From Selaginella moellendorffii (Eukaryota; Plantae; Lycopodiophyta), in assembly GCF_000143415.4 (NCBI RefSeq), contig NW_003314320.1:246586-310585 (forward strand): a stretch of DNA of 64,000 nt, written 5' to 3'. The number at the start of each line of letters is the position of its first letter. The first letter of the stretch is position 1. Under the pieces are notes generated by a model. That model made no database searches and was not told the origin of the DNA. It was given only the letters and a program-made list of their open reading frames with translations. This document shows positions 1 through 64,000 of this stretch, one piece after another. A program made the translations under genes and the position numbers.

Positions 1-3000
1 CGAACCGGTATGCCATTTCCACCACCCGAGGTTCAACTTTTGCCACCAGTTCGTCCGCCAATGAGCGAGAAAGCCATCGCTGGTACCGAGAGATTGATAA
101 TGCTGCACGAGCAGGAGCAAGCCCGTCTCGAGAGGAAACGCAAAGTAAGAAAAACTTGGATTCGGTCCTTTCTCTGCTAAATCCTTTCTCTACCAGGCCG
201 AGGAAGCTCGAATCGCGAAAGAGCACGAAGCACAGGATAAGCGGATGAAAAAGGAAATGGAGAGGCAGGAGGCAATGCGGAGAAAGGTTTAGTTTTGTTT
301 CTTTGGGCCGTGATGGATTTTACTGAGTGAGTTCGTGCTTTTGTATATTTCTTAGCAGAAAGAGGATCAAGAGAGGAAAGAGTCGGAGAAAGTTCACAGG
401 GAGAAGCAAAAGGAGCTTGAAAGGCTGGCTCGGGAGAAAGCTCGCGAAGAGGAGCGCCTCCAGAGGCAGCACAAGAAAGAGTATGAGCGCATGGAAAAGC
501 TATTGCAGAAAGAAAACCAGCGAGTAAGTGTTTGGTTTTTCGTTTCCAAGTTCACTCCTGGACTTTTGTGTTACACAGGTTGCAAAGCTTCGTCAAAAGG
601 AAGAGATGAGACGAGAGAAAGAGGCCACGAAGCTGAGGGCTGCTTACGAGCGAGCCACAGCGAAAAAACTTGCCAAACTTTCAACGGGGCTTATCGATGA
701 CGAGCAGCTGGAGCTGATGCAAATGGGAGCTTTTGTGCAAGGACTTATCTCCGGCTCTGAATTTGATCCAAACAAGAGTAAGAAAATGACACTCTGGTGA
801 AAAGTCTTACACGTTTCTTTTTACTCGTTTTTCTTGCTGAAAACAGTTGAATTGCCGATGTTTCCTCCTGCTTCTGTCCGCATGAAACCACCTATTGGAG
901 TTCCTCCCTGGAATGACTCAAATCACAACGTTGCTAACCTCTTCATGGTATACTCGTGGTTTTCTAGTTATCCTTTGTGTCATACAAAACGTCCTCTCAG
1001 GTGTGGAGAATGCTCACTAACTTCGCAGACGTGATTGGTCTGTGGCCATTCACTCTGGATGAGTTTGTACAGGCGCTACATGACTATGTAAGTGTGATGT
1101 TTCTCTTTCGCTCCTAACTCTACTTCGTTTTTTCTTCAAGGATTCGAGACTCTTGGGAGAAATACACATTGCTTTGCTGAAAACTCTGGTGAAAGACGTC
1201 AAAGACGCGTCACAGGCAGCTGCGATTGGAAGTAACCAAGCACTGGCAGTCGCATCGGGAGGACATCCGGAACTTGTCGAAGCAGTATTGTTTTTTCTTC
1301 CTTTCTTGAGAAAAAACTCCTCATCCTTGGTTTCCAGGCGTATGCATGGGGCTTTGATATCCAAGAGTGGGGACAGCACGTAAATGCTCTAACTTGGCCA
1401 GAGATTTTAAGGCAGTTTGCTCTAGCCTCCGGCTATGGTCCCAGATGGAAGAAGAAAATTACCGAGACAGCTCCTAGCACACCAGTAGCGGAAGTAAGTT
1501 TCTCATTTTTCCAGCTCTAAAGTCTTTCTTGTTCTTACGTGTTTCCTTGCTCAGGGAAAAAATGCCGAGGACGCAGTTGCCAACTTACGTTCCGGTGCCG
1601 CAGCTGCCAATGCTGTCACTCAAATGCGAGGAAGAAACTCCAGCCGTGTTCGAAAGCAGCAGCAGCAACATAAGCCTGTTCTCACTCCAGGCACAGTGAA
1701 ATTCGCTGCGTTCCAAGTTCTCTCGGTCGAAGGGAGCAAAGGCCTCACTATCTTGGAAGTGGTCGACCGTGTCCAGGTAAAAGTATACATCACTCGGAAC
1801 AAAACTGACTTTCCATTTTTTTTTCCAGAAAGCTGGCCTACGCGACTTATCGACGAGTAAGACACCAGAGGCATCGATCTCGGCTGTCCTCTCCCGAGAC
1901 ACAAAACTGTTCGAGCGCGTAGCACCCTCCACGTACTGCGTGCGCCCCGTGTTTAGAAAAAGCCCGGAGGAAGCCGAGGCCGTGCTCCAGGCCGCTCGCG
2001 AGAAGATTCGCCAGTGCGAGAGCCGGCTCTCGGACGCCGAGCCGGAGCCTCTCGAGGAGGATATCATCGAAGAGGCCGAGGAAAGGGAGGAAGAGGAAGA
2101 GTGTGACGAGCAAGATATCGAAGAGACCGAAGAACGAGAAGTTAAAAACGAGACTGCCACCACGACCATTAGCACGATCGAAACCACCGTTACCACCACC
2201 ACCACCAACAATAGTCCTTCGAGTAGTGGAAAAGTGATACTGCGGCTCAAAGTTGGGAAGCTAACGCCAAGCTCGGATGCTCCAGCGGTAGAAAGCGGGC
2301 AGAAGGAGGAGTGTGTAAAGGCCGAGCCGGAGCGGCTTCACAGTAGCTTAGATATGAATGTGGAGAGCGTAGAAGGGCTGGCACAGGAAAGCAGCGATGG
2401 CATGGAGATAGATGAGAGTCAGGTTGGTGAAGTTTGGGTGCAAGGACTCATGGAAGGCGAGTACACGGATTTGAGCGTCGAGGAGAGGCTGTGTGGATTG
2501 GTTGCTCTCGTGGATGCTGTCAACCAAGGGAGCACTGTTCGCTCGGCCATAGAGGTGAGTTTTTCTTTGTTTTCATCACTCAAAGTTTGCATATAAACTT
2601 TGCATTCCAGGAGCGATACGAGGCTGCGTCGGCTCTCAAGAGACAGCTCTGGGAGGAAGTCCAGATCGATAAGCGTCGGCTAAAAGAAGAATGCAGCAAA
2701 GCCGAGGCTGCAAAGGTCGACGAGACGAATCTGCAACAACAGCAAGTGGATGAGAAACCACTGCTGCAAGCTCTGGAGAATGGATCACAGGAGGCTCAGG
2801 AGCAGCAGCTGGATGGAGATGAAGATGGCAGCTCCAATCCTGCGCAAGCCTTGAGCGAAGATCCAAACGAGAGGCAGCAAAAGTGTGCTTCGCAGCACTC
2901 GGACAGGTCCCGGGCCGATATGAAAGCCGATATCAGGTTGCGAGCGGAGAAACTCTACGTTATTCGGTCGCTTCCTCTAGGTTTGGACCGGAGGCACAAC

Positions 3001-5174
3001 CGGTACTGGCAGTTCGTCACTAGTAGTAGCGGACACGACCCTGGGTGTAAAAGGATCTACTTTGAATCGCATGAAGATGGCCACTGGGAAGTCATCGACA
3101 CCGAAGAGGTGAGTGTAGTATCCTTCATCTTTTTGAGTTGCATGGCTTTAGAGAAATGTTTGTTCTCCCAGTTTTCATGGATGGTTTTCGTTTCTTACGT
3201 GCAAGAGTTTTCTTTTCTCTTCTCTTATTGGTCACTCACTAAACAAAGTTTGTGTCCATTTCGGCAGGCTTTGAATGCGCTGATGAACTCTCTGGACATA
3301 AGAGGCACGAGAGAAGCAAATCTCTTCGTAGCTCTCAAGGAGCTTGAAGGCTCGCTAAGGCAAGCCATGAGCAGCTCTAGCACCAAGCAGAACCAAGACC
3401 ACCACCAAAGTCACCACACCGGAAATGGAAATGGAGCTGGAGTTCAAGCTGGAGCTGCGAGTGGAAATGGAAATGGAAACGACTCTTGCGAGGGGAGTCC
3501 ATCTTCCAGCGCCGTGGTTGGAAATGGCGGCAAAGACTCGACGAGCTCCGACGCTCGGGTAGGATCGCTTAAAGTCGAGCTCGGAAGATCAGCGTCGGAG
3601 AACTCCGGTGCCATGGAACGATACAAAGACATGGAAAGGTGGCTGTGGAGGCACTGCAGCGTCAAGGCGCTGCAAAGAGGTGGCGAGAAGCGACGAGAGA
3701 GCGAGAGCGATGGGATGATCGCCGAGTGTGAGTCGTGCCATGACTTGCGCTGGGCCGTCGACAAGCACTGCCCGTTTTGCCACTCCACCGGCGAGGAAGA
3801 TGTCTGGAGTGATTTCTCGCAGCACGTCCGCGACTGCGAGCAAAAGATGATCAGCAGGGATCCCGCCTGGAGAATCCAAGGTGGTGTTCTTCCTCCGCGA
3901 ATACAGTTGCTCAAGAAACTGCTGTTTCTAGTCGAGGTAACTTTCGTTTCTTCTATTGCATTGTCTTGAAACGCTTCCTTCTTCCCTAGATTTGTATTCC
4001 TTGCGAGGCACTTAAGCCTGCATGGTCGACAAATTCTTACAGAAAGGCGTGGTGTCAAAGGCTCAAGGTTGCTTCTTCGGCAGGAGAAATTCTCCAGGTA
4101 GAGTTAAAAGTTTTGGAGCTTGGTGCTATCTTTCTTTATCTCTTTTTCTTGTTTTCTTTGCAGGCATTCATGGATCTGGAGGGAGCAATCGACGAGGACT
4201 GGATCTCTTCCTCGTACGAGTCGATCGAGCAAGTTGGCAGACTCATCGGCATTCAGAGAAAAAATCCCCCCTGGATCCCGCAGACCTCCGCTGCTGTTGC
4301 TCTTCGACTGATGGTCTTTGACTCTTCGATCGCCTACACCGAAGAACAAAAGCAGCAGCTCATGGACAGGCAACGAAGAGTAAGCCATCCATCCATTTCG
4401 CGTGTTCTTTTGCTTACTTTTCCTGAGTTTTTACTTTCGTTCGTGTTTTTAAGTTGAGAATCGGTTCTTACGTTTCTCTCCTTCCAGGTTCCAATGAGAA
4501 GATCGAAAGGAGAGGCCCGCGAAGTTTTATACGAGGCTGGTAGTGCTAGGCCGGCAGAAGGAGAGGAAGACAAAGAGACCAAGGAGGCAGAGTTTAATTC
4601 TCAAGAGGAGGAGCTACCACCACAGTTTTACGAGAGGAGTGGTGGTGACTTTGGAGCTCATCCATCTTGGAGCGCTCGGCAAGAGAGCGCCGCCGTTCTA
4701 CTGGAAGAGGAAGAAGAAGATGATGAAGACGAAGATAAGAGGCTGGCAATGAAAGCTAGTGGCGAGAGTGACGATAGCTCGCAGATGAACTGGGAAGGCC
4801 AGGATTCTTTCGAGGAGCTCGAGCAGCCAGGCCATGGAAGCCTCCATCATCTGGAAGAGCTGGAGATGGAGGAGGAAGAGGATGGATTGATGTTGGAAGA
4901 GGAGGAGGAGCTGAGTGACGAGGAAGAGGAGAGCGAGGAGGAAGAGTTCCAGCAGCAAGCGTCGAGCAGTGATACGGACGAAGAGCAAAACAAGCACGAC
5001 AACTTGGTGGTGGCCAAGAACTTGATCAACATCAATGCGAGCTTGGAAGAAAGCGGTGATGATCTTCATACTGCTGCTGCTGCTAGCAAGATCAATGGCG
5101 GTTCCAGCGAGAGAGTTGTAAACTGCGGCTTGACAAGCGAGTTAGAGTTTGAGCGGGGGACGTATGAGGAGTGA
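1..5174 (+). CDS. RLT: Homeobox-DDT domain protein, RINGLET (RLT1/RLT2-like) ISWI partner; multi-exon, 5' end outside window
   Basis: Spliced translation gives a DDT domain (NLFMVWRMLTNFADVIGLWPFTLDEFVQALHDYDSRLLGEIHIALLK), a HARE-HTH (GTVKFAAFQVLSVEGSKGLTILEV...LSTSKTPEASISAVLSRDTKLFERVAPSTYCVR), WHIM1 (WVQGLMEGEYTDLSVEERL), a WSD motif (PLGLDRRHNRYWQF), a CxxC...HCPFCH knuckle and an acidic tail ending at TGA 5174. Short GT-AG introns join the ORF pieces. Confidence 0.93.
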
Positions 5175-5529
5175 GTGGAAGTTTTACTTTCTCCCATACA
5201 GCGAAGGTGTCTCTCTTCTCGTCGTACAGTTTGATTTGTGAATTCAACCCTGACTTTTGTATGTAATTTCTTCTAGGAAAAAAGGTTTCTTTATTCTATG
5301 AATTTATTGATTGCTTTGAGATGTCCTAGATTAAACATTTGACAGAAGGCAGAAGAGACTCGTTCTTCATTTTCTTGATACTTAAAAAAGTGATGTGTGG
5401 GATTATGATTGAACGCTTTTAAGTCAGAATCTGTGCTACATACCTGATTAAGGTTAGGAAGAATTATAATCCATGTTTGAATTAAATCCAGAATATTCTT
5501 ATTCTAGAGTCTTAGAACCCTAAACGTCC

Positions 5530-5537
5530 AAACCCTA
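5530..5537 (+). promoter_or_regulatory. Telo-box (AAACCCTA) just upstream of gene A; a second GAACCCTAAA lies ~15 nt upstream
   Basis: Exact motif ~20 nt before ATG 5556. The same motif family precedes several housekeeping genes in this window (e.g. ~36526, ~41862, ~49617/49652). Confidence 0.55.
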
Positions 5538-5555
5538 AAGTTGAGGGTGGCATCG

Positions 5556-7211
5556 ATGGATGCATCGGAACTGGAGAGTGACGCAGCGGCATCGGAACTC
5601 GAGAGTGATGCAGCGGCTGAGTTGATGCTTTTGGAAGAGGAGCCATTCGTGAGAGGTAGTGTCAAAGCTTACCTTGCTCAGCCTATGAGGGCTGTGCCTG
5701 CTGGGGTTGACGCATATCATCGTTTCCTGTTGTCGACATCACCTCCTCTGGTGGATCTCTGCCCGCAGGACTTCGAGACGGACTGCTGGGATAGCTTCCT
5801 CTGTGATATGAATTCTTGGTTCTCTGGGCTTCCAGACAGGCCTCTGAGATCAAAGCCAGAAGTGCTGATCGATCTTCATTTCAGAGGTTTCCTTTTCTCA
5901 GCGGCTGACACGGTGCTGCAACTCGTAAAGGGACCCAAGGATGTGTGTGCTGGCATGGCGAGCTATGCCATTGGGAACTGGATAGGTGCGCCGGAGCTTG
6001 TGGTGAGCAGCAAGGGCCATAGCCCGCTTGTTGTTGGTGTCATGGTGGGGGTCATTGACACGGGAGCAGTTGCGAGGGTCTATGCTTACATGCTGAGCAG
6101 TGGTTCTTCGTTTGGGGTCGTCTCATCCTACGCAGAGACGAAGTTTTGCGCGCGCTTGGACAACCGGTTTCTCTTGTCAGACCCTGTTCCACTTCCGCTT
6201 ATCGGCATCAGGTTTCTGATTCACATGGCTACTGGACACAGGGTGCAGCAGAGTACCAGGCCACTACCTTCTCCACGAGGCTTTGCGTCGCGCTTTGCGA
6301 TGGGTGTCTTTGAGACGTGCTGCCATGTCGCAGGGGTGCATCGCATGGCCAAGATGGTCCACGAAGTGGGCAGCTTGGAGGCTCGGGATCTTCAGATTCT
6401 AGAGTTTTTGTCCGGGGCCACGGGAAGGATTTCCGCTGTTTACCGTGCTCTGTACAAGGGCAAAAACGTCGTCGTGAAGATCACGGACTTGACCACAGGT
6501 TAAAAGCTTATTTCTACCAGCCCAGAGCTTTCACCAAATTGTGATTGGCTTTTGCAGGTGTTACAAGTGTCCAAGACTGCTTGATGAAGTGTGTGAGGGA
6601 GGTGGATGCGTACATTCGGCTGCATAAGCTGCAGCGAACTTGTATCCCTTGCTTGTTTGAGTATGGGTTCTTGTGCGGCGGGATGTTCTTCTGTGTGGTG
6701 ATGTCGGATGCTGGCAACTCGGCAGGAGAGGGGTGGTCGCCGGTCGATCAGGACGAGGTAGAGGCCGTCGTGTCTCGAGCACGAAAGGCTCTTGAGAGCT
6801 TTCATGCTCGTGGAGTGGCCATGGGTGACCTTTGCGTCGAGAACATACTTGTTTGGCCACATGACAAGAGAGTCGCCATAGTCGGCTTTGAGGAGTGCCT
6901 GGTGGGTCCAGCTTGTTCTAAGGTGGCCATGGGCAACGATATTATTGCTCTTCGCGAGTGTGAGCTTGTGTTACAGCAGATGGTGTTACAGGAGATGGCG
7001 TCCATGAAAGCGACGCGCTCACGAGACACGAGGGGTACTGCCACAGCGGACTGGGAACTCTGGCTTGCAGACGTGGTCGATTCTGCCGAGTCTGGTGTGA
7101 ATCTAGAGGATACAGAGGAGACAGAGGATACAGAGGATACAGAGGATACAGATACAGAGGTTTGTTTCAGCTTTACTGCTATTAGGTACTTATTATGTCT
7201 TGCAGGAGTAA
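5556..7211 (+). CDS. Gene A, copy 1: Crinkler/Spok-type protein with a degenerate REase-fold domain and a kinase-like (probable pseudokinase) domain
   Basis: ATG 5556. Intron 6499-6557 (GT..TTTGCAG, phase 1) joins ORFs 5541 and 6545 in frame. A probable intron 7160-7205 then gives GAG TAA; unspliced, the stop is at 7216. Kinase motifs: VYRALYKGKNVVVK, REVDAYIRLHKLQRTCIPCLFEYG, HARGVAMGDLCVENILV, and IVGFEE in place of DFE/DFG. The N-terminal GAPELVV...VVGVMV...AVARVYAYMLSSGSSFGVVSSYAETKF...LLSDPV pattern resembles CR/Spok nuclease domains. Confidence 0.72.
7106..7159 (+). repeat. 9-bp coding tandem repeat (GAGGATACA)n encoding the acidic EDT/EET tail of gene A; also at ~21962-22015
   Basis: gaggatacagaggagacagaggatacagaggatacagaggatacagatacagag read directly from the sequence. 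Confidence 0.85.
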
Positions 7212-8299
7212 GCTGACGAGGTTCTCCAGCTTTGTTCTTTCTGTGCTTTCTTGTTTTTTCTTTTCCTTTGCTGTCTTACTTCTAATCCACTCACAAAGAT
7301 TAGATATTCATGATATTTCCCAGCAGTTTGTAGAAGTTTTCTAGAGTTGCTAAGTGGTGGAATAGTGCATGGCCAAACTTCACAGTAAGCAAAGGCAGAG
7401 GTCCACAACGAACGGGAAGCTCCACAAAGCACCTCCACAAACAGCTTTCAGGCTTGTGAACAGTAACTTGTCAAAAGTTGGAGAGGAGAGCAAAGTCAGG
7501 TGGGACTCAGGCATCAGCAGCGGGAGCTGGCACAGACTTTGATGGTGAAGCCAAGGCTTCCTCCACCATCTCTATTCCTGTTGCTCATCTTTGCCTAAGA
7601 GGGTGTTGTGTGGAGGGTTCTTGTCTTTGAGGTGTTAAATTTGATTATAGTGATCACAGGCTTTAGAAAAGCTCGAATTAAGACGGTTCATTGATGAGGA
7701 TAGTTTGAACAGGGCTACGGCCTGGAAGACAGGAGAACATCATATTATACATAGTAGAACATACAAGATGTTCACATTCTAGCTGACTGCCAGGACTTCC
7801 ACCAATGCATGAAAGAACTGATTGCCACCTCCTGTGTTGCCACTGCAAAGCATTAGGACGCATTTGTATATTCTAGGCATCTTCTATGTACTGCGTGGCG
7901 CCTATGCCATTCACTTTTTTGACAGAATTTCCAGGAATGTTTGCTGTGGCGGTGGCGTCAAAGGGACTCCACCACTGTGTTGCTGGCTACGGCTGCTAGG
8001 TGAAGACTGAAAAGGGAACAATGGCTTTCCTCACAACTCATATGACAAGGCAGCAGGTTTAAACCAATTAGTTTATGAGAGAAGCAAAAGATTTTTCCTG
8101 CAGCTTTTCTCTTTGGATTGCCTTGCCAAGCCTATGTGGTTTTCCAGAGGCAAAAAGGGATTGAATTCGTGAAGTTTAGTAGCATGAACTTAATTCTTCT
8201 GACTTTATGTATTTGGACATGCTAATGATTATGATGATGCCTTTTAACAATTGCATTGTTTAAATCAAGGGGCATTTGAGTTAATTATGCAATTCAATA

Positions 8300-11200
8300 T
8301 TCAATCTCTGAATTTTTTATTTCGTACAAAGCCAAATGTATAATGCATAAAGTTGGACATGTTATGGCTAACACTTTGTTAAGATTTTGTGGTACATTTG
8401 CACTAATCACCCATGACAATGCTCTATGACTTGCACAATATTATGAGATATCACTTCTCCCACTTATAGTTGCATATGTTTTAACTCCATTTCCTGTAAA
8501 AGATACTTTTGTTTTTATATGATGTTATTATTACTTATGCTCAAAGGACAAAAGTAAAGACATAATCATGGTTGTGACATTTGTTACTCGGTGTGTGATG
8601 AGATTACTTATATGTATTAGTGTCATTAGTGTTTCCTAGATTAACATCTTCTATTTCTTGGGTGGAGGCCTTCGCATCAATAATTCCTTATAGGTACTAC
8701 TGTAATGGAAAGTCATGATATAAAAATTCTTTAGAGTAATAAGAGTTTTTTATCCTTCTTTTGGAAGAACCATCAAGAAGTTCATTTAGCATCAATTCAT
8801 CAAATATTCACTTTCCAAACTTTTTTTTTAATAAAAGGTCCTTTATTATTTTCTTTATATTGGTTGATATATGTTTAAAAATCTATCTTTTATTGCTCTG
8901 CTTGTTGCCATATATTGCCTTCTACAATTGCATTAGTATAATCATGCTAAATGTGATTTTGAGACTTCTCCCCTTTATATAATACTCTTTCATATCTTTT
9001 TTATATCTCTTGTATTCTCTACTTTATCTTTTTATTTTCACCTCTATTTCCATCATTGTTTTTTCCATTACTTTTTTTTTTTTTTTTCTATTCTTCTATT
9101 CCCTTTTCAAATCACTTGAATGGTTTTTAGTTAAGGCAATTGACTAACTCAAGAAGAAGTATAGTGATCTTTTCACCTTTGATTTATCTTTTGAGGTTAA
9201 GATTGCATCCATCATCCAATCACAATTAAAGATGATTGACCAATTAAGATTTATTTTTAGCAATCGTTATAAAAAAGATTAAAATCTTATATGCAAATAG
9301 TAAGGAAATGTTAGAAAAAAGGTGTTATTTGAAAGTATTGAAATCCTTGAATATGTGAGCTTTATCTTGTGATAAATTTTAATAGGAGCATTTAATTTTA
9401 TATAAACTATTATGTAATAAACGATGTAACTATATCAAATATGTACTCTCTTCCTGATACTATTGTTTGGGGAAAAATCATTAATTCACCAAGTTAAATC
9501 TTGTTTCTAAATACTAAGAAGTGTTAATGGTTGGAAAGAAAAAAAACTTTTTATACACTATTTGATTTGTACGAGTTCTTGGTGATGCTATTTGATTTAA
9601 ACAATACTTTAACATAATAGATGATAAATAAAGTTCTTTATAATATGTCAAAAATGGCATTGACTTCATCAATGATATCTTTATCCTTTTGAAAAGGATA
9701 TGGGAAGAGCACATTTGTGATATCCACAAAATGTTGAACAATTCATGGAAAGATAGTTTGAAATTAAAGTGATTGAAATGCACATTTAGGTCTAAAGACA
9801 TGACTTATCTCGAGTATTATATTTCTCCTGAAGGCTTGTAAGTTAATTTTGATAAATTTATGTCATTAATCATACTTGCACCATTCCAAATGTTGATGAA
9901 GTTATCAACATTATTTTGTATTTGGTCTTAGGACTGCGAGTAAACATTTAAGAAAGTGTTAACAACTCTTTCAAAATTGGCAACTACACTTGATTTTTTA
10001 TCTTGCATATATATACTTTTAGTATTGGTATCGAATGTGTCTTGATGCAAGAGAGCACAAGTGTATTTAGTTAACATCATCCCATTGCATACATCAACTA
10101 TATTACAACTAATAAAAGTGAACTACACAATAAAGAAAGTCTCTCAAAAAGTTTCATGCATACTTGCATGGTTCTTTAATGTTGCTAGAGAGTAATTATA
10201 TTTCAATCACTTTATTATTAAAGTGAAAGAACTTGAATAGTCATATTGTTTAATAGAATTTGAAGCTTTAAATATATAACTTCGAGGTTATTTATTGCTT
10301 GGGGAGTTCTATAGTTGATATTAACATCTTTTCTTTAAGCTTCTTTTGCTTCTTTTTTTTCATCTTATGTTGTTAATAAGCTTATTATTCTAATATTGTT
10401 GGATTTTCTAGATGAGAATATAGTGTCATTAGTAGTTGTTATGTTTGATATTTAATATTTATAAGGTACAAAAACTAAATTTACCTTCTCTTGACAAGGT
10501 TCATGAGATTTAAAAGGTTGAGTTGTGCATTTAAAGACTTCATTATAAGTTTAAGAATTTTGTATCACTCGGATAACTTACCATTTTGGCATTTATATTT
10601 TCACTATTGTCTTAAAGATGACCTTTACTTTGTTTTTTATGACCATTTATGGCTTATGGTGCATTTGATTTTTATTCTACACTTTCTTTATGCTTACTAG
10701 GTGCCTTCGACATTTCTAATCTAAATAGATATATAAAACATTGTCATATGACTAAGAAATATGCATATATCATGGTATAGATATCCATTGGTGTTTCATT
10801 ATATAAACTTTTCTATAGTTATGATCTGATATTGCCAATCCCAAAACCTATGAGCATTCTTCTATTAATTTGAGTCAAGTTTGCTAAACACTTAAACTAT
10901 ATATAAATGGGATAACAATAGTGTTACAACTTGTATCATTAACCACCTATGGAGTATAAAGTAAATATGATTTATTTTTTCTTAATTTTATAATATATAA
11001 TTTATTTAAAGGGCTCCTTACCTAAAAGAGATAGTATTGAATATTACAGCAAGCTGAATTGCAAATTTATAAAGTTTAGCACAATATTTATCTAATGTTC
11101 CTCTAGATTCTAACTTATCAATACGAACACCTGGGATGATTGTGAGGTCTAGATATATGAATAATGCTATATACTATTATTAGTATAGTGGGATAGCTTT
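8300..11200 (-). mobile_element. Heavily decayed L1-like LINE ORF2 relic (APE endonuclease + reverse transcriptase), AT-rich; boundaries approximate
   Basis: Minus-strand motif remnants appear in ORF2 order across the two copies: SKLD and LAISDHN (APE SDH motif, 10821-10829); MQDKKSS (~9990); IWND-type segment; TIIPQII; LGRG; ISILSNNTFF (copy 2 LLDNTFF, a decayed FADDT, ~9325); GCNLNLKR (SGxxxNxxKS-like, ~9200). Many stops and frameshifts. Confidence 0.6.
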
Positions 11201-11653
11201 TAGATAATATATAATAATTTGAAATATTAATTATTAAGCATATAAAATCTATAATTCAGAATTTTCCAACAATAATAGTGGGAGACTTTGATATTAATGA
11301 TGAATCAAAAGGATTAATAATTTGCTACACATTGCATGCCGCAATGCTTAGTTTGCTTAATAGTAGTGTTATTCTTTAATTATAAAAATGTTTATAATGT
11401 ATAAACACAAGATTAATCTTATTTAATATTAATATTAGATGGTAGAATAAACTAGAATATACTAGGAAGTGTTAAGTAAATTATAAACATGTTTATAAAT
11501 TATAAATATAAGATTATGAGATGATAAAATATTCTAGAATATTTAAATATATTTTAAATATATTCACTACCATTATTTTAGCTATGTTCCTAATTCACTC
11601 CCCGCTTAAGCAAACGAAAAATGTGTTTTCTCAAGATTGACATGCATTTGTTA

Positions 11654-11661
11654 AAACCCTA
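11654..11661 (+). promoter_or_regulatory. Telo-box upstream of gene B and its uORF
   Basis: AAACCCTA at the edge of the AT-rich block; retained in copy 2 (~26423). Confidence 0.5.
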
Positions 11662-11944
11662 GGTCTTGGTTATGAAGGTCCTATGCTCTCTAGAAACAGT
11701 GGGCGAAGGGACTCCTCACGTCATCTGGAGATCAATCCTGAAAATCTTCTAGTGGGCGCCAATGTGGAGGAAGAAAGGCTCGATCTCTTCTACGTGGACG
11801 GCGTGAAGAGACAGAAATTCGCTTTCTGGGGTGGAGGTGGTGGTGGAGCAGTGATGGCCGCCAGTGGCAAGAAAGAAGAAAAAGAGATCTAAGTTTTGCC
11901 TTTTATTTCTTGTGTTTGGAACTCTCGAGGTTTTACGGTTTCAA

Positions 11945-14042
11945 ATGAGGGTTTGGATTCAGCATAGCGACCGCCCGGCGTTACAGTTCGAGGTCGGCGC
12001 AGATGGTTTGATCGATGTAGCGGCCGTTTGCAAGCAGTTCCTCCTCGATCCGAATGCAAATCTCCACGTTTCAGGAGTGGCCATCGAGATGATTGCTGCT
12101 AAGGCAAGTAGAACTCTAGATTCTATCTTGGGGGCGGCCACTGAAGGTGGGGATGGCACAACTAAAGACAATGCCTTGATCATAAGGGAGGACCGTTATC
12201 TTTGGTTTCGACACCAGAAACCGGTATTTCTCTTGTTTTCTGAAGTTTTTTGTGCTCATACGTGATGTCCAGGATGGTTCGACCGACACAGTTGGATTAT
12301 TCTCGGACGGTCTTTTTGACTTGCAAGACCTTTGTAGCACATTCGGTCTCGACCCCTCAAGCGCTGTACGTGTTGCTGGCCTTCGTCTAAAGTTTACGGA
12401 CAAAGGAAGGAGTCTACACACTGTCCGGAAGGTTCAAGGTGTTGGAGGCATCGAGGATGGCTCGTCGCGAGATACTGCGTTTACTGTTGAAGGCTCGCCT
12501 GCTACGACTCGTAAGTTATTTCTTTCTTTTTTCTTTTCGTTCTTTTATCATAGGAAACTAAACAACTCCCATGGTTTGCAGCCGGCCTGGCCGTTATTCC
12601 TGACAAATTCAAAGCAGTCTGTAGTGTATCAAACCCGAGCGCCGAAGTTGCCACGCTGGAGGGGATTGAAAGAACTCTGGACAACAAGCTTTTCAAGGAT
12701 ATGAGAGCGGAACGTGGTATGCCGATTGCACTCGGAGCCAGAGCATTCGGAATCTTCATCGATACTTTCAACTCCAAGGCGCCCCTTGAGGCAGGACTTC
12801 TGGCTGCAGCGCGTGACCTTCGTGACCGTATGAAGAAGTTTTATCGGACGGAAGCACTTCGGCGGCAAGAATTCGCGAAGTTCCTCGAATCGTATCTGGA
12901 CGACGACGATAAGTACGTGGTGGTTGCTAACCGGGATGCAGTAAAGTTAAAGATCGGGAAGCGATCTCGGGATGACAGCAGCGTGAGGAGGACTCCTGAT
13001 GTACAGGTGAAAGCCAGGATACTGGGTATACTGGTGGTTCTTCTCACCTGCGAGGTGAAACCGGAGATGGGTTTCAATGGCGAGCCGCTCTTGGAGGCCC
13101 TCTTTTATTATGGCACTGATGCTGCAGAGAGCGTTGTTGTTAGTCGGCACCACTACACAGGCTGTCCAGAGCTGATTGTCGAGCTTGTTGGCCCCAACAT
13201 TCGCGTTGGCGGGGCCATATATCACGACAAGGCCATTTATCAGCCCTTGACCGACTTTCTATCCCTGCTTGATTTCGAGGATGATGCTCACCTGTTCAAG
13301 GTAAGTTTGATACTGGATGGAAGCTTACATTCAGTGCTCGTTTTCGTTGCAGTTGATGCGGTTTCTTCATGCCACTCGACAAGCTTTGAAAGAACTCGTG
13401 AAGGTGTACACTAGCGCTCTTACACTAACTGGAGTGCCTGTTCGAGTAGATACCCTGCACTGGCCGTATGCGCTTCGAGAAAAGTATCCAGATGCTGCTG
13501 CGATCCATCAGATAAAAAACACTCTTGTTTACATGGTTACGACTGGCAGTGGACAGCGAAGGGTGGTGAAGTTTGTCAGGCAGTATGGGGAGGATGCTCA
13601 TGCGCAGTGGGAGCAAGCTGGATATGCACCGCACCATACGATTGAGCAACTCCCAGGCGGTTGGAAAATGGTGGATATGGACTGCCTCACGGCAGCGTAT
13701 GGCTGGCGATCGGTGTTGGAGCTCCGTGGCATGGAGGAGACGACGTCTGATACTTGGAAGACCATGCAGGATGCAGTTTGGCGGGCACTACTGCAGCTAC
13801 AAGCTTTGCAACCTACGATGGTGCATGGTGATCTGAGGTTAAACAACATCATGTACAACGTCCAAACGGGGCAGCCTTGTTTCCTCGATTTCGATTGGGC
13901 AGGACAGGATGAGATGGTTCACTACCCACTGAACTTGAGCTCTAAGATTGCCTGGCCAGCTGGAGCGACGCCCATGAGCAACATCAAGGCGATCCACGAC
14001 CGTGAACTCCTTCAAAAGGAGCTTGAAATGATCTCGACATGA
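11945..14042 (+). CDS. Gene B, copy 1: Crinkler-type effector-like protein with 2x N-terminal header domain, PD-(D/E)xK REase and CR-type kinase (~641 aa)
   Basis: Exons 11945-12223, 12273-12510, 12582-13300 and 13353-14042; all introns are GT-AG and phase-consistent. Nuclease: RTPDVQV...LLTCEVKPEMGFNGEPLLEALFYY...CPELIVELVGPNIRVGGAIY...QPLTDFLSL. Kinase: VVKFVRQYGEDAH...YAP...PGGWKMVDMD...VHGDLRLNNIM...FLDFDWAG...YPLNLS...WPAG...HDRELL. Confidence 0.85.
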
Positions 14043-15399
14043 AGCATGTAAGGGGTGCGGATATTGGGACCACCAGGACGTCCCCTAGCAAGGATACCAA
14101 ATTGTCTTGTCAGAAGCAATTAAGTTCTAAGTAATGGAATAATTTGCTGTGTTTAAGTAATATTTCCCAAGTTGTTAGATATTTAAATTTGCTATGCTTT
14201 TAGTAAGTATTTTGTGTAGTTGTATCAAAGCAATTGCACCCATGTATCTTGCTATTAGAAATTTAAAGCTCTAGATCCTGTCAAGACAGGTTCTAAAGCT
14301 GTTATGACATGATTTTTAATTAAACTTCCTATTCAATAACAACAAGTTGAATAACATTATAGTGGCATTAGGTGTTATTGGCCTTGAGGGACGAGCATAT
14401 ACTTTTATTTTGCACTGGTAAACAACCAAGATCTAAAGTCCATAAGGTCACTTCAACATTAAGCCATGTTAATTTGACATATAGATTTTAGATTTATAAC
14501 TAATACTAAAAGTTTGAGTATAAATCCCTTTTCAAGAACTATTATTCTTTTTATAATTTCTTCTTGTGTAGCCATTTAATCTTTCAATATGCAAGGGCCA
14601 CAACATAAAAGGCTGTCCATAGAAATGCTATAGAAGACTGCTAGTGACAATTATTACTTATGGCTTAACATAAAGGTAAACTTAAGGTAAGGAGGTTTTA
14701 ATTTAGAAATTTAAACAACAGTTTATATTATTAAACCTTGATTTTAACAGCAAAGCATCTACAATATGAATAGAGGTACATTGATGTTAAACTCTTACCA
14801 TCTAATATATAGAGCCAAATCAAAGTATTTAATATATATAATGTTTCTTTCCTCAGCTTTATCCTGTTACATATACAATAATTTTAGCAAGGGACAATTT
14901 AGAAAAATCCTCTCTCTTTCTTGTTTGGATTAGTGTTGCATGAGTCTAGTGTCCAGAGGCTTTGATCACGATTTGCTTTCTCATTTTTCGAGTTAGTTTT
15001 GATTCTTTGACTCCATATGAGTGATAACAAAAAGTTCTGTACCTAGCTTCCCATTGATTTAGTTTGCAAATATGATGTTTTCTTTGGATGGTATGCAGCT
15101 CTTTGTGACTATGTGAGTGTGAATGAGAATATCAGACGAGACAAAGAGAAATGAAAAGTGGCTGGCTTACTAATATTAATTAAAAACTAGTAGTAAACAT
15201 TTAAATATTTAGGATTTTATAAATGAGTAACTCACTTTAGAATTACACTAACAAACTAATCCTTACATTGAAGATGCCTTCCTCTTCACAGTGAGGAAGG
15301 GAGGGAAGGGAGGGCGGGGCATGATGATAGCTGTGGGGATCCATGCCTATTGTTGTCTGGTAGATAGCATACTTGATGGCTCCCACTGTTCTTGCTAGC

Positions 15400-16740
15400 A
15401 GCCATTGCTCAAAAGCCTATGCCATCCACCAGCTATAATCGTCTATTGGACTCTTGAGCACCTCGAGATCAAGGCCAAGCTTTGCTGTCCATTTCTTGAG
15501 CTCAGATCACCAACCTCCATTTCGCTCGTATACACAGGCTGATGGAGTCATCGATAGCTTAAATCAAGAGCTTTCGTTTGCAGCTGCCGCTGGGTCTTCA
15601 CTTAATTGATCATCCGTTTCCACACAAGGAGCTCCAAGGGCCATAATTCAGACTCGAACAGATGATAGGATATGACACATCTCCTGTATGAAGCTCCATG
15701 CGGATAAAGTGGTATTGGAGCTCCTCCACTTGATCCCAGAGAGCATCCATCATTCCTAGACAAGATGACCGTGGAGAGTTCAGCTATGAAAAGTTGTCGC
15801 TTGGCACTTCAGTGGGTGACAAGTGCATTGGAACAATCTGAGTGGAATGCAAAGTATGCACCACGTGCCGCCGTAATGCAATCTATGATCCCCACCTTTC
15901 GTGGATTGTTCTTGTGGATAATATATCTGAGGTACTTGTAATGGTCTACTTTCTGAAGTGCAATCCCATGGTAGGAGCATACCCTGGCCCAACACCATTG
16001 ACTTCCATGCATGTGGCCTCTCACAGAATTCGCTGAGTGCATTGAGGTAAGCTGCATTTGGCGAGCTGAGGAGCCGAACAGAGTATATCATTTACGTAAA
16101 GCAGTGCATATAAATACATTCCCGAGAGTTGGTATGGCGTGAGTGTTTTGCCCTGTATCATGGACTCTAGTGCGTCAATGTAGACTGCGAAGAGTCAGCC
16201 GTATGCTTTTCTTTAACGTCCGTTGCCAAAAGACGATTACGGCTACGCATGAAGTGGCGGTTTCTAGCACAAGCATAGCAGCGGCGCAAATGCAAGACAG
16301 TCTCAGGCATTGCAAAGTCCCCTCTCGCCATGGCGTTGCTTGCTACTACAAACCCACATGGGCCTTATGGATGGTAATCTGCTCACTTAGGAGAGATTTC
16401 AATGCCAGGATAGCCCGCCCAAGTGGAATGTGTCCTTTCTCCACCAGATGCCCAGTGCCGTGAGTTATGTGCTTAACAGCTCAGGCAGCAAACTGAGATC
16501 CAAAAGCTAGAGGTTACACATGTGAGACCTGGGCCTTGCAAGATGGGGGCCTGAGCATTGTATATTACTTGCTGCTGCGGCGTGCTAAAATCAACTGAGT
16601 CCCCAAGTCAAACCATGTGCAAATTCCCTCCACTGCACAGCGCTGAGTTCACAGGTCCCTGCTACAGCACCTTTAGCTGGGATAAGAGTGTTGTTGACAC
16701 TTTCAGAGGGAAATTGCGTCTATCTTTGCATTCAGGTGGA
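15400..16740 (-). mobile_element. Decayed non-LTR retrotransposon reverse-transcriptase fragment (different family from the 8.3-11.2 kb relic); boundaries approximate
   Basis: Minus-strand frameshifted remnants: LFAVYIDALESMIQG (~16150-16195), LSGMYLYALLYVND (a decayed LLYADD, ~16090-16125), LNALSEFCE, and LQKVDHYKYLRYII...AARGAYFAF (YKYLG thumb region, ~15850-15960). Confidence 0.75.
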
Positions 16741-16933
16741 GGCTAAACCCTAATAGTAATAATTAGGTATTATTATTATATGCGATGGTTGTAGCGGAGA
16801 TGATAAGCATAAAAGAAATACGCTTATCAAAAAGTATATTCTCATTCAAGCAAGATTCCAGAATCTTGATTTGTTTCTTAAATTTACATTTGAAACATTA
16901 CATTTGAACGTTACTAGGGTTCTCACACATATC

Positions 16934-17407
16934 ATGGGGATCCCGGCGCGAGGGGATGGCGGCGAGCAGCGGAGGTATTTCAGAGAAACGCCGGATGTGA
17001 GCGTCACGCCGGTGGATTTCCTGTGCTCCACGAAGGAGAGCGATCTCTTCCTGGCGTGGAATGTGACCAAGATCCAGGGATGGTGGAAATCTAGGGCCTG
17101 CGCTAGAGAATTCGCTGCCATGGTTTCTCCTTTCTCCGCTCTCTTGAGATTTCCTTCGTTTCCCTTTTGGTATTTCAGCTTTTTCTCTCTTTTTTATTTT
17201 GTTTTGTTTTGGCAGAAAGAAGCTGCGCGTTTGCTGCAAGCGGCCTGGAGGAAGCACCGAAATGCCAGGAGAATACGAAGAAAACGGGGCCGATCTAGAA
17301 ATTCACTGCACGCTGCTGCATGGACGATCCAACGCATGACCGATTGTGTGGATTGGTTGCTCTCGTGGATGCTGTCAACCAAGGGAGCACTGTTCGCTCG
17401 GCCATAG
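16934..17407 (+). pseudogene. 5' fragment of the IQ-motif MFI/C11orf65-like gene, truncated at the duplication junction and reading out of frame into RLT sequence
   Basis: Near-identical to 31675-32078 up to ...AAWTIQR (17335). It then reads the filler plus RLT DNA in the wrong frame (MTDCVDWLLSW...RP*), with TAG at 17405-17407. Confidence 0.8.
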
Positions 17408-20030
17408 AGGTGAGTTTTTCTTTGTTTTCATCACTCAAAGTTTGCATATAAACTTTGCATTCCAGGAGCGATACGAGGCTGCGTCGGCTCTCAAGAGACA
17501 GCTCTGGGAGGAAGTCCAGATCGATAAGCGTCGGCTAAAAGAAGAATGCAGCAAAGCCGAGGCTGCAAAGGTCGACGAGACGAATCTACAACAACAGCAA
17601 GTGGATGAGAAACCACTGCTGCAAGCTCTGGAGAATGGATCACAGGAGGCTCAGGAGCAGCAGCTGGATGGAGATGAAGATGGCAGCTCCAATCCTGCGC
17701 AAGCCTTGAGCGAAGATCCAAACGAGAGGCAGCAAAAGTGTGCTTCGCAGCACTCGGACAGGTCCCGGGCCGATATGAAAGCCGATATCAGGTTGCGGGC
17801 GGAGAAACTCTACGTTATTCGGTCGCTTCCTCTAGGTTTGGACCGGAGGCACATCCGGTACTGGCAGTTCGTCACTAGTAGTAGCGGACACGACCCTGGG
17901 TGTAGAAGGATCTACTTTGAATCGCATGAAGATGGCCACTGGGAAGTCATCGACACCGAAGAGGTGAGTGTAGTATCCTTCATCTTATTGAGTTGCATGG
18001 CTTTAGAGAAATGTTTGTTCTCCCAGTTTTCATGGATGGTTTTCGTTTCTTACGTGCAAGAGTTTTCTTTTCTCTTCTCTTATTGGTCACTCACTAAACA
18101 AAGTTTGTGTCCATTCCGGCAGGCTTTGAACGCGCTGATGAACTTTCTGGACATAAGAGGCACGAGAGAAGCAAATCTCTTCGTAGCTCTCAAGGAGCTT
18201 GAAGGCTCGCTAAGGCAAGCCATGAGCAGCTCTAGCACCAAGCAGAACCAAGACCACCACCAAAGTCACCACACCGGAAATGGAAATGGAGCTGGAGTTC
18301 AAGCTGGAGCTGCGAGTGGAAATGGAAATGGAAACGACTCTTGCGAGGGGAGTCCATCTTCCAGCGCCGTGGTTGGAAATGGCGGCAAAGACTCGACGAG
18401 CTCCGACGCTCGGGTAGGATCGCTCAAAGTCGAGCTCGGAAGATCAGCGTCGGAGAACTCCGGCGCCATGGAACGATACAAAGACATGGAAAGGTGGCTG
18501 TGGAGGCACTGCAGCGTCAAGGCGCTGCAAAGAGGTGGCGAGAAGCGACGAGAGAGCGAGAGCGATGGGATGATCGCCGAGTGTGAGTCGTGCCATGACT
18601 TGCGCTGGGCCGTCGACAAGCACTGCCCGTTTTGCCACTCCACCGGCGAGGAAGATGTCTGGAGTGATTTCTCGCAGCACGTCCGCGACTGCGAGCAAAA
18701 GATGATCAGCAGGGATCCCGCCTGGAGAATCCAAGGTGGTGTTCTTCCTCCGCGAATACAGTTGCTCAAGAAACTGCTGTTTCTAGTCGAGGTAACTTTC
18801 GTTTCTTCTATTGCATTGTCTTGAAACGCTTCCTTCTTCCCTAGATTTGTATTCCTTGCGAGGCACTTAAGCCTGCATGGTCGACAAATTCTTACAGAAA
18901 GGCGTGGTGTCAAATGCTCAAGGTTGCTTCTTCGGCAGGAGAAATTCTCCAGGTAGAGTTAAAAGTTTTGGAGCTTGGTGCTATCTTTCTTTATCTCTTT
19001 TTCTTGTTTTCTTTGCAGGCATTCATGGATCTGGAGGGAGCAATCGACGAGGACTGGATCTCTTCCTCGTACGAGTCGATCGAGCAAGTTGGCAGACTCA
19101 TCGGCATTCAGAGAAAAAATCCCCCCTGGATCCCGCAGACCTCCGCTGCTGTTGCTCTTCGACTGATGGTCTTTGACTCTTCGATCGCCTACACCGAAGA
19201 ACAAAAGCAGCAGCTCATGGACAGGCAACGAAGAGTAAGCCATCCATCCATTTCGCGTGTTCTTTTGCTTACTTTTTCCTGAGTTTTTACTTTCGTTCGT
19301 GTTTTTAAGTTGAGAATCGGTCCTTACGCTTCTCTCCTTCCAGGTTCCAATGAGAAGATCGAAAGGAGAGGCCCGCGAAGTTTTATACGAGGCTGGTAGT
19401 ACTAGGCCGGCAGAAGGAGAGGAAGACAAAGAGACCAAGGAGGCAGAGTTTAATTCCCAAGAGGAGGAGCTACCACCACAGTTTTACGAGAGGAGTGGTG
19501 GTGACTTTGGAGCTCATCCATCTTGGAGCGCTCGGCAAGAGAGCGCCGCCGTTCTACTGGAAGAGGAAGAAGAAGATGATGAAGACGAAGACAAGAGGCT
19601 GGCAATGAAAGCTAGTGGCGAGAGTGACGATAGCTCGCAGATGAACTGGGAAGGCCAGGATTCTTTCGAGGAGCTCGAGCAGCCAGGCCATGGAAGCCTC
19701 CATCATCTGGAAGAGCTGGAGATGGAGGAGGAAGAGGATGGATTGATGTTGGAAGAGGAGGAGGAGCTGAGTGACGAGGAAGAGGAGAGCGAGGAGGAAG
19801 AGTTCCAGCAGGAAGCGTCGAGCAGTGATACGGACGAAGAGCAAAACAAGCACGACAACTTGGTGGTGGCCAAGAACTTGATCAACATCAATGCGAGCTT
19901 GGAAGAAAGCGGTGATGATCTTCATACTGCTGCTGCTGCTAGCAAGATCAATGGGGGTTCCAGCGAGAGAGTTGTAAACTGCGGCTTGACAAGCGAGTTA
20001 GAGTTTGAGCGGGGGACGTATGAGGAGTGA
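17345..20030 (+). pseudogene. Duplicated 3' half of the RLT gene (lacks DDT/HARE exons; probable pseudogene)
   Basis: Near-identical to 2490-5174. It starts mid-WHIM1, is not in frame with the upstream MFI-like exons, and carries missense changes including RRHNRYW>RRHIRYW. Confidence 0.8.
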
Positions 20031-20411
20031 GTGGAAGTTTTACTTTCTCCCATACAGCGAAGGTGTCTCTCTTCTCGTCGTACAGTTTGATTTGTGAATT
20101 CAACCCTGACTTTTGTATGTAATTTCTTCTAGGAAAAAAGGTTTCTTTATTCTATGAATTTATTGATTGCTTTGAGATGTCCTAGATTAAACATTTGACA
20201 GAAGGCAGAAGAGACTCGTTCTTCATTTTCTTGATACTTAAAAAAGTGATGTGTGGGATTATGATTGAACGCTTTTAAGTCAGAATCTGTGCTACATACC
20301 TGATTAAGGTTAGGAAGAATTATAATCCATGTTTGAATTAAATCCAGAATATTCTTATTCTAGAGTCTTAGAACCCTAAACGTCCAAACCCTAAAGTTGA
20401 GGGTGGCATCG

Positions 20412-22067
20412 ATGGATGCATCGGAACTGGAGAGTGACGCAGCGGCATCGGAACTCGAGAGTGATGCAGCGGCTGAGTTGATGCTTTTGGAAGAGGAGCC
20501 ATTCGTGAGAGGTAGTGTCAAAGCTTACCTTGCTCAGCCTATGAGGGCTGTGCCTGCTGGGGTTGACGCATATCATCGTTTCCTGTTGTCGACATCACCT
20601 CCTCTGGTGGATCTCTGCCCGCAGGACTTCGAGACGGACTGCTGGGATAGCTTCCTCTGTGATATGAATTCTTGGTTCTCTGGGCTTCCAGACAGGCCTC
20701 TGAGATCAAAGCCAGAAGTGCTGATCGATCTTCATTTCAGAGGTTTCCTTTTCTCAGCGGCTGACACGGTGCTGCAACTCGTAAAGGGACCCAAGGATGT
20801 GTGTGCTGGCATGGCGAGCTATGCCATTGGGAACTGGATAGGTGCGCCGGAGCTTGTGGTGAGCAGCAAGGGCCATAGCCCGCTTGTTGTTGGTGTCATG
20901 GTGGGGGTCATTGACACGGGAGCAGTTGCGAGGGTCTATGCTTACATGCTGAGCAGTGGTTCTTCGTTTGGGGTCGTCTCATCCTACGCAGAGACGAAGT
21001 TTTGCGCGCGCTTGGACAACCGGTTTCTCTTGTCAGACCCTGTTCCACTTCCGCTTATCGGCATCAGGTTTCTGATTCACATGGCTACTGGACACAGGGT
21101 GCAGCAGAGTACCAGGCCACTACCTTCTCCACGAGGCTTTGCGTCGCGCTTTGCGATGGGTGTCTTTGAGACGTGCTGCCATGTCGCAGGGGTGCATCGC
21201 ATTGCCAAGATGGTCCACGAAGTGGGCAGCTTGGAGGCTCGGGATCTTCAGATTCTAGAGTTTTTGTCCGGGGCCACGGGAAGGATTTCCGCTGTTTACC
21301 GTGCTCTGTACAAGGGCAAAAACGTCGTCGTGAAGATCACGGACTTGACCACAGGTTAAAAGCTTATTTCTACCAGCCCAGAGCTTTCACCAAATTGTGA
21401 TTGGCTTTTGCAGGTGTTACAAGTGTCCAAGACTGCTTGATGAAGTGTGTGAGGGAGGTGGATGCGTACATTCGGCTGCATAAGCTGCAGCGAACTTGTA
21501 TCCCTTGCTTGTTTGAGTATGGGTTCTTGTGCGGCGGGATGTTCTTCTGTGTGGTGATGTCGGATGCTGGCAACTCGGCAGGAGAGGGGTGGTCGCCGGT
21601 CGATCAGGACGAGGTAGAGGCCGTCGTGTCTCGAGCACGAAAGGCTCTTGAGAGCTTTCATGCTCGTGGAGTGGCCATGGGTGACCTTTGCGTCGAGAAC
21701 ATACTTGTTTGGCCACATGACAAGAGAGTCGCCATAGTCGGCTTTGAGGAGTGCCTGGTGGGTCCAGCTTGTTCTAAGGTGGCCATGGGCAACGATATTA
21801 TTGCTCTTCGCGAGTGTGAGCTTGTGTTACAGCAGATGGTGTTACAGGAGATGGCGTCCATGAAAGCGACGCGCTCACGAGACACGAGGGGTACTGCCAC
21901 AGCGGACTGGGAACTCTGGCTTGCAGACGTGGTCGATTCTGCCGAGTCTGGTGTGAATCTAGAGGATACAGAGGAGACAGAGGATACAGAGGATACAGAG
22001 GATACAGATACAGAGGTTTGTTTCAGCTTTACTGCTATTAGGTACTTATTATGTCTTGCAGGAGTAA
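20412..22067 (+). CDS. Gene A, copy 2 (degenerate REase-fold + pseudokinase-like)
   Basis: Same exon structure as 5556-7211 (offset 14856). The only amino-acid difference seen is HRMAK>HRIAK. Confidence 0.72.
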
Positions 22068-23049
22068 GCTGACGAGGTTCTCCAGCTTTGTTCTTTCTGT
22101 GCTTTCTTGTTTTTTTCTTTTCCTTTGCTGTCTTACTTCTAATCCACTCACAAAGATTAGATATTCATGATATTTCCCAGCAGTTTGTAGAAGCTTTCTA
22201 GAGTTGCTAAGTGGTGGAATAGTGCATGGCCAAACTTCACAGTAAGCAAAGGCAGAGGTCCACAACGAACGGGAAGCTCCACAAAGCACCTCCACAAACA
22301 GCTTGCAGGCCGCCCAACATTTGCTTCCTGTCAAAAGTTGGAGAGGAGAGCAAAGTCAGTTGGGACTCAGGCATCAGCAGCGGGAGCTGGCACAGACTTT
22401 GATGGTGAAGCCAAGGCTTCCTCCACCATCTCTATTCCTGTTGCTCATCTTTGCCTAAGAGGGTGTTGTGTGGAGGGTTCTTGTCTTTGAGGTGTTAAAT
22501 TTGATTATAGTGATCACAGGCTTTAGGAAAGCTCGAATTAAGACGGTTCATTGATGAGGATATTTTGAACAGGCCTACGGCCTGGAAGACAGGAGAACAT
22601 CATATTATACATAGTAGAACATACAAGATGTTCACATTCTAGCTGACTGCCAGGACTTCCACCAATGCATGAAAGAACTGATTGCCACCTGTGTTGCCAC
22701 TGCAAAGCATTAGGACGCATTTGTATATTCTAGCCATCTTCTATGTACTGCATGGTGAAGACTGAAAAGGGAACAATGGCTTTCCTCACAACTCATATGT
22801 CTATGGCAAGGCAGCAGGTTTAAACCAACTAGTTTCTGAGAGAAGTAAAAGATTTTTCCTGCAGCTTCTCTCTTTGGATTGCCTTGCCAAGCCTATGTGG
22901 TTTTCCAGAAGCCAAAAAGGGATTAAGTTTGTGATGTTTAGTAGCACAAACTTAAATCTTCTGACTTTATATATTTGGACATGCTAATGACTATGATGAT
23001 GCCTTTTAATAATTGCATTGTCTAAATCAAGGGCCATGTGAGTTAATTA

Positions 23050-26000
23050 TGCAATTCAATATTCACTCTCTGAATTTTTTGTTTCGTACATAGCCAAAGA
23101 TATTATAATGCATAAAGTTGGGCAACACTTTATTAAGATCCTATGCTACGCTTGCACCAATCACCCATGACAATGCTTTATGACTTGCACAATGTTATGA
23201 GATATCATTTTTCCCATTTTTAGTTGCACATATTTTCTATAAAAGATAATTTTGTTTTTATATGATGTTATTATTGCTTATGTTCAAAGGACAAAAGTAA
23301 AGACATAGAGATGGTTGTAATATTTGTTACTCGGTGTGTGATGAGATTAATTATATGTATTAATGTTATTAGTGTTTTTTAGATTAGCATCCTCTATTTC
23401 TTGGGTGGAGTCCTTAGCATCAATAATTTTTTATTATACTACCGTAGTGGAAAGTCATGATATAGAAATTCTTTAGAGTAATAAGAGCCTTTTATCCTTC
23501 TTTTAGGAGTACCATCAAAAAGTTCATTTGGTATCAATTCATCAAATGTTCACTTTCCAAACTTTTTTTTTATAATAAGAGGTCATTTATTATTTTCTTT
23601 TTATTGGTTGATATATATTCAAAAATTTATCTTTTATCAGTCTACTTGTTGCTATACATTGCCTTCTACAATTGCATTAACATAATCATGTTAAATATGA
23701 CCTTGAGACTTCTCCCTTTTATATAATACTCTTTTTTATCTTTTTTATATCTCCTCCATTATCTACTTCATTTTTCTATTTTCACCTCTATTTCCATCAT
23801 TGTTCTCTCCATTACTTCTTTTTATGTTTTTTTTTTCTATTCTTCTATTTCCTTTTCAGATCACTTAAATAGTTTTTAGTTAGGGCAATTGATCAACTCA
23901 AGAAGGAGTATAGTGATCTCTTCACCTTTGACTTATCTTTTGAAGTTAAGATTGCAACCATCATCCAATTACAATTAAGGATGATTGGCCAATCAAGATT
24001 TATTTTTGCAGTTGTCATAAGAAAAGGTTAAGATTTTATATACAAATATCATAGAAAAAGGTGTTATCTAAAAGTATCAAAGTTCTTGAGCATGTGAATT
24101 TCATTTTATGATAAATTTTAATAAGAGTATTTGATTTTATATGGACTATTATGTAGTAAACGATGTAATTATCTCAGATATATACCCTCTTCCTAATACT
24201 ATTGTTTGGGGAGAAATCATTAATTCACCAAGTTAAATCTTGCTTCTGAGTACTGATAAGTGTTAATGGTTAGGGAGGAAAAATACTTTCTATACACTAT
24301 TTGATTTGTACGAGTTTTTAGTGATGTTATTTGATTTGAATAATGCTTTAATAGCAAATGATGAATGAAGTTCTTTATAATATATCAAAAATAACATTAA
24401 CTTTATCAATGATGTCTTGATCCTCTTGAAGGGGATGTGGGAAGAGCACATTTGTGATATCTATAAAGTGTTAGATTATTTGTGGGATGATAGTTTGAAA
24501 TTGAAGTGGTTGAAATGCACATTTGGGTCGAAAGACATAACTTATCTTGGGTACTACATTTTTCCTAAAGGTTTATAAATTGATTTTATTAAATTTGTGT
24601 CATTAATCATCTTTTGTATCATACTTGCATCATTCCAAATGTTGCTAAAGTTATTAACAATGTTTTGCATTTGGTCTTAAGAATGCATAAACATTTAAAG
24701 AAGTGTTAATAACTTTTTCAAAATTGGCAATTACATTTGATCTTTTATTTTGCATATGTATACTTTCAATATTGATATCAAATATATGCTAATGCAAAAG
24801 AGTACAAATATGTTTGGTTAACATCATCCCGTTGCATACATCAACTATATTACAACTAGTAGAGGTGAACTACTCCACAATAGAAAAAGTGTCTTAAAAA
24901 AGTTTTATGCATACTTGTATGGTTCTTTAATATTGTTGAAGGGCAATCATGTTATGGTCACTTCATTATTGAAGTGAAAAAACTTGATTAGTCATATTGT
25001 TTAATAAACTCAGAAGCTTTAAATATATGATTTCAAGGTTATTTATTACTTGGGGAATCTGATGTTAACACCTTTTATTTAAGCTTCTCTTGCTTCTTTA
25101 CTCTCTTTTTATATTCTTGATAAGCTTATTTTTTTTGAGCATTAATGGATTTTTTAAATGAGAATATAGTGTCATTAGTAATTATTGTGTTTGATATTTA
25201 ATGTTTATAACATGTAAAAACTAAATTTACCTTCTTTTGACAAGATTCATGAGACTTTAAAGGTTAAGTTATGCATTTAAAGGTTACATGATAAGTTTGA
25301 GAATCTTGCATCACTTGAATGACTTGCCATTAGCACTTATATTTTCACTTTTGCTTTGAAGATAACCTTTACTTTGTTTTTGATGACCATTTATGGCTTA
25401 TGGTGCCTTTGATTTTTATTCTATGTTTTCTTTATATTTAACATGACTCTTTGATTCTAGATAGATATATGGAACATTGTTATATGAATAAAAAATATAC
25501 ATATATCATAAGGTACAGAATTCCATTAGTGTTTCATTATATAAACTTTTATATGGTTATGATCCAATATTGCCAATAGAATTGAATTTACTTTGCAATT
25601 GCCATAAACTATCAATGTTAGGTTTTGGAATTAATATTTTATGAGCATTCTTCCATTGATTTGAGTCAAGTGTGCTAAACACTTAGATTATACATAAGTG
25701 GGACAACAATGGTGTTATAACTTGCATCATTTACCACTTATAAAGTAAATGTAATTTTTTTTTTTTTTATAATATATAATTTGTCTAAAGGGCTTTTTAC
25801 CTAGTGAAAGAGACAATATTGATTATTATAGCAAGCTGAATTGCAAATTTATAAAGTTCAACACAATATTTATCCAATGTTCCTCTAGATTCTAACCTAT
25901 CAATAAGAGCACCTTAATTATCTTTCATCCTTTTGAGAGAGGGGGATGATTGTGAGGTCCAGATATATGACTATAATGCTATATACTATTATTAATATAA
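23050..26000 (-). mobile_element. Decayed L1-like LINE ORF2 relic, copy 2; boundaries approximate
   Basis: Collinear with 8300-11200 but with many transitions. Motif remnants: LAILDHN (~25560), IWNDASMIQKMINDTNLIKSIYK (~24570-24640), TIIPQII (~24480), LGRG (~24190), LLDNTFF (~24065). Confidence 0.6.
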
Positions 26001-26719
26001 TGGGATAGCTTAGATAATATAGAATAATTTGAAATATTAATTATTAAAACACATAAAATCTATAATTCAGAATTTTCCAAAAATAATAGTGGGAGACTTT
26101 GATATTAAAGATGAATCAGAAGGATTAATAATTTGCTGCACATTGTGTGCAGCAATGCTTGGTTTGCTTAATAGTACTGTTATTATTTTTTATTATTCTA
26201 ACTAATCAAATGACATTTTATAATTATAAAAATGTTTATAATGTATAAATACAAAATTAATCTTATTTAATATTAAATATTAGATTAGAATATACTAGGA
26301 AGTGTTTAGAAAAATTTATAAATTATAAATATAAAATTATAACAACCATGAGATGGTAAAATATTCTAGAATATTTGAATATATTTTAAATACATTCACT
26401 ACTAACTCTCATGCATTTGTGAAAACCCTAAGTTTTGGTTATGAAGGTCCTATGCTCTCTAGAAACAGCGTGCCAACATTAAGGGACTCCTCACGTCATC
26501 TGGAGATCAATCCTGAAAATCTTCTAGTGGGCGCCAATGTGGAGGAAGAAAGGCTCGATCTCTTCTACGTGGACAGTGTGAAGAGACAGAAATTCGCTTT
26601 CTGGGGTGGAGGTGGTGGTGGAGCAGTGATGGCCGCCAGTGGCAAGAAAGAAGAAAAAGAGATCTAAGTTTTGCCTTTTATTTCTTGTGTTTGGAACTCT
26701 CGAGGTTTTACGGTTTCAA

Positions 26720-28814
26720 ATGAGGGTTTGGATTCAGCATAGCGACCGCCCGGCGTTACAGTTCGAGGTCGGCGCAGATGGTTTGATCGATGTAGCGGCC
26801 GTTTGCAAGCAGTTCCTCCTCGATCCGAATGCAAATCTCCACGTTTCAGGAGTGGCCATCGAGATGATTGCTGCTAAGGCAAGTAGAACTCTAGATTCTA
26901 TCTTGGGGGCGGCCACTGAAGGTGGGGATGGCACAACTAAAGACAATGCCTTGATCATAAGGGAGGACCGTTATCTTTGGTTTCGACACCAGAAACCGGT
27001 ATTTCTCTTGTTTTCTGAAGTTTTTTGTGCTCATACGTGATGTCCAGGATGGTTCGACCGACACAGTTGGATTATTCTCGGACGGTCTTTTTGACTTGCA
27101 AGACCTTTGTAGCACATTCGGTCTCGACCCCTCAAGCGCTGTACGTGTTGCTGGCCTTCGTCTAAAGTTTACGGACAAAGGAAGGAGTCTACACACTGTC
27201 CGGAAGGTTCAAGGTGTTGGAGGCATCGAGGATGGCTCGTCGCGAGATACTGCGTTTACTGTTGAAGGCTCGCCTGCTACGACTCGTAAGTTATTTCTTT
27301 CTTTTTTCTTTTCGTTCTTTTATCATAGGAAACTAAACAACTCCCATGGTTTGCAGCCGGCCTGGCCCTTATTCCTGACAAATTCAAAGCAGTCTGTAGT
27401 GTATCAAGCCCGAGCGCCGAAGTTGCCACGCTGGAGGGGATTGAAAGAACTCTGGACAACAAGCTTTTCAAGGATATGAGAGCGGAACGTGGTATGCCGA
27501 TTGGACTCGGTGCCAGAGCATTCGGAATCTTCATCGACACTTTCAATTCCATGGCGCCTCTTGAGGCAGGACTTCTGGCTGCAGCGCGTGACCTTCGTGA
27601 CCGTATGAAGAAGTTTTATCGGACGGAAGCACTTCGGCGGCAAGAATTCGCGAAGTTCCTCGAATCGTATCTGGACGACGATAAGTACGTGGTGGTTGCT
27701 AACCGGGATGCAGTAAAGTTAAAGATCGGGAAGCGATCTCGGGATGACAGCAGCGTGAGGAGGACTCCTGATGTACAGGTGAAAGCCAGGATACTGGGTA
27801 TACTGGTGGTTCTTCTCACCTGCGAGGTGAAACCGGAGATGGGTTTCAATGGCGAGCCGCTCTTGGAGGCCCTCTTTTATTATGGGACTGATGCTGCAGA
27901 GAGCGTTGTTGTTAGTCGGCACCACTACACAGGCTGTCCAGAGCTGATTGTCGAGCTTGTTGGCCCCAACATTCGCGTTGGCGGGGCCATATATCACGAC
28001 AAGGCCATTTATCAGCCCTTGACCGACTTTCTATCCCTGCTTGATTTCGAGGATGATGCTCACCTGTTCAAGGTAAGTTTGATACTGGATGGAAGCTTAC
28101 ATTCAGTGCTCGTTTTCGTTGCAGTTGATGCGGTTTCTTCATGCCACTCGACAAGCTTTGAAAGAACTCGTGAAGGTGTACACTAGCGCTCTTACACTAA
28201 CTGGAGTGCCTGTTCGAGTAGATACCCTGCACTGGCCGTATGCGCTTCGAGAAAAGTATCCAGATGCTGCTGCGGTCCATCAGATAAAAAACACTCTTGT
28301 TTACATGGTTACGACTGGCAGTGGACAGCGAAGGGTGGTGAAGTTTGTCAGGCAGTATGGGGAGGATGCTCATGCGCAGTGGGAGCAAGCTGGATATGCA
28401 CCGCACCATACGATTGAGCAACTCCCAGGCGGTTGGAAAATGGTGGATATGGACTGCCTCACGGCAGCGTATGGCTGGCGATCGGTGTTGGAGCTCCGTG
28501 GCATGGAGGAGACGACGTCTGATACTTGGAAGACCATGCAGGATGCAGTTTGGCGGGCACTACTGCAGCTACAAGCTTTGCAACCTACGATGGTGCATGG
28601 TGATCTGAGGTTAAACAACATCATGTACAACGTCCAAACGGGGCAGCCTTGTTTCCTCGATTTCGATTGGGCAGGACAGGATGAGATGGTTCACTACCCA
28701 CTGAACTTGAGCTCTAACATTGCCTGGCCAGCTGGAGCGACGCCCATGAGCAACATCAAGGCGATCCACGACCGTGAACTCCTTCAAAAGGAGCTTGAAA
28801 TGATCTCGACATGA
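26720..28814 (+). CDS. Gene B, copy 2: 2x header + PD-(D/E)xK REase + CR-type kinase (~640 aa)
   Basis: Same splice sites as copy 1 and all catalytic motifs intact. It differs by a few missense changes and one Asp codon deletion (YLDDDDK>YLDDDK). Confidence 0.85.
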
Positions 28815-30159
28815 AGCATGTAAGGGGTGCAGATATTGGGACCACCAGGACGTCCCCTAGCAAGGATACCAAATTGTCTTGTCAGAAGCAATTAAGTTCT
28901 AAGTAATGGAATAATTTGCTGTGTTTAAGTAATATTTCCCAAGTTGTTAGATATTTAAATTTGCTATGCTTTTAGTAAGTATTTTGTGTAGTTGTATCAA
29001 AGCAATTGCACCCATGTATCTTGCTATTAGAAATTTATAGCTCTAGATCCTGTCAAGACAGGTTCTAAAGCTGTTATGACATGATTTTTAATTAAACTTC
29101 CTATTCAATAACAACAAGTTGAATAATATTATAGTGGCATTAGGTGTTATTGGCCTTGAGGGACGAGCATATACTTTTATTTTGCACTGGTAAACAACCA
29201 AGATCTAAAGTCCATAAGGTCACTTCAACATTAAGCCATGTTAATTTGACATATAGATTTTAGATTTATAACTAATACTAAAAGTTTGAGTATAAATCCC
29301 TTTTCAAGAACTATTATTCTTTTTATAATTTCTTCTTGTGTAGCCATTTAATCTTTCAATATGCAAGGGCCACAACATAAAAGGCTGTCCATAGAAATGC
29401 TATAGAAGACTGCTAGTGACAATTATTACTTATGGCTTAACATAAAGGTAAACTTAACGTAAGGTATTCTTTCTAGGAGGTCTTAATTTAGAAATTTAAA
29501 CAACAGTTTATATTATTAAACCTTGATTTTAACAGCAAAGCATCTACAATATGAATAGAGGTACATTGATGTTAAAACTCTTACCATCTAATATATAGAG
29601 CCAAATCAAAGTATTTAATATATATAATGTTTCTTTCCTCAGCTTTATCCTGTTACATATACAATAATTTTAGCAAGGGACAATTTAGAAAAATCCTCTC
29701 TCTTTCTTGTTTGGATTAGTGTTGCATGAGTCTAGTGTCCAGAGGCTTTGATCACGCTTTGCTTTCTCATTTTTCGAGTTAGTTTTGATTCTTTGACTCC
29801 ATATGAGTGATAACAAAAAGTTCTGTACCTAGCTTCCCATTGATTTAGTTTGCAAATATGATGTTTTCTTTGGATGGTATGCAGCTAAGAGAAATGAAAA
29901 GTGGCTGGCTTACTAATATTAATTAAAAACTAGTAGTAAACATTTAAATATTTAGGATTTTATAAATGCTTAAGCCAAAGAAACTAGTAACTCACTTTAG
30001 AATTACACTAACAAACTAATCCTTACATTGAAGATGCCTTCCTCTTCACAGTGAGGAAGGGAGGGAAGGGAGGGCGGGGCATGATGATAGCTGTGGGGAT
30101 CCATGCCTATTGTTGTCTGGTAGATAGCATACTTGATGGCTCCCACTGTTCTTGCTAGC

Positions 30160-31490
30160 AGCCATTGCTCAAAAGCCTATGCCATCCACCAGCTATAATC
30201 GTCTATTGGACTCTTGAGCACCTCGAGATCAAGGCCAAGCTTTGCTGTCCATTTCTTGAGCTCAGATCACCAACCTCCATTTCGCTCGTATACATCAGGC
30301 TGATGGAGTCATCGATAGCTTAAATCAAGAGCTTTCGTTTGCAGCTGCCGCTGGGTCTTCACTTAATTGATCATCCGTTTCCACACAAGGAGCTCCAAGG
30401 GCCATAATTCAGACTCGAACAGATGATAGGATATGACACATCTCCTGTATGAAGCTCCATGCGGATAAAGTGGTATTGGAGCTCCTCCACTTGATCCCAG
30501 AGAGCATCCATCATTCCTAGACAAGATGACCGTGGAGAGTTCAGCTATGAAAAGTTGTCGCTTGGCACTTCAGTGGGTGACAAGTGCATTGGAACAATCT
30601 GAGTGGAATGCAAAGTATGCACCACGTGCCGCCGTAATGCAATCTATGATCCCCACCTTTCGTGGATTGTTCTTGTGGATAATATATCTGAGGTACTTGT
30701 AATGGTCTACTTTCTGAAGTGCAATCCCATGGTAGGAGCATACCCTGGCCCAACACCATTGACTTCCATGCATGTGGCCTCACACAATTCGCTGCATTTG
30801 GCGAGCTGAGGAGCCGAACAGAGTATATCATTTACGTAAAGCAGTGCATATAAATACATTCCCGAGAGTTGGTATGGCGTGAGTGTTTTGCCCTGTATCA
30901 TGGACTCTAGTGCGTCAATGTAGATTGCGAAGAGTCAGCCGTATGCTTTTCTTTAACGTCCGTTGCCAAAAGACGATTACGGCTACGCATGAAATGGCGG
31001 TTTCTAGCACAAGCACTTTTGGCATAGCAGCGGCGCAAATGCAAAACAGTCTCAGGCATTGCAAAGTCCCCTCTCGCCATGGCGTTGCTTGCTACTACAA
31101 ACCCACATGGGCCTTATGGATGGTAATCTGCTCACTTAGAGGAGATTTCAATGCCAGGATAGCCCGCCCAAGTGGAATGTGTCCTTTCTCCACCAGATGC
31201 CCAGTGCCGTGAGTTATGTGCTTAACAGCTCAGGCAGCAAACTGAGATCCAAAAGCTAGAGGTTACACATGTGAGACCTGGGCCTTGCAAGATGGGGGCC
31301 TGAGCATTGTATATTACTTGCTGCTGCGGCGTGCTAAAATCAACTGAGTCCCCAAGTCAAACCATGTGCAAATTCCCTCCACTGCACAGCGCTGAGTTCA
31401 CAGGTCCCTGCTACAGCACCTTTAGCTGGGATAAGAGTGTTGTTGACACTTTCAGAGGGAAATTGCGTCTATCTTTGCATTCAGGTGGAA
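30160..31490 (-). mobile_element. Decayed non-LTR RT fragment, copy 2; boundaries approximate
   Basis: ORF 30707-30901 contains LSGMYLYALLYVND and ORF 30570-30773 contains VDHYKYL...AARGAYFAF. Near-identical to 15400-16740. Confidence 0.75.
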
Positions 31491-31674
31491 GCTAAACCCT
31501 AATAGTAATAATTAGGTATTATTATTATATGCGATGGTTGTAGCGGGGATGATAAGCATAAAAGAAATACGCTTATCAAAAAGTATATTCTCATTCAAGC
31601 AAGATCTTGATTTGTTTCTTAAATTTACATTTGAAACATTACATTTGAACGTTACTAGGGTTCTCACACATATC

Positions 31675-33289
31675 ATGGGGATCCCGGCGCGAGGGGATGG
31701 CGGCGAGCAGCGGAGGTATTTCAGAGAAACGCCGGATGTGAGCGTCACGCCGGTGGATTTCCTGTGCTCCACGAAGGAGAGCGATCTCTTCCTGGCGTGG
31801 AATGTGACCAAGATCCAGGGATGGTGGAAATCTAGGGCCTGCGCTAGAGAATTCGCTGCCATGGTTTCTCCTTTCTCCGCTCTCTTGAGATTTCCTTCGT
31901 TTCCCTTTTGGTATTTCAGCTTTTTCTCTCTTTTTTTTTTTTTGTTTTGTTTTGGCAGAAAGAAGCTGCGCGTTTGCTGCAAGCGGCCTGGAGGAAGCAC
32001 CAAAATGCCAGGAGAATACGAAGAAAACGGGGCCGATCTAGAAATTCACTGCACGCTGCTGCATGGACGATCCAACGCTGCTGGCATTCTTACGCGGTGA
32101 GTTTTTCTTCTATTAGTTTTTCTTTTTGAAGTCTTGTTTCTCTCCTTACAGAACAAGAAGATTTTTAGATACTACAAAGATCTCATCACTAACAATGAAA
32201 AGCTCCATCCAAGCTTGCTTCTTCGGAGAATCAATCCATCAGAAGTAAGGAGAAAAAGAAAAGTTCTTGCTTTTGGTTTCTGAAATTTCTAGCGTTTTCA
32301 CTTTCCTACAAAACCAGGCAGCGCTAGCAGACTCGGCAACCGGCCTACACATTCGTTTCAGGCTCGGTGGAATCACATTTCCTCCTTTGGTGAGCTTTGG
32401 TGAGAAACTAAAGAATTCTTGTTTTCGCTTTTTCTCTCTATCAATCGGCTCTCGATCGATCCACCAAGTTCTCTAAATCTTTCTCCTTTTTTTCTTGTTC
32501 TCCAGCTTCTCTACAAACTTTACACACACAGGCCCGTTGTGGACATGGGATCGTTTAGCCCCCGAAAATACTCCGTGTCGCTACGCCGGCCTCTCACGCG
32601 CGGTCGCGATCCTCGACGGTGTTTTCAACAGCCCGTGAAGCAAACCACAGGTAGAAATAAAATATATATCCAGACCTTTATTTTTTCTCTCAAGTTATGC
32701 ATTACAGAGGAATACGTGCGTTGCGAGAACAATGGATGGAGGCTGGTTTGCGACACTGCGTGGATGCACAACGCCGACGAGCTTATCCATGACAAGAAAG
32801 AGCCATTGTAAAGTTCTCAAACAAGTTCTCGTTCCGTACAAATCTCGTTGCTTGATTGCCACAGGAAGATCTTCTATCCATCCGTGGCCGCAAGACGAGA
32901 ACACAAAGCCCAAGAATCACGCAAGAAAAAACGAGCTTGGCTAAACAAACTGTAAGTTAAGTTTGTTCCTACGATCTAAACCGGAAGAGAAATCTCTCAC
33001 AGGTATAAAGAAGGTCGTCTAGCCGAGATCGCTGGCACAGCCACGAGCGGTAACAGCGGTAGCGCCGAGGATGACAATCGAGCCATCGAGTTATTCCTGT
33101 GGAGCCTGGGTGAGTGAGAGATATCCGTCAATCGAATCACTCAAAAGTTACAACCAAAAACCTCCATCCAATCTAATCCGTCCTACAGGCCTCAACTTCG
33201 ATTCTTACGAAGCTCACTGGAGCAATCTTGCGACGAGCTGTGTCATACCATCTTACGAGTTCCACGACGGCCAACCTTGCTGCATTTAA
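31675..33289 (+). CDS. IQ-motif protein, C11orf65/MFI-like; multi-exon
   Basis: Three IQ-like motifs (KIQGWWK, LLQAAWR, TIQRCWH), then IFRYYKDLI...LLRRINPSE|AALADSATGLHIRFRLGGITFPPL|LLYKLYTHRPVVDMGSFSPRKY...YVRCENNGWRLV...KKRAWLNKL|YKEG...LNFDSYEAHWSNLATS. These match the C11orf65 family signatures as I recall them (HVRFRLGG.FPP.IYYKIFTHRP; RIENNGWR; LNFDEY..W..AT). Confidence 0.85.
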
Positions 33290-33439
33290 AGAAATACCTC
33301 TCTCGCTCTACCTGGTGCTGCCACATAGCTCTCCAAGTGGCACTGCATGGAAACCTTGAGACAAGAAAACGAGGATTGGTCAAGTTTATTACCTCTTGTT
33401 CGCGTGATCTTCACTAGGGAGGCAGGGTCACACTTGGCG

Positions 33440-33754
33440 ATGATGGGAAAGACTAGTTTTACTTCCTTGCGAGCTTCCAGGAGGTGGAGCTTCAGGAACT
33501 TTGCGAGCGATCGAGACGGTGCCAATGCTGTAACAGGGGCGCCCAAGACGTCAGAGGCAGCCGCTAGTGATCCTATAGGCGAGGAGATGCGGGCCGATAC
33601 CTTTGTCATGGAGGACACCGAGGTTGACAAGGATGCGGCCACTCCCGGGAGAGGAAAGAACACCAGTGGAGGCGGAGGAAGTTGGATGGACGCGACCAGG
33701 AGTGCTGTTCGCGGCGTTGTCGATAGAGTTAAGCAGTTCACAGGTACCAGCTAG
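33440..33754 (+). CDS. Small hydrophilic protein of unknown function (possible organellar presequence; LEA-like character)
   Basis: Single-exon ATG ORF with an R/S-rich N-terminus (FTSLRASRRWSFRNFAS), an acidic middle and an amphipathic C-terminus (WMDATRSAVRGVVDRVKQF). No family recognised with certainty. Confidence 0.45.
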   Translation: MMGKTSFTSLRASRRWSFRNFASDRDGANAVTGAPKTSEAAASDPIGEEMRADTFVMEDTEVDKDAATPGRGKNTSGGGGSWMDATRSAVRGVVDRVKQFTGTS

Positions 33755-33852
33755 TTTTGGGAGAAGAGTGTACATCTGGAGCTGAAAAGAAAGATTGAGA
33801 AAGACTTGTTTTGAGTTGAGAGGAAAAGAAAAGAAAAGAACCTGTTTGATGC

Positions 33853-36509
33853 TCACGGCCTTTCGCCGCACAGGTCGAGCAGCTTCATCAGGCTTTGCCT
33901 TTCGTCCCGCCGCTTCCAAATCATTCGAGTGTGGCTTTTGCGCCTGTATTTGATCCGGGCGTTGAGGAACCTCGTGTAGTTGCGGCCCTTCTTGCAGACG
34001 ATGAAATCGTTCAAATCGGCGAAAGACTCTTCGTACGTCTCCCTGGTCAGCATCTCTGCGACGAAAGGATTCTCAACGTGGCGGTTCTTGTTGCTGCTGC
34101 TGACTGTTGCCGCGGGGCTCTTGCTCTTGCTCTTGGTGGCGCTACGCGTTCTCTTACTAATGCACGCTTCTGCACTCCAGTTCTTCATTCCTGCGCCACG
34201 TCTTCTCCTTTTCTTCGTTTTGCTGAAGATGATGAAAACAGCCATAAGCTCAAAAGACGGACAAACAGAAAGACTTACCTCTCCACAGGTGTGTCTGGTG
34301 CGCTTGTACTCTCCACAGGTGTATCAGTAAGTTGTTCCACGCGGAGCTTCTTTAGCTTGAACCGCTTGGCTATGATCAATGTCGATGGCCTGGGTTTCAA
34401 AGGAGTCGTCGAATCTGATGCTTCCTCCACGATGACCTCTTGCACAACCTCTTGGACGACCTCTTGAACGACCTCTTGGATTGTTTCATGTACGCTCATG
34501 TCAGGTGTCACAGTTTCAATAGTTGGCAAATCCTTCCCGTTGTCGAAGCTGATGCCAGGCGACAGCCAGTCGACATCTTCAATTGTTGGCAAATCCTTCC
34601 TACCAATTGGAGTGACTTTTGATATAAACGACAAGAGCTTCGTCGCGGACTTCTGCATGCCAACAGAAACGAAAAGCTAAGAGATGTGAGCCGTTGGAAT
34701 CACACAAGTTACCTTACGGGAACACATGTCCCAGGCTGTTTGATGAAGCGACTTAATCATCTCACGCAGGAAAAAGTTTGTAGAAGCGGGCACCTCATCG
34801 TCCATGACGCCGTTATCGGGTCTACTCTCGAGTAGTAACAAGGCCAGGAGAGAGTCCAAAACGCGAACGTATTCGACGGCCACAGCTTCATCCAGTCCCC
34901 TCAGTGACTCGTAGGAAAATATGTGAGCAAATATAACAAGCGTCCATCCTATGGTTCCTCTTGCGTTTTCTGATGTCAAAGCCTCGACCATGTTCAGATT
35001 GAAACAGCCAATAGCGTGCATAAACTTTGTGGAAGGCATATTAAACCTGATGGCAGTAGCAACCGTCTCGAAAGTTCTTTGAATGGCAAGGTCCCGAACA
35101 CCAATCAACTCCCCATCCCTGTCCTGGCACTTGATAGTACAGACCTCTCTAACAAGCCGATTTATTGCACAAGCCATCGCTCGGAGTAGAGCAGCCAACG
35201 TAGAGGAATACTCGCCTTGGTCACTGTTATATCCCCCAACATAACTTAGTGCTTGTGTCCCCCTCTCGAAACCATCTCTGTCCCGTGCTGCAAACGCTGA
35301 GTAATACTTTGACAGTAACCCCATTGCTGTTTCTACCACCGAAGATGCCAATCCAATAGCTACTCCATGCGGCAACTCGTCGTCCAGCTGAAAGTGTGGA
35401 ATATAATTCTGGGCCTGGATCGCAGCGAAGCTCCCAGCGTCGCAACTCGTACCCAAGTCACCTGGGACCAATGCTCCGGTCACGAGCGATATGATGTGCG
35501 TCAGTAAGTTGCTAGGAACTTGGTTGTTAGTGGACATGTCGAGCAGAAGAACACCCGCAGGAAGACTAAGCTTGGACTGTTGGAACGGTCGGTCTTGCAG
35601 AAACTGAAAGTGTAACATATGCGCGAATGCAGCTTCGATCGACGCACGGTAAGAGAACTCTTCGCCTTCTGGGAATGTCAGAGCCCGGTGGAGTAAGATC
35701 TCATCCAAGAACACCTACAAAACAAAGATGTAGAGGTCAATAGAGGGAAAAAGGAGAGATCTTTTGCATACTTCTAGCAGGGCGCTCCTCAAGACGACGT
35801 CTTGATGTTCTTTCACGGTGTAAGGCGAGCCAAGAGGGAAGAACTTCGACGGCGAGCAAAGATGGTGGAGCATATCGTGGACAGTCGATGCGGCAGTGTG
35901 GCTCATGCTGGTGTTGAACATATCCACGATGGGAATGATCCGGATGCAGCAGCACAGCGTTTGAGCAAGCGCCTCGAAGTGGAGCGCCGCCTCACTGGAA
36001 CAAGATACCATCTCCGGGACATACCAGAAGTTCGTGAGCAAATAGCTGCTAATCTTCGCAAGCTCCTGGAACAAGACTTTGTAGAGCCGGACCACGTCGT
36101 CGTGAGCGATGGTCACCATTGCCTCGCCCACGGCCACCGATAGCGCGTAATCTCCATCTGCATTGGCCGGATCGTCCGCGGCGGCGAGGCAGAGGAGCAG
36201 CGCCGCGAGAGATTTGAGGGTCTGGACGCGATCGCCCTGCGACACAGAGGGACTGCCAGCATTTCATATCAGTGAGGAAGCTGGCAGCAGGGACTGGAAA
36301 TCCAGGAGCGCTGCGAGTGCCGCAAGGGAAGAAAGAAGTATTACCTGGGAGGAATCGCAAGAACAGAGCTCCACGGCGTAGCTCTTGAGCTCGCGCCAGT
36401 GCTCGCAGCGGAGATTACTGTGGCGGCAGCAATCTTGATCCAAGCACCGCGTCCTCTTCTTCGCGCGCTTGGCCGCCAGAGACAGGCGCCATCCCTGGCT
36501 CGACGCCAT
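33853..36509 (-). CDS. Uncharacterised plant protein (helical body, low-complexity linker, conserved-looking C-terminus); multi-exon
   Basis: ORFs 36264, 35715, 34677, 34275 and 33853 can be joined by GT-AG introns. ATG 36509 follows a telo-box. C-terminal motif SFADLNDFIVCKKGRNYTRFLNARIKYRR. Internal repeats KDLPTIE x2, QEVV x3-4, DTPVE x2. Confidence 0.7.
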
Positions 36510-36657
36510 TGAGAGAATAAATATAAACCCTAAACCACTAGAACGAGAGAATCTTCCTTTTCCCCTTATAGCTTTATTTTGTAACACGGTTACAAAAAGC
36601 CATTGAAACATCCATCCTTTTAAAATGCGATCCAGCAAAATTGAGCTTAGAAGGTTA

Positions 36658-37694
36658 TCATACAGAGTAGCGATTTCTCGCCTTCGAATCACCACGCTTT
36701 GCATCCTCCTGGAAAAAGTAGGACCAAAAGTTAAAGCGATTTGGCAGAATGAGAATAAAGAGATTCTTACGTGAAACATGAAGTTGATCCTGTCCTGGTA
36801 CTCGAGAAATTCCTTCCATTGCCTTCCAATGCTCATCTGGAATCGCCCAAAACAAGGAAACTTTTCAGAGCTCGAGCAAGGACAAGGCAAAAACTAATAG
36901 AAAACAAATCTTATGAAAGAACCATTCAAAGCTTGCTAAAGGAAAAAAGCAAAGCTAGAACAAGAAGAAACATGCTAGAGAACTCAACCAAAACGAAGAG
37001 AAGGAAGGAAAGAGAAGATCTCTTTACCTGAGCGGCTTCGTTGTTAGCCGTCTTGGTCCATAAGGAGAGCTTATCTCCTCTCGGCCTCACGCTCACCACC
37101 ACGCCACAGATCTCATCAGCCTCATCGAATTGCTCACCGATCAAAGCGAGCAGCTGGAAGAACAAGAATGTAAGCAGAAAAGCCACGATGAAAAACGAGA
37201 GAAATCTCTCTTATACCCACAGTGTTTAGCCAGAACTGATCCAGCGCTTGCTTGCTACCTCGCGGTGGAGCAGCAGTCCATTTCCCCCCATTCGCACACC
37301 TCGGATCTTCCCACTCGGGCTTGATTCCCTCCTTGAAGCAGTGAAAGTCCGCCCCACTGATCAATCGACCCGGCTGCACGAGATTATTGTAGAGACTGCA
37401 AAGAAATAGAGGCGCATTTGTATCTTAGATCCCAGAATCGAAAGCAAGGGGCATGGATCGAGGGGCTTACCACCAGAAATCCTCGACAGTGCTCACGGTG
37501 TAGACCGGCCGCAATGAGCTTCCCCACTGCTGCTGCTTGTTCTTACCGCTAGGGTTATCGAACCAAAACGTCCACGAGTGCTCCAGCGGATGCTTCTCCT
37601 TGACGATGGATTTGGGGGACGCCACGATTTCCCCCTCCTCACGCTCGCTCGCATCCACCGGCATCGCCATCGGCGCCTTCTCGACCTCCACCAT
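36658..37694 (-). CDS. eIF4E: Cap-binding translation initiation factor eIF4E family (eIF4E/eIF(iso)4E), 5 exons
   Basis: [93 protein letters not shown]. Confidence 0.96.
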
Positions 37695-37783
37695 TGGGAA
37701 AGGAAATAACCTCGCCTCCCGAGAACCCTAATGTACCCCGCGAATATTCTTAGGGCTTTAACGCTTGTTCTTTTTCTCCGTCT

Positions 37784-40764
37784 ATGGCGTGCCTGGCACT
37801 GGCGCTCCAGCCCGTCAAAGGACCCGATGTTCTCCTCCAGACGTAAGTGATCTTCCATCGGATAGATTAGATCCGGCGCGCGATCGATGGGTGGGATTGA
37901 TAATCTCTTGGTATTGCAGCCGCGAATGGTTCCCTCCTGCCAGAGCCGCGGATGTTTCATCAAGTTTTCGCAGCACTCGAATCGCCTTCGCGGCGGGCAA
38001 ACAAATCTCTGTGGATGTTGTTGGGACCGGGTGAGTTCTAGATCTAGACTAGAGATGCTACATTTTCTTATACTCTTCGTTTTCTTTCTCTTGTCAGGCT
38101 AGGGGACGATGCTCTAGCTGCTGCAAGCGGTCAAGTTGTTGTTGGAAAGGAAAACAAGTGAGTTCTTCACTTTGAATTGGTTGTGGTTCGACTTTCGTGA
38201 TCTTTCCTTGAATGTTTTTGTGATCTCTCGACTTATTTCCTTGACGTTTTTTGTGATCTCTCGATTTATTTTCTCGAATGCTTTCTGGACTTTTAGATGA
38301 TGCATTGCCTATTCCTTGTTTTCTTTTGATGTCAATTTATGACTTTTTCTTTCTGTGTGTTTTGTATAGATACGTGTTTAAGTTCTTCACTTTCTGGACT
38401 TTTAGATGACGCATTGCCTATTCCTTGTTTTCTGTTGATCTCAACTTAGATGTTTCCATGATCTTGATCTTCTTCTCTGTCTGTGTTTTTTGGTTAGATA
38501 CCGTGTTGTTTATCGCTTGGTAAACACAGTCTACGTGCTTGGTATCACAAGCGCTCACCAGGATGACTCTGCAAATAATATCTTCGAATGTGCAAATGTT
38601 GTAAACCAGACTGTGAGGTAAGTCCTTTTCGTGCTGCTACCTCCATCTGATCTTTTGAGACCAGGAGCATACTAGTGTTTTGGTTGCAGCTTGCAAAGGT
38701 ATCGATGTTAACACCGAAAGAGTCATCAGAAAGTACACCGAGGTAAGCGTCTTTCCATTCGTTTTAATTTAGTTTTCTTAAGGTCACTTTCATGGAATAG
38801 ATTTATATGACCCTTGATGCGGTTCTCCATGGAGTCAGTGCCGCGCGACTTTCGTTCATTTTGTCTTCCATTCACGGCGACAACGTTGGACAAATCTTTT
38901 TTTCTGCTGCCGAAGCTGAGAACCGTGCTCGAGGCGCTGATAGCTGGAATCAAATAAAGCACCACCCGTCAGAACGTCTAGCAAATGTGGAGGTACGATT
39001 CTTCCTTGTGTTTTTCAAAATGGCCAACGTTTGAATCCCAGGTTTTGTCCAATGCAACTTTTGAGATACCAGAAGAGACCATCGCTGCCGGTGACGAGTT
39101 CAAAGCTACGCTAGCTCCTCCGGCACCAGCTGCCACACCTGCACTGCCGCCGCCGCCAGAGGAGAAGCCAGCCGAGAACGAGGATCCTTTTGCTGCAAGC
39201 GACGCTCTCACCAAGCCAGAATCTCTCGCTGGCGGTTTCAAAAAGGCAAAGGACACCAAAGACATAACCGCGGGGCTTTCGGAGCTCAGCGTTCCCACCG
39301 TAGCACCTGGTGCAGCGGAGTCGACATTTGTAGGAGTGGAAGGCTTCGAAGGCGATTATGGAGGCCTCGACTTTAATGACGACTACGGTGGCGGATTTGG
39401 AGACGCATTTGAAGGCCTGACGGATGCTTTTGGTGGAGGATTGGACGCCTCTGATTATGCGACAGCGGAAGACAAAGCTGCGGCTTCAGGCCTAGCCGGG
39501 CTAGAGGAATTAGAAGGTGGTGGCGGAAGAAAAGCTGGCACGAAACCAGCCACCGAAAAATCTGAGGCCAAGGGTGATCTCGCCAGCGAGCTTGTCGTCA
39601 CTGGTGCTCACGAAGGTAAGCCCAGAAATACGTTTTTTATACACACTTTCTCAAAGTATGTTATTTAACTTCCTTTGCAGGTACACAGAGAAAGGATGAC
39701 AAGCCAGCCGAGACAAGAACCCCGCTCCTTTGGTTCACGGAAGAAATTTATGCCGAGTTTAAAGGCCTGGTGCTGAGCAGAACCGGCCTACAGGGAGTTT
39801 TGCATTTAAAAACACCAGATCCGGCTGCCGCTGGCGAGACTGACACGGAGTTTTCCTTCTCTCTGGAAGGAGCTGCCGGAATCAAGGTATGATCCAGCCA
39901 GCGCTTCAATGATTTTCAGTTCTAACTCCCTATTGTTTGCTTGACCTCCAGAACGGTGTTTTAAAGTCGTCAATCACTAGCAGCCTAGGACAAGGATACT
40001 TTCATGTTCGAACTCCACCAGCGGAGAGTCCTTTGGCCGTTTTAAAATATCGTTTGCATCCCCGCTTTACACCGCTGCCTCTACGGATGAGGTATGTCTG
40101 CTTTCCGTGCTCCAGTGTCTTTAACACTTGGTTCTTTTCCTTCTTTCTTTCGCTAGGCTTGTGGCTAAGAAGGTCGGGTTCCTACTTTCCGTGATGATAC
40201 AGGTACGTGTGATATTTGGTGATTTGATTCGATCTCTCACTGTTTCTCTTTGATTTTTTTTGGCCAGTATGTTGTCAACCCGTACTTGCCAAGAGAACTG
40301 AAGGACGTGACGTTTGTTCTCTGCCTACCATGTTCGCCAGAGTCTCTTAAAGTTTCTCCCAGGTAAGATCATTGTTTCTTTTAACGTTTCTTCACTAACT
40401 CTTTAATCTTCTAGAGCGGCTCTGGATCGCAGTACGAAAGAATTAAGATGGCAGGTTGGAGAGATTGGAGTAAGTTTTTCTCGGTATACGTTTTGGACTC
40501 TAAACACATTCTGGTCTTTTCTTCCAGCTGCGAACTCCGCCTGGACGATTGCGAGCGCAATTTCCACTAGCAGCATCTGATCAGTCATTAGAAGACGAAG
40601 AATCACTTAAGAAGCTGAGCATGAAAGTGAGAGTTGATTTCTCTTGCAAAGGCCAGACGCTGTCGGGGATTTCTATCCGGCCCGCCACTGCCGAAGCGAA
40701 CAAGGAGGAATTCTACATTGGAGAGCACTCGTTCAAAACGGCCAATTACTCGTGCTTGTTGTAA
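37784..40764 (+). CDS. TML: TPLATE complex muniscin-like subunit (mu-homology domain)
   Basis: MACLALALQPVKGPDVLLQT|REWFPPARA N-terminus; YRLVNTVYVLGIT; DPFAASD; FEGDYGG and AFGGGLDASD repeats; C-terminal MHD (LKYRLHPRFTPLPLR, YVVNP, FSCKGQTLSGISIRPA). Confidence 0.9.
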
Positions 40765-40806
40765 AGATAAAAAAGAGAGCTTTTTTGTAAAAACATTGTC
40801 ATCAAA

Positions 40807-41855
40807 CTACCAAGAACCTTCTGCGTTTTTCGTGGGATTCTGGAAGGCTTCGAGTTCCCAGTTTGTTTCGATAGCGAACGGAGACGAGATTGTCACACCT
40901 TCCTCTGTCACCTTCGCAATCTGGCAAAACAAAAATCATCCGTGAGACAAAAGAAAGATGACAAAGTTTCTTACCTGGTATTTGTTAATCGACGACCGAT
41001 CGCGATAGTAGAGAACAAGGAGGCATTTCTCCAAGAGACGAACACCCTCTTCCAAAGTCATGTCGGCCCGCCACTGCTTTCGCAGCTCTGGACGCGCAAG
41101 GTGTTGGCCGAATCCAGTCGCGACGTGATCATCCTCGAAGTGAACGCCTATCATGCTAACCTGTGAACCTCGATTGAGTTTTCTCTAGCTCATGTAGTGT
41201 AAAATCATCGAGAAACTTACCACTCCAAGGTACTTCTTCCCATTCTTCACACCACCGAGAATGATGTTGTTCCACAAGGGATCAAACTTGTTCCGGCGCT
41301 GGTACATGATCCGGTTCAAGTAGCTGTGAATTTCGTGAGGCCCGAGAGTGTTCGAGTCGTCCCACATCTGATCGCGCAAGCTGCGAGAAACCATCATCAG
41401 AAAAAGGAAGAAGAAGAAGTGAAAATGCTCACGTTAATTCATCCAGCATGGTAGAAATCTGCTGGAAGTCACTCATCTCCCCGCTAGCTCCAATCACAGC
41501 GTGCTTGCCGACGGGCTTTAGCCTCTGGAAGCTTTTGTACCTCTTTGTAGATCCGTAGGAAGCTTAAGCAAATGGAATCTCCTCAAAAACATTTCTTCGC
41601 AAGAGATTTCACACACATACCGGCCATGTCCGCTGCGAGGAGGATCCCATCCTTGTACTTAATCCCCAACACGGATGATCCAGTGACATAGGGATACCTG
41701 ATCGAAGAAAATGGAGTGAAAATTCACGAAACCAGCGCCCCCGGAGCTTACTGTGTGCGCTCGATGTGGATCTTGCCGTCGCTAGCTGCCGCAGCCCCGG
41801 AATGGCGAGCGCCCAGCGATTCCTCGCGCTTGAATGCCTCGATCGTGTGCTCCAT
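40807..41855 (-). CDS. PBG1: 20S proteasome subunit beta type-7 (PSMB4/PRE4 orthologue)
   Basis: RTQ|YPYVTGSSVLGIKYKDG, IGASGEMSDFQ, YQRRNKFDPLWN, VATGFGQHLARP, CLLVLYYRDRSSINKYQ, NPTKNAEGSW*. Confidence 0.95.
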
Positions 41856-42451
41856 TTGCGCAAACCCTAAATAAATCGCCCAAGAACCCTAAATTACTGT
41901 GAAGGACGAATGACGGGCTAAGTACCCGTCACGCACGTCGAACTCTGACTATACTGCCTTCTCGCGTTCGTGCCTTTAGTTTGATTTATTTTTTCTCGAC
42001 AAGACAGGGCCGAGAGGCAGCTTTACCCTAATAGAGCGAGAAAGAGAGCGGTGCTCTTCCATTGGCGATCGATCGATTCGCCAGGAGATTCCAGGTTTCC
42101 AGCTCCTTTTTCTCCCGATTCAATGTGTCAGGGCCGGAAATTTTGAGCGCGGCGCCAAGAACCGGTGCCATTCCCGCCGGATCGAGGCATGGTTCCGCGG
42201 ATCGCAGCTCTGGGACGCGAGAATGCAGGTGTGGAGGCTGGAATTTGGATCGCGCATGGTTCTTTTCTTGTCGAGAACCCTAGGCGGCGTCCGGCAAGAC
42301 GAAGTCCTCGCATGAGATACGCGCGAGCAGCTCATGGATTGCAGGGAATGCGGCGTTGCAAGGATTCTTGTAGCAGCGGCAGCGATTTCTAGAGAGGTGT
42401 GGGTTTCTTTCTTCTTTTTCGGGCTCATGAGAATGCCGAATTCGCAGGAAC

Positions 42452-45227
42452 ATGGTCGACAGGAGGACGGATTGCTATGGAAGTCCTCCAAGGAATGGCG
42501 TGGGGAAGACCTTCCCATCGGGAGCGCTATACACGGTTGATTCTTTCAAGGGACGATCTGCCGCTCACTCGGCCGCAAACGCGGAGGGCTTGAGGAGCAG
42601 GGGTGGTGCGCTCATCGATGCTTCCGTGTGGACGGCGACGAGCATGTCTAGCGCTGTCAGCTCGTCGAGCCAGGGATCTGGGCAGGAGGAGGGGGATGTT
42701 TTCGGAGAGCTGTGGATGTGGGGGGAAGGAATTGGGGATGGTGGTGTCACGAAGAAGCTCGACACTTCGTTTAGAACAGATGCGTTTCTTCCGCGAGCGG
42801 TGAGATCACTGGTGGTGCTCGACGTCCAGCAGATCGCTTGCGGTGTTCGTCATACCGCATTGGTGACCAGGCAAGGAGAAGTTTTCTCGTGGGGTGAAGA
42901 GAGTGGTGGGAGGCTGGGACATGGTGTGGATGCCGACGTAGCTCACCCCCAGCTGATCGACTCACTCGCTAGCTCCACCGTCCAGTACGTTGCTTGCGGC
43001 GAGTACCACTCTTGTGCGGTGACACAGTCCGGGGATCTCTACACTTGGGGCGATGGAACTCATAACTTTGGACTTCTAGGACACGGTAACAGCATCAGCC
43101 ACTGGACTCCGAAGCGAGTGGGTGGTCCCTTGGAAGGAGTACGTGTGTCGTCGGTTGCCTGTGGACCTTGGCATACAGTCCTAGTGACTTCCACCGGTCA
43201 GCTTTTCAGCTTTGGCGATGGAACGTTTGGGGTGCTCGGGCATGGTGACAGGAAGAGTGCGTCGATGCCCAGAGAAGTGGAGTCGCTCAAGGGGCTCAAG
43301 ACTCTCAGAGCTGCCTGTGGCCCTTGGCATACTGCGGCGGTGGTGGAGGTGATGAGTAGATACTCCAACGCCGGTAGCTCGTTGTCCGGGAAGCTTTTTA
43401 CGTGGGGGGATGGAGACAAGAACAGGCTCGGGCATGGTGATAAGGAGCAAAAGTTAGTTCCGACGTGCGTCGCTGCTCTCGTTGATCACAACTTTCGTCA
43501 AGTGGCGTGTGGCCACAGCCTTACGGTGGCTCTAACGACAACAGGACACCTTTACACCATGGGAAGTGTGTCCTACGGTCAGCTGGGAGATCCTCAGGCT
43601 ACGGGAAGGCTTCCTGGCGTTCTGAGGTTGGGCAGAACACTGATTGAGGAGGTTTCTTGCGGAGCCTACCACGTTGCTGCGCTGACATCAAAAGGTGACG
43701 TTTGTACGTGGGGAAAAGGAGCAAATGGCAGGCTTGGACATGGTGATGCGGAGGACCGGGATGTGCCGACGCTGGTGGAAGCTCTCAGGGACAAGCAGGT
43801 GAAGAAAGTTTCGTGTGGATCGAGCTTTACGTCGGCAATCTGTCTCCACAAGTCTGGGCCAGGGGTAGGGACAGGGAATTCCATGTGTTCCGGATGCAGG
43901 CAGCCTTTCGGCTTCACGAGGAAGAAGCACAATTGCTACAACTGTGGACTGCCTTACTGTCACTCATGCAGCTCGAAGAAGGCACTATACGCGTCGCAGG
44001 CCCCGAATCCACGGAAGCTACATCGAGTGTGCGACACTTGCTTCTTGAAAATGAGCAGGAGCAGTGTGTCCGTGACTGCCCCGAAGGAAAACAGCGAGAC
44101 AAGGTTCCTGAAAGTGCAGACCAAGGGGGACCTGTTCAAGCAGACGGATGTCAAGACGACCAAGAGAAGTAAACGACCGGATTCCACTAGTCGGGTGTCA
44201 CCGATGCCGAATGGTCTTCTGCAGTGGGGTGGTGTGAATGCCCCGGCTGCCTTCAACGCCTTCTTGGACGCAGCGAAGTCAATTCCACAGTCGAGAGTCG
44301 GCTCCAGAGCTGTTTCACCTCTATCGAGAAGGCCCAGTCCACCAAGGTCCGCGACTCCGATACCAACGGTGGGCGGCTTGACTTCTCCAAAGCACGAGGT
44401 GGAGGGGGTGAAGCTAAAAAACGAGAGCCTCATTCTGGAGATATCGAGACTTAAAGCTCAGGTGAAGAAGAAAAGCTTTTGGTTGGTTTTGTGTAGACAT
44501 TAACTCATCGTGTCTTTCCAGGTGGAGAAACTGACAAGACGTTGCGAGTCGCACGAGAAGGAGCTACTCCACAGCTCCAAGCAGATTCAAGATGCCTTTG
44601 CGGTCGCCGGTGCCGAGTCCGCGAAGTGTAAGGCTGCGAAGGAGGTGATCATGTCACTGACAGCACAAGTAAGCAAAACCAAGGTCCTCGCAGCTATTGT
44701 TTTTAATTCTCCTTTACTGTCTTTGGTCCCAGCTCAAAGACCTGGCGGAGAGGATGCCCCCGGGAAGCTATCGAACGAGGCCAGAGCCTCCAAGCGCACC
44801 ACTGCCGGAAGATGGTACTAGAAGCCATGGGAACGTTGTCTGCGACGTCCCTGCGAGGCTGTCCGATGTTGATACTTCCAGACTTCACGACCAGGCGGAT
44901 GGCCGAGCTTCCAACTCGGCTACCAGTGAAAGTGGTGTGGAGGAATGGGTGGAACAAGACCAACCCGGAGTGTACATAACTCTTACGGCGTTACCCGGCG
45001 GTGGCAAAGACTTGAAGCGTGTTAGATTCAGGTAAGCTTTTCTCTTTTGGTTTTTGATCGAATTTTCTTCGCTCGATCTTTCGTTTTGCAGCCGCAAGAG
45101 ATTCAGTGAGAAGCAAGCAGAGATCTGGTGGCAAGAGAATCGACACCGAGTTTACGAGCAGTATAACGTCCGAGGCAAAGTTCCTGGCTCCTCGCGGCCC
45201 AACAATGCCAGCACCATAAAAGATTGA
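42452..45227 (+). CDS. RCC1-repeat, FYVE and BRX domain protein (PRAF/RLD family)
   Basis: Multiple RCC1 repeats ([29 protein letters not shown] etc.), a FYVE domain ([32 protein letters not shown]...RVCDTC), a coiled coil, and a BRX domain ([46 protein letters not shown]). The start codon is uncertain. Confidence 0.93.
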
Positions 45228-45441
45228 CAATCTCCTGGAGATAATTTTGCTGCAAACCTTTTGGAATGGCACACAGCAATGGGCCATCTTTTTCTTGGCA
45301 GCACCACTCGAGAAAGTTTTGTAGATAAAGAACAAAAAGATTTGTTAATATGATCCATTGTTCTAACCAATTGTGCTCCAAAATGTTTGTAAGGTGATAG
45401 ATTGGAATGTGGTTATCTTCTAGAATAGAAGCCCTACAGGG

Positions 45442-47706
45442 ATGGGGAGCGCCATTCTAGCCGGAGCTCCAAGTCACAGCATTTCTCTCGTCAAGGTAGG
45501 CGCTAGGCCGAGTAGAAGCAATCAGAGGTTTCGCGAGGCCGGGGGTGGAGATTTTAGCTCTTCCCATCGCCACGCTTGCGCTCGACCTAGAGCTTCTTCT
45601 TTCACTCCAAGCCTCGTCTCTCAAGCACCAAATGCGAGAGTAAACAAAGAGGAGAGTGTAGAGATTCTTCTTTTCAACACAATGAGCAGGGAGAAGGAAG
45701 TGTTTCGGCCGAGAATTCCTGGGAAGCTTAGCATGTATGTGTGTGGAGTCACTGCTTACGACTATAGCCACATTGGTCACGCCAGGGTCTACGTTTTCTT
45801 CGATGTTCTTTACAGGTACTTTGGTCGTCTTTTTGTGATTTTCCTCACGGCTGCACTTTTTTTTTTTTCGTATTTTTGGTGCCAGATACTTTCCATTCAT
45901 GGGATACGAGGTAACGTACGTGCGGAACTTCACAGATATCGATGACAAGGTTTGTAAGTTTTCTTTTTCCTACATTTCTTCAACAGATAGTTTTTTTTTT
46001 TGTTCTGTTTTTGAAGATTATAAAACGAGCCAACGATCTTGGAGATGATCCCATCGAGTTAAGCAATCGCTTTTGCGACGAGTTCCACCGGGACATGGCT
46101 TCGCTACGATGTCTAGCACCGTCACTGGAGCCTCGAGTCTCCAGAAACATCGACCAGATCATTAAAATGATCTCGCAGGTTAAGGATGAAAATCTTTCCG
46201 AGCTATCTTTGACACGCGAATTCGTGTGTTTGTAGATCCTGGAGAATGGATATGGATACGTTCTTGACAATGGCGACGTCTATTTCTCTCTAGACAAGTT
46301 CGTGCCAGCGTTCCCGGATTCCTATGGTCGCTTGTCTGGCAGAAAACTCGATGATAATCGTGCTGGCGAGCGGGTTGCTGTCGACGACAGAAAGCTGAAT
46401 CCAGGAGACTTCGTGCTCTGGAAGGCAAGTTTCTAAAAAACTCGAGTATTTTTTTTCTCTTTTCTCTTTTTTTTCTCACAATGCCTTCTCTTTTAGAGCT
46501 CTAAAGATGGCGAGCCTTCTTGGGAGAGTCCATGGGGAGCTGGGAGGCCGGGGTGGCATATCGAGTGTAGTGCCATGAGCGGTGCTACACTGGGAAGCTC
46601 TTTCGACATTCATGGCGGAGGAATGGATCTAATATTTCCACACCACGAGAATGAGATTGTCCAGAGCCGGGCAGCGTGTCACGAGAGCAATGTCACGTAC
46701 TGGATGCACAATGGCTTTGTCACAGTGGACTCGGAGAAGATGTCAAAGTCTCTTGGTAATTTCTTCACGATCCGCGAGGTAAAAAAGTGTTTTTTGTTTT
46801 CTCTTCTTCTTTGTTTTGATCGTGGAATGCAGATTTGATTAACTCGGCCTGGCTTTGCAAGGTTTTCGAGCTCTACCATCCTCTGGCTCTAAGATGGTTT
46901 CTACTTTGCACACACTATCGATCTCCGATCAATTATTCGGAATCCCAGCTACAGAACGCTTCGCAACGTCTCTTCTATTTATACCAGGTGCTTGTTATTT
47001 CATGGTTCTTTACAGTACCAATGACTCACTTTGCCTTTCATTCTTCTTCGCTTATTTTGCAGACTTTGTTTGATGCAAAGAGATGCGTCGAGGGTTCGCA
47101 AAAGGAAGAGAAAAGCTACGTGGTTTCACAGAAAGCTGCCGAGATCGCGAAGGCTTTGAGACTGTCCCTGAGATCGTCTCTAGCAGACGACTTAAACACG
47201 CCTGTGACAATAGGAGCGCTCTCGGAGCCATTGAAGCTGATGAACGAGCTTCTACATTCTAAAAAAGTAAGCCAATCTCTATATCTAACTTTTTGGTTTT
47301 CTTACTTGTTATGTTTCTCAGGGTCGCAAAGATAAGAGTCGTTACTCGTCTCTAGATCTTCTTCGTCTGGAAGTGGAACAAGCGCTGGAAGTTTTGGGAT
47401 TTTCCGTGGCGGACTACTCACAGGCATTGTTCCTTCCTACTTGGTCTGCTAGATCTTAGAATAACGCAACTCTTTTTGTCTCAGGTTCTAGAAGAGCTTC
47501 GAAGCAAGGCCTTGAAACGAGCTGGATTGACAGAGGACGAGCTTCTACTCCAAATTCACGAGCGAGCAGCCGCCAGAGCCTCCAAGGATTTTGGAAAATC
47601 AGACGAAATCAGAGACAAGCTCTCGTCGCTGGGGATCTCTCTCATGGACGGAGGCGGGGATGAAACGCTCTGGCGTCCCAGTGTGACAAGCGAAGAATGT
47701 TTCTAG
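45442..47706 (+). CDS. Cysteinyl-tRNA synthetase, organellar type (N-terminal transit peptide)
   Basis: [18 protein letters not shown] (HIGH), [67 protein letters not shown]. Confidence 0.96.
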
Positions 47707-47796
47707 ATGAAGTATCTGGCCGGAATTTAAACTCCCCGTTGTGGCTAATTAAAGTATTTGTAGAATATTCTTTTAGGGCTTAAGAGAAAAGAGAGA

Positions 47797-48347
47797 ATGC
47801 AAGCGCTGCTCGTCCGCGTTGCGAGGACGACGACGGGGCAGCTATGGGGGAATGCGTCTCGCCGATCGAAATTTACCTTGAATCACAGCGAATCTGGCGG
47901 CGTGGATGCGTTCTTTGAAGCGGGGCGAGGCCCCGATCCAAAGAAGGGGGACTACTGTGGTGGGTTTAGCCAGGGTTTTTCGAACTTCTGCTGATTCTTT
48001 GCTGCCAAATCTCCAGGAAGGAGCTGGCGCACCGAGGAGTTGCGGATTAAATCGTGGGACGATCTCCACAAGCTGTGGTATGTTCTCTACATCGAGAAGA
48101 ACATGCTCTTGTCCCAAGTTCTCATGCTCAAGTCGCAAAACATTAAAATCGCTGCCAGGGACCGGATTGACAAGGTAGAATGTGGCGCTCTCCCTGGTTT
48201 TCCTTTCAGGACCGATAGTTTTCCTCTCGATTTTTCCAGGTGAAGCTGTCAATGCATAGACTCAAGCACGTCCTCTCCGAGAGAGCTCTCGCGGAAAAGG
48301 ATCGAAGAAAGAGGAACGTTCTCAAGAAGCTTGTCAATGGCCGATGA
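47797..48347 (+). CDS. Mitochondrial ribosomal protein uL29m (MRPL47)
   Basis: GRSWRTEELRIKSWDDLHKLWYVLYIEKNML...DKVKLSMHRLKHVLSER; two introns. Confidence 0.92.
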
Positions 48348-48504
48348 TCAAACCAGTGTTTTCGTCATTCTCCAACAAGAGCTTTTTTTATGGAATTTTT
48401 CTCTCGAGCTCGATCTGGGAAAGCTTGGAAAAAACGCACCAGTGGTGTGCGAGGTACTTGAACACTTCGTTGCTTTTTATTCCCGTTCTTCCCGTTCTTT
48501 GTGC

Positions 48505-49518
<1,014 letters not shown>

Positions 49519-49678
49519 TCTGGAACCCTTAAAACACTTCTTTCTTCCCTCTACTTAAAATTTTTCTCTCTCCGCGCTAACGGAATGTCCTAACGCTGAC
49601 GGCATATTCCCGGCACTAGGGTTTAAGCCGACGATTTAGGTCGCTGTGGTCTAGGGTTTTGCGTGAGAGTCGGCCGCT

Positions 49679-52004
49679 ATGGTGGATTCTTCTTCATCCG
49701 ACTCCAGCAGCGATGAGGAGGTAAGAAATCCCCCCGCCAAGGCTGTCCCCGCCAAGCGGAAGAAGGCGCCGCCACCGCCGCCGGCTAAGAAGGTGGAAAG
49801 CGAGGACGATAGCAGCGATAGCAGCAGCGATGAAGAAGACGCGAAGCCTGTGGTGAAGAAGCCCCAGGGAAAAGCTGCGGTTCCAGCGAAGAAGGCGGCT
49901 AAGAGTGATAGCAGCGATGAGAGTAGCGATGAGGAAGAGGAAGCAAAGCCTGCGGTGAAGAAGCCGCAGGCCAAGGCTTCGGTGGTGGCTCCGGCGAAGA
50001 AGGCACAGGAGAGCAGTGACGACAGTGACGATGATAGTGACGAAGAAGAGGAGAAGCCCAAGCCCCAAGCCAAGCCTGCCGCCACTTCTTCGAGGGCCAC
50101 TCCTGCGAAGAAAAAAGTCGAGGAAAGTGAGAGCGATAGTGAAGACGATAGTGACGACGAAGACGAGAAGCCGGCAGTGAAGAAGCCACTGGCGAAGCCC
50201 GCCGCCGCCGCTGCTCCCAAGAAGAATGCTGCCAAGGATGAGTCCAGCGACGATGACAGTAGTGATTCGGAGAGCGAAGACGATAAGGCTGCCGCCAAAA
50301 CGCCTGCGAAGAAGGCCCAAGTGAAGCCTGCTGCTACCAAAAAGGCTACTGCGAAGGAGGAGAGTGATAGTGATGACAGTAGTGATGAGAGCGAAGAGGA
50401 GAAGAAACCTGCGGCCAAGACTAATGCCAAGGCTTCTACAGCTCCGATGGACGTTGATGAGAGCAGTGACGATGATGACAGCGACGATGACGATGAGCCT
50501 GCTAAGCCTGCTGCTAAAGTCGCTACTAAGGCCAAGCCAGCTGCGAAAGATGAGGAAGACGATGAGGAGGATTCATCAGAAGAAGAGGAAGAGGAGGAGA
50601 AAGCTGCCAAACAAGCACCAGCCTCGAAAAAGCAAAAGCTTGAAGTAAGTAATGATTGCTATTCTCCTATACTGTGCTGATACCTTTTGCAGAATGGAAA
50701 AGCTGCAGCGACAAAAACTGACGAGGTAGATTGCTTAAGTCTCTTCCAGTAGATTGTCTAACCTTCGCTTCATGCAGGTGAAAACTCCGGCGAAAGAGGG
50801 TGGCGAATCTAAAACTCTGTTTGTGAGAAACATTCCGTTTTCTGTAACCGACGAAGATCTGTAAGTTCTTTCTTTCCGAGGGAATCTCAAGCTCATTGTT
50901 GCCGTAAATGCAGTGCACAATACTTCGAAGATGCTGGTGAAGTTGTGGGCGTGCGAATTGCGCAGGGCGATAACGGTCCGAAAGGGTTTGCACACGTTGA
51001 GTTTTCAACGGAAGCCGCTGCTCAAAAGGTACCTTTTTGTTGTTCCTTCCATTCCTCATGTCGCGCTATGCCAGGCACTCAATAAAAGCGGTCAAGATAT
51101 GGGTGGCAGAAGGATTTACTGTGATCTTGCAAATCCGAGGGGTACTCCTGCGAGTGGACCGAAGCGCGACCGGCCTTCTCCGGGGTGTGTGTTGACTTCT
51201 TCCTGTTTTTCTTTCTTTCGTTTGCGGGAAACTTCTTACGAGATTGCATTCTTCTCATAGGTTCAATGGCAACCGCAAGACGAGTGGAAATACCGTCTTT
51301 GTCAAGGGTTTCGACAAGTATCAAGAAGAAGACTCGGTACATTTCTCCTCTTATATATACCTTCGCGTGACCTCCGTTTTCTCAGATACGAGACTCGCTG
51401 ACTAAACACTTCAAAAGCTGCGGTACCATTGAGCGGGTTAAAATTCCCACTGATAGAGAAACCGGAAATATCAAAGGGTAACTTAGTTTTACTTTGTTTC
51501 CAGAATGCTTCTCACTCTTTTGTTGGCTACAGCTTCGCTTACATCGAATTCAGTACCGACGGAGCTCCGGCCAAAGCCAAAGAACTTCACGGCTCAGACC
51601 TGGACGGCTCCAACCTCGTCGTTGATGACGCAACCGAGCCTTCTGGAGGAGGAGGCGGCGGTGGAAGCTATGGTGGCGGCGGCGGAGGAAGCTATGGTGG
51701 TCGCTATGGCGACCGTAGTGGAGGTTATGCTGACCGCGGTGGTCGAAGAGGTAAGAAGGCGTCGAGTTCTCGATAACAAGGCCTTATTCTTTTTTCTCCT
51801 TTTTAACAGGCCGTGGTGATCGTGGCCGTGGTGATCGTGGTCGCGGTCGCGGGCCAAGCAGCGCTCCAAGGCAGAAAATCAATGTCGCAGCGTCCGGTAA
51901 GTTTGTTTTCACGTAGTTCTTTGTTTGTCTATGCTCCAAAGTCCAAAGCTAACTTCCTCTCTCATGAACTTGCAGGAAAGAAGACAACCTTTGGCGACGA
52001 TTAG
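49679..52004 (+). CDS. Nucleolin-like protein (acidic/basic repeats, 2 RRMs, GAR tail)
   Basis: Alternating SSDDE and KKPAAK blocks; RRM1 (TLFVRNIPF, KGFAHVEF); RRM2 (TVFVKGFDK, KGFAYIEF); RGG tail; ends GKKTTFGDD*. Confidence 0.93.
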
Positions 52005-52443
52005 AAGCGCTTGATCAAACACCATCGCTGCTAGCTCTCTAGGTGCGTCTCGAAAAGGCACACTCTAATAGCAAAGTAGTGCTTGTGTACTCTCAGTTTT
52101 GCAGCTCTTGTGGAAGAAAAGATCTATTTAATTACAATAAACTTGTGGCTTTAGAAGAAATCGCGTTTTCGTTGCATAAAAATGCTTTGACACGTTTGGT
52201 CTCAAGGAGAAGAGAAAAGAAAAGAGTGAAAGCCTACAGGCTCTCTCTCTGGGATTTCTTGATGGATCCAATCGTGCCTCCACGAAAAGTGGTTCTTTTG
52301 TGTCTAAGCTCTGCATCCCAGATCCAGATTTAGATCCAAGAATCGTTGCTTCTATCACGGACCAAGTCCTTGTCATAAGCAGCAGCAAGTTTTCTCTCGA
52401 TCCATCCATCCATCTTGTTCTTGCTTCTTTCGTCTCTGGCGCG

Positions 52444-53295
52444 ATGGGCTTCGTCGAGTACATCTCCTCCAAGCAATGGGCGGTTGCGGGATCCATTATC
52501 TTGCCGCTCGTCTTCTTCCTCAGCCTGTGCATTCTCCGGGACACCACTCCCGAGACCCAGTCCACTTTCCAGAACTTGAAGGAGACGGCCTTTCCGGAGA
52601 GCTATCGCGGACTCCCGCTCGAGGTAGGCACCGCTCTCGCTCGCTACGTCTCCAGCAAGGTAATCCCCCAGCAAACTTTCGACGAGATTATGATGACCGT
52701 GAGAGTTCTCGCGGCACGGGGCCCTTGCAACTTTCTCGTCTTTGGACTGGGGTTCGACAGCGTCATGTGGAAAACTCTCAACCACGGTGGCCGCACGGTG
52801 TTCCTGGAAGAAACCGAGGATTGGATCAAGCAGGTGACGGGCAAGAATCCAGATCTGGAGGCCTACCTCGTCAGATACAACACCAAGTTGATGGATGCCG
52901 GGAGACTCATGGACCACGCCAGGAAGAATCGCAATGGAAAGTGCCGGCCAGTGCAGGCCATCCGGAACTCGACTTGCAAGATCGCGCTGAGTTATCTTCC
53001 CAAGAAGCTGTACGAGGTTGACTGGGACGTGATCATGGTGGACGCTCCCCGAGGCTACTTTGCCGAGGCACCTGGAAGAATGGCAGCGATTTTCAGTGCG
53101 TCGGTCATGGCCAGGAGCCGGAAGAATGGAACGACGGATATATACGTACACGACGTGGAGCGGCCGGTGGAGAGGCAGTACTGCGAGGAGTTTCTGTGTC
53201 GCGCGAATCTCGTGGAGGAAGCTCCAACCAAGAGGCTGTGGCACTTCAGGCTAGCTCCTCAGTTGAGCGGAAGTTCCTCCAAAAGCTTTTGCTGA
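52444..53295 (+). CDS. DUF579 polysaccharide O-methyltransferase (GXM/AGM-like), intronless
   Basis: N-terminal TM helix; PQQT..EI; PCNFLVFGLGFDS..W..LNHGGRTVFLEE; YEVDWDVIMVDAPRGYFAEAPGRMAAIFSA; VHDVER.VE..YCEEFLC; LWHF. Confidence 0.93.
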   Translation: MGFVEYISSKQWAVAGSIILPLVFFLSLCILRDTTPETQSTFQNLKETAFPESYRGLPLEVGTALARYVSSKVIPQQTFDEIMMTVRVLAARGPCNFLVFGLGFDSVMWKTLNHGGRTVFLEETEDWIKQVTGKNPDLEAYLVRYNTKLMDAGRLMDHARKNRNGKCRPVQAIRNSTCKIALSYLPKKLYEVDWDVIMVDAPRGYFAEAPGRMAAIFSASVMARSRKNGTTDIYVHDVERPVERQYCEEFLCRANLVEEAPTKRLWHFRLAPQLSGSSSKSFC

Positions 53296-53344
53296 GGGCT
53301 CTCCTTCTCTTCCCGAGGTTATTACTTCTTTTCTTCGTGGCTGC

Positions 53345-55298
<1,954 letters not shown>

Positions 55299-55385
55299 GC
55301 CCAAGAACCCTAAAACTCAAACAAACAATGCAACACGTCAGATAGAAACGCATACGTGTCAATTTATAAATCTGCCAACTAGGCC

Positions 55386-55928
55386 CTAGAATACAAGTTT
55401 AGATGTTGAAATGTTGAAATGTCTCCTAAATCTACAATCCTCTCTTCTCTTCCAGTAAATGTAGCCAGCAACAGCCACTAACGCAATTCCCAATATCACT
55501 CCAAAGATAATCCCAGCCTTTTGTCCAGGGCTCAATCCTTTGTGGCTGGATGGCGATGATGATGAAGGTGAAGGTGAAGGTGAAGGTAACGGTGACGGTG
55601 ACGGTGGCGACGAAGGCGGGGATGCCGACGGTAGCGATAGAATTTGAGGTGGCTCTACTGTTTGTGGTGTGGGCGATGGTGACTCCATTGGTTGTGGTGT
55701 GGGCGATAGTGGTAGTGATGACGGTGGTGGTGATGGTGATAGTGACGGTGACGGTGATAGGAAAGGTGGAGGTGGTGATACAAACGATGGTGATGGTGAT
55801 CCCAACGGTGGAGAAGAAACCTGTTGTCCCATCGCTGATAAATCCATAGGACCACCTCGTGCCTTTGCTGAAACAACCATTATTACAAGAATGAGCCCCA
55901 TAGCCATAACTTTGGAGGAGATCTCCAT
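55386..55928 (-). CDS. Ser/Pro-rich single-pass membrane protein (extensin/AGP-like ectodomain)
   Basis: Signal peptide, (SP)n/SPPP tract, then GLSPGQKAGIIFGVILGIALVAVAGYIYWKRR (TM plus basic stop-transfer). Confidence 0.85.
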   Translation of the reverse strand: MEISSKVMAMGLILVIMVVSAKARGGPMDLSAMGQQVSSPPLGSPSPSFVSPPPPFLSPSPSLSPSPPPSSLPLSPTPQPMESPSPTPQTVEPPQILSLPSASPPSSPPSPSPLPSPSPSPSSSSPSSHKGLSPGQKAGIIFGVILGIALVAVAGYIYWKRREDCRFRRHFNISTSKLVF

Positions 55929-56205
55929 CTTTTAAGCTGACCTAATCTTTTCAATCGATTGATCACATATTATACCTTCCCGGAACCATATCTGGTCTGA
56001 AATTCCGGACATATTTGGCCGTCTACCGTCAACTGTGACTGGCACATCCCGCGTGGACCATTTCCCGCGCTTCCATGTCATATAGAGTTCATTAGCTCAC
56101 GAAATTTCAAACCTAGATGTGTCGCAACACCATAGCACGAATTTATGGCCACCAGTGGCCACGTTTGAGCTTTCGTACCCCAGCAGCCAAGTTTTTGGAA
56201 TTCTG

Positions 56206-56235
56206 GGATATCCCTTCCCACGGATTCGGATATAC
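56206..56235. promoter_or_regulatory. Paired P1BS (PHR1-binding, GNATATNC) elements upstream of the G3P permease gene
   Basis: GGATATCC at 56206-56213 and GGATATAC at 56228-56235, about 315-345 nt before ATG 56550. Confidence 0.65.
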
Positions 56236-56549
56236 CGGCCTTCTTAAACGGAGGCACATATCGGACGGTCAATGTACGCTTTCTTGCGTTTTTCTCCTAT
56301 TTTTCTCTCTTTTCTTCCCTCGATAGCGCGCTTGTAATGCAGGCGCTGGAGCATCGATTTCACGGATTGGAGCTCCGGTTTGCGAGATTTCTTGTGTAAG
56401 TTTCAGGTTTCACGGATTCTGGACTCTGTGGGGCTGGATTTTTGGTGATATCGACGAGCGAGCTCTCGGCTCATCGATTGATCCAAGAAATTTCGCGAAA
56501 TCTCTGGGTCTGGGGTGATATTTCGGCCGCGGCTCTGCTCCAGGGATCC

Positions 56550-58440
56550 ATGGATCGCTTCCGGAGCGCTCCACCGGGGATCCGTGTGGCGAGAGCGATC
56601 GCGGGCAGGAATTTCCGGGTGGGCAAGGGCCTCATTCTCGTCATCACCTTCATCGCCTACGCCTGCTACCACGCCTCCCGCAAGCCGCCGAGCATCGTCA
56701 AGAGCGTTCTTGATCCAGAGACAGGCTCCAGCAATCCCAATATCAACGCCATCGATTCCATCGCCGCCATCGCGGTCGCCGGCAACGCGAGCGCTGTCCA
56801 AGAAATCGCCATCGCCAGGCCTCTCAGCTGGCTCTTCGTCCCCCGCGATGCCTCGAATGCGGCGCGGCTCCAATCCAGAGCCGCCGGCTGGGCTCCATTC
56901 AACGAAGAGGGCGGAAAATCCCGGCTGGGCCAGATCGACGTCGCGTTCCTGGCGTGCTACGCGCTGGGGATGTTCTTCGCGGGGCATCTCGGCGACAGGC
57001 TCGACTTGCGGATCTTCCTCACGATGGGGATGGTGGGCAGCGGCACCTTCGTTTGCCTCTTTGGCCTGGGCTACTGGTGGAACATCCACAGCCTCTACTA
57101 CTTCCTCTTCGTCCAGATGATCGCGGGGCTCTTTCAAGCAACAGGATGGCCGTCGGTGGTGGCCATCGTTGGGAACTGGTGTGGGAAATCCAAGCGGGGA
57201 TTGATCATGGGCGTGTGGAACGCTCACACCTCGGTTGGAAACATCGTTGGATCACTGGTTGGAGCGGCGGTTCTTCCATTCGGCTGGGGGTGGTCGTTTC
57301 TACTCCCGGGGTTGCTTATCATGGTCGGTGGCGTGATGGTCTACTTGTTCCTGGTGGTGGATCCGCGAGACGTGGATTTGCCATCTCCATACGATGGTGG
57401 CGGTGGCGAGAGTTCGTCCGTGCAAGGATCAAGCGACGAGGAGGAGGAAGATGAGGCTGGATCATCGTCGAGCTCCAGCCTCGTTTCGGATCGAGATGAT
57501 CAGGATCCAGAGGCCCAGGTGAGGAAAAACTCCAGCCCCGGACGCGATCAACCCGTCGGGTTCTTGGAGGCGTGGGTGATACCCGGAGTTGCTCCATTCG
57601 CGTTTTGTCTCTTCTTCTCGAAGCTGGTTGCTTACACTTTTCTCTACTGGCTACCGTTCTATGTACGACACACAAGTAAGTCCATGCTCTTTTTCACTTT
57701 TTCTTTTCGGTGGTTTCTAAACAATTGTTCTTTGATCTTCCAGGAATTGCTGGAGTCGTCCTCTCCGACACGACAGCCGCGAATCTCTCGATACTGTTCG
57801 ACATAGGCGGCGTTTTCGGCGGTGTTCTCGCCGGCCACCTTTCGGACAAGCTCAACGCGCGGGCCATCACCGCGGCAACTTTCACGTACTGCGCGATCCC
57901 GGCGCTCTTCTTCTACCACGAGTTTGGAGCAATCTCCATGCCTCTCAACGCGGGGCTGATGCTGGCGCTGGGAATGCTGGTGAACGGCCCCTACGCGCTC
58001 ATCACCACGGCGGTGTCCGCGGACCTGGGGACGCACAGCAGCTTGAGTGGCGATGCTCGGGCGCTGTCCACTGTGACCGCCATCATCGACGGGTGTGGAT
58101 CGGCTGGAGCGGCCGTGGGTCCGCTGCTCACGGGCTACATCTCGGAGCAAGGCTGGGACAACGTCTTCCTCATGCTCATGGCCTCGGCGTTCATGGCGGG
58201 GCTGCTGCTCTCGAGACTGGTGGTGAACGAGGCCGCCGAGAAGATCCGGGGGCTCCGCGAGGCTGGAAAAGATTCGTCATCTCGCGCATCCTCCTCGGGT
58301 ACGTTGGACAGATTCAAAGTGATATTTTTTCGTGGTCACGCGAATCCTCCAGTCGCTGTTGTTCGTTTCTCACCGTGGAATTTTTTTTGTGGTTGTCTAC
58401 AGGAGATCTCTCACAGCCATTCATAAATGGGAAAGGCTGA
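56550..58440 (+). CDS. Glycerol-3-phosphate permease / SLC37-type MFS transporter (G3Pp)
   Basis: [118 protein letters not shown]; two introns. Confidence 0.95.
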
Positions 58441-58630
58441 GTGGCCCTGAAATGATGCCCCACTCCACTACCGCGGCTCTGGATACGATTTTTTTTTGTC
58501 TCCTAGGATCGATCGTTCGAATCTCTGGGATGGGATCATACATATTTGCGGGAGGTATGATCCAGTGTAAATATTCTTGGCGCGCGATTGAGATGTGTTT
58601 GTCCCTTGGAATCTTCTTGGAAGTTATTGT

Positions 58631-58836
58631 CAGTAGACAATAAGTTTTGGAAAAGAGAAAGGTAGATATATATCAAAATCCTTTTAGGGAAATTTGCTTA
58701 AAGGTAGAACTTGGTTGCACCGTGACACATAAACTCTGATGAATCAGTAGACAATAAGTTTTCGAAAAGAGAAAGGTAGATACATATCATTGTCACTCAA
58801 TAAAGAGAATCACAATGTTTGCTTAAAGGTAGAACT
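58631..58836 (+). repeat. Short imperfect direct duplication in intergenic/3' region
   Basis: cagtagacaataagtttt..gaaaagagaaaggtagata.atatca at 58631 and 58745, each followed by tttgcttaaaggtagaact. Confidence 0.75.
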
Positions 58837-59327
58837 ATTCAAAAAGAGAAAGGAGGTGGAATAATCTTCGCCTATATATAATTTAAGTAAATACAAAGGA
58901 ATTCTCTCACTCTCTCACACTTACATGGAACTTTACATGAATTCTGATGAGTCACGGAAAAAAAGAAAACTTCTATGTACACTGGTGTGTCGCTGTCCTG
59001 ATTGTCACTCTCTCATTCTCTCATCTTTGTCTCTCCTTGGGATGTTTGGTACTTGCGCTTTGTTTCAACCTTGCAAAAGGAAAGAAGCACAAGAAGAAAG
59101 TTAGATCATTCGTGGCCACACTAGACGAAAAAGATCGAAGAGAAGTTTACCTTTGCTCTGGGAAGAGACACAAGAAAGCAAGCGTTGTTCCTTGTACTGC
59201 TTGCTTCCCAACGACTGTCAAAATTGGAACACAACGTCGATGAAGTCAAGTCACTCTGTCCGTCCGCCGATGCCAAAAAAAAAAGGAAAAAAAAAGAATA
59301 ACGTGTTGGAAGAAGTCCTCGCTGCCT

Positions 59328-62300
59328 CTATTGCTTCCTGCCAGCAGTCTCCGCAGTGCGTTGCCGCATCATCTCGTTCACCGCCGCTCGTCGTCGAGAC
59401 TCCATTTGGAGCTGGTTTCTTCTTGAATGTTCTCTCAGGTCCCTGCCAAGAGATGGTTAGTCTCTGTGCGAAAACCACAAAGAAGAAAAAGGATAGAGGT
59501 ACTTACTTGCAGCGAGGCACGCGGCAGTCCGCTTGCTTGCAAGATCTCGCATGTAGTTGCATGAAGCTCCACATCCTCTTGCAGTGCAAGCAGTTCCCGA
59601 TAACTCGCTTTTGGCATGTCATTCCGTGCCGGAACAGCCTCTTGAGATCTCCGCAGTTTGGATATTGGCACTGTGTTGTGCAGCACTTCGAAGCGTGAAC
59701 GAGTAACTCCTGCATCATCTTAAGCTGGACAAGGAAATAAAAATGTTGTGAGCAGTGACAGAACGTTCAATTTCACACAAACCTGTTGCACCCGCTGTTG
59801 CCTCGCTTCCTTGTTCTGAGCATTCCGCTCCGATGCTGATGGATGTTGCACGAGCTTGTGAGGATGCTTCCTTGTCTCCTCCTTGTAATAGCAGCCATTG
59901 CAAACGTCGTACTCTGTACAGGTCTCGCACTTCCAGCCTTGTCCTGGTTCTATGTCGTGGGTGCAAATGCAGCACGTCACCACGAACGCCGGGGCCATAG
60001 GATTATGCAAGTGGTAAAGCACCATCATAGACGAGTGCTTGGCCCGCCGCAGTGTGTCGTACTGATAGTGATTCCCCTGGCAGAGGGTCAAAAACGCGTG
60101 TCTGGTGTCAAAGAATTCACTCTCCATTAAGTCATCATTATCCTTGGTGTCTGGTGGAACATCGGTAACTTCGATCTACACAGCACACAAACAAGTGTGT
60201 CATTATCAAAACCAACAATTCTCTCGGATGATTACTCACCGGAGTTAGATAATGCATTTCCTTGCTATTGACAGGATGTCTTTCCCTTTCGTCCAGTTTT
60301 AGCTCTGCTTCATGGCACCTGCACAAAGCAAGCGGAGTTGCCAAACTACCGGAGCAAGTAATTGAAAGATTCTTACCTATCACAAAGCTGAAAGGTCTTA
60401 CAAGGCCGGCAAACCCAGCGGCAGCCCGTCAATATAAAGTTTCTACAGTGTGTGCAAGTGTGCTGTAGATGAACCATAATAAAATCTTCCTTCATTTGCA
60501 TTATCGACTCCCCAAGCTGCAAGGAAAAAGCACGATGTAAATTCATGGCATTGGAAAAAGAAAAACCCACCTTCTGCATGAGTTGCGCATCTTTTGAAGC
60601 GTTGATAGCCATTTCCGCCTGAGCAGCAGTCTTTGTGGCGCGTTTCGTTGGCGGTTTTTTAATCTTTCCCTTTTTCTGCTGCTTTGATCCATCATCGTCA
60701 TCCTGCTGTTGTAGTTGCAGTATCATATCTTCTGCGGCACCCGGCCAATAATCACCATCGAAATATGGAAGCCTTGCAGCGGTCACTTTGGCCTTGCACT
60801 CGCCAGGAGATATGAAAAAAAAGTCATAGAAATTGGTAATCTCGACAACAATATTTTCCCTGGACGCTTTCCTAAGCATCGTTAAGTACCTGAGAATATA
60901 ACACAAAAAGGGGGGGAAAGGTCAATGAACTGAAAGAATAAGATGGAAACCACATACCATTCTCGCAACTTGTCCGACTTTGGAGTCTTCTGAATTTCAG
61001 GGTGACAATAAAGAATGTAATCCTCGCCCTTCAGAGGCGGACACGCCCAAATGTAGCAACTGGTAAAACCTCTCCTTTTACAATACTCCAAGTAAGCAAT
61101 CTGCAAGGAATATCAAGTTACAAAAAGTAAGGTAAGAAGAGAGAAAATTTACCAGCAATTCATGATAAACGAAAGTTCTTAGTGCCTCTCCGTTTGGTGT
61201 TTTCACCTCTGCTGGTCTGAAGTATTTGACGGAATCCAAATAAGAAAGATACACCCGCCGCTGATTTGGTTGCGCAGACTCCACTCCAAACTCTTGAACG
61301 TACATTCCAAAAAGACAAACCTCCACTCCTTCAATCTTTTGAAAAAGTAGCACTGCCTGGAAATTCCAACCAGTCAGAGAAAAAAGGACTACCAAATATA
61401 AAAATAACTTTCACCTTTGATTTATACGGGAATTCAGTAGAGTAATCCTCCTCTTGAAAGATTTCTAGAAACCGAGGTTTGACTTCCAGCCTTTTATCCA
61501 CGGAGGAAACAACCCTCACGACCAGCCCCTCCGCGCCGAGAACCTTCACGCAGTTATCTGAGTACATTCGTGTAAAAACAGTGAGCTGCATACCTCGTCA
61601 TGGCTTCTCCCTTCCTTTCTAGCGCGCTCAGATCGCTCCTGCCTGAGCTTCAGAGTGAGTCTGGACTCGAGGTGATCGCTTAGCCACGTCCGAGGAAGGT
61701 CTTTGGCTCCGAGGACAGCCGAGACTGGCAGTGGATCTCTTTCGCCCGACTCCATTTCAGCCATGCAGCACTCGGGACAAGTATACTCCGCTTCTCCACC
61801 CTCATTCCTCCTGCTATTGAAAAGCGCGCAGGTTTGATGTTGCCATAAGTTACACTTGTCGCAGCACACCCACTGCGAAAATCAAACTTGAGTACAGAAA
61901 TCCCGTTTGCAAACGACATAGCTTACCGCCTCTTCTTGCTCTTCGTCGTGCTTCCTTTTCTCCAAGCACGACTTAGCGTACGTAAGGCCTTCCAATTCGA
62001 CATTCTCCGTGCGAACATCGTTGTAACAAGGAATGCAAAAGTAGTGTCGAGTTTCACGAACCGCTGTTGTATAGTAGAGTGCGTTTCGCTTCACTCGTAT
62101 CCCGCAGCTCGTGCAATAAATAGGTGGTGGATCGAAGAAAAGCTTCTCAACTGCACACAATCTACAAGCGTGCTCGTTTGCCTGAAGTTCCATGGCCTGG
62201 TTCTTCTCTGCTTTGGACTTGCTCTGCTAAGAAAATGAATGAGCACGAGAAAGAAACTCTAGTGATTCCTCACGTACCTGGCCAACCCACTGTCTTAAGC

Positions 62301-64000
62301 TCACAATGTGTTGCTTGATTTGCTCGATGGTGAAGATCTCTGTTAGCGAGACGCCAACTATTTTCGGCTTTCCTCCTTTGCCAATCCTTGGACCAGACTC
62401 GTGCTTAACAATCGCGTTCCCGGGATGCTTCACGTCACTTGCTACAGGCTCCGGCTTCACGTTCCGGACGCCACCACCATGAGGTGCTTCAGCCTTCACA
62501 GCTTTGATAACCTCTTTCGACTCGACCTTGACGGGTCCATCACCATTCTCCATAGTAGTAGAGTCTGGCGACGCCACCTTGGGCCGTTTCAGAGGTGGCT
62601 GGCCACCATCTTTAGAACCCGGAGGAGATCCCATCTGGTCTGCTGGCGGAGGGTGAGTTTGCTTTAAGATGGCCTGCCGGACAGGTCCACAAACCGGGCA
62701 TCTAGCGTCACGACACGACTGATGGTGTGTGAGCAACTTCATCGAGGCACTGCACCGCGGATATTGGCACTCACGATCCCGGCATTTGGACATGTGACTT
62801 AGCAGCTGGCGAGCAGTTTGGCAGTGAGGACTGCATATGCACTGTCCACCCGCGGCGGAGCATTTCGTTGCATGACGGAGAAAAAGTAGCCAGCGCTGCT
62901 GCTTGAGGTACTGCTGAGCACGAGTACTGCTGATCACTGGCTGGGGTCCCGTTCCAGAGCCGTTGCTTTCAGGCTGGGCAGCCGCTCCTCCCGGAGTTGA
63001 TACCATAGACGACGGACTTCCTTGTTCCTGCTTCAAAACGGCAGGAGCAGGCTGTGGTGATTGTTGGTGCTCGGTCACTTGCACGCTCTCGTTCACCGGC
63101 TCCGGCTTCGGTTGTAAGGTCTCACTATTCGGAGTTTGTAACTGTTTCTGTGTCTCCGGGAACACGACATGATTCTCGTTGGCGATGTTTTTCACCTCCC
63201 TCTCTTGCGCCTGCCATGTTTGCTGAACCTGCGGGGACGGTTTTTGATCCGACTGCTCCATCTGAACAACAGGTCCCGGGACAACATTCTGGACGTCTAA
63301 TGAGGTCTTGGTTAAGTCAGAGAGTTGCTGGAACGTTGTTCCCTGATCTTGCTGTTGCGGCTGCTGCTGTTGTGCGGCTTGTTGCCTTTGCTGCAGCTGC
63401 TGCATTTGTTGCTGCAATTGCTTCTGGTGATGCTGTTGCTGCTGCTGCATTCGCTGTTGCTGTAAGCTCATCGCCACCCCTTGCTGTTGACTCGAAGATT
63501 TCGCAAGTTGAGGATTAATTGCGTTTAGAGCAACTCCATTGTTCACAAGGCCACCTGTTGTTGATGGAGTATACAAGTTACCCCCAGGTCCAGCCAAGTC
63601 CGCAGCATTCATGGCATAGCTGCCATTGGAAACGGCGGAGCTCAGCGCTACATAACGAACTCGTCAGTAAAAACACATCGCTGGACAGGAAAGAGCTAGC
63701 TTACTTTGCATCCGTTGTTGTTGGTTCAAACGCTGTTGCTGTTGTAGCATATACTGAGCTTGAGCTTGATTCGGGTAATCGTGCACTGCAACGTTTCCGT
63801 TCGCTAGGTGAGAACGATTCATCACCATACCATTCGCTAGTCCGTTTGCTGTCTTCACTTGAGAAGCACCGTTCATATGAGCACGAAGGATATGACCATT
63901 GGAAGCCGCGAGCTGCTGCGGTTGCACGGAAGCCATCGAGATGTCGCTGACTTTAGGGAAGTTCGACACACTGGGCGACTGCTGTGGCATGCTGAGACCC
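59328..64000 (-). CDS. HAC1: CBP/p300-type histone acetyltransferase HAC1-like; 5' end outside window
   Basis: Q-rich region; TAZ1 ([14 protein letters not shown]); PHD ([19 protein letters not shown]); KAT11 HAT ([60 protein letters not shown]); ZZ fingers; TAZ2; [15 protein letters not shown]; TAG at 59328. Confidence 0.96.

Follow-up and report, generated by a model that had tools for sequence, protein, structure and literature searches.

The combination of an REase domain with a kinase domain is a common architecture of CR (Crinkler/RHS-type) proteins (PMC5289972), and it forms the C-terminus of the effector CRN8 of Phytophthora infestans (PMC5289972, summarising Zhang et al. 2016, NAR). 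CR proteins are already on record in land plants. In the Spok proteins of Podospora, a predicted PD-(D/E)xK nuclease kills and a kinase gives resistance, both within one protein (PMC6660238), and a Crinkler-like selfish element, AACRNL, provides a precedent in free-living eukaryotes (PMC12957317).

The window analyzed here, 64,000 nucleotides of the Selaginella moellendorffii scaffold GL377624.1 (GCA_000143415.2), was reported in a preliminary description to contain two genes, A and B, of dissimilar sequence and a shared REase-plus-kinase layout, with B armed and A disarmed; its account of the CR architecture and of the Spok domain roles agrees with the literature. Both genes were recovered on the plus strand, with introns and with the proposed ends, from the ATG of A at 5556 to the stop codon of B at 14040-14042, and they have no significant sequence similarity to each other, as had been stated. 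Judged from its sequence, gene B is a CR REase+kinase protein of a rare family, as had been proposed; it is a new, hitherto unannotated and tandemly amplified member, the family itself being already known. The public annotation has a gene model for neither A nor B, and no protein identical to either was found among 15 billion sequences. Homology searches were run exon by exon, with no joined A or B protein as query.

Gene B and its relatives

Copy 1 of gene B (11945..14042, + strand) comprises four exons (11945-12223, 12273-12510, 12582-13300 and 13353-14042), separated by GT..AG introns of 49, 71 and 52 nt, and encodes a protein of about 641 aa. Copy 2 (26720..28814, + strand; exons 26720-26998, 27048-27285, 27357-28072 and 28125-28814) differs from it by six amino-acid changes and one codon indel, with the catalytic motifs intact. 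Exons 1 and 2 encode internally repeated N-terminal modules (11945..12510, + strand), 30% identical to each other (E about 1e-6 to 4e-8), which may adopt a divergent ubiquitin-like fold. The Crinkler header (PF20147) had no Pfam match in these two exons at E <= 1, and hhalign assigned them a probability < 1% against an alignment of the Crinkler domains of relatives.

The PD-(D/E)xK (REase) domain of B lies at 12701..13300 (+ strand), with the Asp at 12998-13000 and E-V-K at 13052-13060. In the family alignment the corresponding nuclease columns were occupied by D in 22/26, E in 22/26 and K in all 26 sequences, and all three residues are present in both copies of B in the window. In an AlphaFold model of the nuclease exon (pLDDT 81.5), beta2 begins at the Asp and beta3 contains ExK, so that the predicted strand order is confidently that of PD-(D/E)xK enzymes. 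A Foldseek search with this model returned a top list rich in PD-(D/E)xK nucleases, every one with E >= 0.03, which is only suggestive. Directly C-terminal to the nuclease is a kinase domain of the APH/ELK type (13512..14036, + strand; HGD at 13824-13832, DFDW from 13887), which matched Pfam APH at 1.1e-8, exceeding the curated cut-off. In an alignment of B with 19 relatives, the kinase Lys was found in 18 of these, the remaining one having a gap in that column, and the Asp, the Asn, D-x-D and H-D were found in all; B has every one of these residues, the Lys included. The PD…EVK, HGDLRxxN and DFDW motifs noticed previously thus all fall in invariant or near-invariant columns of the family. With both domains homologous to the family and the catalytic residues intact, the nuclease and the kinase of B are both apparently catalytically competent.

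The nuclease exon retrieved 17 relatives among 1.84 billion representatives, from Selaginella, Adiantum, Rhizophagus and agaricomycetes; the kinase exon matched these proteins too, with the order along the protein preserved. The distribution of these relatives is patchy and lineage-specific, and their divergence is fast. Four fungal relatives (P0004, P0013, P0025 and P0026) carry Crinkler N-domains recognized by Pfam. The best matches of both exons were annotated plant paralogues that share both domains and their arrangement, namely LOC9640805/LOC9648345 (P0002/P0020), LOC9631495/LOC9646017 (P0003/P0022) and LOC9657201 (P0024) in S. moellendorffii, and GOP47_0006035/0006684 (P0001/P0018) in Adiantum capillus-veneris. 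Their nuclease domains have only 27-37% identity to that of B; they share the HGD…N…DFDW motifs of its kinase, and most of them also have the EVKPE motif of the nuclease. In contrast with B, they have one N-terminal module instead of two, and they are single-copy within +-10 kb, whereas B is tandemly amplified. Among the copies of B, variable codons comprised 9 nonsynonymous and 4 synonymous changes, and constraint on B is therefore not demonstrated by this comparison; the retention of all invariant catalytic residues at ~30-37% family identity, on the other hand, points to a long-term constraint that would predate the amplification.

Compared with the described systems, B resembles CRN8 and related CR effectors in that a single polypeptide carries a PD-(D/E)xK nuclease and, behind it, a kinase. 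It differs from them in its two repeated N-terminal modules, in place of a detectable Crinkler header, and in that it is no secreted effector but a gene of the host itself, a plant that is not a pathogen. The matches to B included no oomycete CRN, so its link to CRN8 rests on the classification in the literature. Spok proteins likewise have an ELK-type kinase after a predicted PD-(D/E)xK nuclease in one protein. No Spok-named protein was among the matches of the B family searches, and no Cys occurs in the linker of B (end of exon 3 through residue 70 of exon 4), the place where Spok has a Cys/His cluster (PMC6660238). Like B, AACRNL (PMC12957317) is a toxin-type gene of CR origin that has been retained and amplified in an organism that is not a pathogen, with a header that is degenerate or missing at the N-terminus and with repeats alongside. 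Its toxin domain, however, is an ADP-ribosyltransferase, it has no nuclease-kinase, it occurs in animals, and it was amplified through adjacent transposons.

Gene A and its kinase-like core

Copy 1 of gene A (5556..7216, + strand) has two exons (5556-6498 and 6558-7216) and a GT..AG intron of 59 nt (6499-6557); a further short intron may exist at the 3' end, with an effect on the last residues only. In the protein, of ~520-535 aa, an N-terminal part of ~270 aa is followed by a kinase-like core and then by a tail of acidic repeats. Copy 2 (20412..22072, + strand; exons 20412-21354 and 21414-22072) differs by one nonsynonymous change.

A catalytic-loop segment (6746..6892, + strand) aligns to kinases and retains the loop Asp (6827-6829) and Asn (6842-6844). 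At 6884-6892 it reads G-F-E, where relatives have D-F-D/E/G with the metal-binding Asp, just as had been read beforehand. The closest named match was to bacterial LanKC/ELK-type Ser/Thr kinase domains (NF038151; 3e-7, 29.2 bits over ~50 residues, far under the family cut-off), which have the metal-binding Asp where A has Gly; A also lacks lanthionine synthetase domains. The weak PDB matches of A were kinases in 42 of 42 cases, including the LanKC structure 8sao. Against the kinase HMM of the B family, A scored 17.4 bits (shuffled maximum 9.3), in the catalytic loop only and below its LanKC score; hhalign gave a probability of 91% (E = 9e-7), again restricted to that loop. From direct reading only, we infer that the beta3 Lys lies at the end of exon 1. 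Since the metal-binding Asp is lost, A is predicted to be a pseudokinase, or at best an atypical kinase, and its kinase likeness to B appears to be at the superfamily level only.

No REase signal was obtained for the N-terminal part of A in Pfam, NCBIfam, PADLOC or the PDB; exon 1 scored nothing reportable with the nuclease HMM of the family, and the hhalign probability against the family nuclease profile was 0.1%. No homologue of exon 1 was found in a word-index search that required shared 5-mers, a weak search that may miss A-type relatives, and a single-sequence AlphaFold model of the N-terminal part (pLDDT 34) was too poor to use. The proposed equivalence between 'PE…GVMV' in A and PD…ExK was consequently not reproduced, and the sole local alignment between A and B, which is not significant, sets 'PELVV' of A opposite the later 'CPELIV' strand of B rather than its PD strand. 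The kinase-like core of A does lack its metal-binding Asp, but the view that A is a paralogue of B with a disarmed REase+kinase layout is not supported, given the missing REase signal, the different intron positions and the merely superfamily-level kinase likeness. Gene A is, as far as the sequence tells, a lineage-restricted orphan with an N-terminal part outside detectable families.

The duplicated segment and its spacer

Self-BLAST with per-segment divergence delimited two tandem duplication units, unit 1 (2490..17335, 14.86 kb) and unit 2 (17345..32078), confirming that A and B were duplicated together. The units are separated by a filler of 9 nt without Ns (17336..17344); the same junction with its 9-nt filler was seen again in the upstream locus L006, and the duplication junction is real. 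Unit 1 contains the 3' part of an RLT-like (WSD) gene, an acidic-protein gene, gene A, an AT-rich spacer, gene B and a 5' fragment of the gene downstream of B. The breakpoints lie inside both flanking genes, and the amplification route is ordinary segmental duplication. The array comprises four units, extending upstream beyond the window, and holds at least four intact copies of B and at least three of A; in one unit (unit X) most of A is deleted and B is still intact. All four B and three A copies have stop-free exons and intact splice sites, which extends to the array what had been noted for the two window copies of A. The introns of both genes are short (49-71 nt, GT..AG) and identical in both window copies, and the GC3 of A and B is that of the neighboring host genes.

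The genic parts of units 1 and 2 are ~99% identical. Only one substitution was found in 5175-7216, that is, gene A plus 381 nt upstream, and gene A alone (5556-7216) is 0.06% diverged; the figure for the remaining non-spacer sequence of the unit is 0.74% (Fisher p = 3e-4). Simple drift thus does not describe A, although gene conversion accounts for its low divergence as well as selection does.

The spacer between A and B (7485..11640 in unit 1, GC 28%) has diverged by 11.5% from its counterpart in unit 2, mostly by transitions, whereas its flanks diverge by 0.6-0.7%. It has undergone heavy C-to-T mutation, which ends sharply short of A, B and their upstream regions. The spacer of unit 2 (approximately 22340..26409) is 99.3% identical to that of the upstream unit Y. 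No LTR or TIR was found in the unit-1 spacer. A short ORF in unit 2 (24417..24578, + strand) matches the end of a reverse-transcriptase profile below threshold (Pfam RVT_1, E = 0.0084, 16.3 bits, cut-off 29.6) and is probably a decayed retroelement remnant. Beyond it no RT or endonuclease domain was found, so the earlier picture of a LINE-littered island is retained only as far as this one remnant.

The relationship between genes A and B

We consider it fairly likely, taking the evidence jointly, that B is a resident CR-type nuclease-kinase sufficient alone and that A is an orphan predicted pseudokinase, copied along with the segment and with no partnership indicated. By analogy with CRN8 and Spok, B would be a self-contained metal-dependent nuclease, its own kinase domain might control or neutralize the nuclease in cis or in trans, and it may have a role in conflict, either defensive or selfish; no second gene would be required. 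The alternative raised in the preliminary description, in which A is a degenerate CR-type REase+kinase paralogue and the partner of an armed B in a toxin/antidote, drive or immunity module, seems to us distinctly unlikely. Genes A and B do adjoin in the same orientation and are both intact in three units, A has a kinase-fold core with a catalytic-site Asp replaced and is unusually well conserved between units, and the strand/helix pattern after 'PELVV', taken from reading by eye and from a low-confidence model, is loosely like the core of B. Yet exon 1 of A has no sequence or profile link to the family nuclease, its motif pairs with another strand of B in the best, non-significant local alignment, and the introns of A and B are at unshared positions. 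Linkage at independent loci was not recovered either: tblastn with the A exons, of limited sensitivity for a gene evolving as fast as A, found no A-like gene within +-10 kb of four other B-type loci (P0002, P0003 and P0024 in Selaginella, P0001 in Adiantum). Unit X lost A and retained B, and the co-duplication is explained by the position of both genes inside a 14.86-kb segment with breakpoints in the flanking genes. Since Spok requires no second gene, the analogy predicts no role for A; on the same reasoning, an active kinase would be required of an antidote; B has one and A, without the metal-binding Asp, probably has not, and this counts against A as a Spok-style antidote. None of the tests applied here points to a functional partnership, and the toxin/antidote pairing is a speculation against which some of this evidence counts. 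That A and B form a plant two-component conflict module amplified as a unit, with B as the CR-type executioner and A as a dead, fast-evolving relative that restrains B, senses for it or serves as its decoy, we regard as very improbable; if true, this would be the first description of such a pair from land plants.

Two other explanations leave the pairing aside. It is unlikely, in our judgment, that A and/or B are young, recently amplified, silent or barely expressed relics drifting to pseudogenes in a repeat-rich, probably methylated region, an explanation favored by the lack of public gene models and of identical proteins, by the near-neutral 9:4 ratio and codon indel of the B copies, by the strong C-to-T mutation of the adjoining spacer and by the A copy already deleted. 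It is opposed by the seven stop-free copies with intact splice sites, by the retention in B of every invariant catalytic residue at its level of family identity, and by the sharp halt of the hypermutation short of A, B and the regions upstream of them. The other explanation is that B alone is a Spok-like selfish killer/resistance element amplified by drive and not by host benefit, which we hold to be quite improbable. Its order of nuclease and kinase, the same as in Spok (PMC6660238) and with both apparently active, its patchy, lineage-specific and fast-diverging family, its tandem amplification and the precedent of AACRNL (PMC12957317) are consistent with such an element, but no Spok protein was among the search matches, the Cys/His cluster is missing from the linker of B, and the amplification mechanism observed in the array is ordinary segmental duplication.

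Gene models and the tandem array

Land-plant genes encoded in the window include IRX15/GXM, a PRAF-type RCC1-FYVE protein, an MFS transporter, a TAZ/PHD/KAT11 acetyltransferase and an RLT-like DDT/WSD protein. By exact identity of its single-exon GXM protein, the window belongs to S. moellendorffii scaffold GL377624.1 (GCA_000143415.2), where its first position falls at about 246586. Genes A and B, both on the forward strand, were analysed exon by exon in the searches, folding and look-ups. Gene A extends from an ATG at 5556 to a stop codon at 7214-7216 and is interrupted by one 59-nt GT..AG intron (6499-6557); gene B extends from an ATG at 11945 to a stop codon at 14040-14042 and contains three GT..AG introns of 49, 71 and 52 nt. 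The start and stop positions in the preliminary description were exact. Contamination or recent horizontal transfer was discarded as a source of these genes, given their host-like GC3, their host-type introns of 49-71 nt and the host genes found on either side.

The gene table of locus L006, upstream of the window on the same scaffold, has entries only for WSD fragments and for an acidic protein of 298 aa, with no model for either gene, and no protein identical to A or B was retrieved by a word-index search with A exon 1 or by searching the B nuclease exon against 1.84 billion representative proteins. We therefore conclude that the public S. moellendorffii annotation lacks both A and B; it does include three B-type paralogues that are more distant. 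A 69-codon upstream ORF (11683-11892), with no family match, lies within the conserved 300 nt preceding the B start codon; the stretch that holds it diverges by 2.6% between the units, more than B itself.

Self-comparison delimited a 14.86-kb tandem duplication, formed by unit 1 (2490-17335) and unit 2 (17345-32078), which are joined through a 9-nt filler (17336-17344). The left breakpoint falls within the RLT-like gene, and the right one cuts the downstream gene in its 5' part; A and B just happened to lie mid-segment in the copied DNA. An assembly-gap artefact was rejected, as the sequence is free of Ns and the same junction, filler included, was found twice. A search with the RLT-like ORF retrieved an annotated 533-aa 'RLT1-like' fragment (P0037) at L006 (GL377624.1:209731-231747), a locus that contains two more units, X and Y. 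Unit Y is 99.3% identical to unit 2, spacer included, with A and B intact; unit X, which resembles unit 1 in type, has B intact but has lost, by one deletion each, the greater part of A and a section of the spacer. B is thus represented in the array at least four times and A, as an intact gene, at least three times, with every exon free of stops. At a higher order, the pairs X-Y and 1-2 make up a repeat of about 43.8 kb, which may be a genuine duplication or may reflect the joining of two haplotypes in a single scaffold.

In the junction region (16871-18824) the RLT-like (WSD) gene, represented by its 3' part, is fused to the 5' fragment of the downstream gene, and the equivalent fragment in unit Y is the one that bears the annotation 'homeobox-DDT domain protein RLT1-like' (533 aa). 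Given its place at this fusion, the model probably does not represent a complete gene but a duplicate that is truncated or chimeric.

Divergence between the units

Most segments of units 1 and 2 differ by 0.6-0.7% substitutions, with a transition to transversion ratio of about 1.2, and gene B (0.53%) equals this background. The spacer diverges by 12.7% when cut at 7899-11640 (358 transitions and 85 transversions), or by 11.5% when bounded at 7485-11640. Comparison of 7485-11640 with 22340-26409 revealed C/T differences in every sequence context, in a spacer with 28% GC and depleted of CpG; the borders of the divergence are sharp, and A, B and their upstream regions are spared. Such a pattern resembles that of a decayed retroelement hypermutated from C to T in connection with silencing. 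The locus had been described as littered with LINEs, a picture that gained little support: a Pfam scan of 30 ORFs, taken from the spacers and from downstream, detected only one sub-threshold reverse transcriptase remnant (24417-24578), and the spacer has neither LTRs nor TIRs.

Gene A (5556-7216) showed one substitution (0.06%), significantly fewer than the 0.74% of the remainder outside the spacer (Fisher p = 3e-4), and the 381 nt upstream of it (5175-5555) showed none. Selection on A could account for this identity, but synonymous and upstream sites are also unchanged, the whole stretch (5175-7216 vs 20031-22072) holding that single substitution, which suggests a recent gene-conversion tract as an explanation at least as likely as selection. 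The variable codons, nine nonsynonymous and four synonymous among the B copies and one and zero among the A copies, are too few to argue for or against constraint.

Gene B as a predicted nuclease-kinase gene

The B nuclease exon (12584-13300) retrieved only 17 relatives among the 1.84 billion representative proteins. In S. moellendorffii they occur at three other loci, each represented by a near-identical protein pair on two different assembly scaffolds; elsewhere they were found in the ferns Adiantum capillus-veneris and A. nelumboides, in Rhizophagus irregularis, in several agaricomycetes and in a few metagenome/Logan contigs. A profile search with the family alignment gained only a few members. 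The nuclease and kinase exons matched the same proteins in the same order, with the plant members at the top scores. Since the Pfam Crinkler N-terminal domain occurs in four of the fungal relatives, and twice over in two Suillus proteins, the family is placed among the Crinkler/RHS-type (CR) REase+kinase proteins reviewed in PMC5289972.

Exons 1 and 2 of gene B are mutual repeats (30% identical, E about 1e-6 to 4e-8), and neither showed significant similarity to the Crinkler header domain, in Pfam or in a Crinkler-domain alignment, or to the one N-terminal module that the plant paralogues have. Its two tandem N-terminal modules (11945-12510) resemble in arrangement the two tandem Crinkler N-domains of the Suillus proteins (P0025 and P0026), with no demonstrable similarity of sequence between them.

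Both catalytic sites are well conserved in the family. The nuclease residues Asp, Glu and Lys are present in 22/26, 22/26 and 26/26 of the aligned sequences, respectively, and all three are kept in both B copies of the window. The kinase Lys occurs in 18 of the 19 aligned relatives (the other has a gap), and the Asp, the Asn, the D-x-D and the C-terminal H-D in all 19; B has every one of them, and its kinase was assigned to the APH type by Pfam (1.1e-8, above the curated cut-off). The catalytic motifs reported for B in the preliminary description were thereby borne out.

AlphaFold modelling of the nuclease exon with the family alignment (pLDDT 81.5, pTM 0.82) predicted a structure in which the Asp starts one strand and the ExK ends the next; a long helix and a hairpin come after them, and the layout of this model is that of a PD-(D/E)xK nuclease. 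Foldseek of the model against the PDB yielded no match below E = 0.03; the top of its list was full of PD-(D/E)xK proteins (Hjc, RecU, R.SwaI, MGME1, YaeQ and DUF820), which is consistent with such a nuclease in B without being proof of it. Sequence searches of the PDB with the B exons gave no useful match.

Crinkler-type toxin-like proteins are known in non-pathogenic eukaryotes, including land plants. With this locus, a reference genome provides a specific and clearly delimited example: annotation has missed an intact predicted nuclease-kinase gene that exists in at least four near-identical tandem copies, and beside it lie a retroelement-like spacer, decayed and hypermutated, and an orphan gene that resembles a pseudokinase. 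What is new is the unannotated, amplified gene B, its CR-type REase+kinase kind being already known; it provides a correction to the Selaginella annotation and an entry point for asking whether the CR genes of plants serve defence, are selfish or survive only as relics.

Gene A and the proposed A-B pair

Exon 2 of gene A encodes a kinase-like core. It matched the catalytic loop of an NCBIfam kinase (LanKC, 3e-7), all of its 42 weak matches in the PDB were kinases, and it aligned with the B-family kinase profile with an hhalign probability of 91%; against the B-family kinase HMM it scored 17.4 bits, the maximum of 500 shuffles being 9.3. The kinase alignments showed the catalytic-loop Asp and Asn in A, and G-F-E, as previously noted, where relatives have D-F-D/E/G, so that the metal-binding Asp is missing. 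By direct reading, the end of exon 1 may resemble a glycine-rich loop followed by the beta3 Lys. The acidic Glu/Asp-Thr C-terminal tail of A is encoded by a 9-nt tandem repeat of 5.3 copies (7105-7160), also present in unit 2.

The first 270 residues of A matched no family in Pfam, NCBIfam or PADLOC, no PDB sequence and no protein in the word-index search, the last being a weak negative as distant relatives rarely share 5-mers. Against the B-family nuclease HMM, controlled with 500 shuffles, exon 1 gave no reportable score, and its hhalign probability against the nuclease domain was 0.1%; its single-sequence AlphaFold model (pLDDT 34) was unusable, and Foldseek from it was uninformative. A had been described as an apparently disarmed nuclease-kinase, with PE…GVMV at the position of PD…ExK. 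This equivalence could not be reproduced, since the sole local A/B alignment (E between 0.16 and 0.77) sets PELVV of A against a later B strand, CPELIV, away from the PD strand.

The reading of the locus as a toxin/antidote, drive or immunity pair stood in part for B, a CR-type REase+kinase with both sites kept, and found no support for its pairing with A. Linkage was examined by tblastn with the A exons within +-10 kb of the S. moellendorffii B-type genes P0002, P0003 and P0024 and of the Adiantum gene P0001; no A-like gene was detected at any of the four loci, a search of limited sensitivity if A evolves fast, and with the B exons the central gene was the only match. This is evidence against linkage of A-type and B-type genes, not proof, and an A-B toxin/antidote pair is not supported at present. 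In CRN8 the REase domain is toxic and the kinase regulatory (PMC5289972), and in the Podospora spore killers (Spok) the nuclease kills and the kinase gives resistance (PMC6660238). Under this logic B would need no partner, since it keeps both predicted active sites, and A would be a poor candidate for a kinase-based antidote because its metal-binding Asp is missing. B is best read, from its sequence and by analogy, as a self-contained CR-type nuclease-kinase. By the features checked it would not belong to the Spok family, as no Spok protein was among the matches of any search and its linker has no Cys/His cluster, which is present in Spok (PMC6660238). B may serve defence, behave selfishly (compare PMC12957317) or be drifting.

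In one annotated paralogue pair (P0003/P0022; LOC9631495/LOC9646017; locus L003) a Val replaces the catalytic Glu of the ExK motif (V-V-K), and the HGD…DFDW kinase is intact. These proteins are probably a natural nuclease-dead variant in the S. moellendorffii genome and, in Spok terms, would make a stronger candidate than gene A for a 'resistance-only' role.
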